A stretch of 64,000 bases of DNA from positions 5,184,001 through 5,248,000 of the forward strand of contig CAWAIF010000003.1 of assembly GCA_963782055.1 (NCBI GenBank), in the 5' to 3' direction. The position numbers and the translations under genes were made by a program. Positions 1-64,000 of this stretch are shown here, in pieces. Below the pieces are notes generated by a model. That model had not been told where the DNA came from and did not search any database. It saw only the letters and a program-made list of their open reading frames with translations. Position 1 is the first letter of the stretch; each line of letters begins with the position of its first letter. Source of the stretch: an uncultured delta proteobacterium. Lineage in GTDB: Bacteria; Myxococcota_A; Polyangia; Polyangiales; Polyangiaceae.

Positions 1-1
1 G

Positions 2-391
2 AAGGTCGCCGATCTCGACGCGTTCGTGTTCGTCACGGGCGAGTACAACCATAGCATCGCCGCGGCGCTGAAGAACGCGCTCGACTATCTCTATGCGGAG
101 TGGAACCGCAAGCCGGCGGCGTTCGTCGGCTATGGAAACGCGGGCGGGGCGCGGGGCATCGAGCAGCTACGGCTGATGCTGGTGGAGCTGCAGATGGCGC
201 CGCTCCGGTCGGCGGTGCACCTCGGGCGGGAGGACTACATGGGGTTGCTCATGCACGGCAAGACCTTCGCCGACTTCCCGCACCTCGCGCAGGCGGCGGA
301 GCTGATGCTCGACGACTTGACGTGGTGGGGCCGCACGCTCCGCGCGGGACGGGAGGGCGCCCGCGCTCTGCTTCCGCTCGACTCTCGCTAG
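2..391 (+). CDS. NADPH-dependent FMN reductase family protein (5' end outside window)
   Basis: DAFVFVTGEYNHSIAAALKNALDYLYAEWNRKPAAFVGYG..GGARG motif; frame open from window start. Confidence 0.85.
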   Translation, partial: KVADLDAFVFVTGEYNHSIAAALKNALDYLYAEWNRKPAAFVGYGNAGGARGIEQLRLMLVELQMAPLRSAVHLGREDYMGLLMHGKTFADFPHLAQAAELMLDDLTWWGRTLRAGREGARALLPLDSR

Positions 392-750
392 CGCGCGCCG
401 TACGCGCGCGCTAGCGAGGTACCTGGTGCGCTCGACGACGCCGCCGCGATCCTCCGGGCGTTCGCGGAGCCGGACGAGGACTCCCAGGACGAGGCGTTCC
501 ACGGCGTGATGGGGACGCTGCATCACCAGGGCGATCTCCACGAGGCGACGGCCTACGCCCTCCCCTTTCTGTGCGCGCTGGCGGCCGATCCGCCTTTCAC
601 GTCCGAGCCGCGCCTGCTCTGCGGGTTGATCACCATCGCGGGGTGCACGACGTACGAGAAGAACGCGGCGGTCGCGCCGGCCTCCAGCGACGCGCGAGCA
701 GCTCGGCCACACGTGCCGTGCGGCTTGGAGGAGCGCGGACACCGCACCCG

Positions 751-1527
751 TCACGGCATGGCGAGGGTCGCGCCCAGCGGGAGGTGGTCCGACGGCTCCT
801 GCTCCGACGGCAGCGGCGTCGCGTCGGCGATCGCGCGCGGCGTCTGCGGCGTCGGACGCAGCGGGCCGCGCCACAGGACGTAGTCGATCCGCTTCGCCAC
901 GCCATTGGCATTGGAGGTGCTGGCCGGGGCGCGCTCGTGCGCGTCCAGGAGGCCGCCGCCGCGGAGCGCGCGCATCACGACGGCCTCCGGCGTCACGTTC
1001 AGATCGCCGCACAGGATCTGCGCCGGGGTGGGCTCGCGGCGCAGGAGGTCGAGCGCCTCGGTCGCCTGGCGCAGCCCCCAGCTCTCGTCCTCCGACGTGT
1101 CCGGGGGGTCCCACTTCAGGTGCGTGTTGAGGACGGCGATGTGCGCGTCGCCCTGCGCGACGACGACGAGCTGCGCGAGGTGGCCCGACGGCGCGCCGCC
1201 GGCGCCGTCGCGGTAGGGATGGCGACGGCTGTCGGCGAGGGTCCACGGGGCGCGCACGAAGGTGGCGCACCCGTCGGGCCTGCCCTCCTTGAGGGCGTGC
1301 GCGGCGGCGTACCCCGCGGGCTCCAGCGTCGCCGCCAGCGCGGCGAAGACGGCGGCGTCGACCTCCTGCAAGCAGAGGACGTCGGCGTCGAGCTCGCGCG
1401 CGCGGCGGACGATGGCCGGGTGACGCCATTGCGGGTCGAGGAACCGCTCGGCGACGCGCGGGTAGAAGGCGCGCCGGATGTAGCCCGTCGCGAGGACGTT
1501 CCAGGTGAAGAAGACGAGCGGTCTCAC
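751..1527 (-). CDS. Endonuclease/exonuclease/phosphatase (EEP, CCR4/nocturnin-like) protein
   Basis: TWNVLA, DVLCLQEVD, NTHLKW, CGDLN, RIDYV, PSDHLP motifs. Confidence 0.85.
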   Translation of the reverse strand: MRPLVFFTWNVLATGYIRRAFYPRVAERFLDPQWRHPAIVRRARELDADVLCLQEVDAAVFAALAATLEPAGYAAAHALKEGRPDGCATFVRAPWTLADSRRHPYRDGAGGAPSGHLAQLVVVAQGDAHIAVLNTHLKWDPPDTSEDESWGLRQATEALDLLRREPTPAQILCGDLNVTPEAVVMRALRGGGLLDAHERAPASTSNANGVAKRIDYVLWRGPLRPTPQTPRAIADATPLPSEQEPSDHLPLGATLAMP

Positions 1528-1668
1528 CCGGACCTCGCTCAGCAGGACGAGCCGGGCTCGCGCAGGAAGGCTCGCTCCGCGTCCGTGCTCCCCGAGGGTC
1601 CCATGGCCACCGGAGAGGCTACACCGATTTCCGTCGGGGCGAGTCGATCGCCGGTGACGCGGAGACCT

Positions 1669-2457
1669 TCACGCACGCCGCGCCAGCTGCAGCCGCGCCG
1701 TGGAGTGGCGCTCCACCTGCCCGCCGAACTGGCGGTCGATGATCTCGCCGATGGCGTCGAAGAGGCGCGCGCGCCGGTCGGCGGGCAGCGTGGCGTGGTC
1801 GGAGAAGGTGGCCAGGGTGTCCAGGTAGCGCTGCCGATCGAAGCGGTGCGCCTGGGGGAAATGCCGCTCGGCGAAGTCACGCAGCTCCGGCGTGTCGCGG
1901 ATGGCCTGGCCGATCGCGTCCACCTCGCCGCCCATGCGGTCCACCGTCTCGCGCGAGATCTCCGGCGCATGCGCGCGGTACGCGGGCTGGAGCGCCGCGT
2001 CGACGCGCTCGTCCTCCGCGGTGCGCCGCGGCGCGCCCCAGATCAACGCCAGCGCGCCGCTGGGTTTGAGCACCTTCACCACCTGGCGCAGGGCGCGCTC
2101 GCGATCGAGCCAGTGGAACGCCGAGCTGCACACGACCAGGTCCACGCTCGCGGGCTGCAGCGCCACGTCCTCCAGCTTGCCCACCTCCACGGTGAAGGGG
2201 AACGCCGCCAGTCGCTCCCGCGCGAAGGCGGCCAGGTTCTCGCCGAGCTCCACCGCGTGGATCCGGAAGCCGCGCTCGAGCAGCGGCAGCGAGGCGTTGC
2301 CCGGCCCGCAGCCGATCTCCAGCGCGTCGGCGGGCGGCGGCATGATGGCGACGAGGGCGTCGAGGAGCTCGGGTGGCGGGGACGGGCGCGCGCGGGCGTA
2401 GAGCTCGGCCATCTGGTCGAAGCTGCGGCGGCGTGCGTCGGCGGTGGCGGCGGACAT
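1669..2457 (-). CDS. Class I SAM-dependent methyltransferase
   Basis: LEIGCGPG motif I; DLVVCSSAFHW; LKPSGALAL. Confidence 0.85.
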   Translation of the reverse strand: MSAATADARRRSFDQMAELYARARPSPPPELLDALVAIMPPPADALEIGCGPGNASLPLLERGFRIHAVELGENLAAFARERLAAFPFTVEVGKLEDVALQPASVDLVVCSSAFHWLDRERALRQVVKVLKPSGALALIWGAPRRTAEDERVDAALQPAYRAHAPEISRETVDRMGGEVDAIGQAIRDTPELRDFAERHFPQAHRFDRQRYLDTLATFSDHATLPADRRARLFDAIGEIIDRQFGGQVERHSTARLQLARRA

Positions 2458-2502
2458 CGGTCGATCCTACTCCCTTCCCGCCGCACGACCGGCGCTTCGC
2501 CG

Positions 2503-2550
2503 TATGCGAAATGGGGCCGTCCGGCCTCACTGGAAGGACGGACCAGGGTG
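2503..2550 (+). repeat. 99-bp unit, right half only (copy 1)
   Basis: TATGCGAAATGGGGCCGTCCGGCCTCACTGGAAGGACGGACCAGGGTG matches the right half of 43862-43960. Confidence 0.9.
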
Positions 2551-2565
2551 CGTAGAGTGGGCTGC

Positions 2566-3846
2566 TCAAAGACAGCTGCGTGGCTGCAAGATCAGCCCAG
2601 GCGCGGGGCTCTGGTGAAAGTCGAACGCGCCGAGGAGGTCACCGGCGGTTCCGTCCCGCGCGGTGGGCGACTCGCTCGACATGCGCGGCAGTCCGAAGAG
2701 ATCCTCGATGAGACGTGGGATGGAGGCCTGCTCGGTCGGCGTGTGGTAGACGCCGCCCTTCGCCGTCCACGGCGAGATCAGCAGCGTGGGCACGCGAAAC
2801 CCCGCGTTGAAGGGACCGGCGTCGCCCTGGCAAGGCGCCACGGTCGGCGCGACGTGATCGTAGAAGCCGCCCCAGTCGTCGTAGGTGACGATGAGCAGCG
2901 ACTCGTTCCAGTGCGGGCCCTGCATGATCGCGTTCGCGATGGCGACCGTGTCGTTCTCTCCGAGGCAGATGTTCTGGGGCGGGTGCTCGCTGTGATTGCC
3001 GCCCCAGACGTAGGTGATGTTCGCCATGTCGCCGGCCTTCAGGTCGCCGAGCAGGGCGCTGTTCAGCTTCGTCATGCCGCTCGTGCCCGCCGCGTGGACG
3101 CCCTGGATCGCGTCGAACGGCGAGGCCAGCGGCACCGTCGGCACGTACCGATCGGTGTAGCTGCGCCAGGTCACGCCGTCGGGCAAGTGGTCCACGATCG
3201 AGGGGATCGAGAAGCAGGGCTTCCGCGCGCCGTTCTCCGCGCACGTCGACGGATCGTAGGTGGGGGCCACCGCTTGATCCGTGTCGGCGCAGCTCCAGTC
3301 GACCCCGCTGGGATTCTCGTACGCCGGAGACTGCGCCGAGATGAGGGCCAGATAGCCGGGGAAGCTTCCGCCGAGGGTCGTGCTGAAGAAGGCATCACAC
3401 AGCACGTACTGGTCGGCGTACGCGTAGTAGTTCGGGATCGTCGCCTTCGTGTACTGCTCGAACGGCAAGAGCGGATCGGTGGGCTGCGGTACGAGATCGA
3501 AGCCGTCCATCGCGCCGTGGTCGTAGCTGGTCACGGCGGCCGGGTGTTCGTGCGCGGGGTTACCGTCCAGCGTGCCCTGCGGCATCGGCGTGAGCGGACG
3601 CGTACCGCCATCGGACAGCCTGGCTGCCGACGCGCCGTCGACGCCCGGGTACGCGCCGAAGAGGCTGTCGAAGGTGTGGTTCTCCTTCACGAGCACCACC
3701 ACGTAGCGGATCGGAGACGCGATCCCCGCGTCGGCATCCGGCCCGGCGTCCGGGGGTGGCGCCGTCGAGTCGGGGCTGTCACAGGCCGCCGCCGCGAGCG
3801 TCGCGATCACGACGAGGCCACTCGCCCACCGCACCAAGCTTCGCAT
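2566..3846 (-). CDS. Phosphoesterase / phospholipase C family lipoprotein
   Basis: Lipobox AAAC; VVLVKENHTFDSLFG, SEHPP, TYDDWGGFYDHV, GFRVPTLLISPW. Confidence 0.9.
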   Translation of the reverse strand: MRSLVRWASGLVVIATLAAAACDSPDSTAPPPDAGPDADAGIASPIRYVVVLVKENHTFDSLFGAYPGVDGASAARLSDGGTRPLTPMPQGTLDGNPAHEHPAAVTSYDHGAMDGFDLVPQPTDPLLPFEQYTKATIPNYYAYADQYVLCDAFFSTTLGGSFPGYLALISAQSPAYENPSGVDWSCADTDQAVAPTYDPSTCAENGARKPCFSIPSIVDHLPDGVTWRSYTDRYVPTVPLASPFDAIQGVHAAGTSGMTKLNSALLGDLKAGDMANITYVWGGNHSEHPPQNICLGENDTVAIANAIMQGPHWNESLLIVTYDDWGGFYDHVAPTVAPCQGDAGPFNAGFRVPTLLISPWTAKGGVYHTPTEQASIPRLIEDLFGLPRMSSESPTARDGTAGDLLGAFDFHQSPAPGLILQPRSCL

Positions 3847-4037
3847 CCGTCACCGTCCCTCATGTCACTCGCGCGTCCGTTGGGAGAAGAGGCCGTCCAG
3901 AGGGGATCGTACGTCAAAGGGGGCTCGCACGGTGGCGTCTGCCGGGCTACGACGGGGGCGCGAAAAGAATCGTGCGGGGGCGTGTCGATCCGGCGGCGGC
4001 TCCTTCGTCGCGAGATCGGAACCCCGAGGAGGATCCC

Positions 4038-4409
4038 ATGAAGTACCTGACATTCATCCGCCACTCCGAGTCCTACCGCGCCACCCCGCCACCGTCCGCG
4101 CTGATGGACGCCATGCGCGAGTTCGTGGAGCGTTCGTTGAAGGAGGGCACGCTCCTCGACACCGGTGGCCTCTTGCCGAGCAAGGACGGCGTGCGCGTCC
4201 GGCTCGCGGCCGGCAAGATCACCGTGACCGACGGGCCGTTCAGCGAGGGCAAGGAGATCATCGGTGGCTGGGCCATCCTGAAGACCGACTCCAAGGCCGA
4301 GGCCGTCCGCGTCGCGACCGAGTTCATGGAGCTGCATCGAAAGCACTGGCCCGGCTTCGAGGGCGAGTCGGAGGTGAGGCCGATGTTCGACCCCGGCATG
4401 GGGCCGTAG
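4038..4409 (+). CDS. YciI/DGPF-domain protein
   Basis: TVTDGPFSEGKEIIGGWAI motif; GAGGAG RBS before ATG 4038. Confidence 0.85.
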   Translation: MKYLTFIRHSESYRATPPPSALMDAMREFVERSLKEGTLLDTGGLLPSKDGVRVRLAAGKITVTDGPFSEGKEIIGGWAILKTDSKAEAVRVATEFMELHRKHWPGFEGESEVRPMFDPGMGP

Positions 4410-4475
4410 CGCGTCGACATCGGGAGCTGGCGCGCGCGCTCGCCGCGACGTTCGTGGTGACGCCCGGAGACGTGT

Positions 4476-6869
4476 GTGAGAGCATGGCCGATCGTGGGTC
4501 ACGCCTATTTCGACCGGGGCGCCGCCAGCCGGCGGTTCGAGGCCGAACGAGCGACGACCCTGCGCTCGCGTGTCCGGACGCTCGTCGTCGTCCTGTCGGT
4601 CTTCTGGCTGCTCCAGCTCGCCTTCGGTGACGCGAAGGTCTTCGCCGCGGCCTGGGCGATCGTCGTCCTTCGCGTGGTCGAGGCCGTCGCGAACGTGGCG
4701 CTCCTCGTCGCGCTTCGAACGCCGAGCGCGTCCCTGCCCGGGCTCGAGCGCCGCACGCTGGCGTGGTTGAGCGCCGTCGTCGTGAGCATGGGTGTGGCGG
4801 TGTTCGGCGCGAGGCCCGAGTTCGTCCCGATGATGATTGGCAGCTACTTCGTCGGGATGCTCGCGTTCACCGGCTTCGGCTTCCGGTGGCGAACGATGGC
4901 GGCGATGCACGCGCTGTGCGTCCTGACGTTCCTCCCCGTGGGGCTGGTGCTGATGCCGGCCTGGCGGTTGGTCTACGTCGTGGTGGTCTCCATCTTCGCG
5001 CTGCCGTTCACGCTCCTCGCGGTCTCCGGGGCGTTCCGCGACCGGAGCGAGCTCGCGGCCATCGACGCCCAGCTCGCCCTCACCGCGACGAACGAGCGGC
5101 TGCGTGCCACCGAGGAGGCGCGGTCCCGTCTCTTCGTGAACCTGAGTCACGACCTCCGGACGCCGCTCGCGATCATCCGCGGGGACGCCGAGCACCTGCT
5201 CGCTGCCGCGCCAAACGCCGACGGCGCACGGTCGCTGCAGCGCATCACCCGCAACGCGGAAACGCTCGTCGAGCTCACGGCGCAGCTCCTCGAGCTGGCG
5301 CGCATCGACGAGGGGCGCCTGCCGCAGCAGCTCGCCAACGTGGACGTCGTGTCGCTGGCTCGCGACATCTGCGCGCAGCTCGCGCCGCCGAAGGGGGTCC
5401 GCTTCGTGTTCGACGGCCACGACGTGGTGGCGCGCGCCGACCCGCGGCACGCCCACCGCGTACTGGCGAACCTCGTGGGGAACGCCGTCCGCGAGCTGCG
5501 CCGCGGCGGCAGGGACGGCACGGTCGAGATCCGCGCGAGCCGCGACGAGCGACGTGGTGCCGTCGTGGTCGACGTGATCGACGACGGGCCCGGCGTGCCC
5601 ACCGACCGCCGAGCCCACCTCTTCGAGCGCTTCGCCCATTTCGACCGGGCCGGCGACACCGGCTCGGGTATCGGCCTGGCGCTCGCTCGCGAGCTCGCCG
5701 AGTTCGACGGCGGCTCGCTCGAGTACGTCGACTCCGCCGCGAGGACGACCTTTCGCCTGACGCTCCCGGAGGCGACGGGAACGGCCGACCCGTTCCCCTG
5801 GAGCTCGCGGGCGCCGAGCGCGCCGGCGCGACCCGTCGACACGACCGGCGTGCGCCCGGAGCACGCGCCGCGCATCCTGGTGGTCGAGGACTGGCCCGAC
5901 ATGAGCGACGTGCTCGTCCGCCTTCTCTCGCCCGCATTCGACGTCGAGACGGCCGCGACCGTGGCCGACGCCGTGGCGACCGCGCGCGCGGTCATGCCGA
6001 CGGCGGTGCTGGCCGACGTGATGTTGCCCGACGGCAACGCGTACGACCTGCTCCAGCGCCTGCGCGCCGACCCCGAGCTGGACGCCGTTCCGGTCGTGCT
6101 CCTCTCGGCGCTCGGCGAGCCCGCGGACCAGGCGCGCGGCCTGGCCGCAGGCGCCGACGACTACGTCGCGAAGCCGTTCTCGCCGCAGGAGCTCCTCGCG
6201 CGGCTGCGCGCCTGCATCGAGCGAGCGGCGACGCGAAGGCGCGCGCTCGCCGAGCAGCGTCGCGAGCTCGCGCTGGAGCTGCACGATGGCGTGGCGGGCG
6301 ATCTCGCGCGCGCCGTGGTGCTGCTCGGCGACGACGCGACGAACGCGCCGGCCCTCGAGGGCGCCCGCGCCGCCGTTCGCGAGGGTCTGCACGAGATCCG
6401 CTCCCTGATGTGGACGACCACGCATGCGCCCGAGTGGCGGGGGCTCGTGGCGAACGTCCGTCGCGGCCTCGCCGAGACATGCGAGGGGGCGGGCCTCGAG
6501 CTCTCGTTCGCCTCTAGCTCCGACGACGACGAGACGCGCGTCCCACCGACCGTCGCCCACGCGCTTCGCCGGATCACGCAGGAGTGGGTGACCAACGTCA
6601 TCCGCCACTCGGGCGCGAAGAAGGTGTCGTGCGTCCTGGTGCACGGCGACGGCTTCGTGCACGCGCACATGGAAGACGACGGCCGCGGGCTGGACGTCGC
6701 GCGTCCGGCCGGTCATGGGCTCGCCGGCATCGCGCGCCGCGCGCGGGCGCTCGACGGCCACGCGTCCTTCTCCAACGGCGACTCGGGCGGCGCGGTGATC
6801 GAAGTGGCGCTCCGGCTGATGCGGCGTCCGCGCGCCACGGGTCATCCGGAGCGCGCATCCGGCGATTGA
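4476..6869 (+). CDS. Membrane hybrid sensor kinase: TM-HisKA-HATPase-REC-HisKA_3-HATPase
   Basis: Hydrophobic N-terminus; SHDLRTPL; NLVGNA/DDGPG/GSGIGL; REC VVED..LADVMLPD..KPF; second kinase LHDGVA..NVIRHS..EDDGRG..GHGL. Confidence 0.85.
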   Translation: MRAWPIVGHAYFDRGAASRRFEAERATTLRSRVRTLVVVLSVFWLLQLAFGDAKVFAAAWAIVVLRVVEAVANVALLVALRTPSASLPGLERRTLAWLSAVVVSMGVAVFGARPEFVPMMIGSYFVGMLAFTGFGFRWRTMAAMHALCVLTFLPVGLVLMPAWRLVYVVVVSIFALPFTLLAVSGAFRDRSELAAIDAQLALTATNERLRATEEARSRLFVNLSHDLRTPLAIIRGDAEHLLAAAPNADGARSLQRITRNAETLVELTAQLLELARIDEGRLPQQLANVDVVSLARDICAQLAPPKGVRFVFDGHDVVARADPRHAHRVLANLVGNAVRELRRGGRDGTVEIRASRDERRGAVVVDVIDDGPGVPTDRRAHLFERFAHFDRAGDTGSGIGLALARELAEFDGGSLEYVDSAARTTFRLTLPEATGTADPFPWSSRAPSAPARPVDTTGVRPEHAPRILVVEDWPDMSDVLVRLLSPAFDVETAATVADAVATARAVMPTAVLADVMLPDGNAYDLLQRLRADPELDAVPVVLLSALGEPADQARGLAAGADDYVAKPFSPQELLARLRACIERAATRRRALAEQRRELALELHDGVAGDLARAVVLLGDDATNAPALEGARAAVREGLHEIRSLMWTTTHAPEWRGLVANVRRGLAETCEGAGLELSFASSSDDDETRVPPTVAHALRRITQEWVTNVIRHSGAKKVSCVLVHGDGFVHAHMEDDGRGLDVARPAGHGLAGIARRARALDGHASFSNGDSGGAVIEVALRLMRRPRATGHPERASGD

Positions 6870-7735
6870 GGCCGGCTCGCCTGACGACGAGGGAGGAGGC
6901 CCCTCGCACGGCCGACCGGGCTCCCGGTTGATCCCCTTAACCCGTGATCGGCTAACACTGACCATTAGACCAGGATTGCAAGCTGTCCGAGCTGTGCGCG
7001 CACGGGCAGAGGAAGCCGGCGACGGTTCGGGTCGGGCGCCTCGCGCAGCAGCAGGCGTCGCAGACGCGCGGCGATGGAGGCTAGCCGGCGCCCCGGGCGC
7101 GCCCGGCGACCGGCCGACCGCGCCCCCCGGACGCGACCTTGCGGGCGAAGGCACCCGGCCTGCCGGCGTTCCTGCGGTGCTCCGCCGGGCTGACGTTTGG
7201 GGATCGGCCCCGCGAGGCGCCTGGCCAGGCGCGCGAGCGTGACGTCGTCGACGGGCGCGCGCGCGTCGTGGATGACGCGGCCGCCGAAGACGGCGAGGTG
7301 GTGATCCGCGAGGAGCTTCGCGTCCGAAGCGGCGGTCGTGCGAGGCATCTGCAGTCCTTTCCTGGAGACCGGCGGCCCGGGACCCGCCCGAGCGTACCAT
7401 CGCGGGCACGCCGGCCGGGACCACGCCGCCTCGTCTGCGCCGGGATCGGAAGCTGTCTCGGCCTGCCCACGCGACGCCCCGCGTCGAGGCGCCTGCCGAG
7501 GCAGGTGGAGAACCGCACTCGAAATCGTGTGCGCACGATGCCCGCGCGCGAGGGAGGCCCGCTCGAGCGCGCGCGTGTGCTTGTCGTTGTCGGGTTGGCC
7601 TCCTCCTGCGTCGCGCCGGCGGCGGTCGTGCGCTGCGCGGCCTCGGCGGCTGCGAGCCCGCCCTCGAGGTGCGCGACGGGCGCGGCGTGCAGATCGGCCT
7701 TGTTCATGCGGCGATAGTCTGGTGAGTTCGCGATC

Positions 7736-10700
7736 ATGTCGAGTGTCCTCGCCGTGGTCTCCAAGGCCATTTTCGACAAGCAAGCCAAGGGCCTCGCGCC
7801 GGGCGCCGTGTGGGACACCGCCCGCTACGCGAGCCACAACCCGAACCTCGACGCGCTCGCGAGCGGCGGCGGCGACCTGTTCCTCGTCACGGTCCGCCCG
7901 AACGACGTCCTCTGGCTCGTCGCGATTCTCCGCGCGCCCAAGGCGGACGCCGACGGCTGGAAGAGCGCCCCGAACACGACCCCCGTCCGTGACGTCACCG
8001 AGCTCCTCCCGAACCTGAAGTTCTCGACCGGCAAGGGCGTGAAGGCCGACAAGGGCAAGCTCGGCATGTCCCTCCAGACCCCGCGCCAGCTCACCCCCGC
8101 CGACGTCACCCTCCTCGACGGCGCTCCCACGCCCCTGCCCACGCGCACGCCCACGCCCACGCGCACGCCCACGCGCACGCCCACGCCCACGCCCACGCCC
8201 CCGCCGACGACCACGCCCCGCGTCGTCCTCACAGAGACCGTGCGCAAGTGGCTCACGCCCAGCCCACCCAAGCCCCCCGCGCGCTACGTCCGCGCGGCGC
8301 GCGACAAGGCCGCCCAGGACGCGGCGCTCGCGAACGCCAAGCCCGAGGTCACCGCGCTCGCGGCGAAGATCCGCGCGTGGCTCGACGACGGAGCGCGCTT
8401 CACCGCGAAATACGACGACGAGACCCAGGTGGCGGCCGCGAATTTCCTCCAGCGCTTCTTCGGCGTGCCGGATTTCGCCGCGCATTGGGCTCACGAGCTC
8501 GGCGTCGCGCACGCCGCGCGGCTCCTTCTCCACGATCGCCTCGTCGATCTCGGGACCGGGGCCAAGCGAGAGCTCGTGCGCAGCAAGCAACGCCACGACG
8601 CCTACGACCACCAATTCGCGCTCTCGCGTCTGGTCCCCCACGCGCGCGGCCTCTCGCCCGACGAGCTCGCGGAGGTGAAGCGCGAGCTCGAGCCGATCGT
8701 CGCGCCGCTCCATCCGACGGTGCACCTGGCGCTCGCGCGCGTCGTCCGGGACCAGGAGACCATCGACGCCATCGCGCGTCGCGCGGCCAGCGACGCGGCG
8801 TTCTTCCAGAAGGCCGAGGAGATCGCTTCGATCTCGCGCGTCATCGTCGCCGAGTCGCACGACGCGGACGCGGTCGAGGCGATCCTCGTGAAGAAGCCTT
8901 CGTGCGTCCAATTCGGCGGCGCGCGGGGCCTCGCGCGCGCGCTCCAGAACATCCCCGTCGCGACGCTCGAGCGCGCGCTCCTCGCGATCTTGCCCGCCAT
9001 CGAGAAGAAGGCGACGCCCGGAGACTACAAGGAGATCTTGCGCGTGCTCGCGTGCATCGACGACGCGCCCGTCGCCGACTACCTCGCGCAGCGCGCGCAC
9101 GCGAAGCCGGTGCAGCCCGTCGCGCTCGAGTACTTCACGCTGCACCCCCACCACCTCGGCGCGCTCGAGGCGGTGTCGAAGCAGAAGGGCAAAGCGGGCG
9201 CGGCCGCCGCGACGATCCTCGACTCGGCGCGTCGCCACGCGCGTACGCCCGCGCCCACGCCCGCGCCCACGCCCACACCCACGGGCACCGCGGAACCGCG
9301 CGTGGCGATCACCGAGACCGTCCGCAAGTGGCTCACGCGCGACACGTTCAAGCGTCCCGAGCGCTTCGTCCGCGCGAACCAACCGAAGGACGTGCTGAAG
9401 CGGATCGACGACGCGCTCGGGCGCGCGGCCCCCGAGGTCGCGCCCATCGCCGCGAAGATCCGCGCCTGGCTCGCCGACGACGACGGGCGCTTCTCGGCCG
9501 CTCACGACGACGAGACCCAGGTCGCCGCGTCGAACTTGCTCCTGCGGTTCTGCCACGGCCTGCGCTTCCACACGCCGGACTTCGTCGGAAACTGGGTCGA
9601 GGCGTTCGGGGTCGAGCACGCCGCGCGCCTCCTCCTCCGCGACCCGATCGTCGATCTCGACTCCACGTCGCGCGTGGTCGACGAGCGGCTCGTGCGCGCA
9701 GCGGATGCCGGCGGCCGGGCCATCCGACTGGAGTTCGCGCTCCGTACGCTGCTCCCGTACGTGCGCGATTGCGCTCCGGAGGAGCTCGCCCGGCTGAAAC
9801 GCGAGATCGAGCCGCTCGTCGCGGACCTTCCCCCGGTGGTCCACCTCGCCGTCGCGCGCCTCGTGCGCGACCAGGAGACCATCGACGCGATCGCGCGACG
9901 CGCGGCCGAGGACGTGGCGCTCCAGCTGGACCTCGTGCGGTCCGGCGTCTTGAGTGTGCTCGTCGCCGAGTCGCGCGACGCCGATGCCGTCGAGAAGCTC
10001 ATCGTGATGGGGGGCAACGCCGCGCCGAGCCTCGCGTGCGCCCTCGAGCACCTCCCGGTCGCGACCATGAAGCGCGCCATGCTCGCGATCTCGCCGCAGA
10101 GCGAGAAGGCTACGCCGGGCCGTTACAAGGCGTTTCTCGAGGTGCTCGCGTGCATCGTCGACGCCGACGTGGCCGACTACCTGGCGCGCCACGCTCACGC
10201 GAGGCCGGCGCAACCCGTCGCGCTCGAGTACTTCACGCTCCACCCCCACCACCTCGGCGCGCTCGAGGCGGTGTCGAAGCAGAAGGGCAAAGCGGGCGCG
10301 GCCGCCGCGACCGTCCTCGAGTCCGTGCGCCGACGCGCGCCGGCCGGGGCTCCCGTGGCCGCCGCCGCGGCGACCGCGTCCACCGACGGCGTGCCCGTCG
10401 TGCTCCGCGCGCCTCCTTGGAAGAAGAAGGGCGACGGCGACGATCTCGTCCTCGATCTGCCCATCCCGATCGAACCGGTCACCCAGCTCCGCCCCGACGA
10501 GTACGTCAAGTGGGTGCAAGGCCCGCTCTGGACGCGATTCCGGGACGTCGCGAAGCTGAAGGCGCACCTCGAGTCGGGTCACTACCCCCAGATCCGCAAC
10601 GAGTACCTCGAGGGGCTCTTGACCGACCTCGGCCCGGAGGCGGCGCCGGTCGTGATCGAAGCGGCCGCGCGCGAGCCGGCGGCGAACATCGGCTTCCTCA

Positions 10701-12355
10701 CGCACGTCCTGTCGCCGCGCGGCGCGGTCGCGCTCGCGTCCCTGCTCGCTCGGACGAAGGAGGCTCCGGAGGTCCGGGCGTTCTTGATCGATCACGCCGA
10801 CCTCGCCGCGCGCGGGCTCGTGCCCGCCGCTGTCGCCAGGGACGCCAAGCTCCGGCGCGCGGGGCGCGCGGGGATCGCGGTGCTGGCCGACGCCGGCAAG
10901 CTCGACGCCGTCGCGGCCGTCGCGAAGACGCTCGGCGTCGACCCGAAGGCCCTCGAGCCCGATGACGCGCTCCCCGCGCCACGGAAGATGCCGCCGTTCG
11001 CCGACGCGCGCGCCCTGCCCGCGCCGGTCCTCGCCGAGAGCGGCGCGCCGCTGCCCGAGGCGGCCGTCGCCAACCTGCTCGCCATCCTCTCGGTGCTCCC
11101 GAAGGACCACGGCCACCCGAGCGTCGACGCGATCAAGGCGGCCTGCACGCAGGAGTCGCTCGACGCGTTCGCCTGGGCGCTCCTCTCGGACTACGTGCTC
11201 GCGGGCGCGCCGGCGCGCCACGACTGGGCGCTCTTCGCCGCCGGCCACCTCGGCTCGGACGACGTCGCGCGCAAGGTGGACGCCGCGGCGCGCAAGTGGG
11301 TGCAAGTCAGCGTCCCGCTCATGCAGAAGTCGCTCGACGTGCTCGCGCTCATCGGCACCGACGTCGCGCTGTCGCTCTGCTACGAGCGCGGGCTCGCGGC
11401 GAAGTTCGCCGACACGCAGGAGCGCGCGCGCCGGATCCTCGAGCAGGTCGCCGCGCAGCGCGGAATCGACTACGCCGAGCTCGAGGACCGCCTCGTGCCC
11501 GAGCTCGGCCTCGACCGCGGCCCGATCGTGCTCGACTACGGCGCGCGAACCTTCGAGGTGAAGCTGGACGAGCACCTCGCGCCCTACGTCGCGGTCGACG
11601 GCGTGCGCCGTGAGGCGCCTCCCAGGCCGGCGAAGTCGGACGACGCGGCGAAGGCCAAGGTCGCGGCCGCGCGCTACGCGACGCTCGCGGAGGACCTCTC
11701 GCACGTCGCGCGGACGCAGATCCTCCGCCTCGAGCGCGCGATGCGCGAGGGGCGCGTCTGGCCGCGCGACGCGTGGCTGCGCGAGGTGGCCGAGCACCCG
11801 CTCCTTCGCCACCTCGCGCCGCGCATCGTCTGGCGCGCGGGCGACGCCCTCGTGCGCATCGCGGAGGACGGCACCTTCTCCGACCCGAACGACGAGCTCG
11901 TCACCCTCGACGGCGCGGTCGAGGTCCGCGTCGCCCACCGGCTCGACGAGGATCCCACGCAGTGGGCGAAGATGTCGCAGGTCTTCGGCGACTACGAGAT
12001 CCTCCAGCCGTTCGACCAGCTCGGGCGCGAGACGTTTCGGCCGACAGGTGCAAAATACACGGATTCGGTCGGGCGCAAGGCGCCGTGGGCGGCGGTCGAC
12101 GAGCTGCTCACCGGGCGCGGCTGGATCCGCACGCCGCCGGACGACGGCACGGTCAAGACGCTCGCCTTCCCGCTCGACCGCGTCGGCGTGGCGGGGGCGC
12201 GCGCGACGCTCGGGATCACGCCGGGCCTCACGATCGGCCCGGTCAAGGCGCGCCCCGAGCAGACGGTGGGCGAGCTCGTGCTGCACGGCGTCACGTTCGA
12301 GGAGCTCCAGCCGCGCGTCGCGAGCGAGCTCACGCGCGACGCCGCCACGCTCTAG
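7736..12355 (+). CDS. Large DUF4132-domain-like protein with internal tandem duplication and Pro/Thr linkers
   Basis: 1539 aa; C-terminal ELEDRLVPELGLD..RLERAMREGRVW..HPLLRHLAPRIVW..FGDYEILQPFDQLGRE typical of DUF4132; two ~350-aa repeats starting PRV.(L/I)TETVRKWLT. Confidence 0.8.
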   Translation: MSSVLAVVSKAIFDKQAKGLAPGAVWDTARYASHNPNLDALASGGGDLFLVTVRPNDVLWLVAILRAPKADADGWKSAPNTTPVRDVTELLPNLKFSTGKGVKADKGKLGMSLQTPRQLTPADVTLLDGAPTPLPTRTPTPTRTPTRTPTPTPTPPPTTTPRVVLTETVRKWLTPSPPKPPARYVRAARDKAAQDAALANAKPEVTALAAKIRAWLDDGARFTAKYDDETQVAAANFLQRFFGVPDFAAHWAHELGVAHAARLLLHDRLVDLGTGAKRELVRSKQRHDAYDHQFALSRLVPHARGLSPDELAEVKRELEPIVAPLHPTVHLALARVVRDQETIDAIARRAASDAAFFQKAEEIASISRVIVAESHDADAVEAILVKKPSCVQFGGARGLARALQNIPVATLERALLAILPAIEKKATPGDYKEILRVLACIDDAPVADYLAQRAHAKPVQPVALEYFTLHPHHLGALEAVSKQKGKAGAAAATILDSARRHARTPAPTPAPTPTPTGTAEPRVAITETVRKWLTRDTFKRPERFVRANQPKDVLKRIDDALGRAAPEVAPIAAKIRAWLADDDGRFSAAHDDETQVAASNLLLRFCHGLRFHTPDFVGNWVEAFGVEHAARLLLRDPIVDLDSTSRVVDERLVRAADAGGRAIRLEFALRTLLPYVRDCAPEELARLKREIEPLVADLPPVVHLAVARLVRDQETIDAIARRAAEDVALQLDLVRSGVLSVLVAESRDADAVEKLIVMGGNAAPSLACALEHLPVATMKRAMLAISPQSEKATPGRYKAFLEVLACIVDADVADYLARHAHARPAQPVALEYFTLHPHHLGALEAVSKQKGKAGAAAATVLESVRRRAPAGAPVAAAAATASTDGVPVVLRAPPWKKKGDGDDLVLDLPIPIEPVTQLRPDEYVKWVQGPLWTRFRDVAKLKAHLESGHYPQIRNEYLEGLLTDLGPEAAPVVIEAAAREPAANIGFLTHVLSPRGAVALASLLARTKEAPEVRAFLIDHADLAARGLVPAAVARDAKLRRAGRAGIAVLADAGKLDAVAAVAKTLGVDPKALEPDDALPAPRKMPPFADARALPAPVLAESGAPLPEAAVANLLAILSVLPKDHGHPSVDAIKAACTQESLDAFAWALLSDYVLAGAPARHDWALFAAGHLGSDDVARKVDAAARKWVQVSVPLMQKSLDVLALIGTDVALSLCYERGLAAKFADTQERARRILEQVAAQRGIDYAELEDRLVPELGLDRGPIVLDYGARTFEVKLDEHLAPYVAVDGVRREAPPRPAKSDDAAKAKVAAARYATLAEDLSHVARTQILRLERAMREGRVWPRDAWLREVAEHPLLRHLAPRIVWRAGDALVRIAEDGTFSDPNDELVTLDGAVEVRVAHRLDEDPTQWAKMSQVFGDYEILQPFDQLGRETFRPTGAKYTDSVGRKAPWAAVDELLTGRGWIRTPPDDGTVKTLAFPLDRVGVAGARATLGITPGLTIGPVKARPEQTVGELVLHGVTFEELQPRVASELTRDAATL

Positions 12356-12370
12356 GTTCACCCCGGAGGC

Positions 12371-12429
12371 CGCATAGGAAATGCTGGCGCGGTCGGGCGC
12401 GAAAGCTTGCGAAATCCGTGATATGCGAA
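12371..12429 (+). repeat. 99-bp unit, left half plus TATGCGAA (copy 2, diverged)
   Basis: CGCATAGGAAATGCTGGCGCGGTCGGGCGCGAAAGCTTGCGAAATCCGTGATATGCGAA; right-half hairpin absent. Confidence 0.9.
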
Positions 12430-12499
12430 GCTACCGTACGGCGCTGGCTGCGCACGGATCCACGCGCATCGGGCGACGCAGATCGTGTATGAAGCCTCC

Positions 12500-13168
12500 A
12501 TGACAATCTCCGTCGTCACGGGCGCCAACAGGGGTATTGGGCTCGCACTCGTCGCCGAGCTCACGAAGCGCGGCCACACGGTGCTCGCCGCGTGTCGCAA
12601 GGCCTCGCCCGAGCTCGAGAAGCTCGGCGCCGAGGTCGTCGTTGGCGTGGACGTCTCGACCGACGAGGGCATCGCCGCGCTCGTCGCCGCGGTCGGCGCG
12701 CGCTCGGTCGACCTGCTCGTGAACAACGCGGGCATCCTCGTATGGGGCGACCGCCTGGGAGCGCTGAACGTGGAGGGCATCCGCAAGCAGTTCGAGGTGA
12801 ACGCACTCGGGCCGCTCCGCCTCACCGATGCGCTGCGCGACAGGTTCCCCCGCGGGGCGAAGGTCGCGCTCGTCACCAGCCGCATGGGCTCGATCGACGA
12901 CAACTCGTCGGGCGGCGCGTACGGCTACCGCATGAGCAAGGCCGCGCTCAACATGGCGGGGAAGTCGCTCGCCGTGGACCTTCGCGAGCGAGACGTCGCC
13001 GTGGCGATCCTCCACCCCGGCATGGTCAAGACCGACATGGTCGGCGCGCACGGTGGCCAGGTGGAGCCCGCGGACGCCGCGCGCGACCTGCTCGCGCGCG
13101 TGGACGAGCTCACCATGGAGACCTCGGGCGGCTTCTGGCACGCGAACGGGCAGCGCCTGCCCTGGTAG
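12500..13168 (+). CDS. Short-chain dehydrogenase/reductase, CsgA (C-factor)-like
   Basis: VTGANRGIG, NNAG, YGYRMSKAALNM, LHPGMVKTDM. Confidence 0.88.
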   Translation: MTISVVTGANRGIGLALVAELTKRGHTVLAACRKASPELEKLGAEVVVGVDVSTDEGIAALVAAVGARSVDLLVNNAGILVWGDRLGALNVEGIRKQFEVNALGPLRLTDALRDRFPRGAKVALVTSRMGSIDDNSSGGAYGYRMSKAALNMAGKSLAVDLRERDVAVAILHPGMVKTDMVGAHGGQVEPADAARDLLARVDELTMETSGGFWHANGQRLPW

Positions 13169-13684
13169 CTCCCCGCCTCGACCTCGACGAGCGGCGGGTG
13201 CGTCCGTCGTCGATCGCGGGGCTCGTCGCGCTCGCGGTCCTGATGGTGGCGTGCCGCTCGTGACGACGCGAAGCGCGGGGCCCGAGAAGCCTCGCGCGGC
13301 CGCTGCGCCGGAGCCGCGCGACTCGAGCGACATCGACTGCGACCCGCCGCTCGGTCCGGCCTCGGGCCTTGCCGAGCCGCTGCGGATGCCTCATCGTCGC
13401 CCGCGTGAGATCGATCGACGAGCTGCTACGCCACGGCGCGAGACACCTGCAGTTGGACCGCGGCTTCCCGAACGGCTCGCTGCCCGCCGAAGACAAATCC
13501 ATGACGTCGTCGCCCACGTGAACGCCGCGCTCGAACGAGACGCGAGCCGGTATCGTCTGTACGGCTTCGCCGAGGACGTCGCCGGGTGGGAGAGTGACGA
13601 GCCGGTGATCATGCTCCTCACGGGGAGCGAGCGCGGCCGGCTCGTGGAGAGCGGAGTCGTGCGGGCCTAGCTCACCACGGGATC

Positions 13685-14247
13685 GTGGCGTTCTCCCGGC
13701 GCGTGAACGTCCCGGTCGGCCCGTCCGGACCCAGCAACGCCACGCGCACGGCCTCGCGCGAGCCCACCTCGATGGATTCGGTGCCCTCGAAGCCGTTGAG
13801 GTTCGTACTCGTGAACCGTGATGCCACGCGCTGCGAGCCGCTTCGCGACCTCGAGCCCGACGCCTTGGTTTGCCCCGGTGACGAGGGCGACGCGTTTGTC
13901 CCGCGCACGCGCGCGAACTTCAAGGCGTCGTCTGGTGTGGCCGCGGTGATCGTCCGCGTCGAACCAGGTTGGTCGACGACGCGAACAATCCCAGGGTCGT
14001 CGCGCAGGTCGAGCCGCAGTGCGCCGACCGGAAGGCCGCCAGCGTCGTGACGTGGTCGTGCCGCTGCCAGAACGCCGCCGGTCGCACCGAAGACGGCGCG
14101 AGCTACTGCTCGTGGCCGGAGGGCACGCAGTGCGTTCAGCTGTTCAGCTGGTGGCCCCCATCGGACCGCCGCCGCCGGGCAGAGCGACTTGGCGGGCGCT
14201 TACTGCATCCCCGCCGGCCCGCGCTCACTGGAGCAGGCGGTCCTTGA
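13685..14247 (+). pseudogene. Frameshifted fragment of a Cys-rich myxobacterial-type lipoprotein
   Basis: Pieces such as QCADRKAASVVTWSCRCQNAAGRTEDGASYC..PEGTQCVQL in shifting frames. Confidence 0.35.
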
Positions 14248-14429
14248 CCGCGATGTTGAGCGTCATCACCGCCGAGGCCTCGCTCGCGACCGACGAGAAG
14301 CCGGCGTTGGGCTCGTTGCATGCAAAGTACACAGAACGGACCCCGGCGCCGTAGGCGGCTGAGCACGCCGAGCCCGGCTCGGGGCGCGTTCTACGTGCGT
14401 CGCGCGCACCGCGGCCCCGGGTCCGCCGC

Positions 14430-14600
14430 TCAGGCGACCTCGTCGTAGCCGGAGACTCTGCGCAGCACGCGGCTCTGCCAGAACGGAGGCCCTCGCGCCG
14501 GAGCGCGGGGCGGGAGCGACGTGGGCTCGCCCAGCGTGCGCAGGAACCGGGCGATGCTCTTGTCCTCCAGGACCATCGCGACGAGGCGCATCCGACCCTG
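14430..14600 (-). pseudogene. C-terminal remnant of an IS91/ISCR-type transposase (different from the module copies)
   Basis: My translation: GRMRLVAMVLEDKSIARFLRTLGEPTSLPRPAPARGPPFW..YDEVA*; the G.MR..A......I...L..LG.P...ARGPP pattern is typical of these C-termini. Confidence 0.55.
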
Positions 14601-14692
14601 GACTCAACTCTCCCGTCCCCGAGCCCCTTTCCATGCCTCCCGGTTTCCGCTGAGGACCGCCGGAAGGCCCATGCCGTTACCGAGACATGCTC

Positions 14693-15292
14693 CTAGTAGA
14701 AGCGGAAACCAGATTCGTACGCTATTAACCACTTTGGAGGCATAGGGCCAGATCCGGCGAACATTGTCCGAGCGCACGGACCATTCCAGGATTCGACCAC
14801 CTGGATTGCGGCCTTCTGCCAGTCGGTCTCTTCTTTGTCCGCGAGTCTCTCCCCCTCATCGCCTTTACTACAGCTGCCTGCCATTTGTGCGACATAGAGT
14901 GCCGATCCCAACGCCCGAGCGGTCGCGACAACGGCCTCATTCTCATTCGAGGTGATGGCCTCGACGATTCGGAGTGAAACCGTTGCCGAGGAGGCGAGGA
15001 TTGTGATTCCTTCTTCGTTGAGGTACGCCACGACATCCTTGAGGCTGATAAGCAATCCAGTTCTTGCTGCGGTGTCGATCTCCTCGCTTCCAGATGCATG
15101 CTTCCATCCAAATTCAACCGCCTCCTTGACGGCCGGATAGTGGTTGCCGACCCAATGTTTGTCATAGACTTGGTGCGCGCGTTCTCCACACGCACTGGCC
15201 AAAGCAACGCGCGCGCGGAGTGCGACTGGTGCCAATCTCTTTTTCCTGAGGGAGTGCGTGGGAGTGCGTTCAGAACGATTGTGTGGCCGCAT
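14693..15292 (-). CDS. Hypothetical helical protein, possibly toxin-immunity-like; 5' end abuts the 99-bp unit
   Basis: Lower-GC ORF (RARVALASACGERAHQVY..EETDWQKAAI); nearest upstream in-frame ATG lies within the repeat's CGCAT. Confidence 0.5.
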   Translation of the reverse strand: MRPHNRSERTPTHSLRKKRLAPVALRARVALASACGERAHQVYDKHWVGNHYPAVKEAVEFGWKHASGSEEIDTAARTGLLISLKDVVAYLNEEGITILASSATVSLRIVEAITSNENEAVVATARALGSALYVAQMAGSCSKGDEGERLADKEETDWQKAAIQVVESWNGPCARTMFAGSGPMPPKWLIAYESGFRFY

Positions 15293-15374
15293 AGGAAATG
15301 CTAGCGCGGTCGGGCGCGAAAGTTTGCGAAATCCATGGGGCCGTCCGGTCTCACTGGAAGGACGGACCAGGGTG
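15288..15374 (+). repeat. 99-bp unit with 12-bp core deletion (copy 3)
   Basis: ..GAAATCCAT|GGGGCCGTCC..; the CTTATGCGAA(A/G)T core is missing. Confidence 0.92.
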
Positions 15375-15790
15375 GCGAGGTCGACGGCGTCATCGACCAG
15401 ACGATGCCGTCCGGATCGACCCCTTCGTAGCTGCCGCCAGGCTCGGGCGCCGCCGTCGCGAGATCGACGACGCCGTTCGCGTCGGCGTCGAACGTCGCGC
15501 TCGCGCCCCAACCCGTGAAGCGCGCGGTGACGGTGATCTGGGCGACCGGATCGAGACCGGTGACGCGGACGTCGAGCGCGTTCGCCCAGAGCATGCGCGT
15601 CACCGCGACGGGCGTCGTGCCCGAGACGTCGAAGAAGGTGACGGCCGGCGACGGCGGCGTCCCGGCGTCGGGGCTGCCCGCGTCCGGCGCGTCGGGCGCG
15701 GACCCGCCGCACGCGAGCGCGGCGAGCGCGACGAGCGCGACGAGCGCGACGACCGGCGGAAAACGAGGCGGAGGCGGAAGCGCATCCTCG
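15375..15790 (-). pseudogene. Acyl-CoA thioesterase/BAAT N-terminal-domain lipoprotein, 3'-truncated at the repeat
   Basis: LDVRVTGLDP..ASATFDADANGVVDLATAAPEPGGSYEGVDPDGIVWSM runs directly into the repeat; no hydrolase domain follows. Confidence 0.7.
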
Positions 15791-16162
15791 CGCTGCAAAC
15801 AAGTTTCGTGCCGCCAGCGATGCCTGGCGCTTCGCGCGGCCACGCCTCGGACCGACAGTTTGCTAACGGATCGCACGTCACCGGCGAGGCGACGCTCTCG
15901 CACTGCGCGGTGATCGAGTAGGAGTCAGGAGGGCGTCGTTCGCGGTGCGCTCGTGATAGGTGGGCGCGACCGCGCGCAGGACGTCCGTCACGTCGGCGCG
16001 CGTCGCCAGGAGCCGCCGAAGCGCGAGCCTCCGCACACGGTCGTCCGCGCGCTGGTACCAGGTGACGAAGCTCTTTTCGACGATACGACGAACCACGTTC
16101 TTCACGCGCGAAAGCTGGCACGCCCGCGCGGATCGCGGACGTTACATCGCGTTACGCGGCCG

Positions 16163-17779
16163 TCAGAGCCCGGTGACCTTGCCGTCGCGCGCGATGCGGA
16201 AGGCCTTGACGCCCGCGTTGCTGTTGATGGTCTCCACAAAGAGCACGGCCGCGTCTCGACGCGCCACCAGCTCGAAGTCGTCTTGGATGACGCTCGACAT
16301 GAACGGCTCGCCGCCGCTCGTGGTGTCGTCGTAGATCGGGCGGTCTTCCGTCTTGTCGATGTCGCCCGGCTTCGCGACCACGTACCTCACGCCGCGACGG
16401 CTCGACCGCCACACGACGACGACGGCGTCGCCGAGGCCGACCGCTCGCACGTCCGAAGGCGCGCGCGGTCGCGCCGGCTCGGCGAGACGCGAGAATGCCT
16501 TGCGCAGATCGACCGTGTCGACCGGAGCGCACCCGCGGGCCGTGCATCGCGCGACGTGAAGCGTGAGCCCGTCCGCCGATGCGTCGACCAAGCTCGTGAA
16601 GGTCACCGCATCCACGCCGCACGACGCGGCGCTGTGCCTTTCGGCGCTGCCGATCGATCGCGGAATCGTGAACGTGTGAACGGGCGAGTGCTCGTCGTCA
16701 TGAAAGAACACCACGTAGCCCGGTCCGTAGATCGTCAGCGCGTCACGCACGAAGCAGCCGGCGAAATACGACGGCTTCGGGACGACGCCGATGTCTTCGA
16801 TCCCCGACGCCGTCGTGCCGACGAAGCGCCTGGCGAACAGATGCCGGGTGCCGTCCTTGGCGTCTTCGAGCCAAACCGCGCGGTCGCCGAGGAGGGTCAC
16901 GTCGGCGTTGGCCTCGGTGGTCCACTTGGCGTCGACGAGCGGCCCGTTCCCGCGGGACGCCGCATACGAGAACGTGGAGTCGCTGCCGGGGTTGCTCGAT
17001 TGTCGCGAGAGCACGAGCACGCTGCCGTCGCTCTCGCCAAACGCGGTGCACGCGCGACCCGTGCAGAACGGACGGGCGTCGTCCGCGCGGTGGACGGAGT
17101 CGCCGGACGAGTGCCAATCTTGTTGCCCCGTCGGCGCGACGAGAAGCGGCGCTCCGTCGGCGCTGCCGGCGAGGACCGACTTCGGGACGAGCGCACCCGG
17201 ACGGCACGCGATCTTCCCGATGGGCGCGCGCGACTCGCACAACGTGGTGCCGCCGAGGATGAAGTGGAGGTCCGCGCCCGGCACGGGATCGAAGCTCGCG
17301 CCGATCAAGCTCGCACGAAGAGCGAGCGGTGTCGTGCGCTCGTCCGCGACGTCCGCATAGGGAGGCGCGGCCGGTACGTCGTCAGGAGGCGGGCGCGTGC
17401 TCGGGCGCACGCCGAAATACGCGTCGAACGCGTAGGGCGAGCTCTCCACCGTGTCGACGTCGATGACGGGCGACGGTGCCTGCAGGTCGATGCCTTCGAG
17501 CGCCTCGTCGACCTCCTCGTAGTCGCGAACGTACTTCTCGCATCGCGCAGGCCAGCCCTTGGGCGGATGGCCGAGCATGATGCGATGAAGCCGAGCCGAT
17601 GCTTCCTCCTTCGGTAGAAGCGGCGCGCCGAACAGGCATTTGTGCACCGACGCCAGCGATGCAGCGGCGCGGCGAACCCGGTAAACCCGCGTGGCGTAGG
17701 TGACGGCGAAATAGGCCGCGACGCACCCCGCGGCGAGCCCGCCGAGCTTGACCCATCTTCGGCCGTTCACGGTGGGCAC
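16163..17779 (-). CDS. Hypothetical membrane-anchored protein (538 aa)
   Basis: Long ORF with N-terminal TM segment; start abuts left end of repeat copy 4. Confidence 0.65.
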   Translation of the reverse strand: MPTVNGRRWVKLGGLAAGCVAAYFAVTYATRVYRVRRAAASLASVHKCLFGAPLLPKEEASARLHRIMLGHPPKGWPARCEKYVRDYEEVDEALEGIDLQAPSPVIDVDTVESSPYAFDAYFGVRPSTRPPPDDVPAAPPYADVADERTTPLALRASLIGASFDPVPGADLHFILGGTTLCESRAPIGKIACRPGALVPKSVLAGSADGAPLLVAPTGQQDWHSSGDSVHRADDARPFCTGRACTAFGESDGSVLVLSRQSSNPGSDSTFSYAASRGNGPLVDAKWTTEANADVTLLGDRAVWLEDAKDGTRHLFARRFVGTTASGIEDIGVVPKPSYFAGCFVRDALTIYGPGYVVFFHDDEHSPVHTFTIPRSIGSAERHSAASCGVDAVTFTSLVDASADGLTLHVARCTARGCAPVDTVDLRKAFSRLAEPARPRAPSDVRAVGLGDAVVVVWRSSRRGVRYVVAKPGDIDKTEDRPIYDDTTSGGEPFMSSVIQDDFELVARRDAAVLFVETINSNAGVKAFRIARDGKVTGL

Positions 17780-17828
17780 GTAGGAAATCCTAGCGCGGTC
17801 GGGCGCGAAAGTTTACGAAATCCATCTT
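17779..17828 (+). repeat. 99-bp unit left half (copy 4, split by module 1)
   Basis: CGTAGGAAATCCTAGCGCGGTCGGGCGCGAAAGTTTACGAAATCCATCTT. Confidence 0.92.
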
Positions 17829-18006
17829 GGACGAAGCCGCTGCGCGGCAGCGTGGCTCCGCATCAAGCTCGCTCGCGACCCGGGAGCCCCGCGAGCCGTG
17901 TGCGCGCTGACGAGCCCGCCTCGTAGCCCTCGCGTGCCGTGATGCGGGCGATCCTGCGGCGCGCGCCGCCCGCTCGTGGGCGCGCGCGGAGCCGAAGGAG
18001 GCCGCG

Positions 18007-18852
18007 ATGGGTGCGAAGCGAAGACTGCGGGACACGATGAGCGAGGACCTCGCGCTGCGAGGGATGAGCGCCAACACGATCGCCACGTACGTGGGGTGCG
18101 TGCGGCGGTTCGCGCAGTACCACGGGCGGTCGCCGTGCGCGCTGGGGGCGGCGGAGATCCGGACGTTCCTTTTGCACCTGGTGGCGGAGCGCAGGCTGGC
18201 GGCGCTGACGGTCAACGTGCACGCGGCCGCGCTGAGGTTTCTCTACGAGGTGACGCTGGAGCGGCCGGAGGCGACGCTGGGGATGGCGCGCATGCGGGTG
18301 CCGATGCACGTGCCGGTGGTGCTGACGAGCGCGGAGGTGGCGCGGCTGCTCGCGTCGCTCACGAGCCACAAGCACCGGGCCCTGGTGATGCTCGCCTACG
18401 GGGCGGGGCTGCGCGTGAGCGAGGTGTGCAAGCTCCGGGTGGACGACATCGATCCGAAGCGGATGCTCCTGCACGTGCGGCACACCAAGCGCGGGCGTGA
18501 GCGCTACGTGATGCTCAGCGCGAGGCTGCTGGCGACGCTGCGCGCGTACTGGAAGGCGTCACGACCCGCAGGACCGCAACTGTTTCCGGGGCGCGTGCCC
18601 GGGACGCTCCTCACGCGCGCGGCCGTCCACCGGGCGATCCTCAAGGCGGCGCGGCGCGCGGGCATCACCCGGCGCGTGTCGCCGCACACGCTGCGCCACA
18701 GCTTCGCCACGCACCTGCTCGACGCAGGGACCGACCTTCGCACGTTGCAGGTCTTGCTCGGGCACGCGTCGCTCAGGAGCACGATGGCCTACCTGCACGT
18801 GAGCACCGCCCGCGTGCAGTCGATTCAGAGCCCCCTCGACGCGCTGCCCTGA
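18007..18852 (+). CDS. Tyrosine recombinase/integrase with N-terminal SAM-like domain
   Basis: GLRVSE (R), TKRG (K), HTLRHSFATHLL (HxxR), LLGH, MAY (Y). Confidence 0.95.
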   Translation: MGAKRRLRDTMSEDLALRGMSANTIATYVGCVRRFAQYHGRSPCALGAAEIRTFLLHLVAERRLAALTVNVHAAALRFLYEVTLERPEATLGMARMRVPMHVPVVLTSAEVARLLASLTSHKHRALVMLAYGAGLRVSEVCKLRVDDIDPKRMLLHVRHTKRGRERYVMLSARLLATLRAYWKASRPAGPQLFPGRVPGTLLTRAAVHRAILKAARRAGITRRVSPHTLRHSFATHLLDAGTDLRTLQVLLGHASLRSTMAYLHVSTARVQSIQSPLDALP

Positions 18853-18858
18853 GCCCCG

Positions 18859-19815
18859 ATGCACCCGTCGTGTGCGCCCGCGCGCACGCGCGCGGCGCCC
18901 ATCGAGCTCGCGGACGTGGTGCGCGCCCACGGCGAGGCCTTCGCCGGCGGCCGCGTGCTGCGTCCCGAGGAGCGGTCGGCGCTGCGGGCGATCGAGCGAT
19001 GCCGGACCGCCGCGCTGGGCGGACATCTGGACGTGTGCACCGCGTGCGGGCTCGAGCGACCGTCGTACAACTCGTGCCGCAACCGGCACTGTCCCAAGTG
19101 CCAGTCGCTCGCGCAGGCGCGGTGGGTCGCCACGCGGCTCGAGCGCATTCTGCCCGTGCACTACTTCCACGTCGTCTTCACGCTCCCCGCCGAGCTGCGC
19201 GCCGTCGCGCGGCGCTCGCGCGCGCGGGTCTTCGACATGCTCTTCGCGAGCGCGGCCGACACGCTGGCCACCCTCGCGCGGGATCCGAAGTGGCTCGGCG
19301 CCGAGCTCGGCGTCACGATGGTCCTGCACACCTGGACGCGCGCGCTGCTCTTCCACCCCCACGTGCACGCCATCGTCACCGGCGGCGGACTCACCGGCGA
19401 CGCCGCGCGCTGGGTGCGCGCGCGCCGTCGCTTCCTCTTCCCCGTGCGCGTGATGGGCGTCTCGATGGGCGAGCGCGGCGTCACCTTCCGCACCAGAGAC
19501 GGCAAGTCGGTCACCGTCCCGGCCGAGGAGCTGCTCGCGCGCTTCGTCCAGCACGTGCTGCCGCGCGGCTTCGTCAAGATCCGCCACTACGGCCTGCACT
19601 CCGCCAGCCACGCCACCACGCGCCTCGAGACCGCACGCCGCAGACTGGGTCCGCACGCGCCCGCTGCGCGACCGGAGCGCCGTGCCGTCGCCGCCGACCT
19701 GCTGCTGCGAATCGCGGGCATCGACCTGCGCCGCTGCCCCGCTTGCCACACGCCTGCCCTCGTGCGCACCGCGCTGCCCGAGCCCCGAGCTCGCGCCCCG
19801 CCGAGGGCCGCATGA
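18859..19815 (+). pseudogene. IS91-family transposase with in-frame 201-bp deletion removing the catalytic YxxxY
   Basis: Zn-binding CTAC..SCRNRHCPKCQ and HUH HPHVH retained; YLGRY seen in 55420-56577 absent. Confidence 0.9.
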
Positions 19816-20142
19816 TCTCCCCGCGTCGTGCTCCACTGCGCTCGCTCCACGAGTGCGGCCCAGGCCCCTGTCCATCCGCGCCACCAAAAACCGCCCTCCG
19901 AGCACGCACGGCTGCCCGCTGCGCGCTCCGGGACGCCCGCGTCGAGCGCCGTCCCGCCGCCCGCTCGGCACCTCGCGCACCCGCACACGTGACCCACACG
20001 CCGCCAACTTCCCCATAGGGCTCCGAGGCCACCGCCTCGCCGCTGCCGCGCACCGGCTTCGTCCAACCGTCGATTTCGCGACCGCGCACCCGCGCCACGC
20101 GACCGCCGCCGCGACCCGGCGCGCTCACGCAATCGACTCTTA

Positions 20143-20190
20143 CTTATGCGAAATGGCCGTCCGGTCTCACTGGAAGGACGGACCAGGGTG
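20143..20190 (+). repeat. 99-bp unit right half (copy 4)
   Basis: CTTATGCGAAATGGCCGTCCGGTCTCACTGGAAGGACGGACCAGGGTG. Confidence 0.92.
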
Positions 20191-20251
20191 AGCGGTGAGA
20201 GAGGGGCGGTGAGGCGCCGGGCCCGTCACTTCGGGACGCCACCTCATCGCT

Positions 20252-20944
20252 TCACGGTTCGAGCGACGCCAGGTAGACGCTGCTCGGAAAGCGCGTCTCC
20301 AGGGTGCGCAGACCACGCTCGGCGCCGGCGCGATCCCCGGTCAGCCGCAGCGCACGAACTCGCAGCGCGAGCGCCTCTTCCTCGAAGGTTCCCCGTGGGT
20401 GCGACGCCGCGTAGGCATCGAGGGCGTCGAGCGCCCCCTTTCCGTCGCCAGCCACGACGAGCGAGCGCACGTGTCGGATCTCGTTGAGCTCGCCGACGAT
20501 CGAGGGCGTCGCACTCGCCGCGACGGTGGGGCGTGGAGCGGCCGTCGACCGAGCGGCGGTGGTCGACGCGGGCGGGGGCGGGATGATCTCGACGGCTCGC
20601 GCGACCACGCGAGCTCGCTGCGGCGCGACAACCTGCACCGGGTCCGCGCTCCCGGCGGTCGCGCTCGACGGTTGCCCGCCGTCGACGGCGCGCTCGTGCA
20701 TCCCGCGGATGACGTACGCGCCGCCGCTTGCTGCCGCCACCGCCACGATCGCGACGCCGAGCTTCGAGAACGCCGCGTGCCGGATCGCCACGGCGAGCCT
20801 GCCGACCGATGGCCCTGCCGTCACGACGCCGAGCGATACCATCAACCCCGGAACGAGCGACGCGGGTGCGGCGTCGCGCTCTGCTCCCCGGAGCAGCGAC
20901 CGCGCAGCGGGCGATCCGGCGGTGGCGAGTCGTTTCGGATCCAT
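20252..20944 (-). CDS. Putative anti-sigma factor (TM plus C-terminal TPR-like helices)
   Basis: Coupled to ECF sigma gene; MDPKRLA..; GALDALDAYAASHPRGTFEEEALALRVRAL. Confidence 0.7.
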   Translation of the reverse strand: MDPKRLATAGSPAARSLLRGAERDAAPASLVPGLMVSLGVVTAGPSVGRLAVAIRHAAFSKLGVAIVAVAAASGGAYVIRGMHERAVDGGQPSSATAGSADPVQVVAPQRARVVARAVEIIPPPPASTTAARSTAAPRPTVAASATPSIVGELNEIRHVRSLVVAGDGKGALDALDAYAASHPRGTFEEEALALRVRALRLTGDRAGAERGLRTLETRFPSSVYLASLEP

Positions 20945-21486
20945 CACGCTCCTCCCTGGCGCAGCGCGGCGCAAAGCTCCTCGAAGCGGGCGCGGGCTCG
21001 CCGCAAGCGCGACGCGACCGTGCCGGGGGCGAGCTCCAGCGTCTCGGCGATCTGCGCCATGGTCTGCTCCTCGATCTCGTAGAGCACGAACACCGCGCGG
21101 AGCGACCCGTCCATCGCATCGAGCAATCGATCGAGCTGATCGACGGCCTCGCGGCGGGCGTACGCCTCGTCGGGCGGCGCGCCATCGACCAGCCGCTCCG
21201 GCACGGAGCCGGGGCTCTCGTGTCGCCGTCGGATGGCCCGGCGCGTCTCCGACGCGACGAGCGTGGCTGTCCGGAGCAAGAAGGGAAGCTCGCCTCCCTC
21301 GTCGACCGACGACAGGCGCCTCGACAGGATCACGAAGACACGCTGCACGGCGTCCTCCGCCTCCGACGCGGGGACGCCGTTGCGGCGGAGCACGCGCCAC
21401 ACGGCGGGCGAGTGAGCTTCGATGCACGCGCGCAGCCGTCCGTTGTCGGCTGCAGCGAGCGGCATCTCGGGCGCGATCGCAGCCAC
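20944..21486 (-). CDS. ECF (sigma-70 group 4) sigma factor
   Basis: VWRVLRRNGV..AEDAVQRVF; RAVFVLYEIEEQTMAQIAETLELAPGTVASRLRRAR. Confidence 0.9.
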   Translation of the reverse strand: MAAIAPEMPLAAADNGRLRACIEAHSPAVWRVLRRNGVPASEAEDAVQRVFVILSRRLSSVDEGGELPFLLRTATLVASETRRAIRRRHESPGSVPERLVDGAPPDEAYARREAVDQLDRLLDAMDGSLRAVFVLYEIEEQTMAQIAETLELAPGTVASRLRRARARFEELCAALRQGGA

Positions 21487-21491
21487 CGCGC

Positions 21492-22277
21492 TCAGAACGT
21501 CACCGTGACGGTGGCGCCGGTGGAGCCGATGGGTCCCGCCTCGACGGAGACGTGCTTGCGCCGGAGCCCCAGCACCGACACGACCAGACCGCCCACGGCG
21601 AGCCCTGCGCCGGCGCCGATGATGGCGATCCCGGTGCCGTCGGCGCTCTGACCCCGGCAGCTCGGGGCAGCCGGACAGGCCGCGGTGGCGGCGTCCGCGG
21701 TGACGATGTGCAGCACGCCGAAGGGAATGGCGGCGATCCCGACGGTCGCGATCGCGATGCCCACGCCGAGGAGCGTCGGGCTCGCCATCCGGGTCTCGTC
21801 GCGGCGCGTCGCAGTCGTCGGAGCGGAAGGTACCTGCACCACCGAGGGCACGACGGCCACCGCGACGGGCGTTCGCGGCGCGGGCGGTGGTGGCGCGGGC
21901 GGTGGTGGCGCGGGCGGTGGTGGTGCGGCGCGGAGCGGCGGCTGCGCCATCGCGATGATGGTGGCGAGGGCGGCGGTGACCTCGTCGCAGCTCGAGGCAC
22001 GAAGCTCGCGCGTTCCACCCTCAATCTCGAGCGTCCCGATGTAATCGCGCTCGTGTCGAATGGTGACCGCGAAGCGCCACGGCCGGTCCGGATTGCGCTC
22101 GCGCGCGACCTGCGTCGCGACGAGCTGCTGAAAGGCGTCGGCGGTCGCGCACTCTGCCGGCGCCGCGTAGCTCACGATGACGGGGAGCTCGTCCGTCTGC
22201 GCGCGCGCGCGGCCGGCGACGGTGAGGGTCGCGCCGCACACCAAGAGAGCCAGCGTCGAGCTCCATCTCCTTGCCAT
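21492..22277 (-). CDS. Hypothetical secreted/membrane protein with Pro-rich linker
   Basis: Signal peptide, (APPPP)n linker, C-terminal TM segments; in operon with the ECF sigma. Confidence 0.7.
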   Translation of the reverse strand: MARRWSSTLALLVCGATLTVAGRARAQTDELPVIVSYAAPAECATADAFQQLVATQVARERNPDRPWRFAVTIRHERDYIGTLEIEGGTRELRASSCDEVTAALATIIAMAQPPLRAAPPPPAPPPPAPPPPAPRTPVAVAVVPSVVQVPSAPTTATRRDETRMASPTLLGVGIAIATVGIAAIPFGVLHIVTADAATAACPAAPSCRGQSADGTGIAIIGAGAGLAVGGLVVSVLGLRRKHVSVEAGPIGSTGATVTVTF

Positions 22278-22292
22278 GGTCTAAACGGTTAT

Positions 22293-22319
22293 ATGGCCAC
22301 CTCCGGGTGGTTTGATCAC
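22293..22319 (-). promoter_or_regulatory. Putative ECF-type promoter motif GTGATCA-N14-GGCCAT
   Basis: Same motif and spacing at 22817-22843; both just upstream of minus-strand start codons. Confidence 0.45.
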
Positions 22320-22379
22320 CGAAGCCGCAGAAAACAGCTCGGGATGCTCGACGGCGTCGCCTTCCGCAGGGTTGCAAGC

Positions 22380-22808
22380 CTACGGGGTGGCCACCGAGAA
22401 GCCGTCCACCCCGTTGCCGGTCACGTCTCCGGCGCGCACGTCACCCTGCGCGTAGTAGAGAGGGTGGTCATCGTAGGTGGCCTGGAGGCTGCCGTCGGGC
22501 CGCGCGAGGATGCCGAACGTCCCGTTCACGCCAGGCGCGCCGACGGCCTGCTGGCCTTTGGGCACGGTCAGCGGCGGCCACGTCGTCGCGCACGAGCCGG
22601 TGCACGTGGAGAGCGTCGCGCTGTCGCCGGCTCTCGTGTAGAGCGACATCCCGTTCGTCCCCACGAGGATCGTGCCGAGCGGCGTCTTCGTCGTGCCGAT
22701 CGGGACGGGCGCGCCGGAATCCGAGCTCGGGTTGGGGATGCCGGCGTCCACCCCGCACGCCGCCGCAGACAGGACCAGCAGTACACCCAGGGATTGCAGA
22801 AAGCGCAT
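22380..22808 (-). CDS. Secreted-repeat lipoprotein (COG4315/Lipoprotein_15-like)
   Basis: Lipobox AAAC; GMSLY..D..CTGSCATTWPP..RPDGSLQATYDDHPLYY..GDVTGNGV. Confidence 0.85.
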   Translation of the reverse strand: MRFLQSLGVLLVLSAAACGVDAGIPNPSSDSGAPVPIGTTKTPLGTILVGTNGMSLYTRAGDSATLSTCTGSCATTWPPLTVPKGQQAVGAPGVNGTFGILARPDGSLQATYDDHPLYYAQGDVRAGDVTGNGVDGFSVATP

Positions 22809-22816
22809 ACCTTGAA

Positions 22817-22843
22817 ATGGCCACCGGCGCGGTGATTGATCAC
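22817..22843 (-). promoter_or_regulatory. Putative ECF-type promoter motif, second copy
   Basis: ATGGCCACC..GGTG.TTGATCAC on the + strand, matching 22293-22319. Confidence 0.45.
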
Positions 22844-22936
22844 GCGGGCCCCCTGTGTCAGAGGAGTTGTCCGGTCCGCAGGCCTCGCGATGAGGCGGCG
22901 GAGGGCATCAACGCTGGGGGCGGCTGAGGTTGGATC

Positions 22937-23449
22937 GTGACGGAGTACAGCGCGGCCTTCAAGGCCAACATGGTGAAGAAGCTGATTGTGCCCGGGGGCC
23001 CGACGGCGTCGGTGCTCTCGATTCGATCGGGAGTCTCGCAACCAACATTGTCCCGGTGGCTTCGGGATGCGAAAGAGGAGGGCATGTCCCACCGCAATCC
23101 CTCCGCGAGAGTCCCCCGTCGTCCCAGTGAATGGAAGCCCGAGGAGAAGCTCCGAGTCCTCGCGCAGGCTGACGGCCTCGCGGGTGACGCGCTCGGGGAG
23201 CTTCTGCGTCGGGAGGGACTTCACGAGGCCGACCTCGCCGGGTGGCGGCGTGCGGCACTCGGGGCTCTGGGGCCGAGCTCGAAGACGACGAGCTCCGCGG
23301 AGGCGAAGCGGGTGCGGGAGCTCGAGCGGGAGCTTTTGCGCAAGGACAAGGCGCTGGCGGAGACCGCCGCGCTGCTCGTTCTGAAAAAAAAAGTCCAGGA
23401 GTACTGGGGGGACGAGGACGACAGCACGAAGAAGGAGACCGACAAGTGA
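22937..23449 (+). CDS. IS3 transposase OrfA
   Basis: HTH (GVSQPTLSRW); RELERELLRKDKALAETAALLVLKKK. Confidence 0.88.
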   Translation: MTEYSAAFKANMVKKLIVPGGPTASVLSIRSGVSQPTLSRWLRDAKEEGMSHRNPSARVPRRPSEWKPEEKLRVLAQADGLAGDALGELLRREGLHEADLAGWRRAALGALGPSSKTTSSAEAKRVRELERELLRKDKALAETAALLVLKKKVQEYWGDEDDSTKKETDK

Positions 23450-24462
23450 TCGTGGACCTGGTGGAGGAGGCCGTCAGGGCGGGGGCGCGACGCGACAGGG
23501 CCTGCGCGATCATCGGCCTGTGCCCACGCACCCTCGCCCGGTGGCGCGCCGACGGCGGCGGCAAGGACAGGCGCGGACAGAGCGCCGTGTCCCCCGTGCA
23601 CAAGCTCACCGAGGCGGAGAGGGCCCAGATCGTCGCGCACGCCACGTCGCCCGAGTACCGCGACCTGTCGCCGCGCCAGATCGTGCCCCTGCTCGCGGAC
23701 AAGGGGGTCTACGTCGCGTCCGAGTCGAGCTTCTACCGCGTGCTGCATGAGCACGGCCTGATGAGCCACCGGGAGCCGTCTCGCCCACGTACGCACCGGC
23801 GTCCGCCGGAGCACGTGGCCATCGCGCCGAACACGGTCTGGGCGTGGGACATTACGTACCTGCGGAGCCCGGTGCGGGGGATCTTCTTCTACCTGTACCT
23901 CGTCCTGGACATCTTCAGCCGCAAGGTCGTCGCCTACGAGGTCCACGAAGTCGAGTCGGCGGACCTCGCCTCGAGCTTGGTGGAGTGGGCCTGCGAGCGC
24001 GAGGGAGTGGCGCGGGACGCGCTCGTGCTGCACGCCGACAACGGGGCCCCGATGAAGGGCTCGACCATGCTCACGACGCTGCAGCGCCTCGGCGTCGTCG
24101 CCTCCTTCAGCCGTCCGAGCGTGAGCGACGACAACCCTTTCGCCGAGGCCATCTTCCGGACGCTGAAGTACCGCCCGGGCTACCCCAAGAAGCCCTTCGC
24201 CAATCTCGCCGAGGCCACGGCCTGGGTCGACGGCTTCGTCGCCTGGTACAACGGCGAGCACCTCCACAGTGGCATCCGCTTCGTCCGCCCCATCGACCGC
24301 CACGAAGGCCGCGACAAGGCCATCCTCGCCGCCAGGCACCGGCTCTACACCAGGGCCAAGGCCCGCACCCCGCGCCGGTGGACCCGAGGCACCCGCAACT
24401 GGACACCAGTCGGCGCCGTCCGACTGAACCCGGAGAAGTCGGACGCGTGCATCATGCACTGA
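23384..24462 (+). CDS. IS3 transposase OrfB (DDE), probably via -1 frameshift
   Basis: WAWDITY, LHADNG, DDNPFAEAIFRTLKY, WYNGEHLHSGI. Confidence 0.9.
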
Positions 24463-24496
24463 CCGTTCCATTGGACAACTCCCTTGACACTCACCG

Positions 24497-24583
24497 CCGG
24501 TGGCCCCTTCATGCTGCGAAAGGGGTGGCCCCATCATCCTGCGAAAACTGCCTCGGAGTGCCCCATGAGGCTGCGAACTGGCA
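24497..24583. mobile_element. Orphan IS end with tandem sub-terminal repeats (IS21-like)
   Basis: GGTGGCCCC.TCAT.CTGCGAAA twice plus a degenerate third copy, ending ..CTGGCA; truncates the adjacent gene. Confidence 0.4.
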
Positions 24584-24798
24584 GCCAGCACCTCCCGCAG
24601 TGATCCCAGCGCGGTGTGATAGCGAGCCTGCTTGTTCTTCCCCCGCCCATAAGCGCCTTCCGCGACGTTGAGCGGCACGCTCGTCAACGCCCGCCGACAC
24701 TGCCGGGCAAGATCGGAGTCATGCCGCTCCAGCACCCGCACCAGCGGCCCAACCTCCCGCACCAGCTCCAGCACCACCGCATAGATTCGAAGGTTCAT
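24584..24798 (-). pseudogene. Four-helix-bundle (23S IVS-like) protein, 3'-truncated
   Basis: AAGGAG RBS; MNLRIY..DLARQCRRALTSVPLNVAEGAYG..ALGSLREVLA, then similarity stops. Confidence 0.7.
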
Positions 24799-24980
24799 CG
24801 ACAGCTCCTTGCCCGCGCCCCGCGCACCTCGCACGGGGGCAGCCGCCCCAACCCGCCGCGCGCAGGAGCTGTCGAGGCTGCGAGCGCAGCGAGCACCGCC
24901 CGGAGCCACGCGCAGGGCGCGAAGCGCCCGAGCATGGCGAGGACGGCCCGGCCTCGACAGCTCCGAGCACGGCGGGACAA

Positions 24981-25101
24981 TCCCCTCCCCCGAGCGAGCC
25001 CCCTCCCCCTTTCCCCTCCCCCTTTCCCCTCCCCCTTTCCCCTCCCCCTTTCCCCTCCCCCTTTCCCATTCCCCTTCCCCGTTCCCCTTTCCCATCTCCC
25101 C
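24981..25101 (+). repeat. Low-complexity C-rich polypyrimidine tract
   Basis: Repeated CCCCT/CCCCCTTT units. Confidence 0.8.
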
Positions 25102-25106
25102 TACCC

Positions 25107-25240
25107 ATGGAGCGCCGGGACGCGCTGGTGATCGTAGAGCATCACCCGGATGTGCTCGCGTCGGCGGACTGCCTGGGTTGTGGAGCCGGGCCCGGAGGGC
25201 GGCGCAGGAGGCGGGCGTGTGGTGCACGAGGGGAGCCGAG
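25107..25240 (+). pseudogene. UvrA-like C-terminal remnant
   Basis: LVIVEHHPDVLASAD then, in another frame, WVVEPGPEGGAGGGRVVHEG. Confidence 0.55.
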
Positions 25241-25401
25241 GGCGATCGGGAAGGCGAAGACGGCGACCGGCAGGTGCTTCCTGGGGGCGGCGCGAGCCTG
25301 ACCCTGCACTTCCGCCCTCGTGCTCCACGGCTCGAGCGCAGCCCCATGGTGGCGGACCACCGGCATTGCTCAACGTCGGGTTTCGGACCGTGCGCCAGCG
25401 T

Positions 25402-25776
25402 TCAGGGTCCCGTCCAGTTGTGGCAGGAGGCGTTCACGCCGAGGTGAATGCACACGCCGTTGCCCGCGTCGTCCGTGCAGCAGGTGTGGAGCAGATCGCA
25501 CTCCGCCGCGTCACCGCAGTAGCAACTCACTCCGTCGAAGTACCCGTCGCAGCAGTACCCCTTCTGGCAGTCCCCTCCGTACACGCAGTCCTCGACGCTC
25601 TGGCAGCGGAGCCGGCCGGCGTCGTGACCAGCATCCGGCCCGTGCTCTTGGCCGGCGTCCGCCGCGCCGTCCATCCCGGCGTCGAGCGCGCCGCCCGGCT
25701 CGGTCCTGGTCCCGCAGTAGAGGAGCCCCACGCCGCACAGCGAGGTCAGGGCGACGGACGCGAACCAGCGTCTCAT
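25402..25776 (-). CDS. Small Cys-rich secreted protein
   Basis: MRRWFASVALTSLCG.. signal, DAG linker, Cys-rich C-terminus. Confidence 0.6.
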   Translation of the reverse strand: MRRWFASVALTSLCGVGLLYCGTRTEPGGALDAGMDGAADAGQEHGPDAGHDAGRLRCQSVEDCVYGGDCQKGYCCDGYFDGVSCYCGDAAECDLLHTCCTDDAGNGVCIHLGVNASCHNWTGP

Positions 25777-26192
25777 CACCCGGCGTCCCCTCCGCACAGA
25801 TCCGGATCGGCGAGGCACTCCGGGACGTAGTCGCCGTTGCGCGCGCAGCAACGCATCGGCGGGATGCAGTAGACGTCGCCGCAGACGCACCGGCCGTGAA
25901 GCTCGACGGCCGCGCAGCACCAGCCGGTCATGGTGTCGCACCACGCGTAGTCGTTCTTCCCGCAGTTCGGGCCGAGAGGGGCGCAGAGCTTGCCGCCCGG
26001 GGGTGGATACTCGCCCGGACGCGGCGGCGCCTCCGGCCGGTAGCTGGCATCCGGAAAGTTCGTGTACCACGGCGCGTCCGCGCCGGCGTCTTCCGCCGAG
26101 GCGCTTGCGTCGAGTGTTGCACCGGTCGGCGCCACTTCCCCGCCGCAGCCCGCTGCCAGAACCAGCAGCAGCACGCTGCCCAGCCTCACCAT
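25776..26192 (-). CDS. Small Cys-rich lipoprotein
   Basis: MVRLGSVLLLVLAAGC lipobox; Cys-rich; coupled to both neighbours. Confidence 0.65.
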   Translation of the reverse strand: MVRLGSVLLLVLAAGCGGEVAPTGATLDASASAEDAGADAPWYTNFPDASYRPEAPPRPGEYPPPGGKLCAPLGPNCGKNDYAWCDTMTGWCCAAVELHGRCVCGDVYCIPPMRCCARNGDYVPECLADPDLCGGDAG

Positions 26193-27907
26193 ACGACGCT
26201 CTCCAGATGCTGGTCGAACACCACGGGCACGTTGGCGGTCGTGCAGCCGAGGCGCGAATCCGTGTGCGTCGTGACGATCCACGGGTACGGGACGTTGTTC
26301 AGGACGTTCTGCGAACCGCCGGGGAAGCCGAGCGTCCCGTGAAAGACGCGCCCGGGGATGACCACCGAGCCGAAGTAGTCTCCCCAGTAACCATTCGCCG
26401 TCGTGCACGGCAAGTACGGGTCGGTCTCGAGGATGTCGAAAGGCCCCACGGGGCCGGAGGCGAGGCCGTCGTTGGAGAAGATCCCGTAGACGGCCAGGCG
26501 ACGATCGTCTGCCTGCGGTACTGTCCCGCTGAAGCCGTCACTCTGCTGCCCGTACCACGTCAGCACCACGCCCTCGCTGCTGCGGGACGCGGAGACGCTG
26601 GGCTGAAGCTGGTCGCCCGAGGGCACAAGGTTGTTCTGCTCGCTCACGAAGGGCGAGTAGAAGTCCCAGTGCCGCCACCCGAATGTCGTCCCGTCGGAGC
26701 CGACGCCGCAGATGCCCCCGTTGCCGAAGTGCGGGCAGTCATCGAGCTGCGCCGAACTCACCATCGTGTCGTCGTCGGGCCGATTGCGAAGCCCGGTGTA
26801 CGCGATGTAGAGGTGGTCCCCGTTCGTTCCCACGGCGAAGCTCATCGGGATCCCGTCGCGCCACGTTCCGTTCCCACCGTTCGGATTTGCCCGGTGCAAA
26901 GGGTGGATCTGAACGTTGTCCCGTTCGTAGACGAGGACCGAGCTCCACGGCGTGAAGCCGCCGGGATCGGCGAGGTTGATGCTGCGCGTGAGGCGAAGGA
27001 TCTTCAGATCGACGAGGTCGTCGCCGGAATTCATGATCGGCTTCAACACCATGTACGCGAGGAAGCCGGTGGTCGGCGAGGTGAGCCGGATGACGGGGTT
27101 CTGGAGCGAGCACCCCGCGCAGAGGCTCTCGTGGACGACCTCCTCCGAGAACCAGCCCGGCGGGAACGGCGCGATGAACGTGGACGCGACGAGCCGGATG
27201 CGGCTGAAGTTCTGATCCGCGACATTCGTCGCTGCGGTGTCTTGCACGAACGCCGCCACGGCCGTCTCCCCGATGGCGGAGATGGAGGGCTTGTCCATGG
27301 TGTCGGTGAGCGGCACCTTGTAGGCGACCGTGAAGGGCGTCCAGTCGATACCGTCCGCCGAGGTGGCCACGGCGAGCGCCAGCTCGGAGTATCTGAAGTC
27401 CTGGAAGCCAACGTGCTCTACCTTCTTCGTCCAGCCGATCATCGAGTAGAACGCGGTGGTCCCGTCGAAGGCGAGCCACGGATCGCTGTCGAGCCCCACG
27501 ATGCAGTTGCCGGACGACGCGCCGCAGCCCGTGTCCGGCGGCAGCGGACCGCGGCGAAGCCAGTGCAGACCCCCATCCGTCGAGTACGAGAGGCCCGCGG
27601 CGGTGGCGTTGTCCCGCAGGACCGTCGTGCTCCCGGACAAGAAGAAGGCGGAGAGGTCGTTGTACGCGGCGAGCGTCACGCCCTCGGGGAAGCGGACGGT
27701 GCCTGGTAAGAAGAGCATGCTGGGCTCGGAGGCCGGGTAGCCCTGCACCGTGCCCTGCGGGTCCGACGCGTTACTCTCCACCGCGCTGTTGGTGCAGGCG
27801 GAGGCCGTCGCCATGGCGACGATCGTCAGCGCTCCCAGACCTAGCGGAAGCTTCCCCCCCCCCCCCCAACTTCCCCACGTGACGAGCTGCACGACCCATC
27901 GGCTCAC
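26186..27907 (-). CDS. Secreted/lipoprotein with BNR/Asp-box (sialidase-like) repeats; start uncertain
   Basis: YSTDGGLHW, TSADGIDW, DKPSI, YWGDYFG; G14 tract in the 5' coding region. Confidence 0.7.
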   Translation of the reverse strand: MSRWVVQLVTWGSWGGGGKLPLGLGALTIVAMATASACTNSAVESNASDPQGTVQGYPASEPSMLFLPGTVRFPEGVTLAAYNDLSAFFLSGSTTVLRDNATAAGLSYSTDGGLHWLRRGPLPPDTGCGASSGNCIVGLDSDPWLAFDGTTAFYSMIGWTKKVEHVGFQDFRYSELALAVATSADGIDWTPFTVAYKVPLTDTMDKPSISAIGETAVAAFVQDTAATNVADQNFSRIRLVASTFIAPFPPGWFSEEVVHESLCAGCSLQNPVIRLTSPTTGFLAYMVLKPIMNSGDDLVDLKILRLTRSINLADPGGFTPWSSVLVYERDNVQIHPLHRANPNGGNGTWRDGIPMSFAVGTNGDHLYIAYTGLRNRPDDDTMVSSAQLDDCPHFGNGGICGVGSDGTTFGWRHWDFYSPFVSEQNNLVPSGDQLQPSVSASRSSEGVVLTWYGQQSDGFSGTVPQADDRRLAVYGIFSNDGLASGPVGPFDILETDPYLPCTTANGYWGDYFGSVVIPGRVFHGTLGFPGGSQNVLNNVPYPWIVTTHTDSRLGCTTANVPVVFDQHLESVVW

Positions 27908-27937
27908 CCCCCCGCTGCCCGTGATGCTACCGCGTCC

Positions 27938-28306
27938 ATGCCCAAGGTCAACGCGTACGGCGAAGTCGCGAGCACTCACAAGTGCGCACATCGCGGTCCA
28001 CGTGTCGTTCCACGCCCGTCCCGCTTCGTACCCTTTGCGGCGATCGCGTCGGTGGCCGTCGACCCGTACGACGTCGTGGTCCAGCTCCACGACGGGAGCA
28101 CGATCGCGTGGCACCGGACGCGAGGGCAGCTCAAGGGCCTTCGCGAGCACTTCCGCGGCTTCGGCGCGCGGATCGAGCGAGGGCTCGCCGCGCACCGCGT
28201 CCAGGCCGCGGCGCAGGGCGTCGTCCAGCTTGCACGCGGCGCGCGCTGGGTGGAGGTGTGGGTGCGCGATCACCGCGTCGCCGGCGATCCCGGCCGCAGC
28301 ACCTAA
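27938..28306 (+). CDS. Hypothetical protein
   Basis: 122-aa ORF with plausible composition; no motif recognised. Confidence 0.4.
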   Translation: MPKVNAYGEVASTHKCAHRGPRVVPRPSRFVPFAAIASVAVDPYDVVVQLHDGSTIAWHRTRGQLKGLREHFRGFGARIERGLAAHRVQAAAQGVVQLARGARWVEVWVRDHRVAGDPGRST

Positions 28307-28565
28307 CCGGATCGCCGCGGTGCCGCCCGACGAGATCTGGAAGACCCTGGAGAGCGCGACCGGCGGCACCCACCGCGCGCGCCGGCGCGGCCGTCGCCCT
28401 GCAGCGCGGCCTCGACGGTCCAGGCCGGAAGCGCGTCCGCCACATTGCCGCGACCTGCGCGTCCGACGACCTGCGCCGCGTACTCATGGCGGCGGCGAGC
28501 GACGATCCCGAGCTCGAACGCCGCCTCCAGGCGCTCCACGACAGCGCCCGCTGAGTGGCGTCCCC

Positions 28566-28650
28566 TCAGTGCGCGCCGACCAGCCGCACCAGCGTGCCCA
28601 TCACGTGCCGGAACCGCCCGCGCAGCACCTCGTCCAGCTCCGGCATGTAG
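28566..28650 (-). pseudogene. Orphan 3' gene tail (four-helix-bundle-like), cut at the repeat
   Basis: YMPELDEVLRGRFRHVMGTLVRLVGAH* begins at the repeat boundary. Confidence 0.4.
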
Positions 28651-28701
28651 CGCATAGGAACTGCTAGCGCGGTCGGGCGCGAAAGTTTACGAAATCCATC
28701 T
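28651..28701 (+). repeat. 99-bp unit left half (copy 5)
   Basis: CGCATAGGAACTGCTAGCGCGG..GAAATCCATCT followed directly by the intron. Confidence 0.92.
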
Positions 28702-28789
28702 ATCGGCATAGGGGCCCCGGGTTTCCCCGGGGACCCCTGCCACACCACCGGACAGGCGGGTCCGCATCCGGCGGTTCGGAGAGTTGAGG

Positions 28790-29249
28790 TCACGTGTCGA
28801 GCCGGGGAAGCCCCAGCTCGTCGAAGAGCTTGTTCGGCAGAGCCACGCTGAGGACGCGCATTCCCGAGGTTCGCCACCAGCGCGTCGTATTTGCTGCCGC
28901 GCGGCGAGCGTCGACGGGAGGGATCCCCCGTCGGCGCAGTTCTCGGAAGACGGTGACTCCTCGCACCCACTGCTTCAACTGCAGTGCGCGGAGTCGGTGC
29001 CGGATCCAAGAGTCCAGCTCGCGAAAGAGCGTGCGGAGCTCGACAAGCTGGAAGTAGTTCTTCCAGCCTGGCAAGTACCCTCGCAGATCTCGGCAGACCT
29101 GGGCCAGGCTCCGACCGCGCATGCGGCTCGTCATGTGCCGCACGCGGTCCTTCATCGTGTCGAGGGCCTTGCGCGCGATCGTGCAGCGGACCTCGTTCTT
29201 CGACGACAACCAAAAGGTGTAGCCGAGGAACTTCCGGTCTTGCACGGGT
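28790..29249 (-). pseudogene. ltrA: Intron RT/maturase, C-terminal part (RT7 and domain X)
   Basis: PVQDRKFLGYTF..GWKNYF..LDSWIRHRLR; in frame with the N-part after IS removal; no En domain. Confidence 0.9.
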
Positions 29250-29259
29250 GCCACCGCGC

Positions 29260-30704
29260 CATGCCCGATCTCTTAAGCACCGATCGCCCCAAGTTTGAGG
29301 GCGATTCGTTTCCTGGAGCGTGAAGGTTGTCGTTCGCGTGCCAGAGCGACGAGTGCCGCGCCCACGGTGGTCACGACGGCAGTCCACGCGGCGGTGCTCA
29401 GGGAGACGAGGGCGTCGACCAGGTCCCGCGCGTAGGCGCGCACGACGTGCAACGTCGCCAGGGGGCGCAGTTGCTCGAGAGGGACGTCGCGCGCGAGTGC
29501 AGCCTGGATCCTGACCGAGCGCACGAGCGCGTGGGCGAGCATCGCGCCGTAGGTGAGCGCCTTGATCGCGTGGGGATCGGCGGTGAAGGAGCGGCCGAGG
29601 TCGGCGGTCTGCTTCAGCTCGCGAAAGAGCAGCTCGATCAGCCAGCGGAGTCGGTAGGTCTGGATGATCTGCCGTGGCGAGAGCACGCTGCGCGGCACGG
29701 TGGTCAGGTACCAGCGGATGACGGTCGACTTGTGCGCGAGTCCCACGAGCCGCAATGCGACGGTGTCCTTGCCCTTGCCCCACGTCACGTCGAGGTCGAA
29801 GATCGTCCCGCGCTTGCGCGACACGCTCTGCAGGTAGTAGCCAAGCGACCAGTTGTGGAGCGGGGTGTGGCCGTTCTCCGAGATGTGCGCGGTCACGCGT
29901 ACCTTCGCCGTGGTCTTGAGGCGCATCAGCACGTGCGCGCCGGCAGCCTTCGCCTGGGTGAACAGAGCGCGCTCGAAAAAGCCGAGGTCGAAGAGGTAGA
30001 GCACCCCGCGCGTGAAGCTCGGGACCAGCTTCCGCCACAGCGGCGTCTCCGACGCGGTCTCCGCGTCGGAGACGCCGTGCTCGAGCAGGCCGGTCTTGAT
30101 GCTGTAGCCCATCACCCACTTGGTGCCGGCCTTGCCCTTGGTGCATCCCGGCAGCAGCTCGCGCCCGCGCGGTGGCACGCGCTGCCCCGTACCGTCGTAG
30201 ACCCGCACGTCCTCGAAGCGGGCGAGCGGCCCGCTCAGCTCCAGGCCCGCCGCCTTCGTCACCGACGCCACGAGGTGCTCGAGCGCCGCGCGGAAGAACG
30301 CCGCCGCCGACTCCTGCTTGAACCGCTTCTGGAACGGGCACGGGCGCATGAAGCCGAAGCGCCTCACGAAGATCGCCCGCAGCGACTCGAACGACAGCGT
30401 CTGGCCCGCGAGGAACCCCTCGACGACCGTGAGCACCAGGCGGAACGCGGTGGCGCGCCGCTGCCGCGGGTTGTAGCCGGTGCGGCCCCGAAGCTCGTCG
30501 ATGACCGCCGGCGTGAAGGTCCGCTGCAGCTGCTCCTCCACCGCGCTCGCCTCTTCGCTCGGGTCTGGACGGCTGCTCGTGGCTCGGGTAGCTCTCGTCG
30601 TCATCGGGCGTCCTCTCCTTGTTGGTGTCGCAACCGAACAACGAGAAAGGCGCCCGATTTATTTCCATCATTCCGCCACGTTATGTCCAAAGGATCTGGC
30701 CATG
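29260..30704 (-). mobile_element. IS4-family insertion sequence, 1445 bp
   Basis: 10-bp TSD GCCACCGCGC (29250-29259, 30705-30714); imperfect IRs CATGCCCGATCTCTT / CATGGCCAGATCCTT. Confidence 0.9.
29273..30604 (-). CDS. IS4-family DDE transposase
   Basis: VYDGT, LFDLGFF, YRLRWLIELLFRELKQ (YREK motif). Confidence 0.92.
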   Translation of the reverse strand: MTTRATRATSSRPDPSEEASAVEEQLQRTFTPAVIDELRGRTGYNPRQRRATAFRLVLTVVEGFLAGQTLSFESLRAIFVRRFGFMRPCPFQKRFKQESAAAFFRAALEHLVASVTKAAGLELSGPLARFEDVRVYDGTGQRVPPRGRELLPGCTKGKAGTKWVMGYSIKTGLLEHGVSDAETASETPLWRKLVPSFTRGVLYLFDLGFFERALFTQAKAAGAHVLMRLKTTAKVRVTAHISENGHTPLHNWSLGYYLQSVSRKRGTIFDLDVTWGKGKDTVALRLVGLAHKSTVIRWYLTTVPRSVLSPRQIIQTYRLRWLIELLFRELKQTADLGRSFTADPHAIKALTYGAMLAHALVRSVRIQAALARDVPLEQLRPLATLHVVRAYARDLVDALVSLSTAAWTAVVTTVGAALVALARERQPSRSRKRIALKLGAIGA

Positions 30705-31618
30705 GCCACCGCGCTCTTCGACTCGTTGATCTGGAGATGGAGCTTCGCGTAGAGACGCCGCAGCGCCTGCATGACCCGCTCGCCCGCTCGCCGTGACCGC
30801 ACGTAAACGTTGCTGTCATCGGCGTAGCGCACGAAGGCGTGTCCGCGCTTCTCCAGCTCCTTGTCGACTTCGTCGAGGAGCACGTTCGCAAGCATTGGCG
30901 AGAGAGGACCGCCCTGGGGCGTTCCCTCGTCGCGATCCATCACGACGCCGTTCGCCATGATGCCGGCGTTCAGGTAGCGACGGATGAGTCCCAGCACGCG
31001 CCGATCCTCGATTCGTTTGGCCAGTCTCCCCATGAGCACGTCGTGGTTGACGCGGTCGAAGAAAGCTTCGAGATCCACGTCGACCACCCATCGTCTTCCT
31101 TGCTGCACATACCGCTTCGCCTCGCGCACGGCGTCGTGCGCGCTGCGCCGCGGCCGGAAGCCGTGGCTGTGCTCCGAGAAGGTCGGATCGAATCGAGGCT
31201 GCAGGACCTGCAAGAGGGCCTGCTGGATGAGTCGGTCGAGCACCGTCGGGATGCCGAGCTGTCGCTCGCCGCCGCCGCTCTTCGGAATCACGTGCCGTCG
31301 CACCGGCTGCGGCTGGTACGTCCCCGCGAGCAGCTGCTCGCGGAGGGACGGCCAGTGCACGCGAAGGTGGTCCGGTAGCTCCTCCACCGTCATCCCGTCG
31401 ATGCCGGGACTGCCCTTGTTCCGCTTCACTCGCTTCAGCGCGGCCTGAAGGTTCTTGCGCGTGAGCGCCGCCTCCATCAGCCCGCTCGTTCCTGAGCGCT
31501 CGGTTCCATGGGTCGCCGAATCCGCTTCCACGCGTCGGTCGTCGCTCGGGGCTTCACCATCCGCGGCGGTCGGCGTCTCGCTCTTGGACTTCTGTGGCTG
31601 CGCGTTCTCGAGATCCAT
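30705..31618 (-). pseudogene. ltrA: Intron RT/maturase, N-terminal part (RT0-RT6)
   Basis: GSPGIDG, LGIPTVLDRLIQQA, GTPQGGPLSPMLAN, RYADD. Confidence 0.92.
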
Positions 31619-32226
31619 GGGCGTTTCGCCCTCCTCTCCGTTTGGCCCTTCGCAGCGATAGAGACTTCCGGGGTTCGGGGGGGGTCCCTGCCCGGCTCCT
31701 TCGCCGCTACTACGGCCTCTGCTGACTTCTCGCTCCGTCCGACGTTGTCGCCGGCCGTCGCCCTTTCAGGCGCGAGGCGAGATCTCCCCAGGTAAGAGCA
31801 TCAACCTTCACCGCACGACCGCCGGATATACGCCGCCGAGCTTCGGTCACGAGAGCTTCGCGGGTTCCAGTCCGCTCGCCCTGCTCGGCCACGCCTCCGA
31901 TCCGATTTCTGTACGTCGGCCCGCGGCTTCGCTCCCCACTTCCTCCAGACGGTCCCTCACGGTTCCGCCCTTGTGGTTCGCTTCTGTCATTGTGACCAAT
32001 TTCAGGAAGGACTTTCACCTCCGGGTTGATGCCCATGCTGGGCGCACTGGACGAAGCCGCTGCGCGGCAGCGTGGCTCCGCATCAAGCTCGCTCGCGACC
32101 CGGGAGCCCCGCGAGCCGTGTGCGCGCTGACGAGCCCGCCTCGTAGCCCTCGCGTGCCGTGATGCGGGCGATCCTGCGGCGCGCGCCGCCCGCTCGTGGG
32201 CGCGCGCGGAGCCGAAGGAGGCCGCG

Positions 32227-33072
32227 ATGGGTGCGAAGCGAAGACTGCGGGACACGATGAGCGAGGACCTCGCGCTGCGAGGGATGAGCGCCAACACGAT
32301 CGCCACGTACGTGGGGTGCGTGCGGCGGTTCGCGCAGTACCACGGGCGGTCGCCGTGCGCGCTGGGGGCGGCGGAGATCCGGACGTTCCTCTTGCACCTG
32401 GTGGCGGAGCGCAGGCTGGCGGCGCTGACGGTCAACGTGCACGCGGCCGCGCTGAGGTTTCTCTACGAGGTGACGCTGGAGCGGCCGGAGGCGACGCTGG
32501 GGATGGCGCGCATGCGGGTGCCGATGCACGTGCCGGTGGTGCTGACGAGCGCGGAGGTGGCGCGGCTGCTCGCGTCGCTCACGAGCCACAAGCACCGGGC
32601 CCTGGTGATGCTCGCCTACGGGGCGGGGCTGCGCGTGAGCGAGGTGTGCAAGCTCCGGGTGGACGACATCGATCCGAAGCGGATGCTCCTGCACGTGCGG
32701 CACACCAAGCGCGGGCGTGAGCGCTACGTGATGCTCAGCGCGAGGCTGCTGGCGACGCTGCGCGCGTACTGGAAGGCGTCACGACCCGCAGGACCGCAGC
32801 TGTTTCCGGGGCGCGTGCCCGGGACGCTCCTCACGCGCGCGGCCGTCCACCGGGCGATCCTCAAGGCGGCGCGGCGCGCGGGCATCACCCGGCGCGTGTC
32901 GCCGCACACGCTGCGCCACAGCTTCGCCACGCACCTGCTCGACGCAGGGACCGACCTTCGCACGTTGCAGGTCTTGCTCGGGCACGCGTCGCTCAGGAGC
33001 ACGATGGCCTACCTGCACGTGAGCACCGCCCGCGTGCAGTCGATTCAGAGCCCCCTCGACGCGCTGCCCTGA
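32227..33072 (+). CDS. Tyrosine recombinase/integrase
   Basis: Same 281-aa protein as 18007-18852. Confidence 0.95.
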   Translation: MGAKRRLRDTMSEDLALRGMSANTIATYVGCVRRFAQYHGRSPCALGAAEIRTFLLHLVAERRLAALTVNVHAAALRFLYEVTLERPEATLGMARMRVPMHVPVVLTSAEVARLLASLTSHKHRALVMLAYGAGLRVSEVCKLRVDDIDPKRMLLHVRHTKRGRERYVMLSARLLATLRAYWKASRPAGPQLFPGRVPGTLLTRAAVHRAILKAARRAGITRRVSPHTLRHSFATHLLDAGTDLRTLQVLLGHASLRSTMAYLHVSTARVQSIQSPLDALP

Positions 33073-33078
33073 GCCCCG

Positions 33079-34038
33079 ATGCACCCGTCGTGTGCGCCCG
33101 CGCGCACGCGCGCGGCGCCCATCGAGCTCGCGGACGTGGTGCGCGCCCACGGCGAGGCCTTCGCCGGCGGCCGCGTGCTGCGTCCCGAGGAGCGGTCGGC
33201 GCTGCGGGCGATCGAGCGATGCCGGACCGCCGCGCTGGGCGGACATCTGGACGTGTGCACCGCGTGCGGGCTCGAGCGACCGTCGTACAACTCGTGCCGC
33301 AACCGGCACTGTCCCAAGTGCCAGTCGCTCGCGCAGGCGCGGTGGGTCGCCACGCGGCTCGAGCGCATTCTGCCCGTGCACTACTTCCACGTCGTCTTCA
33401 CGCTCCCCGCCGAGCTGCGCGCCGTCGCGCGGCGCTCGCGCGCGCGGGTCTTCGACATGCTCTTCGCGAGCGCGGCCGACACGCTGGCCACCCTCGCGCG
33501 GGATCCGAAGTGGCTCGGCGCCGAGCTCGGCGTCACGATGGTCCTGCACACCTGGACGCGCGCGCTGCTCTTCCACCCCCACGTGCACGCCATCGTCACC
33601 GGCGGCGGACTCACCGGCGACGCCGCGCGCTGGGTGCGCGCGCGCCGTCGCTTCCTCTTCCCCGTGCGCGTGATGGGCGTCTCGATGGGCGAGCGCGGCG
33701 TCACCTTCCGCACCAGAGACGGCAAGTCGGTCACCGTCCCGGCCGAGGAGCTGCTCGCGCGCTTCGTCCAGCACGTGCTGCCGCGCGGCTTCGTCAAGAT
33801 CCGCCACTACGGCCTGCACTCCGCCAGCCACGCCACCACGCGCCTCGAGACCGCACGCCGCAGACTGGGTCCGCACGCGGCGCCCGCTGCGCGACCGGTG
33901 CGCCGTGCCGTCGCCGCCGACCTGCTGCTGCGAATCGCGGGCATCGACCTGCGCCGCTGCCCCGCTTGCCACACGCCTGCCCTCGTGCGCACCGCGCTGC
34001 CGGAGCCCCGAGCTCGCGACCCGCCGGGGGCCGCATGA
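33079..34038 (+). pseudogene. IS91-family transposase with the same 201-bp deletion
   Basis: VRVMG|VSMGERG junction, YLGRY missing. Confidence 0.9.
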
Positions 34039-34365
34039 TCTCCCCGCGTCGTGTTCCACTGCGCTCGCTCCACGAGTGCGGCGCAGGCCCCTGTCCATCC
34101 GCGCCACGAAAACCCGCCCTCCGAGCACGCACGGCTGCCCGCTGCGCGCTCCGGGACGCCCGCGTCGAGCGCCGTCCCGCCGCCCGCTCCGCACCTCGCG
34201 CACCCGCACGCGTGACCCACACGCCGCCAACTTCCCCATAGGGCTCCGAGGCCACCGCCTCGCCGCTGCCGCGCACCGGCTTCGTCCAACCGTCGATTTC
34301 GCGACCGCGCACCCGCGCCACGCGACCGCCGCCGCGACCCGGCGCGCTCACGCAATCGACTCTTA

Positions 34366-34415
34366 CTTATGCGAAGTGGGGCCGTCCGGTGTCACTGGAA
34401 GGACGGACCAGGGTG
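34366..34415 (+). repeat. 99-bp unit right half (copy 5)
   Basis: CTTATGCGAAGTGGGGCCGTCCGGTGTCACTGGAAGGACGGACCAGGGTG. Confidence 0.92.
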
Positions 34416-34541
34416 AGGAGCGCGAACAAGTTCTGCGCGCAGCAGTGCGTGAACGACTCGAACTGCGGGGCCGCGCACTGCCACGGGGACTTCAGCTTCG
34501 CGTCGTCGAGCTGCAACGGGCCGAAGGCGTGTGGGCCGTGA
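34416..34541 (+). pseudogene. Orphan 3' tail of a Cys-rich protein starting at the repeat
   Basis: My translation: RSANKFCAQQCVNDSNCGAAHCHGDFSFASSSCNGPKACGP*. Confidence 0.55.
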
Positions 34542-34553
34542 GCCGCTTCCCCG

Positions 34554-35024
34554 TTAGAGACACGCCCCCACCAGATTTCCGTCGATCGACACGGTCGTGC
34601 ACGTCTTCCCGAGCGCCGGGCAGACGTCGTCCCAGGGGCACAGCGTGAGCCCGGTGCAGGTCGCCGCGCAGTCGTAGTTGGTGCCGCTCTGGCGCGTGAA
34701 CGTCGGTGGGCACGTCGTCGAGTCCGGCGTGGGTACGATCGTCTGGACGCAGCACACCTGCCCGCTCGGACAGAAGAAGTCGTAGTGCGTGTCTCCGCAG
34801 CCCCACGATGCCTCTCCGGGCGCGCAGGCGTTGAGTTCGCAGCCACCCGGCACGCAGCACGCCGACATCGGGCAGTTGCCGCAGGGATCTTCGTAGATCG
34901 GCCGCGCGCCGGCGTCGCACGTGGAGGTGCCTGCGTCGGACGTCTGCTTCAGGTCCGCGAAACCCCACACGTCGGCGCAGCCCGCGACGAGGACCAGCAG
35001 GATCACGGAGGCACGCGCGCTCAC
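34554..35024 (-). CDS. Cys-rich lipoprotein
   Basis: Lipobox LVAGC; many cysteines. Confidence 0.7.
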   Translation of the reverse strand: MSARASVILLVLVAGCADVWGFADLKQTSDAGTSTCDAGARPIYEDPCGNCPMSACCVPGGCELNACAPGEASWGCGDTHYDFFCPSGQVCCVQTIVPTPDSTTCPPTFTRQSGTNYDCAATCTGLTLCPWDDVCPALGKTCTTVSIDGNLVGACL

Positions 35025-35847
35025 CAGCTCACCCTCAGGTCGACGCCACCATAGTTCGTGCCCACGGAGGGATGAATCGCCACGCCGCTCCTGGGGGCGG
35101 TGATGAACAGCACGGCGCCGGCCGCGAGCGACGCGGCTCCGACGACGAACGCCACGGTCGCGGCGGTCGCCTGATCATGCGCCGACGCCCCGCCCTGGAC
35201 ACCGGCCGCGTCACACGCGGCTGGATTGCCGCCGCAGTGATCCCGGAGCGCGCCGTCGTAGGTCGACTTCGCCACGAGCGCCAGGACGCCTCCGATGATG
35301 ACGATGCCGACTCCGGCGCCACCGACGATGAGCCCGACGGTACGCTGCGTGACGCCGCCGGTGCCCGCCGCGGCGCGTGCGCCGAGGACGACGGTCTCCT
35401 GGCGCCCCTTCTCCGCCTCGCGGAGTACGAGCGTCTTCTCGACCGCGCCGAGTCCGGCCGCCTCGAAGCGAAAGGTGTGCTCGCCCGGGTCGACGCTGAT
35501 CGGCGTGCCGTCGACGCGGTCGGAGACGGGCGCACCGTCCACGCTCACGCGGACGGCGGTCAGCGCCGCGCCGCCGGCGTCGTTCACCGCGAAGATGATC
35601 GACGGTGTGGCTCTCTCGACGTCAGCGAGCCGCTTCCTGCAGTCATCGCGCACCGGTCCCGGACAGCTCTCGGCGACGCAGGCGAGGAGCTTGCTCCGGG
35701 CTTCGCGCGGCTTGCCGGCGTGCTGCAGACCCTGCGCGCTCTCGTTGCTGTCGATGCACTCCTGCTTCGTCGGTGCCGCATGGGCCTGCGCGCTCGCGGC
35801 GAGCGTCGCGAGCACGGCGAAGGCGGCCACCGCCGTCCTGACTCGAG

Positions 35848-35869
<22 letters not shown>
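35021..35869 (-). CDS. PEGA-like domain membrane protein
   Basis: Signal peptide; VRVSVDG..PISVDPGEHTFRFEAAG; C-terminal TMs; typical kinase neighbour. Confidence 0.75.
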
Positions 35870-37284
<1,415 letters not shown>

Positions 37285-37391
37285 ACGGACCCCGGATCGC
37301 AGATGTTACACCGCTTCCGGTTCCGGCATGTGGGTACCGGTGTCTCCCCGGACCGGCGACGCAGGAGAGCTCCGAGCGGTCATGGTTCGAG

Positions 37392-37443
37392 CGCATAGGA
37401 AATGCTAGCGCGGTCGGGCGCGAAAGTTTACGAAATCCATCTT
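37392..37443 (+). repeat. 99-bp unit left half (copy 6)
   Basis: CGCATAGGAAATGCTAGCG..CCATCTT. Confidence 0.92.
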
Positions 37444-37621
37444 GGACGAAGCCGCTGCGCGGCAGCGTGGCTCCGCATCAAGCTCGCTCGCGACCCGGGA
37501 GCCCCGCGAGCCGTGTGCGCGCTGACGAGCCCGCCTCGTAGCCCTCGCGTGCCGTGATGCGGGCGATCCTGCGGCGCGCGCCGCCCGCTCGTGGGCGCGC
37601 GCGGAGCCGAAGGAGGCCGCG

Positions 37622-38467
37622 ATGGGTGCGAAGCGAAGACTGCGGGACACGATGAGCGAGGACCTCGCGCTGCGAGGGATGAGCGCCAACACGATCGCCA
37701 CGTACGTGGGGTGCGTGCGGCGGTTCGCGCAGTACCACGGGCGGTCGCCGTGCGCGCTGGGGGCGGCGGAGATCCGGACGTTCCTCTTGCACCTGGTGGC
37801 GGAGCGCAGGCTGGCGGCGCTGACGGTCAACGTGCACGCGGCCGCGCTGAGGTTTCTCTACGAGGTGACGCTGGAGCGGCCGGAGGCGACGCTGGGGATG
37901 GCGCGCATGCGGGTGCCGATGCACGTGCCGGTGGTGCTGACGAGCGCGGAGGTGGCGCGGCTGCTCGCGTCGCTCACGAGCCACAAGCACCGGGCCCTGG
38001 TGATGCTCGCCTACGGGGCGGGGCTGCGCGTGAGCGAGGTGTGCAAGCTCCGGGTGGACGACATCGATCCGAAGCGGATGCTCCTGCACGTGCGGCACAC
38101 CAAGCGCGGGCGTGAGCGCTACGTGATGCTCAGCGCGAGGCTGCTGGCGACGCTGCGCGCGTACTGGAAGGCGTCACGACCCGCAGGACCGCAGCTGTTT
38201 CCGGGGCGCGTGCCCGGGACGCTCCTCACGCGCGCGGCCGTCCACCGGGCGATCCTCAAGGCGGCGCGGCGCGCGGGCATCACCCGGCGCGTGTCGCCGC
38301 ACACGCTGCGCCACAGCTTCGCCACGCACCTGCTCGACGCAGGGACCGACCTTCGCACGTTGCAGGTCTTGCTCGGGCACGCGTCGCTCAGGAGCACGAT
38401 GGCCTACCTGCACGTGAGCACCGCCCGCGTGCAGTCGATTCAGAGCCCCCTCGACGCGCTGCCCTGA
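37622..38467 (+). CDS. Tyrosine recombinase/integrase
   Basis: Same 281-aa protein. Confidence 0.95.
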   Translation: MGAKRRLRDTMSEDLALRGMSANTIATYVGCVRRFAQYHGRSPCALGAAEIRTFLLHLVAERRLAALTVNVHAAALRFLYEVTLERPEATLGMARMRVPMHVPVVLTSAEVARLLASLTSHKHRALVMLAYGAGLRVSEVCKLRVDDIDPKRMLLHVRHTKRGRERYVMLSARLLATLRAYWKASRPAGPQLFPGRVPGTLLTRAAVHRAILKAARRAGITRRVSPHTLRHSFATHLLDAGTDLRTLQVLLGHASLRSTMAYLHVSTARVQSIQSPLDALP

Positions 38468-38473
38468 GCCCCG

Positions 38474-39433
38474 ATGCACCCGTCGTGTGCGCCCGCGCGC
38501 ACGCGCGCGGCGCCCATCGAGCTCGCGGACGTGGTGCGCGCCCACGGCGAGGCCTTCGCCGGCGGCCGCGTGCTGCGTCCCGAGGAGCGGTCGGCGCTGC
38601 GGGCGATCGAGCGATGCCGGACCGCCGCGCTGGGCGGACATCTGGACGTGTGCACCGCGTGCGGGCTCGAGCGACCGTCGTACAACTCGTGCCGCAACCG
38701 GCACTGTCCCAAGTGCCAGTCGCTCGCGCAGGCGCGGTGGGTCGCCACGCGGCTCGAGCGCATTCTGCCCGTGCACTACTTCCACGTCGTCTTCACGCTC
38801 CCCGCCGAGCTGCGCGCCGTCGCGCGGCGCTCGCGCGCGCGGGTCTTCGACATGCTCTTCGCGAGCGCGGCCGACACGCTGGCCACCCTCGCGCGGGATC
38901 CGAAGTGGCTCGGCGCCGAGCTCGGCGTCACGATGGTCCTGCACACCTGGACGCGCGCGCTGCTCTTCCACCCCCACGTGCACGCCATCGTCACCGGCGG
39001 CGGACTCACCGGCGACGCCGCGCGCTGGGTGCGCGCGCGCCGTCGCTTCCTCTTCCCCGTGCGCGTGATGGGCGTCTCGATGGGCGAGCGCGGCGTCACC
39101 TTCCGCACCAGAGACGGCAAGTCGGTCACCGTCCCGGCCGAGGAGCTGCTCGCGCGCTTCGTCCAGCACGTGCTGCCGCGCGGCTTCGTCAAGATCCGCC
39201 ACTACGGCCTGCACTCCGCCAGCCACGCCACCACGCGCCTCGAGACCGCACGCCGCAGACTGGGTCCGCACGCGGCGCCCGCTGCGCGACCGGTGCGCCG
39301 TGCCGACGCCGCCGACCTGCTGCTGCGAATCGCGGGCATCGACCTGCGCCGCTGCCCCGCTTGCCACACGCCTGCCCTCGTGCGCACCGCGCTGCCGGAG
39401 CCCCGAGCTCGCGACCCGCCGGGGGCCGCATGA
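38474..39433 (+). pseudogene. IS91-family transposase with the same 201-bp deletion
   Basis: YLGRY missing. Confidence 0.9.
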
Positions 39434-39767
39434 TCTCCCCGCGTCGTGTTCCACTGCGCTCGCTCCACGAGTGCGGCGCAGGCCCCTGTCCATCCGCGCC
39501 ACGAAAACCCGCCCTCCGAGCACGCACGGCTGCCCGCTGCGCGCTCCGGGACGCCCGCGTCGAGCGCCGTCCCGCCGCCCGCTCCGCACCTCGCGCACCC
39601 GCACGCGTGACCCACACGCCGCCAACTTCCCCATAGGGCTCCGGGCTCCGAGGCCACCGCCTCGCCGCTGCCGCGCACCGGCTTCGTCCAACCGTCGATT
39701 TCGCGACCGCGCACCCGCGCCACGCGACCGCCGCCGCGACCCGGCGCGCTCACGCAATCGACTCTTA

Positions 39768-39817
39768 CTTATGCGAAGTGGGGCCGTCCGGTGTCACTGG
39801 AAGGACGGACCAGGGTG
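39768..39817 (+). repeat. 99-bp unit right half (copy 6)
   Basis: CTTATGCGAAGTGGGG..CAGGGTG. Confidence 0.92.
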
Positions 39818-40157
39818 GCTCGAAGCGCTCGCCCGCGCCGCTGGGATGCCTCGCGATCATGTGGCGCACGGCTGCCGCCAACGGGATCCGGATGGGCTTC
39901 GCCGAGCAAGGGTCGCCGGCTACGTCAGGACGGGGCAGCGCGAGACCTTGCCCTCAGCAGGGTCAGTGCTCGATGTCGCTGTGCTTCGCCCTGCCGGAGA
40001 AGAGCTGCACCCTTCGACAATCGCCGCGCAGAACATCACATCGTTGTAGATCAACAGGAGCCTTCCGCGTGACGACCCAGTCGGACCGCAACACCGCGCA
40101 GAACGTGAGTCAATTGCGGAGCGATTCCCAGCACCCGACGCCATGGGAGACCGCGGT

Positions 40158-41252
40158 TCAGTCACCGCCAAACGGCGGGTGTGACGCGACCCAGATGTCA
40201 TACTTTCCGCCGCTCCCCGAGCGCTGACTGGTGAAGTAGAGGCTGCAGGAGTCCGGCGAGATCCATCCTGGGATGTCCACACCCTGGTTGGAGGCAAGCT
40301 CCGTGACGACGGCGGCGTTCGCGAACAGGGAGCTCGTCGTGGCACGGTTCGCTACCCAGACGTCGCCTCCTTGATAGTAGTACAGCGTCAGCCCGTCGCC
40401 CGTCACCACGGGATGCGGGACATCCGCGACGCCCGACACGAACACTTGCACCGGCTTGGAGCATGTCCCCTTGCCAGTGCAGTCCGCCTCGAAGAGAGGC
40501 AAGTCAGCGTTGTTGCCCTGCATGGTCAAGTACAACTTACTACCGTCCTCGGTCACATATGGCCACCGATGGAAGACGTTCGGCTGGCTGACGCCTGTCA
40601 CCACCGACGGGGTGCCGAATGGCATCGCGGTGCTCGTGCGCTGGCTCACGAAGATGTCGAAGAATGACGCAGCGTCGAAGTCGTTCGACTCGAAGTACAT
40701 CGTGAGCCCATCCGCCGTAACAGCCGGGGCGTCGTCTATGAGGGAGCCGTTGACGTTGCCGACAGGCGCGACGTTGCCGAAGGCATCGCTCCTTGTCGCG
40801 CGGGTGGCCTGGTAGATGTCCACGCTCTGGTTGGCGTTCGCGCCGCGCGCGAAGTAGATCGTCAGCTCGTCGGGGCTGAGGGAGCCGACCAGCTCGTAGT
40901 CCGCCGTGTTGATGTTCCCGCCCAGCGGCGTCGGTGGCATGAAGGGCTTGCCCAGATCGCACGGCGGCTGGCCCGAGTCGGTCGGCGCGGCGTGGTCACT
41001 TCCGTCCCCACTGGCGTCGAGGTCTGCATCGACCCCCGCGTCGAGGCCCGAGCAGTCGCATGCCGAGTATGCCGTCCCCGCCGCGTTGCAGACCTGGTAC
41101 CCGGTGCAGCTCCCGGCGCCGACGCAACTGACCGACTGGTTCGGGATGCATGCCGGGGACGACGACACGGGGGGATCGCCTCCGCCGCACTGGAACGCGA
41201 GGGCCGCGCCGACCGCCGCGGCGGTGAATAGGACAAGGTACTGTCTCGACAT
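40158..41252 (-). CDS. Secreted PD40/TolB-like beta-propeller protein
   Basis: Signal peptide; LSPDELTIYF, VTADGLTMYF, VTEDGSKLY, ISPDSCSLYF repeats. Confidence 0.82.
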   Translation of the reverse strand: MSRQYLVLFTAAAVGAALAFQCGGGDPPVSSSPACIPNQSVSCVGAGSCTGYQVCNAAGTAYSACDCSGLDAGVDADLDASGDGSDHAAPTDSGQPPCDLGKPFMPPTPLGGNINTADYELVGSLSPDELTIYFARGANANQSVDIYQATRATRSDAFGNVAPVGNVNGSLIDDAPAVTADGLTMYFESNDFDAASFFDIFVSQRTSTAMPFGTPSVVTGVSQPNVFHRWPYVTEDGSKLYLTMQGNNADLPLFEADCTGKGTCSKPVQVFVSGVADVPHPVVTGDGLTLYYYQGGDVWVANRATTSSLFANAAVVTELASNQGVDIPGWISPDSCSLYFTSQRSGSGGKYDIWVASHPPFGGD

Positions 41253-41623
41253 GATGCCCTCCATCGACCGGCCGCGATGATGGCTCGTCGCCACAACAAC
41301 ACAGAGCACGATCCCACTCGTGGCGCAAGGCGCGGGCCTGCGCTGCCGGCTGCCGGGGACCTGGTCGTTCCCGGTCCGGCAGCGTTCTCATGGCTGGAGG
41401 CGCGCCACCAAGGCCTCCCCACTGACCGCGACCGCGCGCGTGACGGTGCCGGACGGCAAGGTCATCGTGTCGGCGCGTGTCCGCGCAGCATCCGACCACC
41501 ACGGAGTCCGGCCACGTGGGGAACGCAAGCCTCAGAAGATGTTCGCGCTGCTCTGCGACGAGCCGGAGCCGAAGCTCGCCAAGTTCTTCCCACCGGAATC
41601 GAACTGCGCGTCGCCTCACACCG

Positions 41624-42166
41624 TTAACGTTGAGTCTCACACGCGCGCGTGCAGGCATTGTGCACGGCATCGGCTCCGTCAAGGCAGCGTTGCAGAGCGC
41701 CTCCGCCATTCGCACACCACGCCCGTCGGCAGGTCCGACGAACCGTGCGAATGCACGTGTTGCGATCAGCGTTGTCCGCGGCAACGTCGGCTCTACAGTC
41801 CTCGAGAATCTGGGGTAGGTCTCCAAGGCACACATTCTCGCAGAACGCACGCGCCGCGAAACCACGGCACACTACATGACATTTTTGCGTACGCTCGGTA
41901 GCGACGCTCGTACAACTCCCCACATCTTCGGGCGAACCGCATACGGCGTCACCGACCCGGCAGTATGCGTCGCAGGCGGTACACTCCATGCTCCTGACGA
42001 GCACCGGGCGTGCGCAGGCGTCGAGGCAACCAGCGCGACGCTTCCGCGCCACCAGCGCGTCCCGCTCGGCCATCGGCCTGCAGCCCCATAGACCGAGGGC
42101 GACGACGATAAGCAGCGCCGGAAAGGAGGTGACGCGACGCATCCCAGTTAGCCGCGACATCATCAT
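41624..42166 (-). CDS. Hypothetical Cys-rich lipoprotein
   Basis: LWGC lipobox-like; adjacent to the Sel1 gene. Confidence 0.5.
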   Translation of the reverse strand: MMMSRLTGMRRVTSFPALLIVVALGLWGCRPMAERDALVARKRRAGCLDACARPVLVRSMECTACDAYCRVGDAVCGSPEDVGSCTSVATERTQKCHVVCRGFAARAFCENVCLGDLPQILEDCRADVAADNADRNTCIRTVRRTCRRAWCANGGGALQRCLDGADAVHNACTRACETQR

Positions 42167-42169
42167 GCG

Positions 42170-43621
42170 TCATGGATCGGTGTTGTCCGTGGCGCGCCGG
42201 CACCCGATGGTGAGCCCTTGATCACACGCCTTCGCATACAGCCGTTGAGCAGCTACCGCATCCGGTCGCGTTCCGACGCCGACCGCCGTGAGCCGCGCCA
42301 AAGTCAAGCACGCAGTCGACTCGCCCTCATTGCAGGCCAGATCGTCAAATGATACCGCGATGCTGGCGTCTCGTGAAGTTCCGATGCCAGCTTCGTAGAC
42401 GCGGCCCACGTTGGCGCAAGCTTGCCCGAGTCCCTCCTGGCACGCCTTGATGTAGAGCTCTACGGCGCGTGCAGCGAACCCGCATCCTGGTGTCCTCTCG
42501 TAGACTTGCGCCAAGTCGTTGCAGCCTCCCGCTCCGTCGCGGCCGCCATTCAAGCAGGCTCGTTTGTAGAGGCGAAGCGCCGTTGCCTCATCCCGCTCGA
42601 CGCCGAACCCAACTTGGTAGAGCTGCGCAAGGTCCTCGCATCCTACCGGATCGTCATGAGCGCACGCGTGTCGATATAGCTCCGCGGCGCGGACTGGATT
42701 GAAGCTCACCGTAATGCCATGCTGGTAGGCAACGCCCAGGTTGACGCAGGCGCTCTCACCGCCCCCATGACCACACGCTCGCCGGTATAACTTGACTGCG
42801 CGCGCCGTGTCGACGGGTACACCGCGGCCGCTGTCATACAGCCACCCTAGATTGCCACATCCAACCATGTCACCCCCCGCGCATCCTCGCCAATAGCTCG
42901 TCGCCGCGCGAGCGTAATCCTGGATACCACCGCGCCCGCGTTCGAAGAGGGCGCCCAGGTTGCTGCAGGCGCGAGCCAGACCCCTGCCGCAAAGCGAATC
43001 GTAGAGGAGTGCCGCTTGCGGCACATCGCGACTGTCATCGTCGTAGAGCCACGCGAGTTGGAGGCAGGCCTCGACGTCGCCGGCGTTGCATGTAGCCTGC
43101 TGGATGGTGATGGCGTGATCAACGTCTCGCGGGACACCAAGCCCCCCCGCATAATCAATTCCCAAACGCCTACATCCAACGATCTGTCCCCCGTAGCAAG
43201 CACGTTGATTGAGGCGCGCGGCGCGTTTGAGATCGGTGCTCACACCAATGCCGTTCGCGCAGAGCCACCCCAGGTCCAGACAGCCTTCGGCGTCGCCAAG
43301 CTGGCACCCCCGCTCGTCGAGTTCGGCCGCCTGCTTATCGTCTCGACTGACGACAATACCTTGTAGATAAAGCGATCCCGCCGCCGTACAACTCCCTGCG
43401 ACGCCGCGGGAGCATTCCAACTGGAGAATGGTGAGGGAAGGGGCGCGCGGGCCGCGCGCCGCGGTGCTAGCAGTTCCCCTGCAGCATCCAGACGCATCGG
43501 GGTTCTCGCCGGACCGACAGAGCGAGCTACATGTCACCGCCTGTCCCTGAGCGGCTGAAGCACCGAGCAACGGAAGGAGAAATGCCAGGGGCCAAAGGGG
43601 AGGGGAACAGCGCATTCTCAC
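42170..43621 (-). CDS. Sel1-like repeat (Hcp-type, Cys-containing) protein
   Basis: Repeated C.NLG.LY..G.GV..D...A..LY..AC. Confidence 0.88.
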   Translation of the reverse strand: MRMRCSPPLWPLAFLLPLLGASAAQGQAVTCSSLCRSGENPDASGCCRGTASTAARGPRAPSLTILQLECSRGVAGSCTAAGSLYLQGIVVSRDDKQAAELDERGCQLGDAEGCLDLGWLCANGIGVSTDLKRAARLNQRACYGGQIVGCRRLGIDYAGGLGVPRDVDHAITIQQATCNAGDVEACLQLAWLYDDDSRDVPQAALLYDSLCGRGLARACSNLGALFERGRGGIQDYARAATSYWRGCAGGDMVGCGNLGWLYDSGRGVPVDTARAVKLYRRACGHGGGESACVNLGVAYQHGITVSFNPVRAAELYRHACAHDDPVGCEDLAQLYQVGFGVERDEATALRLYKRACLNGGRDGAGGCNDLAQVYERTPGCGFAARAVELYIKACQEGLGQACANVGRVYEAGIGTSRDASIAVSFDDLACNEGESTACLTLARLTAVGVGTRPDAVAAQRLYAKACDQGLTIGCRRATDNTDP

Positions 43622-43861
43622 ATGATAGCTCAGGCGCGCTCACGGGCAAAGGGCGTCCGGTGGCCTCCGTAGGGCTCGTTAGGCTCCCAGTCGCGGTTGA
43701 CACCCGCTCCAGTCGGAGCCCACGGAAGGCTGCAGGCTCCGCCCGCACGCAGATGTCGGCAGATGTTCACTGCTGTCGCACCGGGCGGCCTCGCGAAGGG
43801 GGTGCGTGGTGGCGGGGCGGGCCACTCGAACGCTCGAACGCCTGAACTTCCGGCACGTTGG

Positions 43862-43960
43862 CGCATAGGAAATCCTAGCGCGGTCGGGCGCGAAAGTTTA
43901 CGGAATCCATCTTATGCGAAGTGGGGCCGTCCGGTGTCACTGGAAGGACGGACCAGGGTG
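43862..43960 (+). repeat. 99-bp unit, intact empty copy (copy 7)
   Basis: Left and right halves joined through a single CTT (43911-43913). Confidence 0.95.
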
Positions 43961-44552
43961 GACTATGGCATTGCTCCCTACGTGAAGACTGCCCCGCTCC
44001 AGATGCTAGGCGCCATGCTCATGCTGGCGTGCACGTCGTCTCCGTCGTCGGCTCCTCCTGGCGACGGCGGCGGTGACGGCGGGGCGGACGTTGGGGCAGC
44101 GTGTGATCCGACGGCCCTCGGCGGCGTCCGCCAAGACCAGTTGGAGATGGTCCCCGAGAGAGCGTAGCGTCCTTCGACATCGCCGAGTCCGCTGCGGCGG
44201 ACGGGACCGGGCATCGGTCTAGCAGACAATCTAGACCTCATCCTGGGTGAGGCACTTCCGCTTCACGACCTCGGCGAGGTCGGGCATCTTCTTGATCTCC
44301 CCCACGTTCGAGCGATGCCTACCCTCTTGCCAAGTGGCAGGGGTACGCTTCTTCCCTTCGAGGCTCGTCTGCTCCTTGCAGCAGCCGTCCTCTTTGACGC
44401 GGAAGGTCCACCCCTGGGGAAGAGGTGGCGTCGGTTCGATGCTCAAGCCTTAGCTCGGCGATCGACGGTTCATGCGGACCACCTACAACGGGCGTCTTCT
44501 CCGTGCCGAGGGGTAGCGTTTGCGCCATGTCGATGCTAACTTTCGCACCAGG

Positions 44553-45113
44553 ATGACGATGCGGTTCCGGTTCAACGAGAAGAAGGCAGCTCAGGCCGCC
44601 GCCCACTTGCTCAAGCGCAAGGGCGGCACGTTGGACAAGCTCGTCCTGCTGAAGACGCTCTACATGGCGGACCGCCGCACGTTGCTGGAGCATGGCCAGC
44701 CCATCACCGGCGACCGAATGGTGGCGATGGACCATGGGCCGGTGCTGAGCGTGGTGCTGAACCTCATGAACCGGACGCCAGGCACCGGCTCGATGTGGGC
44801 CAAGTTCATCGACCCGCCGGACAGCGATGACGATGTGCGGCTGAAGGCGGACGCGAACGCAGACACGGACGAGCTTTCGCGGTACGAGCTGCGCGTTCTC
44901 GATGAGGAGCTGGCCAAGTACGGCGACATGAAGCCGTACGACCTAGCCGACCTCCTTCACAAGATCTGTCCTGAGTGGCGTCTCCCCCACGGCGCGGTTG
45001 CGGACATCGAGTACGTGGACATCCTCCGCAAGACCGGCAAATCCGATGCGGAGATCAAAAGCATCGAGGTCGAGGCTGAGCTTGCGTACGCGCAGGCGAC
45101 ACTCGGCGAATGA
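44553..45113 (+). CDS. Panacea (DUF4065/SocA) antitoxin-domain protein
   Basis: LVLLKTLYMADR..GQPITGDRMVAMDHGPV..L..LLHKICPEW. Confidence 0.82.
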   Translation: MTMRFRFNEKKAAQAAAHLLKRKGGTLDKLVLLKTLYMADRRTLLEHGQPITGDRMVAMDHGPVLSVVLNLMNRTPGTGSMWAKFIDPPDSDDDVRLKADANADTDELSRYELRVLDEELAKYGDMKPYDLADLLHKICPEWRLPHGAVADIEYVDILRKTGKSDAEIKSIEVEAELAYAQATLGE

Positions 45114-45493
45114 AAATCGGCGAGACGTACGTCTTCCGCGGGCACCAGCACATCATCATCACAGATCCCAAGGATGACGACGCGCAAGCCGTGGCCGTGG
45201 TGAACTTCACGGGCCACGAGGTCAACAAGGACAACACCTGCGTCGTTGAGGCGGGCGAGCATCCACGGGTCACCAAGAAGACGGTGGTCGCCTACAAGTA
45301 CGCCTTCATTCTGCCGCTCGGAGAGCAAGAGGATTTCGTCAAGCAGTCTACGCAGTGGGAGGACGTGAGCCCCGACCTGCTAGTCAAGATCCAGGAAGGT
45401 ACCGACTCTGACTACATCCCCGAGAAGGTCAGAAGGTTCGTTGACGCCGCGTGTCGGCGGTACCGCCTCAGGAACCGTCCCGTGCCCAAGTAG
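45110..45493 (+). CDS. Putative cognate toxin, unknown family
   Basis: ATGA overlap with the Panacea gene; small beta-rich protein (CVVEAGEHPRVTKKTVVAY). Confidence 0.6.
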   Translation: MKIGETYVFRGHQHIIITDPKDDDAQAVAVVNFTGHEVNKDNTCVVEAGEHPRVTKKTVVAYKYAFILPLGEQEDFVKQSTQWEDVSPDLLVKIQEGTDSDYIPEKVRRFVDAACRRYRLRNRPVPK

Positions 45494-45940
45494 TACCCCC
45501 GCCCTTGCCCAAGGGTGTGTGGGCCGAGGGTCTGGCAGGCTACGCGGCCGAGGAGCAGATCCTCGATGTGCCCGCCGTGTGGCAGCTCCACGAGCACCAG
45601 GGTGGGGATCTGCGGGACGCGCTCGGGATCCTCAAGGACCGGCACGGGCGGTCCATCACCGTGGACGACGCCGAGTTCGCCGAGCAGTGGTCACTGGTTC
45701 GCCGTCCGCGCGGCGTCATGCCGCATCCGAGCCGTTGCCCGTCAGCTCCTCGATGTGCGCGGCGTCGAATGGGTGATCGAAGGGCGAGGGTCGGTCTGGT
45801 ACGGGCGGACGCTCAAGGTGATCCACGGGAGGTGACGTGACGCCGACCCACGTGGTCACGGCGTGGGCCGGCAGCTACCACCACGTGCCAGCGTGCCCGC
45901 CAGCGAGGGGTGCGACAGTCGAGCACCAGAGCCGCGCCAC

Positions 45941-46906
45941 CTACTTCGCGGGCTTCGTCGGCCCTTTGGGCACGCTACGTGTCGGTCGCACCTTCGGGGC
46001 CGACCGTGAGGCGCCTAGTCGCCGGAACATCGGACCCATGAGCGGGGGCACGACCAACCCGTCGCGGAAGAACATCACTTCGGAACCCGCCCGGGACTCC
46101 CTGGCGCTGTAGCCGAGACCGTAGGCAATCCCAGGGCAGTCCGAATACATGTCTCGAATGGCCTTCACGTTGTCGTAGGAGACGATCCACTGCTGCCGTC
46201 GCACCCGCCCCTTGACGAGCCTAGCGATGGCCTCGTGATCGGCGTGCTCGTAGAAGTCGTAGTACAGGTCCTTCCCCTTCTCGTAGTACGGCGGATCCAA
46301 GTAGATCAGGGTCCGCTTGGGCAAGGTACCGAGCCGCTCGCGAAGGAAAACGCTGGCGTCTTCACGGCTGATCTCGATCTTCTTCCGTAGTCGTGCGATT
46401 GCCTCGATCCTGATCGCGAGGTCAGACGCGTTGTACCGCGCCCCGATCTTCCACGGGCCCGTTTGAGCGCGACCCCCGATGACTCCGGCGTTCAAGATTC
46501 CCGAGCGGTTTGTACGATTGAGAAAGAACATCGCGAAGCCGAGCGACACGTCATCGTGGTCGCTCTGATTCGCGAGGATCCTCTTCTGGCGGTCCCACGA
46601 GCGGACCGTCAGCCGCGTGTCGCGCACAAGTTGAAGCAGCCTATCGGTGTGATTCAGTACCGTGGTCCAGAAGGCGAATACCGGACGGCTTATGTCGTTG
46701 ATGTGGATACGCGACACGTAGTCATGTAGCAGTAGTTCAAACGCGATTGCTGCTCCACCCGCGTACGGCTCTACGTATTCCCCGTCGAGGAGGTCATTGT
46801 CCTTCATGAGCCGCATGATGAACGGGGCCAGCTTGCCCTTGCCGCCCGGGTATCGCAGCGGCGTGAAGTGACGAAGTTTCGTACTGGTTTGCCTCGCTGC
46901 CACCAT
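45941..46906 (-). CDS. DNA adenine methyltransferase (D12/Dam-like)
   Basis: TPLRYPGGKG, YVEPYAGGA, YLDPPYY. Confidence 0.9.
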   Translation of the reverse strand: MVAARQTSTKLRHFTPLRYPGGKGKLAPFIMRLMKDNDLLDGEYVEPYAGGAAIAFELLLHDYVSRIHINDISRPVFAFWTTVLNHTDRLLQLVRDTRLTVRSWDRQKRILANQSDHDDVSLGFAMFFLNRTNRSGILNAGVIGGRAQTGPWKIGARYNASDLAIRIEAIARLRKKIEISREDASVFLRERLGTLPKRTLIYLDPPYYEKGKDLYYDFYEHADHEAIARLVKGRVRRQQWIVSYDNVKAIRDMYSDCPGIAYGLGYSARESRAGSEVMFFRDGLVVPPLMGPMFRRLGASRSAPKVRPTRSVPKGPTKPAK

Positions 46907-46908
46907 GT

Positions 46909-48273
46909 TCACGCCCATAGACCCTCGAAGAGCTGATGTGCGTCGTCCCACGACGCCAATAGGTCGGCGACCTTGGGAGTCGTGAAGCGGTTGTGAACGT
47001 AGTCGTTGAGTAGCTCCGTGGAGAGGGGGCTGTGCGTAGTGCTCAAGGCTCGTTCGACGCTCCTGTAGTCCTTTCGGTTCTGGCCTTGAGCGACAAGATG
47101 TTCGATCACCTCACCGACCTTCGTTCTCAGATTCTTGTCTCTTTCGTGGCCCCCCTTGTCCTTGACCGTCAGCGGGACCTTCTGCTTCACCATGTAGTGG
47201 TCCACCGAGAGTTCCAGGAACACGCGGAACAGGACGGCGATGGCGTTCGGCGCGTCCGCAACCTTGAGCCTGCCAAGCTCCTCAAAGATAAGCGCAATCC
47301 TACGTTGGCTGATCGATAGCTCGACGCCCTTCGGTATCAAGGTCCGGCGCTCGGAGGGTTCGCGTTTGCGTTTGGGCTTGCTGCGCGACCTACTAGGCTC
47401 TTGTGGCTTGGCCTTGAAGTCGCCTTGGCCGATCTCCTCGATGGGCCGGACGGAGCCGGTCTTGGAGAGATCCGGGCGACTCGCCTTCGCGAAGTCCTTC
47501 TCGATGTACTCGACCTGCTGCGCTTTGTTCTTCAGCTGGCTGACGTTCTTCCGCCCCTCAGCGAGATCGAGAACCATTTGTCGCAGAGGTTTCATCAACT
47601 CCTCGGGAGGCAAGCCCGAGACAAGTTTGCCGTTCTTCACGTCGAACCCGAGGCGGCTTCGCACGTCGCGGCTGGAGAGGAGGCGGTCCAGCGTCGTGAT
47701 CGGGAACTGTTGCTCCAGGAGTTCCTTCTGCTGCTCGCTGAGAGCGCCGTGTGTGCTAACAAATGCGAGCGCCTGCAAGGCTGGGTCTTGCCCTCGGAAT
47801 CGAGATGCCGCAATGCCGGACCATCCAACGACGCCCTTCCCGCCGTTCTCGCCCGTGTGGCGCTGATGAATCCACTTCACGCCCTCGTCACGGTTTGCGA
47901 TCTCATAGCCCGCCAGTGGCTCCACCGTGCCACGGTCGAAGCGCTCAGCGAGCTTGTCGAAAGCCCGCCGCAGAGCCGTCGAGATCGGAACATCGTTGAG
48001 TACGCTGGGGGTAGCCAGGATCTTGAGCGCGACGAGTCGCCGGTTGCCCTCAAGAACGACGAACTCCTTTCCTTGCTTGAGCACCAAGAAACGGTCCATG
48101 GGGTTCATCCCCTCGTCCTCGATGATGCTTCGGGCAAGGACAAGGAGCTTCTCCTTCTGGTCCTCGACAATTTTCTGAAGCGCATCGCGCTGGTTCTTCG
48201 CACCCACGATGCGCGGGTTATCCAGATCCAACAACAGGTCGGCGATCTCAAGACTTACAGAACCCACCTTCAT
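46909..48273 (-). CDS. ParB/Srx-like N-terminal domain protein with possible HEPN-like C-terminus
   Basis: LLLDLDNPRI..VVLEGNRRLVALK; C-terminal AVLFRVFLELS..LNDYVHN. Confidence 0.6.
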   Translation of the reverse strand: MKVGSVSLEIADLLLDLDNPRIVGAKNQRDALQKIVEDQKEKLLVLARSIIEDEGMNPMDRFLVLKQGKEFVVLEGNRRLVALKILATPSVLNDVPISTALRRAFDKLAERFDRGTVEPLAGYEIANRDEGVKWIHQRHTGENGGKGVVGWSGIAASRFRGQDPALQALAFVSTHGALSEQQKELLEQQFPITTLDRLLSSRDVRSRLGFDVKNGKLVSGLPPEELMKPLRQMVLDLAEGRKNVSQLKNKAQQVEYIEKDFAKASRPDLSKTGSVRPIEEIGQGDFKAKPQEPSRSRSKPKRKREPSERRTLIPKGVELSISQRRIALIFEELGRLKVADAPNAIAVLFRVFLELSVDHYMVKQKVPLTVKDKGGHERDKNLRTKVGEVIEHLVAQGQNRKDYRSVERALSTTHSPLSTELLNDYVHNRFTTPKVADLLASWDDAHQLFEGLWA

Positions 48274-48412
48274 CTCCTCGGCAAACGGGGACGGAACGCT
48301 GCCCGACCCTCTACCAGCTGCAACCCTACCGCCGCAAAGGACGCCCATCTCGTGGACGCACGCGCGGTGGGGCCCACGGCCGCCCGCGCGAGTTCGATTC
48401 CCGTCGCCATGT

Positions 48413-50200
48413 CTACGCCACCAGCTCCTGGACGACGGCCTCGACGAGCTTGGCCGCTCGGCCCTCGGCTCGACGGAGCTTCACTTCGAGGTCGTCGCAG
48501 ACCTTCATGAGCTGCTCGACCTTGGCGACAATCCGACGCTGCTCGGCGACGGGCGGGAGCGGGAACGGCACGCGCCGGAGGTCCACAAGGTGGAGATGGG
48601 TGACCCCCACCCCCTTCTGGTTGTCCTTGCCGAATTGGCCGGAGGCCCCGAGGTAGGCGACGTGAGCGACGAAGCGTGGATGAACCGATGGAACGACCGG
48701 GACGAGCGCGACGCTCTCGAACAGGGTGAACTTCCGGTCGGTGTCCACGATCGCAACTTCGCCGATCGATCCGCTTTTCGTCACGAGTACGTCGCCACGC
48801 TTGGGGCAGCAGCGTCCTGCCAGCTCCTCGAACTCCTCGGCCGAAATGTACCTGCACCTGTCGAACACAAGCTTGCCGCCCTTGATGTCCTTGGCTGAGA
48901 TGAACGCGACCCCCTGTTCTTGGTACTTTGGCGTGTGGTGCGTGCCATCGACGATGTGCCCGGCCACATCCCCAAGTTGGCACCACATCCATCCTCGCGG
49001 GACCGAGTAGGGCGCGGAAGCGGGTTCCGCCACGGCGCCGCCGTGGCCACGGCCTCCCCGCCGCTTGCCCCCGAGGAGCGCCGCCCGTTCCTGATGGATG
49101 CGAGTCCACAGCTTCTCGACGGGCTCGTCGGACACCACCTGTGGTTCCAGCCAGCCTCGGACGGCACCTTCGAGGAGTGCCCTGCGCAGCACCCCAACCT
49201 TCTCCGCCCTGTCGATCAGCACATCGAAGTTCTCGACGACCCGCTTCCAGGCGGCGTCGAACTCCTTGGGCCCCTCGGCGGCCGTGAGGGCTTCGAGGGC
49301 CGACTTGGTGAGCCGGGTCCCAGTCTCCCGCTTCTTGGTCTGCCGGGCTTCCAGGTCGTCGCAGAGGGCCATGAGCTGGTCCACCTTGGCGACAATCCGC
49401 CGCTGGTCGGCGAGCGGTGGGAGAGCAATCGGAAGCATCTCGACGGTCTCGGAATCCAGGCGACACGTCCCGTGGGAGGAATGCTCCACCTTCGCAAGAA
49501 CTCGCGTTCGAGCCGCCTGGCAGCTCCGAAGAATGAACTCCGAAAGCTCCGGCATCGCCAGGACGAGGGCCTTCATGTCCTGGTTGATCGCCACCTCCCG
49601 CATGGTGACGGCGACCGGAAACGAGTGCGCGAGAATCATCCCTCTGACAACGCAGAGAACGCTCCGAGCTGGAATCAGCTTTGCAGCGGAGCCCTCCACT
49701 GCGGCCATCGAGATGTGGTCCTCAGCGTCCTCGATGTAGGGACGCTTCATGTCCTTGGGGGAAACCCACGGCAACGGTCCCGCCCAGAACGTCGCGTTCG
49801 ACTTCGAGGGCGTCCCACCGCCGAGAAACCCACCAAACTCACCGAGTCGAACCCACCGCCAACCGGGTGGCAGACGGTACGGAGCTTCATCGTCAGCAAC
49901 GGGAAGCGACACGTCCCCGATGCGAATCCCAGCCTTCGCGAGCTTGGCGCGGGCACGCTGCAACTCGGCGACCAGTGAGTCGGCCGTCTCGGCGGTCGGA
50001 CCGGACAATCGCCCCCTGACGGCAAGCTGGAGCACCAGCTCCTTCAAATGCTTGGTGCTCCCGGCGACGTTGACCAGCACCTCGAAGTTCTCGACGAACT
50101 TCTTCACATCGAATCCGCTGCCGACAATCTCCTCGACGCGAGCCGCGAGCTTCGGGGGCTTTGCGCCCGCCTTCTCGAACATGGGGGTCTGGACGGTCAT
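48413..50200 (-). CDS. hsdS: Type I R-M specificity subunit
   Basis: Two TRDs each bracketed by P.GW.W..LG and LPP.A(D/E)QRRIVAKV(D/E)QLM..CDDLE. Confidence 0.92.
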   Translation of the reverse strand: MTVQTPMFEKAGAKPPKLAARVEEIVGSGFDVKKFVENFEVLVNVAGSTKHLKELVLQLAVRGRLSGPTAETADSLVAELQRARAKLAKAGIRIGDVSLPVADDEAPYRLPPGWRWVRLGEFGGFLGGGTPSKSNATFWAGPLPWVSPKDMKRPYIEDAEDHISMAAVEGSAAKLIPARSVLCVVRGMILAHSFPVAVTMREVAINQDMKALVLAMPELSEFILRSCQAARTRVLAKVEHSSHGTCRLDSETVEMLPIALPPLADQRRIVAKVDQLMALCDDLEARQTKKRETGTRLTKSALEALTAAEGPKEFDAAWKRVVENFDVLIDRAEKVGVLRRALLEGAVRGWLEPQVVSDEPVEKLWTRIHQERAALLGGKRRGGRGHGGAVAEPASAPYSVPRGWMWCQLGDVAGHIVDGTHHTPKYQEQGVAFISAKDIKGGKLVFDRCRYISAEEFEELAGRCCPKRGDVLVTKSGSIGEVAIVDTDRKFTLFESVALVPVVPSVHPRFVAHVAYLGASGQFGKDNQKGVGVTHLHLVDLRRVPFPLPPVAEQRRIVAKVEQLMKVCDDLEVKLRRAEGRAAKLVEAVVQELVA

Positions 50201-51648
50201 CCCCTGGCTCCTTCGAGCGCGGCCTTCAGCTCGTCACGGAGCTGGTCGCGGATCTTCGCTGCCTCCAGGGCGGCCTGCCGGTACTGCTGGAGCAATTCGT
50301 CGGCGTCCCCGGGACCGTCATCGACGGCGCGCGGGTTCTTGATGTCGAGGTTGTAGCCGCGCGCCTTGATGTCCTCGATGGACACCTTCCACGCGTGGTC
50401 GTTCTCCTTGCGCTTGCTCCACCACTTCTTCTCGGGCTCGAACTCCTTGATCGTAAGGGGCTTGGTCTTCGAGTAGCTCTTCGCGCCCTCGGGGTAGGGG
50501 TGCTCGTAGAACCAGACGTTCTTGGTCGGCTCGCCCTTGGTGAAGAACAGCAGGTTCGTCTTGATGCTCGTGTAGGGCGCGAAGACGCCTTTCGGGAGTC
50601 GGACGATCGTGTGGAGGTTGCACTCGGCGAGGAGCGCTTCCTTGATGCGCGTCTTGATGCCCTCGCCGAAGAGCGTGCCATCGGGAAGGACGAGCGCCGC
50701 ACGGCCGCCGTTCTTGAGGAGCGTCATCAACAGGACGAGGAACAGGTCGGCCGTCTCCCGCGTCCGGTACTGCGTCGGGAAGTTCGTCTCAATCCCGTCC
50801 TCCTCCATTCCGCCGAACGGTGGGTTCGTGATGATCACGTCCACGCGGTCGGCGGGGCCGTAGTCACGCAAGGGGCGGGCGAGCGTGTTGTCGTGGCGGA
50901 TCTGCGACGGCACGTCGATGCCGTGGAACATCATGTTGGTCACGCAGAGGAGGTGAGGGAGCGGCTTCTTCTCCACGCCGTGGATGCTCGCCTGGAGCTT
51001 CTCCTCGCCCTTCGCGCTCTTCACGTAGCTTGCGCGGATGTGCTCGATCGCGCAGACGAGGAAGCCGCCAGTCCCGCACGCGGGGTCGAGGATCTTCTCC
51101 CCGAGCTGGGGATCGACCTGATCGACGATGAACTGGGTGACGGCTCGCGGCGTGTAGTACTCGCCCGCGTTCCCCGCGTTCTGAAGGTCACCGAGGAGCT
51201 TCTCGTAGATGTCGCCGAACTCGTGCCGGTCGGCCGCCTTGTTGAAGTCAACCTCGTTGAGCTTGTTGACGACCTGCCGGAGCAGGGTGCCCGACTTCAT
51301 GTACTGGTAGGCGTCCTCGAAGACACCGCGAACGACACCGGCAACGGGGGCGTTCTTGCCCGTGGTGGGCAGCTCCTTCAACTTGGGGAACAGCTCGTTG
51401 TTCACGAAGTTGAGCAACTCCTCGCCCGTGATGCCCTCGGGGTTCGCCGCCCACGCGCGCCACCGGAACTTGGACGGGATGGGCGACTTGTACCCGTCGT
51501 CCATCATCTCCTTCTCGGACTCGCGGTCGTCGAAGACCTTGAGGAAGATCATCCAGACGAGCTGACTGATGCGCTGGGCGTCCCCATCGACCCCCGAGTC
51601 CTTGCGCATGATGTCCTGGATGGTCTTGATGGTCGTGCCGATGGCCAT
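50197..51648 (-). CDS. hsdM: Type I R-M methyltransferase subunit
   Basis: GEYYTPR, DPACGTGGF, TNPPF. Confidence 0.95.
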   Translation of the reverse strand: MAIGTTIKTIQDIMRKDSGVDGDAQRISQLVWMIFLKVFDDRESEKEMMDDGYKSPIPSKFRWRAWAANPEGITGEELLNFVNNELFPKLKELPTTGKNAPVAGVVRGVFEDAYQYMKSGTLLRQVVNKLNEVDFNKAADRHEFGDIYEKLLGDLQNAGNAGEYYTPRAVTQFIVDQVDPQLGEKILDPACGTGGFLVCAIEHIRASYVKSAKGEEKLQASIHGVEKKPLPHLLCVTNMMFHGIDVPSQIRHDNTLARPLRDYGPADRVDVIITNPPFGGMEEDGIETNFPTQYRTRETADLFLVLLMTLLKNGGRAALVLPDGTLFGEGIKTRIKEALLAECNLHTIVRLPKGVFAPYTSIKTNLLFFTKGEPTKNVWFYEHPYPEGAKSYSKTKPLTIKEFEPEKKWWSKRKENDHAWKVSIEDIKARGYNLDIKNPRAVDDGPGDADELLQQYRQAALEAAKIRDQLRDELKAALEGARG

Positions 51649-51662
51649 GGCGTCGCTGTCCT

Positions 51663-54057
51663 TCAGGAGGCTCGGTAGATTTCGTCTTCAAGCGAGCGAA
51701 CGGCCGCAACGTAGGCGTCTTTGCCACCGAACGTCTTCACGATCTCGACCGGCGTGCCGAACGTCGTGAGCGGTTGGACCCTCAGCACGTTCATGTCCTC
51801 GATGTCGTCCACGCCTTCGTCGGCGTACTTCGCCAGCAGGGCTTCGAGGACGGCTCGTGCCTGCTCGCCGTACTTGGTGAAGTAGTCGCGCTTCTTGACG
51901 TTGTTCGCCCGCTCCTTGCGGGTGAGCGGCGGCTGCCCGAACGCAACGTGGCAGACGAGAATCGAAGGCGGAAAAGTCCTTCCCGACCTCCTCGGCGACC
52001 GCATCGAGCAGGAGGCCGTGCGTCTCAAGTTCCTCTACGACGGCCTGCTTTCGGTCGGCCGCCTTCCATCGCCGGAGAAAGGCATCGAGCGACGTGAACT
52101 CCTCGCACATGGCCTTCTTCACGTAGTCCCGAAGCGACTCGGTGACGAGCTTGCCGTCGCTGCCGTAGTACTGCACGCGCTCTTTGAGCACATAGACCGG
52201 AACGTCACCGACGACGTACTTCACCCGCTTGCCGCCCTTGTGCTCGTGGATGATGGTGTCGCCCGCATCGCCGCCTTCGTCGGGATCGATCTCGGGCGGG
52301 AAGCCGTCGTCCCTTGGCGGAGCTTCGGTACCCGTGTCGTCGTCCGGGGGAGCGGGGGGATCGTCGCCCTTGGGTTCGTAGACGCGGACGGGGAGGCCGT
52401 CGAAGTCGGGATCGGCGAACAGCTCGGTCGCCTTCTTGAAGTCGAGGATCGTGAAGTAGAGCTTCCCGTAGTCCTCGCGGATGCGCGTCCCTCGGCCGAT
52501 GATCTGCTTGAACTCGGAGAGCGACTTGATGGTCTGGTCGAGGACGACCACTTTGCACGTCTGCGCATCGACGCCCGTGCTCATCAACTTCGAGGTGGTG
52601 ACGACGACGGGGTACTTCTTCTCGGGGTCGATGAAGTTGTCCAGCTCCGCCTTCCCCTCGGCGTTGTCCCCCGTGATCTGCATCACGTAGCGACGGTCGG
52701 CGGCGCAGAGGTCGGCGTTCTCGTTGACGAGCAACTGCCGCATCTCGCTCGCGTGCTCCACGTCCTCGCAGAAGACGATGGTCTTCGCCATCCGGTCGGT
52801 GGCCTTGAGGAAGTCGCTCACCTTCTTGGCGACCAAGCCCCTGCGTTGCTCAAGGACCAGCTTTCGGTCGAAGTCCCCCTGGTTGTAGACGCAATCCTCA
52901 ATCTCTTCGCCGTGCTTGTCGAGCTTCCCCTTCGGCGGGCGCCACCCTTCGAGATCCTTGTCGAGGTCGAACCGCACGACCTTGTAGGGTGCGAGGAAGC
53001 CATCCTCGATCCCTTGCTTCAAGGAGTAGGTGTAGACCGGCTCGCCGAAGTAGTGCGTCGTCGAGATGTCGGTCGTCTCTTTGGGGGTCGCGGTCAGGCC
53101 GATCTGCGTGGCAGCCGAGAAGTAGTCGAGGATGTCGCGCCAAGCGGAGTTCTCGGCCGCGCTGCCCCGGTGGCACTCATCGACGATGATGAGGTCGAAG
53201 AAGTCGGGACTGAACTCCTTGAAGATGTCCTTCGTCTCGTCGGTGCCCGTGATCGCCTGGTAGAGCGCGAGGTAAATCTCGTACGACTTGTCTACCTTGC
53301 GGTTCGTGATCTTCGTCATCGCCTTGCCGAACGGCTTGAAGTCGTTCGTCTTGGTCTGATCGACGAGGATGTTGCGGTCCGCAAGGAAGAGGATCCGCTT
53401 CTTCGCCTTCGCCTTCCACAGGCGCCAGATGATCTGGAAGGCCGTGAACGTCTTTCCTGTCCCGGTCGCGAGGACGATGAGGATGCGGTTGTCGCCGCGT
53501 GCGATGGCCTCGATGGTCCGGTTGATGGCGTTGAGCTGGTAGTAGCGGGGCGGCTTGCTGGTGGCCTCGCTGTAGTAGTCTTGGGTGACCACGGGTTCGG
53601 CCTCCGCCGTGATCCCCTTCCACACGCAGTAGCGGCGCCACAGCTCGTCGGGAGACGGGAACTCGTCGAGCGTGAGGTTGCGCTCCATGGGCTTCGTGTT
53701 GCCCGTGCGGTCATGGACGACGAAGCCGTCGCCGTTCGAGGAGAAGACGAACGGGACGGCGAGCATCTCGGCGTATTCCAACGCCTGCTGCATCCCGTCT
53801 CCGACGCGGTGGTTGTTGTCCTTCGCCTCCATGACGGCGACCGGGAGCCCCGGCTTGAAGTAGAGGACGTAATCGGCCCGCTTCGACTTGCCCCGCGTGA
53901 TGAGCTTGCCCCGAACAATCACGCGACCGTTGGTGAAGGAGAGTTCCTCGCGCACTTGCACCTGAAGGTCCCAGCCCGCCTGCTCGATGGCGGGGTTGAT
54001 GAACTTCGTGCAGATGTCCCGCTCGCTCAGGGACTTCTTGTCGATGGAGTCGGCCAT
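51663..54057 (-). pseudogene. hsdR: Type I R-M restriction subunit (EcoAI-like) with +1 frameshift near 51960
   Basis: [29 protein letters not shown]-terminal [23 protein letters not shown] lies in another frame. Confidence 0.88.
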
Positions 54058-54336
54058 GTCGATGGGGATCCCAGGGTACCCGAACTTGGGGTGTCGGGAG
54101 CTTCAAGGGACGACCTCTGGCCCAAGCCGCCGACCCCACGATCTGCGCTTCCGGCATGGTCCGCCGGGGCAGTTGGCCTGACCCCCGATGGTACCCCCAA
54201 CGCAGGCCGTTTTGATCGAAGCGTCCCCTCCCGTGTATTCACCCCATGGGAAGCGCACGAAACACCATCCAGGCGTCCCAAGCCGATGAAACGGGAGGTA
54301 GCGACCCGGCCCGTACCTGCCTCGTCTGCGGCAGGG

Positions 54337-54388
54337 CGCATAGGAAATCCTAGCGCGGTCGGGCGCGAAAGTTTACGGAATCCATCTT
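54337..54388 (+). repeat. 99-bp unit left half (copy 8)
   Basis: CGCATAGGAAATCCTAGCG..CCATCTT. Confidence 0.92.
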
Positions 54389-54566
54389 GGACGAAGCCGC
54401 TGCGCGGCAGCGTGGCTCCGCATCAAGCTCGCTCGCGACCCGGGAGCCCCGCGAGCCGTGTGCGCGCTGACGAGCCCGCCTCGTAGCCCTCGCGTGCCGT
54501 GATGCGGGCGATCCTGCGGCGCGCGCCGCCCGCTCGTGGGCGCGCGCGGAGCCGAAGGAGGCCGCG

Positions 54567-55412
54567 ATGGGTGCGAAGCGAAGACTGCGGGACACGATGA
54601 GCGAGGACCTCGCGCTGCGAGGGATGAGCGCCAACACGATCGCCACGTACGTGGGGTGCGTGCGGCGGTTCGCGCAGTACCACGGGCGGTCGCCGTGCGC
54701 GCTGGGGGCGGCGGAGATCCGGACGTTCCTTTTGCACCTGGTGGCGGAGCGCAGGCTGGCGGCGCTGACGGTCAACGTGCACGCGGCCGCGCTGAGGTTT
54801 CTCTACGAGGTGACGCTGGAGCGGCCGGAGGCGACGCTGGGGATGGCGCGCATGCGGGTGCCGATGCACGTGCCGGTGGTGCTGACGAGCGCGGAGGTGG
54901 CGCGGCTGCTCGCGTCGCTCACGAGCCACAAGCACCGGGCCCTGGTGATGCTCGCCTACGGGGCGGGGCTGCGCGTGAGCGAGGTGTGCAAGCTCCGGGT
55001 GGACGACATCGATCCGAAGCGGATGCTCCTGCACGTGCGGCACACCAAGCGCGGGCGTGAGCGCTACGTGATGCTCAGCGCGAGGCTGCTGGCGACGCTG
55101 CGCGCGTACTGGAAGGCGTCACGACCCGCAGGACCGCAGCTGTTTCCGGGGCGCGTGCCCGGGACGCTCCTCACGCGCGCGGCCGTCCACCGGGCGATCC
55201 TCAAGGCGGCGCGGCGCGCGGGCATCACCCGGCGCGTGTCGCCGCACACGCTGCGCCACAGCTTCGCCACGCACCTGCTCGACGCAGGGACCGACCTTCG
55301 CACGTTGCAGGTCTTGCTCGGGCACGCGTCGCTCAGGAGCACGATGGCCTACCTGCACGTGAGCACCGCCCGCGTGCAGTCGATTCAGAGCCCCCTCGAC
55401 GCGCTGCCCTGA
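54567..55412 (+). CDS. Tyrosine recombinase/integrase
   Basis: Same 281-aa protein. Confidence 0.95.
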   Translation: MGAKRRLRDTMSEDLALRGMSANTIATYVGCVRRFAQYHGRSPCALGAAEIRTFLLHLVAERRLAALTVNVHAAALRFLYEVTLERPEATLGMARMRVPMHVPVVLTSAEVARLLASLTSHKHRALVMLAYGAGLRVSEVCKLRVDDIDPKRMLLHVRHTKRGRERYVMLSARLLATLRAYWKASRPAGPQLFPGRVPGTLLTRAAVHRAILKAARRAGITRRVSPHTLRHSFATHLLDAGTDLRTLQVLLGHASLRSTMAYLHVSTARVQSIQSPLDALP

Positions 55413-55419
55413 GCCCCCG

Positions 55420-56577
55420 ATGCACCCGTCGTGTGCGCCCGCGCGCACGTGCGCGGCGCCCATCGAGCTCGCGGACGTGGTGCGCGCCCACGGCGAGGCC
55501 TTCGCCGGCGGCCGCGTGCTGCGTCCCGAGGAGCGGTCGGCGCTGCGGGCAATCGAGCGATGCCGGACCGCCGCGCTGGGCGGACATCTGGACGTGTGCA
55601 CCGCGTGCGGGCTCGAGCGACCGTCGTACAACTCGTGCCGCAACCGGCACTGTCCCAAGTGCCAGTCGCTCGCGCAGGCGCGGTGGGTCGCCACGCGGCT
55701 CGAGCGCATTCTGCCCGTGCACTACTTCCACGTCGTCTTCACGCTCCCCGCCGAGCTGCGCGCCGTCGCGCGGCGCTCGCGCGCGAGGGTCTTCGACATG
55801 CTCTTCGCGAGCGCGGCCGACACGCTGGCCACCCTCGCGCGGGATCCGAAGTGGCTCGGCGCCGAGCTCGGCGTCACGATGGTCCTGCACACCTGGACGC
55901 GCGCGCTGCTCTTCCACCCCCACGTGCACGCCATCGTCACCGGCGGCGGACTCACCGGCGACGCCGCGCGCTGGGTGCGCGCGCGCCGTCGCTTCCTCTT
56001 CCCCGTGCGCGTGATGGGCGCCCTCTTTCGCGGCAAGATGCTCGCCGCTCTCGAGCGCGCCCACGCGCGCGGCCTCGTCGACCTGGGCGGCGTCGACCTG
56101 CTGGCGCTCCGACGCAAGGCCTGGGTCGTCTACGCCAAGCGACCCTTCGGCGGCCCCGCTCAGGTCATCCGCTACCTCGGTCGCTACACTCACCGCGTCG
56201 GCATCTCCAACCACCGCTTCGTCTCGATGGGCGAGCGCGGCGTCACCTTCCGCACCAGAGACGGCAAGTCGGTCACCGTCCCGGCCGAGGAGCTGCTCGC
56301 GCGCTTCGTCCAGCACGTGCTGCCGCGCGGCTTCGTCAAGATCCGCCACTACGGCCTGCACTCCGCCAGCCACGCCACCACGCGCCTCGAGACCGCACGC
56401 CGCAGACTGGATCCGCACGCGCCCGCTGCGCGACCGGAGCGCCGTGCCGTCGCCGCCGACCTGCTGCTGCGAATCGCGGGCATCGACCTGCGCCGCTGCC
56501 CCGCTTGCCACACGCCTGCCCTCGTGCGCACCGCGCTGCCCGAGCCCCGAGCTCGCGCCCCGCCGAGGGCCGCATGA
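55420..56577 (+). CDS. IS91-family (HUH/Y2) transposase, intact
   Basis: Zn-binding domain, HPHVH, RYLGRYTHRVGISNHR, QHVLPRGFVKIRHYG. Confidence 0.95.
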   Translation: MHPSCAPARTCAAPIELADVVRAHGEAFAGGRVLRPEERSALRAIERCRTAALGGHLDVCTACGLERPSYNSCRNRHCPKCQSLAQARWVATRLERILPVHYFHVVFTLPAELRAVARRSRARVFDMLFASAADTLATLARDPKWLGAELGVTMVLHTWTRALLFHPHVHAIVTGGGLTGDAARWVRARRRFLFPVRVMGALFRGKMLAALERAHARGLVDLGGVDLLALRRKAWVVYAKRPFGGPAQVIRYLGRYTHRVGISNHRFVSMGERGVTFRTRDGKSVTVPAEELLARFVQHVLPRGFVKIRHYGLHSASHATTRLETARRRLDPHAPAARPERRAVAADLLLRIAGIDLRRCPACHTPALVRTALPEPRARAPPRAA

Positions 56578-56904
56578 TCTCCCCGCGTCGTGCTCCACTG
56601 CGTTCGCTCCACGAGTGCGGCCCAGGCCCCGGTCCATCCGCGCCACCAAAAACCGCCCCCCGAGCACGCACGGCTGCCCGCTGCGCGCTCCGGGACGCCC
56701 GCGTCGAGCGCCGTCCCGCCGCCCGCTCCGCACCTCGCGCACCCGCACGCGTGACCCACACGCCGCCAACTTCCCCATAGGGCTCCGAGGCCACCGCCTC
56801 GCCGCTGCCGCGCACCGGCTTCGTCCAACCGTCGATTTCGCGACCGCGCACCCGCGCCACGCGACCGCCGCCGCGACCCGGCGCGCTCACGCAATCGACT
56901 CTTA

Positions 56905-56954
56905 CTTATGCGAAGTGGGGCCGTCCGGTGTCACTGGAAGGACGGACCAGGGTG
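56905..56954 (+). repeat. 99-bp unit right half (copy 8)
   Basis: CTTATGCGAAGTGGGG..CAGGGTG. Confidence 0.92.
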
Positions 56955-59658
56955 GCTGCCGGATGGAACCACGATTACGACGGTACCATCCGCTGATCCA
57001 CGCTACGGGTTCGGCTCGGCCTACGTGTCGTCGTCGACGGCATCGATCGGTGGTCACTCGGTGGCCACCAGTACCTCAATTCAGGAGCAGTTGAGCGATG
57101 CGTCGGACCCGCGCACCCTGACGGGACAGACGACGTACGGCACGGTCCTGATCAATTCGACGCCGTACACCGTGTCACAGGTGTTTAGCGCGGGCCCCCC
57201 TGCTACTGTCACCTACACCACGCCCGCAGGTCGTACCGCCACGCTGACGCTGGATGCCAACGACCGCGTGACGCAAGTCCAGGTGGGTGGCGACGTGCCC
57301 GGCCACCCTGGCTCGAGCCTAAATGCGACCAATATCGGCTACGACTCCGGCCGCCTCGGAACAATCAGCCAGGGTTCTACGCCAACGACACTAACCACGA
57401 CGTACCACTACAATTCGTCGACGGGCTTCCTCGATTCGGTCGATGGCCCCTTCGGATCCCACGTGTTCAACAATCCAACCCAGGACGCGCTCGGGCGGCC
57501 CTCGCATGTGTCGCTCCCGGGAGGAAACGTCGTGGGCCTGACGTATGACACCGCGGGCCACGTGAATTCGGTGACGGTGCCCCAGGGCTACGTCCATGGG
57601 TACGGGTTCAACGCCGACGACCTCCTGGGCTCGCACGCCCCACCGAGCGCCTCGCCCGGCGGGCCGACCAACTATGGCTACTCCCCGGAGCGCCTCCTGT
57701 CTTACGTCGAACCACCGGGCACGGTGGTCAGCTACGATCACGACGCTGACGGCCGCATCTCCAGCATCTCCTACCCGAGTCCGGTTGACGGGACGATGCG
57801 GCAGACCTCGTTCGGCTACTATGCCGACAACGACCCGCAGACTGGACACGCCAAGGGACACGTCTCCACGATCGACGACACCGACGTGAACCTGACCTAC
57901 AAGTACAACGGCCCTCTCCTGACCTCCGAGGAGTTCCAGGTCCCGAACTACGGCGCGACCTTCGACCACACCGTCCACTACGGCTACGGCGACCACCTCC
58001 CCCGCGTCACCTCGCGCGACATCGACGGTGCCGCCGGCTTCACCTTCACCTACGACGACCTGAACGGCGCCGCCAACAACGGAGGCGTCGGAGACGCCGA
58101 CGGCTACCTCTGGCGGATCACGGGCGGCGGACAGGACTACACCGTCACGCGCGCCGCAAACGGGATGATCGCCAGCCCGACGGTCGGGGCACTGAGCGAG
58201 GGCTACGAGTACGACCTGAACGGCGCGCTCACCAGGTACTGGATGAAGCACGGCCAGACCACGCTCTACGAGGCAGACTACACGCGCAACCACGCGGGCA
58301 GCGAGCGGGTCCAGAGCGAGACGGAGATCGTGAACGGCATCTCGTGCGCGATCGGCTACGACTACTACCCGGACAACCGCCTGCACACCGTCACCAACTC
58401 CTGCGGCGGCGGCGGGTCCTACAGCTACAACCCCGACGGCACGATGTCCGGGCCGACGCACGACGCGCAGGACCGGACCATCGACGACGGCCCCACCCAC
58501 TTCGCCTACGCGGCCGACGGATCGACCTACAGCCAGTCCGGATCGAACTACCTCGTCAACTACCGCTACGATCCCGCCGGCAACCTGCTGCACTTCGACC
58601 GCAACGACGGCGGCAACGCGCGCACCTACGACTACCGGGTCGACGGCCTGAACCGGCGGATCGCCCGGACGACGCAGGACCAGCGCGGATGGCTCTACGA
58701 CGGCGACCGCATCATCGGGGAGGTGGACGGCACGGGCCGCGTGGTCGCCCACTTCGCCTACTTCACCCACGCCAACGTCCCCGACCTGATGCTGCGCCTG
58801 GACTGGGACAACAACTGGATCCTCTACCGCATCGTGACCGACCAGCTCGGCACCGTGAAGGCGGTGATCCGCACCTCCGACGGCGCGGTGATGGAGCTGT
58901 ACTCCTACAGCGACGCCTGGGGTGCGATGAGCGCCGTCTACGACGGCAACCTCCAGTGGCTCAACGGGGGCTCCCCGACCTTCCAGCCGTTCGGGTTTGC
59001 AGGCGGGCTGGTGGACTACTATGCTGGTACCCTGCGCTACGGCGCGCGAGACTACAACCCCTGGCAGAGGAGGTGGCTGACGCAGGATCCGATCGGGCAG
59101 GCTGGCGGGCTGTACGTGTATGGGTACTGCCATGACGATCCGGTGAACTGCGCAGATCCCTCTGGGCGTTTCGGCGTGGGTGGCCTTTTGGATCTGTACA
59201 ACGCCACGGTCGGCTCGTTTCTTGGAAAGATCAATGCCGCGGAGGCAACGGCGGTCGGGCTCGCGTTCGGTGCGGCAGGCGTCGCCACCAATGTTGTTGA
59301 CGGAAAGGAGTACGGCGTTGACTACTCCGTGGACATAGGAAATAACGCAATCGAATTTAAGGGGCATCCGGTGGTTGGCGCATTTACGCCGGCCGTCACA
59401 CTCGGAAACGTAATCTGCTACGAGAATGCCTCGCCTGGCCCATACACGCAAGCTCACGAGAGACAGCACACCTATCAGGCTGAAACGCTCGGGGATCTCT
59501 ACTTGCCGGCGCAAGCCGACTCTCAGGTGCTAGGATTTGTTAGTAGTTTTTTTGATAGCAGCCACACGTACAGCGGCTTAAACGACAGAGTTCACGGGCC
59601 CGGAAATCTCTTGGAGACGGGGCCGTCGATGGTTGATCCGCAACCGTGGCCGTGGTGA
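56955..59658 (+). pseudogene. RHS/YD-repeat toxin, 5'-truncated at the repeat; C-terminal HExxH domain
   Basis: YD repeats; RYGARDYNP..WLTQDPIG..PVNCADPSG core end; HERQH in the lower-GC tip; ORF-track start lies inside the repeat. Confidence 0.85.
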
Positions 59659-59670
59659 ACGATTAGTCGC

Positions 59671-60243
59671 ATGAGGTTGCTCGCCATGGGTGGTACCAAT
59701 TGGCAGTGGATACACTCCTCACTGGCAAGGGTGGTGGCGACTGTGATGGTGGCGGGTGTTGGTGTGCTCGCCCTTCAGCTCGTACTGGCCTTGGGTGTGA
59801 TGGCTGGACATGGCCACCGACACTCCTTCGTCACGACTCTGACCCCTCCAGCTGGGATGACTGTGAACGAACGCTGTGTGCGCACCGGCCTAGTTCGGGG
59901 CTTTGGCCGAAACCGAGTGGGTGAAAGTCATGCTGATGGTCGCACGACTTTTCATGTTCGGGTATATGGTCCACCGTCCAAAGATCGACGTAATGGTATC
60001 GTTTTCTACGCGGCCATCGCGCGACACGGAGGCGCAGCCAAAGATATCGTCGAACTCGAGGGCGAATGGTTTCAGCAAGAACCGATGAGCAAGTTTGACG
60101 CAATGGCGTCGACGGGCATGTCGCGAATTGTATCCGCTATCTCCGCTTCATGCGGCTCAGGCGCTGGACCTACTGCAGCCTGGAAGGCCGCTTGTAGGTA
60201 CGGAGACCTCACGGATGGCCCATGCCCGACCCCCAAGTTATGA
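59671..60243 (+). CDS. Putative immunity protein (membrane-anchored)
   Basis: Directly downstream of the RHS tip, lower GC, N-terminal TM. Confidence 0.55.
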   Translation: MRLLAMGGTNWQWIHSSLARVVATVMVAGVGVLALQLVLALGVMAGHGHRHSFVTTLTPPAGMTVNERCVRTGLVRGFGRNRVGESHADGRTTFHVRVYGPPSKDRRNGIVFYAAIARHGGAAKDIVELEGEWFQQEPMSKFDAMASTGMSRIVSAISASCGSGAGPTAAWKAACRYGDLTDGPCPTPKL

Positions 60244-60322
60244 CGGACGGACTGAAACGGGTCCACAGCGAGACGGAGATCGTGAGAAATAGCGCATGCG
60301 GCATGCTTGTTGAACAACGCTC

Positions 60323-60568
60323 TTGCCGGCGGCTCGCCACTGGACCGGGTCCTTGTCCCGGAGGTCTACCGTGACATTGGGTAACGTTCTCGGTCGGCTG
60401 CACGGGAGGAGCTCTTCTTGGTGTCGTCGGGCCTGTACATGCCTGATAGCGGTTGCGCTGACCGCGCCCGCCTGCGGCGTGCGGAGCAACCTGGACGCCT
60501 GCCCCACCTCCGAGACGGCCTGCGGCTTCACCTGCGCCGATCTCAGCGGTGACCCGGCCAACTGCGGG
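60323..60568 (+). pseudogene. Cys-rich lipoprotein, 3'-truncated at the repeat
   Basis: LIAVALTAPACG..CPTSETACGFTCADLSGDPANCG runs straight into CGCATAGG. Confidence 0.65.
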
Positions 60569-60667
60569 CGCATAGGAAATGCTAGCGCGGTCGGGCGCGA
60601 AAGTTTACGAAATCCATCTTATGCGAAGTGGGGCCGTCCGGTGTCACTGGAAGGACGGACCAGGGTG
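60569..60667 (+). repeat. 99-bp unit, intact empty copy (copy 9)
   Basis: Single CTT at 60618-60620. Confidence 0.95.
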
Positions 60668-60860
60668 GCGTACCGCCTGAGGATGCGGGCCGCAATCGAG
60701 CGAGTGAGTCGCATTTGCGGCGACGTCTTCTGGGGGCGGCCGCACGGGGCGTACGGCGGGAGGACGCCGGAGGAGGTGTATGCCGGGCGCGAGGCCGCCG
60801 CCGGGCATCTCGAACGCCTCGTGCTCTTCGACAACCGGCTTCGCTGGTGGTGCTTCTCGT
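60667..60860 (+). repeat. ~195-bp direct repeat A (integrase-core/transposase 3' remnant)
   Basis: Matches 63795-63988; encodes RPHGAYGGRTPEEVY. Confidence 0.8.
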
Positions 60861-61064
60861 AGCGACAGGCGCCGGAGAGGAAGTCGGTCGGGCGCCTCGG
60901 TCTTTGACATGGCGGTCTCGCGGGTGAGGGAGGGCGGGAGACGTGTGGGCGGAGAGGGCGCGATGGCGCGATTTCGACGTGACGGCTCGATGAGGAGGCT
61001 CGGTAGGCTTGGTGGGGTACTACACTCGCTGAGATACTACGCATGTCGTGGCGCTAACCAACCA

Positions 61065-61658
61065 CTAACCCTTTGCGCGAAGCCATTGCGCCCCGACATG
61101 GTCAAGATCGACAGTCCACGTGGCACCAGCAAATATCATCGGAATCGCGTGAGCCTCGCCGGGCACTTGCACGTCACCAACTATGCCGTTTTCGTCGCGC
61201 AAGTCGACCTCACACCCGACACGCTTCAGCATTGCGACGACAGGATCAGACGAGATGGCGGCGCAGTGCTGGACCTGAAACACCCGGTGCAGCACTCTGT
61301 TTGAAGATATCATGCGTAGGATGACAGAGAACTGAACCTTAAACGCATCGATCGCGGACTCGAACGTGCTGATGCGCCCTGGAAACGTCGCGCGGAATAG
61401 TCGACCCGCGTCGGTGTCATCGACACTGGCGCTTAGCATCGCCTCAGCCTTCTGCGTCTCGCCAAACCTCAGGAGCAACTGGCACAGGCGGAGAACATCT
61501 GCATCTGAGTCCGTCCCTGCAGCAAGCTTCGCGCCTATGCGTTCAATCTCTTTCGCAGCCGAGGGGTCCACCGCTCGAATTGCGGTTACGTTGATGCCGC
61601 CGATTGACGCGGCCGGGATGGGTGAAAACCTGCGGCTATCGTCTTGAGACATGCTCAC
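61065..61658 (-). CDS. Putative immunity protein
   Basis: Directly downstream of the second RHS tip; lower GC. Confidence 0.55.
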   Translation of the reverse strand: MSMSQDDSRRFSPIPAASIGGINVTAIRAVDPSAAKEIERIGAKLAAGTDSDADVLRLCQLLLRFGETQKAEAMLSASVDDTDAGRLFRATFPGRISTFESAIDAFKVQFSVILRMISSNRVLHRVFQVQHCAAISSDPVVAMLKRVGCEVDLRDENGIVGDVQVPGEAHAIPMIFAGATWTVDLDHVGAQWLRAKG

Positions 61659-63526
61659 CTCCGACCTGGTATGTGAAGTCTCGCGACGGGATTATCCCGC
61701 CCCATTGCACCGACGTACCCCCGATTGTTCAGTTCGCTCCATTGACCGTGAACGTCGCGAACATACTTGTGCCAATGCCCTCCGCCTCCGGCTTCAGGAT
61801 CGAAGTCTACCTCGTAAAGCCGCGTCCTACCTCCAGAGAGACGCTCCAATCGCTCGAACCCAACTCTACCTGTCGCTGTTTTTGGAAGTTCGGCAAACCC
61901 CGCTTCGGTGAGCTTCGGCCGAACCGAGCGCAGGCTTTGGTTGAATAGGTCGAGGTCTATCCCGGGTGCCCGTACACGTACGCCAACGGGGAATTCGTCT
62001 CCGACGGGCGGAGGCCTCCGGCCGATGGCTCCTTCTGTATCACCTGCTAGTTCACCGAGGTCCCCTACCTCTCCTTGGCCCGAGACGAAGACAAGCGCAA
62101 GATTGAAAACTCCTGACGCGGCCTTGCCGGCGCCTTCACCCCTTTCGCCTTGGGTAGCGGCGCCGGTAGCGGTGGCCAGCCCACTCTGAATCGTGTCTGC
62201 AATGGATCCAATAACTGCGAATAGCTCACGTCCAGGGTTGTAGGTTATGAATGCGGCCTTGAGGTATGACTTCAGTGCGCCGCCCAGGTCACCTGCCGTG
62301 AGCTTGTCCAGTACCTCAGTACCAGGCCGGGCTTGCGTCTTGAGGGTCCTTGTGGAGATCCATCCGGTTTGATGCTCGATGAAGCCGCTGATAACGGACC
62401 CTCCCCAGGACTCCCATTGCCCGTGAACCGTCGCGCCGCGTAACTGATCGGTTCGTGGTGCGGATTGCTCCATCTTGATGGCCGCGGCAACATGTGCGGG
62501 ATCGAGCTTCGGTTGGTGTAATGAAGTGTGTTTCGGTATCGGCTTCGGCCTCGCCTTACGTGCCGTGAATGGTATGTATGCTTGAAGGAACGCGGCCGCC
62601 GTGGCAAGATGTGCCGCTTGACCAAACTGTGCTGCGAGCCTCTTTCGGAGACCCTGCACGTTTGGATCCGTGTCCTGGCGCCCGTCTGGATCGACGAGAG
62701 TGGTAGGCCGGTTTCGCACGTAAGCGTAGGCGTTGTCGACGCCGCGGCCCGACGGATCTACCGCCGTCCACCTGCCGAGCCACGCCGCATAGTACCTCGC
62801 CCCGTAGTAATGCAGCGCGGTCTCCTCGTCCCTCTCCTTGCCATTGTACCGGTACCTCCGCTTGCTCACCTCCCCGGTCTCCGACCGGAACGACGTCGCC
62901 CCGAAGGCGAAGTACTCTTCGTACGAGATGATGCTGCCGTCCTCCTTGACCTCGACGCAGGTGGACTCGAGCTGGTCGGCGAGCTGGTAGCGCTGCCGCG
63001 AGGTGGGCGAGGTCACGGTGCTCCCGCCCGTCACCGTGAGCGTCTCGACCATCGCGATGCGCCGCACGTCGTCCATGACGTGCAGGGTCTGTCGCTCCTC
63101 CTGCACCGTGGCGGTCCCGCCGGAGACGGTCGACTCCCGCCAGATCTCGTACCCGCCGAGGTAGATGCGCTCGTCGCGCAGGGCGCTCGTCTTGTCCCAG
63201 ACCTTGCGCACGCGCTGGCCGGCGGAGTCGTACACGAAGTAGACCGTACCACCTCCGCCGAGGTCGGCACTCTGCATGCGGTCCGCCCAGTCCCACGCGA
63301 TGGTGGACAGGTGGGGCATGGCCGTCATGTTGCCGCGCTCGTCGTGGTCGTAGGTGCCGGAGTAGGGGCCGCCGGAGGGGTCGCCGGGCATCTCGGTCGT
63401 GGCGAGCTTGTTGGAGGAGGAGTCGTAGGTGTAGTGGCGGTTCCAGTTGGCGCTGGTGGCGGTGTGGAACATCCCGAGGATGTTGCCGACCTCGTCGTAG
63501 TCGTAGGTCTGGGTGTACGAGCGCAT
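61655..63526 (-). CDS. Orphan RHS core plus variable toxin tip
   Basis: YDYDEVGN, YEEYFAFG, RYRYNGKERDEETALHYYGARYYAAWLGRW, PTTLVDPDG; only the last part of an RHS protein. Confidence 0.85.
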   Translation of the reverse strand: MRSYTQTYDYDEVGNILGMFHTATSANWNRHYTYDSSSNKLATTEMPGDPSGGPYSGTYDHDERGNMTAMPHLSTIAWDWADRMQSADLGGGGTVYFVYDSAGQRVRKVWDKTSALRDERIYLGGYEIWRESTVSGGTATVQEERQTLHVMDDVRRIAMVETLTVTGGSTVTSPTSRQRYQLADQLESTCVEVKEDGSIISYEEYFAFGATSFRSETGEVSKRRYRYNGKERDEETALHYYGARYYAAWLGRWTAVDPSGRGVDNAYAYVRNRPTTLVDPDGRQDTDPNVQGLRKRLAAQFGQAAHLATAAAFLQAYIPFTARKARPKPIPKHTSLHQPKLDPAHVAAAIKMEQSAPRTDQLRGATVHGQWESWGGSVISGFIEHQTGWISTRTLKTQARPGTEVLDKLTAGDLGGALKSYLKAAFITYNPGRELFAVIGSIADTIQSGLATATGAATQGERGEGAGKAASGVFNLALVFVSGQGEVGDLGELAGDTEGAIGRRPPPVGDEFPVGVRVRAPGIDLDLFNQSLRSVRPKLTEAGFAELPKTATGRVGFERLERLSGGRTRLYEVDFDPEAGGGGHWHKYVRDVHGQWSELNNRGYVGAMGRDNPVARLHIPGRR

Positions 63527-63794
63527 GGAGGAGGGATGCCCCTCCGGGCGCCATGCTCGGGCTCGTGCTCGCCGTCGCGCGTGCCGTCCGTGGGTGCATG
63601 ATCACGGACTACGGCACGCACGACGGCTTGCGCGCGAGCCCTGCGCGTGGCGCCCCTCCCCTCGATGTCGCGCTCGCGCGCGCCATCGGGGAGGCTGGTC
63701 GGCTGCACGGTGCGGACCTCGGCGCGGGGAACAGGCAATCGCCAGCTGGTGCCGGGGGAGGCTTGCTCCTAGGCCACTATCGAGGTACGCCTAC

Positions 63795-63988
63795 GGCGTA
63801 CCGCCTGAGGATGCGGGCCGCAATCGAGCGAGTGAGTCGCATTTGCGGCGACGTCTTCTGGGCGCGGCCGCACGGGGCGTACGGCGGACGGACGCCGGAG
63901 GAGGTGCATGCCGGGCGAGACGCCGTTGCCGGGCACCTAAAACAACTCGTGCTCTTCGATGGCCGGCTGCGGCGGTGGCGCTTCTCGT
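63795..63988 (+). repeat. ~195-bp direct repeat B
   Basis: Matches 60667-60860, diverging towards the 3' end. Confidence 0.8.
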
Positions 63989-64000
63989 GGCGCCCATCGC

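Follow-up and report, generated by a model that had tools for sequence, protein, structure and literature searches.

A class IIC intron in the left end of an IS91-type element

The window, a 64,000-nt stretch of DNA from a genome of 7.58 Mb in 3 contigs, carries a mobile element in which a gene for a tyrosine recombinase is followed by one for an IS91-type transposase (Zn_Tnp_IS91 and Y2_Tnp domains). The left end of this element is interrupted by a class IIC group II intron (Table 1), with junctions at 28701|28702 and 32047|32048. The first-pass annotation had proposed a IIC-like intron at 28695..32055; the class is borne out by the boundaries, the D1-D6 structure, the CGC triad and the type of reverse transcriptase (RT), and the span is corrected to 28702-32047. 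The intron runs antisense to the integrase gene from GUGCG to AU, as expected for the GUGYG...AY boundaries of its class, and two Rfam models of group II domains I-IV (D1-D4) match it. A CGC triad in a short D5 is a marker of class IIC, and it is found here together with the domain I, V and VI structure, an EBS1-IBS1 pairing of 3-4 bp, an EBS3-IBS3 contact and a stem-loop within 3-11 nt upstream of the insertion. The RT belongs to the class C lineage in a tree built without a non-C outgroup, and no endonuclease domain was found in its ORF.

Table 1. Features of the intron and its host element, with positions in the window.
Feature	Position	Strand	Remarks
First half of 100-bp repeat	28650..28701	+	XerD-arm-like 11-mer 28684-28694, 6-bp spacer 28695-28700; intron's 3' exon
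Class IIC group II intron	28702..32047	-	3346 nt; 1891 nt without the insertion sequence and its duplication
D5 (CGC triad, IIC type) and bulged D6	28702..28777	-	
RT ORF, C-terminal part	28790..29254	-	GIIM maturase domain
DDE insertion sequence (DDE_Tnp_1)	29260..30704	-	1445 nt; ORF 29273-30604; CATG ends
RT ORF, N-terminal part	30713..31618	-	RVT_1, YADD motif
EBS3 (U)	31828..31828	-	pairs with first 3'-exon base A in 3/3 genomic copies
EBS1 (UGGA)	31866..31869	-	loop of domain I hairpin; pairs with IBS1 TCCA, 4/4
Left inverted repeat	32048..32072	+	XerC-arm-like end and GCCGC/GCGGC hairpin (32056-32068); intron's 5' exon on minus strand
Tyrosine recombinase	32227..33072	+	281 aa; below integron-integrase cut-off; lacks model positions 180-238
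IS91-type Y2 transposase gene	33079..34241	+	201-nt internal deletion and frameshift
Right inverted repeat (weaker hairpin) and right-end extension	34264..34366	+	intron-free
Second half of 100-bp repeat	34367..34415	+	starts with XerC-arm-like sequence of dif mimic

When 28702-32047 is deleted, the 17 letters across the restored junction are identical to those of an empty left end at 37437-37453, in line with the restored junction that the annotation had noted; further empty left-end copies lie at 17827 and 54387. The insertion also splits the terminal TT of the element, antisense to the recombinase and transposase genes, in agreement with the earlier description. The interrupted 100-bp repeat has a core that resembles the chromosome's dif site, located at C3:3558763 at the KOPS switch, and that shares the 11-6-11 layout of dif (PMC5357621, in excerpt). 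The element, whose first T is position 28701, starts at TT, at the border between the XerC arm and the spacer of this dif mimic. From filled and empty junctions the exchange point would appear to lie before TT, and the intron sits one base inside the element's arm, not at that putative point. The base before TT is C in the window, G in genomic copy 3 and A in an element from another genus of the family (genome G035), and in other elements it may be G, A, C or T. As TT alone is constant, the CTT crossover core of the annotation is too narrow, and we describe the core as N^TT. The alternative that the repeat is an integron or attC site was rejected, no integron integrase above the cut-off being present in this genome and the repeat core matching the chromosome's dif. 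In gene order the element is like IS91-family elements with an upstream tyrosine recombinase, presumably the type entered under names such as ISAzo26 and y4qK/y4qJ, and it is distinguished by its junction with a dif mimic at the XerC-arm/spacer border. Our literature search on IS91-family elements with an upstream tyrosine recombinase found no paper.

The GCCGC-GCA-GCGGC hairpin that had been noted on the intron strand does stop 8 nt before the insertion, and DNA folding favours a longer, bulged stem of 11-12 bp that ends 4 nt before it. The site thus fits the target described for IIC introns, a stem-loop with an IBS1 of 3-4 bp in which the loop lies 3-11 nt before the insertion (PMC1702495, in excerpt). 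The genome holds 14 left ends and 12 right repeats of the element; in all six intron-free elements that were folded, the left ends (-6.3 to -9.9 kcal/mol) were compared with the right ends (-2.1 to -6.9 kcal/mol), and the left hairpins are the stronger. The 5-bp hairpin is kept in 32 left ends matched among 36 loci, with compensatory pairs in five, a count obtained with a matching pattern that itself required a stem.

With the intron in place, 1.9-3.3 kb lie between the first T of the element and the remainder of the arm, so that recombination or termination at the left end would likely fail, and it is plausible that the intron blocks excision of the element. The window's copy of the element already has a 201-nt deletion in its transposase gene. 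RmInt1 in ISRm2011-2 and E.c.I4 in IS3-family transposases (PMC5894124, PMC3522654, both in excerpt) are likewise introns in a repeated insertion sequence with a reported block on spread, which for RmInt1 concerns its host insertion sequence (PMC5894124). They lie in transposase coding sequence and use long pairings, whereas the window intron is of class IIC and occupies a non-coding end hairpin.

Target pairing and the three genomic copies

The search for an EBS1 complementary to the end of the 5' exon, which the annotation had suggested, was successful: UGGA faces TCCA at all four positions, and the U of EBS3 faces A. EBS1 was located by a domain I alignment with 72 relatives (8 of 80 were left out, their 5' exon being missing or too short), in which the loops form 224 Watson-Crick pairs with the exon ends against a mean of 116 and a maximum of 144 in 2000 shuffles. 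Because the 72 are kin, this covariation serves as a check of location and not as a probability. The loop is highly variable, with 34 different EBS1 sequences in the 72 relatives; UGGA is unique among them, and U at EBS3 occurs in two. EBS2a, as presented in the portion of PMC8643678 available, concerns IIB introns only.

The RT ORF of the window intron is split by the DDE insertion sequence, which is flanked by a 10-bp target duplication (29250-29259 and 30705-30714) and has about a dozen near-identical copies in the genome. With its RT split, the intron is immobile by itself. In one read run, possibly from the source sample itself, there is an RT allele that lacks the insertion sequence.

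Three copies of the intron are present in the genome, and their near-identity (>99.6%) implies recent activity, even though the RT is split or frameshifted in all three as assembled. In each, the 5' exon is the left repeat of an element and the 3' exon begins with A. Host flank supplies the 3' exons of copies 2 and 3; in copy 1 a left-end 5' exon is combined with a right-end 3' exon, an arrangement that requires inversion or recombination, so rearrangement has also occurred. The element of the window copy differs from its nearest intron-free sister by 1 substitution and one 7-nt indel, and that of copy 3 differs from another intron-free sister by 1 substitution; the two are 5 substitutions and a 201-nt deletion apart, and the element end of copy 1 is a third variant. 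The three intron-bearing ends therefore belong to three element sublineages, each with intron-free sisters, and no intron-bearing element in the genome has an intron-bearing twin. These relationships suggest three separate events of reverse splicing into the left end as the likely history. A single insertion followed by spread, either with an intron-bearing element or by recombination between copies, would explain why copies 2 and 3 differ only in their insertion sequences and why copy 1 is a hybrid; in an exchange before TT the intron would travel too, and the 3' exon would change beyond its first base, which is what the copies show. We regard this history as very improbable, given that the insertion sequences of copies 2 and 3 sit at different offsets and that the three host ends represent different sublineages, every one of them closer to a sister without the intron, which weakens such a reading.

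All three copies occupy left ends, and none of the 12 right ends, which offer the same TCCA|A behind a weaker stem, is occupied. There are 3656 TCCA|A sites in the genome; 102 empty ones lie behind a stem of at least 6 bp, of which 10 are element ends. If all 105 TCCA|A sites behind such a stem were equal, the finding of three copies out of three at element ends would have p = 0.0015; with the comparison limited to the 18 of these sites that lie outside crudely called genes, p is about 0.06, which is only weakly significant.

The annotation also held that the insertion independently points to a site exposed as folded single-stranded DNA. Our results do not bear this out. The joined ends of the element are predicted to fold into a long hairpin in which TCCA|A is paired (probability unpaired 0.00-0.03), and the hairpin actually used is local to the left end. 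As all IIC introns need a hairpin and the target is buried in the fold, the insertion does not speak independently for a folded site. In the integrated context TCCA|A is predicted to be mostly paired as well (0.07-0.74 unpaired), folding being a weak guide here. The pairing of TCCA|A in the fold-back, together with the host-flank 3' exons of copies 2 and 3, makes the integrated end the most likely target.

Copying by IS91 transposases is expected to displace the antisense strand and to finish at the left end. An intron that targets this displaced strand, or the folded attachment site of an excised circle, would explain why every case lies on the antisense strand at a left end, where such copying is expected to finish; the long hairpin of the joined ends would suit it too, as would the observation that only two of the three copies are co-oriented with the replication fork. 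This last count, for which the fork direction was taken from the position of dif (C3:3558763) and from the KOPS switch (GC skew alone being too weak), is in itself uninformative. We nevertheless consider either target improbable, as TCCA|A is paired in the fold-back, the 3' exons are host flank in two of three copies, and an intron in a circle junction would spoil the site needed for integration. The greater strength of the left hairpins by itself explains the left-end bias, so that exposure during rolling-circle copying is compatible with the data and unneeded.

Relatives of the intron

To place the intron among its kin, we scanned 6 of the 64 parts of a genome collection and took the 80 best RT relatives. 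The nearest, with 70-81% identity, are of terminator type, and 59 of the 72 relatives have terminator-like tails, in which T fills at least four of the last 8 positions. Within flanks of up to 4 kb, an integrase or IS91 gene accompanies two of the 80 and was not found with the other 78. One related intron, whose EBS1 is UGGU, lies at an ordinary hairpin that ends in GCCA. A protein tree of 106 rows places the window RT within the terminator-type introns and sets five integron or cassette-type references apart as a separate clade (support 0.98), of which the four readable members have EBS1 ACAA and TTGT exons.

Terminator-associated IIC introns (B.h.I1, O.i.I1 and the Sinorhizobium meliloti class C intron) resemble the window intron in their GUGCG start and CGC triad, in an RT and maturase without endonuclease, in a 4-nt EBS1 and an EBS3, and in a stem-loop 3-11 nt before the insertion (PMC1702495, in excerpt). 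The RT of the S. meliloti pSymB intron is 74% identical to the window RT over the aligned part. The terminator introns follow a T tail, whereas the window exon ends in TCCA, its hairpin is a transposon end, and the intron lies antisense to, and upstream of, the adjacent genes. The IIC-attC introns (S.ma.I2 type; PMC3001079, PMC7923331, both in excerpt) are similar in that they too split the TT of a tyrosine-recombinase site antisense to neighbouring genes. They read TTGT|T, with EBS1 ACAA, on the GTT strand, whereas the window intron reads TCCA|A on the AA strand, and they form a separate clade with 48-57% RT identity to it. The placement of the RT relative to these introns, a check that the annotation had called for, puts the window RT outside the IIC-attC clade; target, EBS1 and RT clade together rule out IIC-attC identity.

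The idea that the intron specialises on the new type of site is upheld in part. The three copies at left ends favour it, as do a near-identical intron fragment at a divergent element and the presence of other lineages at the same hairpin, both described below. The exon flanks of the RT homologues do not: related introns mostly follow ordinary terminators (the 59 of 72 with T-rich tails) with no link to integrase-IS91 modules (78 of 80), which is largely the pattern that the annotation had named as counting against its own proposal. Since the nearest relatives are mostly behind ordinary terminators, any specialisation of the window intron itself is shallow.

Among further introns from the same order, none of 23 is at an element end, and none of 31 other elements from the order carries an intron. 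One of the 23 comes from the unpublished genome G747; no other result depends on G747 or on G1002. A pattern scan of 25 of the 64 metagenome parts gave 120 loci, of which one is an intron and the rest are chance matches, and viral contigs gave no matches. A scan of the phylum, with a loose pattern for which control hits were about as many, revealed no new element-end case among the matches listed. In a sample of Alphaproteobacteria, 5 of 351 genomes matched, and the three new ones with a readable 5' end are not at element ends. No read-derived contig spans an intron junction with at least 31 letters on both sides; a 337-nt contig with 11 substitutions, too short to count, keeps EBS1 and EBS3 and reaches 6 nt into the same exon.

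Other intron lineages at the same hairpin

The one metagenome contig carries 132 nt of the window intron, at 97.7% identity, at the same base of the left end of a divergent element, in the order element end, intron, unrelated DNA. A second lineage is represented in G035 by a full intron of 1865 nt that shares 72% identity with the window intron and occupies the same base of its own element, the integrase of which is 59% identical; six other matches to the end motif in this genome are chance. Its branch in the protein tree is inflated by frameshifts, so the DNA tree was used, and there it groups away from the window intron (support 98). The G035 intron has the expected U at EBS3; its EBS1, AAAU, is unable to pair with TCCA, which counts against the reading favoured below.

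A third group was reached through the two element-linked introns among the 80 relatives, and then by a junction search of plasmids and from annotations. Its members lie just upstream of integrase genes, antisense to them, in Bradyrhizobium, Mesorhizobium and Sinorhizobium fredii; an IS91 transposase gene follows the integrase in 4 of 5 annotated rhizobial cases, and RefSeq annotates the same gene pair. When five rhizobial plasmids were searched with the intron only, 15 matches were obtained, of which one is unrelated, one lacks a 5' end and 13 are readable. Twelve of the 13 lie 120-190 nt before an integrase gene, antisense to it, and the other is behind an element-type hairpin. Five of the 13 had served to select the plasmids; of the remaining eight, seven qualify, one being a duplicate region. 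In 11 of the 12 the insertion follows TTG, with the G of EBS3 matching the C of CAA, 2 nt from the register of the window intron. Identical intron-free sister elements are present on two of the five plasmids. The 99.96-100% identity of three filled elements in Bradyrhizobium barranii is compatible both with repeated homing and with movement of the elements together with the intron. Of 20 intron matches in an Acidobacteriaceae genome, 18 were examined and 16 were readable; one intron type has 4 of its 8 copies before an integrase gene and 3 more behind element-type hairpins, and the other has 1 of 8 copies antisense before an integrase gene. In a DNA tree of 52 rows the two subclades of this rhizobial and acidobacterial clade (bootstrap 100 each) are united at 79, and in this tree as in the RT tree the window intron is outside them on a separate branch (57-60% DNA identity). 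The registers also differ: the window intron sits after the first base of the element, with U at EBS3, and the clade after the third (TTG|NAC), with G.

Taken together, these cases suggest that the end hairpin is a likely and overlooked landing niche for introns. Our favoured reading, which we hold to be fairly probable, is that a IIC retro-intron with loops matching the left end has been reverse-spliced, likely three times, into the left-end hairpin, and that this hairpin is a recurrent niche. The intron RNP would read the local stem-loop and TCCA|A while the DNA of the integrated element is transiently single-stranded, much as IIC introns do at terminators, and insertion would cut the terminal recombination arm of the element in two. 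Because EBS1 changes freely, a lineage that drifts to fit a repeated, non-coding and conserved end would gain a renewable safe niche, of which the window intron may be a young case and the rhizobial and acidobacterial clade an older one. Plain opportunism, in which an ordinary hairpin-seeking IIC intron meets the ends as the commonest harmless fitting sites and no lasting niche exists, would agree with the p of about 0.06 against intergenic alternatives, the highly variable EBS1, the terminator-type nearest relatives and the low occupancy in the order. It seems unlikely, since another sample has a near-identical fragment at a divergent element and since a multi-genus clade has nearly all its plasmid copies at such ends and an EBS3 suited to CAA.

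Beyond the recurrent niche, one may imagine a guild of IIC introns, a counterpart of IIC-attC with at least three origins, that preys on IS91-recombinase elements by entering the end hairpin on the strand displaced by the transposase. Such introns would destroy the stop and recombination signal, and would freeze the element or make it a read-through element that drags flanking DNA along. We consider this doubtful. Were it true, the metagenome contig with its element end, 132 nt of intron and unrelated DNA would be a read-through product, and the introns would be natural reporters of where IS91-recombinase elements become single-stranded.

The targets of IIC introns named in the literature, in the excerpts available, are terminators, attC sites, phage attachment sites and 'other inverted repeats'. 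Our literature search, the scope of which ended short of supplements and of the bacterial group II intron database, where such sites may be listed, found no paper on IIC introns in the ends of IS91-recombinase elements. A transposon-end hairpin used by several lineages, one of them across at least four genera, would be a third named niche for this class. At the locus in the window the parasitism has three tiers, with an insertion sequence in an intron in an element in a dif mimic. Natural EBS1 and EBS3 variants at two registers of one conserved hairpin offer a way to test recognition by stem-loop and base pairing, and rhizobial plasmids that carry identical elements both with and without the intron allow a test of which end bases IS91-recombinase elements need.

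RT integrity and the surroundings of intron copy 1

None of the three class IIC intron copies of this genome (G000), as assembled, carries a whole RT, because copies 2 (in the window) and 3 are interrupted by the 1445 nt DDE insertion sequence and copy 1 is frameshifted. There is one insertion in copy 2 and there are two in copy 3, all of this same DDE insertion sequence and at different offsets; copy 1 has the frameshift instead.

Upstream of intron copy 1 are a fragment of a single-gene IS91-type transposase and 86 nt of an inverted left end, and downstream is a right-end extension. These surroundings are the remnant of an inverted or hybrid element.

Other repeats in the genome

Beside the class IIC intron, G000 harbours a second RT element of approximately 2.04 kb, with a 42% identical RT and present in eight near-identical copies. 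The flanks of these copies are unrelated, and the DDE insertion sequence adjoins at least one of them. The 100-bp repeat, a dif-mimic sequence split by the integrase-transposase element, also occurs in two paired arrangements (Table).

Features and their coordinates
Feature	Location
Intron copy 1 and its surroundings	G000:C3:2271300-2274381
DDE insertion in intron copy 2	window 29260-30704
DDE insertions in intron copy 3	G000:C3:6187965-6191091
Second RT element, eight copies	G000:C3 near 1993578, 2003332, 2764864, 3169971, 4456935, 5275382, 5380439, 6985558
Type I restriction-modification operon, flanked on both sides by a 100-bp repeat	window 46909-54057
Direct tandem of two 100-bp repeats, nothing between	G000:C3:4433279-4433479
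L100 intron	G029:C350 77-1939
L235, direct tandem of two IIC introns	NC_007950.1 3625-7300
L078, palindromic 3′ exon	L078 2826-2860

Related introns and element ends

The right ends of four rhizobial elements (L381, L384, L385 and L387) are organised as in the window element, where an arm ending in CAA and an inner inverted pair are followed, approximately 75-80 nt beyond, by a final TT. Their insertion sites are varied and end in GA.

The related intron L100 has a 3′ exon of only 15 nt before the contig ends. At its end this exon resembles the outer terminus of the 100-bp repeat, so the intron may lie near an IS91-type origin end. In domain I of the L224 intron (G035:C19, another genus of the same family), EBS1 is AAAU and unable to pair with the TCCA exon; EBS3 does match. 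An assembly chimera, conversion and pairing-free insertion are alternative explanations for this EBS1 mismatch.

At L078 the 3′ exon is itself an almost perfect palindrome, after which comes a truncated IS91 transposase. The L235 tandem immediately follows a TnpB gene, and the D6 end of its first intron serves as the 5′ exon of the second, whose EBS1 matches.

Follow-up and report, generated by a model that had tools for sequence, protein, structure and literature searches.

The roles of the ori and ter ends, the absence of target site duplications (TSDs), tetranucleotide targets and one-ended transposition of IS91-type elements are covered in the available parts of a series of papers (PMC3189936, PMC5714925, PMC12772301, PMC13393415, PMC5737581, PMC13181058). 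For the ISCR branch, the available text of a 2018 paper (PMC6218425) describes a variable DNA region beyond the oriIS of ISCR1, and states that no ISCR transposition had been experimentally demonstrated. One-ended miniatures of 229, 360 and 679 nt are given for IS801 in the accessible portion of PMC3189936. These, and the products of one-ended IS91 and IS1294 transposition (PMC13181058, likewise accessible in part), are TSD-free ori-end fragments that can carry adjacent DNA, and appear there as scattered by-products ending at a target-like tetranucleotide. In Acinetobacter, pdif modules are repeated, discrete modules with non-terminal XerCD dif-like sites between blocks of foreign DNA, according to the available text of PMC9771954. 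Integron-like tyrosine recombinases without the IntI insertion are linked to IS91 elements in the part of 10.1101/542381 that is available.

The window analyzed here, a stretch of 64,000 nucleotides from a genome of 7.58 Mb in three contigs (~72% GC; two of them are cited as C2 and C3), contains a variation on this ISCR/IS91 one-ended capture. By its sequence, the repeat involved is a real, well-defined 100-bp ori-end mini-element of an ISCR-type transposon, carrying a mimic of a dif site. The coordinates of its parts and of the associated features are listed in Table 1. The letters that a first-pass annotation gave for a 99-bp unit at 43862-43960 were confirmed there on re-reading and the repeat is real, but it is one base longer, because a G precedes that start in 31 of the 32 young left ends of the whole genome, and because the corresponding base is not G in 8 of 10 unit-free copies of left flanks found in the rest of the genome (two further rows were set aside, one misaligned and one with a local duplication). 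With relaxed thresholds the genome contains 43 left ends and 42 right ends, far above chance, and 20 young intact units. The units cluster on C3 at 2.72-2.74, 4.41-4.49, 5.18-5.27 and 6.17-6.20 Mb, and the window contributes 8 left ends and 8 right ends, each of them on the + strand. The intact unit at 43861-43960 is identical to the one behind a gene for a 573-aa transposase at C3:5265299-5267020, ~17 kb past the window end.

Table 1. Repeat units, their parts, and associated genes and segments (window coordinates unless a contig is named).
Feature	Position	Strand	Remark
Lone ter half, diverged	2503..2550	+	
Lone ori half plus core, diverged	12371..12430	+	
Older unit, 12-bp core deletion	15288..15374	+	
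Unit split by module, transposase minus ~200 bp including tyrosine motif	17776..20190	+	
Unit split by group II intron and deleted module	28650..34415	+	intron 28702-32047 holds IS4 transposase gene
Unit split by deleted module	37391..39817	+	
Cargo left of unit	39818..43860	.	99.9-100% to C3:2734656-2738675 and parts of C3:5256707-5262054
Intact 100-bp unit (ori tip, dif-like core, ter-like hairpin)	43861..43960	+	
oriIS-type tip TTCCTATGCGC	43861..43871	-	7-10/11 nt vs tips of 8 plasmid IS91/ISCR records
dif-like 11-6-11 core	43895..43922	+	19/22 arm bases match C3:3558740
ter-like end: GC stem, two possible registers, conserved CACTGGAA loop, 7 nt before tip GTG (or GTGA)	43927..43960	+	
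Unit split at core by intact recombinase plus IS91-transposase module	54336..56954	+	module 54387-56905
Tyrosine recombinase, 281 aa, integron-integrase-related, without IntI insertion	54567..55412	+	
IS91-branch transposase of module, 385 aa, HUH and two-tyrosine motif intact	55420..56577	+	
Module-internal conserved motif, AATCCCCATAG family	56768..56780	+	46/75 related loci, 3' of transposase
attC-like module right end: GTCCAAC, imperfect hairpin, crossover C^TT	56823..56907	+	
Second intact unit, 2 differences	60568..60667	+	
573-aa transposase gene copies	C3:4409731-4411452; C3:5265299-5267020; C3:2741278 onward (partly deleted)		
Older pair	C2		

The absence of TSDs, noted at first pass, was borne out, the longest flank repeat being 0-2 nt in 20/20 intact young units, and a one-base TSD model was rejected, since in intact units the left base showed no dependence on the right one. 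MITEs are defined by terminal inverted repeats and TSDs; the unit, with dissimilar ends and no TSD, is not one. Its non-autonomous nature, also proposed at first pass, is supported. Scans of the unit for promoters and terminators returned none, and an Rfam scan found no family at the unit and group II intron domains only. An inverted repeat between left end and core had been reported as well: CGCATAGGA / TCTTATGCG is present, with 1 mismatch in 9, but does not exceed chance, as 40/200 shuffles hold a comparable one. In the related type-B unit 3/9 positions are kept, and the repeat is lost in diverged copies. It consists of the ori motif meeting the XerD-like arm of the core, and is best read as a coincidence. 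Folding of the whole unit, suggested at first pass, gave values little better than those of shuffles (z -1.67 and -1.37). Against the general anatomy of attC and dif sites, identification of the unit as an attC was rejected on this weak fold and on the lack of conservation of both the tip/core pairing and a 58-bp attC-like fold.

On the minus strand the left end reads GCTAGGATTTCCTATGCG, with a C/G variant in other copies. Its first-pass reading as an oriIS-type tip held up in alignment with the ends of 8 annotated plasmid records of the IS91 family, which stood in for curated ISfinder ends. Identity over 11 nt was 10 for two ISCR-like records, 9 for the IS1294-like, IS801-like, ISCR1, ISCR2 and ISPps1 records, and 7 for IS91. 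In these records TTCCTAT plus 4 nt lies 3' of each transposase, on its sense strand, and the same 4-nt distance is found in the unit. The ISCR1 tip used for comparison agrees with the 22-bp oriIS printed in the available text of PMC13023784. TTCCTAT occurs only 62 times in the genome, counting both strands, and the ori tip mapped from unit-free alleles coincides with the tip from the oriIS alignment. The last base of the left flank is a purine in 30/32 cases, with nothing further conserved; a tetranucleotide target 5' of the ori nick was not seen in the position counts.

The right hairpin and its CAGGGTG terminus are present as first described, with an architecture like that of terIS, and the right end is a genuine junction that has been used repeatedly. 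Between stem and tip there are 7 nt, as in the tandem terIS of the IS801-like record. Among 13 diverged copies in this genome, 79.5% of cells pair in the original stem register, with more covariation than in all 500 shuffles; the shifted register GTCCG/CGGAC gives 92% pairing and little covariation. As the copies tested are related, this conservation in two registers is moderate support for the hairpin. Right flanks start with G (24) or AG (9), 33 of 34 in all, and once the A is removed have G first in 33 and C second in 24. The A after GTG is the native next base toward the 573-aa transposase gene, so that stops would occur at both GTG^ and GTGA^. In 9/10 cases the unit-free allele of a right flank shows R^G, one degenerate case having been set aside. 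The junction rules thus differ, being R^N on the left and R^GC on the right, and a shared G-Y-R junction motif was absent from position counts. A cargo-free tandem, in which GTG is joined directly to GCGC, is present at C3:4433378. The ter-like stem sits between the transposase gene and ori, and no terIS was resolved upstream of the gene. We interpret the right tip as an internal stop site, not as the far end of the element. Compared with the IS801, IS91 and IS1294 fragments, the unit has one dominant length, a hairpin before the stop and no tetranucleotide rule, and occurs in ordered rows. Upstream of the 573-aa gene, three direct CCGGAC repeats (C3 ~5267060-5267130, 4409620-4409660) echo the CGGAC arm of the hairpin, and are candidates for a binding motif or an upstream terIS.

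A family search with Y2_Tnp (PF04986) revealed this second, long transposase type. The 573-aa protein scores over the PF04986 cut-off, contains HFH and RYALRP motifs like those of ISCR1/2, and in a tree of 17 rows groups with ISCR1, ISCR2 and ISPps1 at 100/100; in the same tree the module protein groups with IS91, IS801 and IS1294. Against NF052416, the NCBIfam model for ISCR clade Ia, it gives an E of 8e-82, which is below the cut-off of that model. The gene exists in three recent copies and stops 36 bp from the right tip of the unit, in the canonical IS91 orientation. An HUH transposase with an oriIS tip 3' of the gene on its sense strand is what is found here; the 55420-56577 gene points the other way. 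The proximity and orientation of the 573-aa gene, together with its ISCR grouping, indicate that the unit is the native 3' end of an ISCR-type element. The first-pass proposal that the 55420-56577 protein mobilizes the unit was not upheld, as the unit sits behind a different gene of the ISCR branch, and the 55420 module is oppositely directed. The likeness to ISCR1, ISCR2/ISVsa3 and ISPps1 comprises a long HUH transposase of the same branch (~39-40% identity), an oriIS 3' of the gene, a TTCCTAT tip and variable DNA beyond oriIS (PMC6218425, in its available text). The differences are a fixed internal stop 100 nt from ori that leaves many solo ends, a dif-like core, arrays of up to ~20 units with an age gradient, and no class 1 integron. 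A motif resembling GTGCTCA...GTCCG...TTCCAG spans the equivalent position in ~7/35 homologue downstream regions, as judged by eye. The genome also encodes a second ISCR-type transposase, of 467 aa (C3:2732868-2734271, 6775490-6776619), which differs in its ori-like tip and of which many 3' remnants exist.

The units form three arrays, each beyond the ori tip of an anchor 573-aa gene, with most units in anchor orientation and a few inverted. One of them is that of the window, and it ends 17 kb past it. No anchor gene accompanies two further clusters (C3 ~6.17-6.33 Mb and 5.98 Mb). The farther a unit lies from the anchor, the more it tends to differ from the anchor unit (rho 0.86 for n=24 half-units, and 0.74 for n=42, the two halves of a unit not being independent and a few weak opposite-strand matches being included). 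This divergence gradient points to polar growth of the arrays, with the youngest units by the anchor gene.

Between the units lie cargo segments of 0 to 11.9 kb (n=24, 67.6% GC), the boundaries of which cut genes. No segment recurs with both boundaries the same (0/24), and 12 have matches elsewhere; over its full length, one segment of 300 bp corresponds to a locus free of units. The cargo on the left of the unit at 43861-43960 occurs three times, with differing, nested boundaries. Cargo genes, called by a rough codon filter, are not co-oriented with the units, with 21 minus and 8 plus in one array, and 15 and 9 in the oppositely oriented one. None of 12 informative non-anchor intact units with a unit-free allele had both flanks from one locus, and no young mini-element with both flanks from one site was found in the genome. 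Circle junctions were absent from three sequencing runs (contigs, low depth), and one run contained a right junction that is absent from the junctions of the assembly. An array separated by repeats, lying by an enzyme gene and apparently growing from one end, resembles integron cassette arrays. In contrast to integrons there is no IntI, the cargo is cut arbitrarily and is not co-oriented, and the attC-like fold is unconserved; integron identity was rejected, as whole-gene co-oriented cassettes and conserved attC folds are missing. The cargo of the window includes a type I restriction-modification operon and a D12-class adenine methylase (both within 45941-54057) and a gene for a Panacea/SocA antitoxin-like protein (44520-45113), and at 56908-63526 units interrupt coding fragments of RHS repeats, which lie on both strands. 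Elsewhere, a 340-bp piece (C3:4411588-4411929 = C2:3479-3818) is bounded by the ori tips of two oppositely oriented units.

Rows of solo ori ends also occur beyond the ori of homologous transposases in two unrelated genomes, G061 and G065. In G061 the solos are 94-bp ori ends beyond a 40%-identical transposase, and in G065 they measure 83-135 bp. G061 showed no gradient (rho 0.23, n=12), and no transposase of the module type with the single query used. Single-query searches found no solo ori ends in G001/G006, G049 or G067, nor did cross-genome queries, and G050 contains tandem copies with transposase remnants instead of solos.

We propose a mechanism that builds on what the sequence itself shows: how the unit is composed and exactly where its tips lie, three arrays that each have an anchor, an age gradient along the units, and cargo segments with nested boundaries. 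The 573-aa transposase would nick the + strand at R^GCGC (ori), and would usually stop after 100 nt, at GTG^ or GTGA^. The resulting mini-element would insert at R^GC in other DNA, giving the right junctions. Read-through from the inserted mini-element would carry downstream DNA up to a loose purine stop, and the circle of unit and cargo would close, giving the left junctions. This circle would then join at the ori tip of the anchor, via the transposase or by recombination within the unit. With its enzymatic steps inferred, the model would explain why the two junction types obey different rules, where a simple insertion of the IS91 kind has a single target rule, and also the tandem without cargo, the unit orientation and the gradient. 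Counterpoints are that insertion of the mini-element predicts young copies with matching flanks, which were not found, and that the purpose of the dif mimic lies outside the model, with no unit near the chromosomal site. On balance we favor the reading that the unit is an ISCR-type 3' end, of which the 573-aa transposase probably makes free mini-element copies, and that this would build polar arrays of captured DNA. The repeat thus likely enables the bacterium to add captured DNA in an ordered stack. Only tentatively do we extend this to an acquisition array run by an HUH transposase, in which each event would add a unit and 0.3-12 kb by the gene, leaving a chronological record, possibly with joining by XerCD.

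The core of the unit bears on this joining. The first-pass annotation saw it as an att core with the oriIS and terIS of the 55420-56577 element fused around it. The core does appear to be a recombination target, and more exactly it nearly copies the dif site predicted for the host, but the fused outer ends were not upheld, as the module is directed away and has its own ends in other genomes. The core agrees with the site at C3:3558740 in 19/22 arm bases and 4/6 spacer bases. This site is the sole non-unit match at <=5 arm mismatches, and lies at the GC-skew maximum and at a polarity switch of the KOPS motif. It is present in 26/60 relatives, in single copy except in one, and a reversed control gave none, so it is very probably the host dif. 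The DNA search of the 60 relatives matched mostly their dif sites and not units. Downstream of the homologous transposases, a dif-like site near ori was found on the unit strand in 11/32 at p<=0.05 (mean best scores of 12.5 vs 12.0 between strands), and 8 others match dif best on the opposite strand, at a constant 31 nt. An anchored test relied on automatic placement of the ori tip, which was off for many homologues; only 14 cleared the score threshold, and p<=0.05 was reached by 6/14. No such site was found in the ISCR1, ISCR2, ISPps1, IS91, IS801 and IS1294 records. In two loci, L149 and L150 (G001, G006), the dif-like site near ori, 3' of the transposase, has a 7-bp spacer instead of 6. Another unit carries a 1.6-kb IS inside its XerD-like arm, with a 9-bp duplication (C3:4450560-4452182).

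These matches, the XerC/D-like genes of the genome, and the retention of a dif-like site near ori in all three genomes with solo ori ends would fit joining of unit and cargo circles into existing units by XerCD through the core, in the manner of pdif modules, with the transposase merely seeding units. We consider this unlikely, as no cargo segment repeats both boundaries, the boundaries cut genes and are nested, and cargo genes do not follow unit orientation. Moreover, no unit lies at the chromosomal dif, or within 817 kb of it, and older copies lose the XerC-like arm and keep their tips. Signs that XerCD has acted on the core were likewise absent from the sequence. The likeness to pdif modules extends to non-terminal dif-like sites between blocks of foreign DNA; here, however, the sites lie within a transposon end, share a direct orientation, and flank DNA that has been cut up. 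Assignment to the pdif class was rejected, as discrete recurring modules are absent.

The mismatched flanks and nested boundaries could also arise passively, from mini-elements that hop near the transposase gene and direct-repeat deletions that fuse unrelated flanks, with no directed capture. The regions are indeed rich in IS, introns and broken genes, and the few inverted units fit as well. Such debris does not predict one-sided arrays, near-uniform orientation or a gradient from the anchor, and it does predict unit-free alleles with R^G at left junctions, where the G is missing in 8/10. We regard this explanation as improbable, and retain polar growth by the 573-aa transposase.

Units in the window are also split by a module of a recombinase and an IS91-type transposase. 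The split falls exactly at the spacer C^TT, which in the intact unit corresponds to the boundary between spacer and XerD-like arm (between 43911 and 43912), and removal of the module there restores the unit exactly. The catalytic tyrosine motif is lost in 3/4 module copies of the window. The recombinase matches TIGR02249 at positions 4-179 and 239-315 only, below the cut-off, and without the specific insertion it was rejected as an IntI. It precedes the transposase in 75/79 related loci. In other genomes, multi-copy modules start at TT, and their far end follows an attC-like hairpin, 70-100 bp beyond the right inverted repeat; the TT start is found in 31/50 loci. Their left flanks have A at -7 in 25/50 (background 0.26, p=3e-4, with related loci not independent), and several read as 11-6-11 sites. 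Within this genome, a diverged type-B unit has a 98.5% identical module at the spacer/XerD-arm boundary, and one other module ends in a foreign right arm. The order of module insertions is unreadable from the module SNP table, because the copies are mosaic.

The module at 54387-56905 is likely a separate element that inserts at the spacer/XerD-arm boundary by means of its own recombinase, and may, once inserted, ride between ori and ter. Its internal CCCCATAG motif is a candidate nick site of its own 385-aa transposase. The first-pass model, in which the unit is the remnant left when the recombinase excises the module and the 55420-56577 protein moves the unit, agrees with the exact restoration, with 13 left halves joined to the module at the core and with the module holding the only IS91-type transposase of the window, but is very improbable given that this transposase faces away from the ori tip, the reverse of what all 8 reference records show, that ATAGGAA lies upstream of the recombinase in only 2/61 related loci, that multi-copy relatives have their own ends, that G061 has arrays and no module-type transposase with the query used, and that one module type is found in two unit types. 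The module shares the recombinase-upstream order and the missing IntI insertion with the IS91 elements of 10.1101/542381; the attC-like end and the dif-like 11-6-11 preference are not described in the available part of that source, and the module targets the end of another element.

A group II intron lies just after the inverted-repeat hairpin of the module in three places (window 28702-32047; C3 ~6186555-6191357; 2272361-2274252), and the window copy is interrupted by the IS4 transposase gene at 29273-30604. At C3:2272277-2272360 the left inverted repeat of the module is in reverse orientation, with the right-end spacer connected to it across the intron, a pattern suggestive of inversion between the 26-bp repeats. 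A related module in locus L005 (boundaries near 4950 and 7500) is apparently inserted at a tRNA-like sequence, at G^TT.

Our literature search, conducted mainly outside subscription journals, found no account of arrays of solo oriIS ends or of dif sites in ISCR ends. Resistance-gene capture is associated with ISCR elements, and the way in which DNA comes to sit beyond oriIS has so far been modelled, not shown. The locus offers a natural substrate of 100 nt whose tips are mapped, rules for its junctions drawn from 66 ends, a candidate enzyme that is intact, and a dated array, which makes the mechanism directly testable. That the module inserts at dif-like sites hints at what recombinases do in the IS91 elements that carry them. 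In this clade, a dif-like site close to oriIS points to a connection of rolling-circle transposition with Xer recombination, for which we found no published account. If the tentative extension to an acquisition array is true, this would be an acquisition array analogous to CRISPR arrays and integrons, yet built by rolling-circle chemistry, with the unit acting as the repeat.
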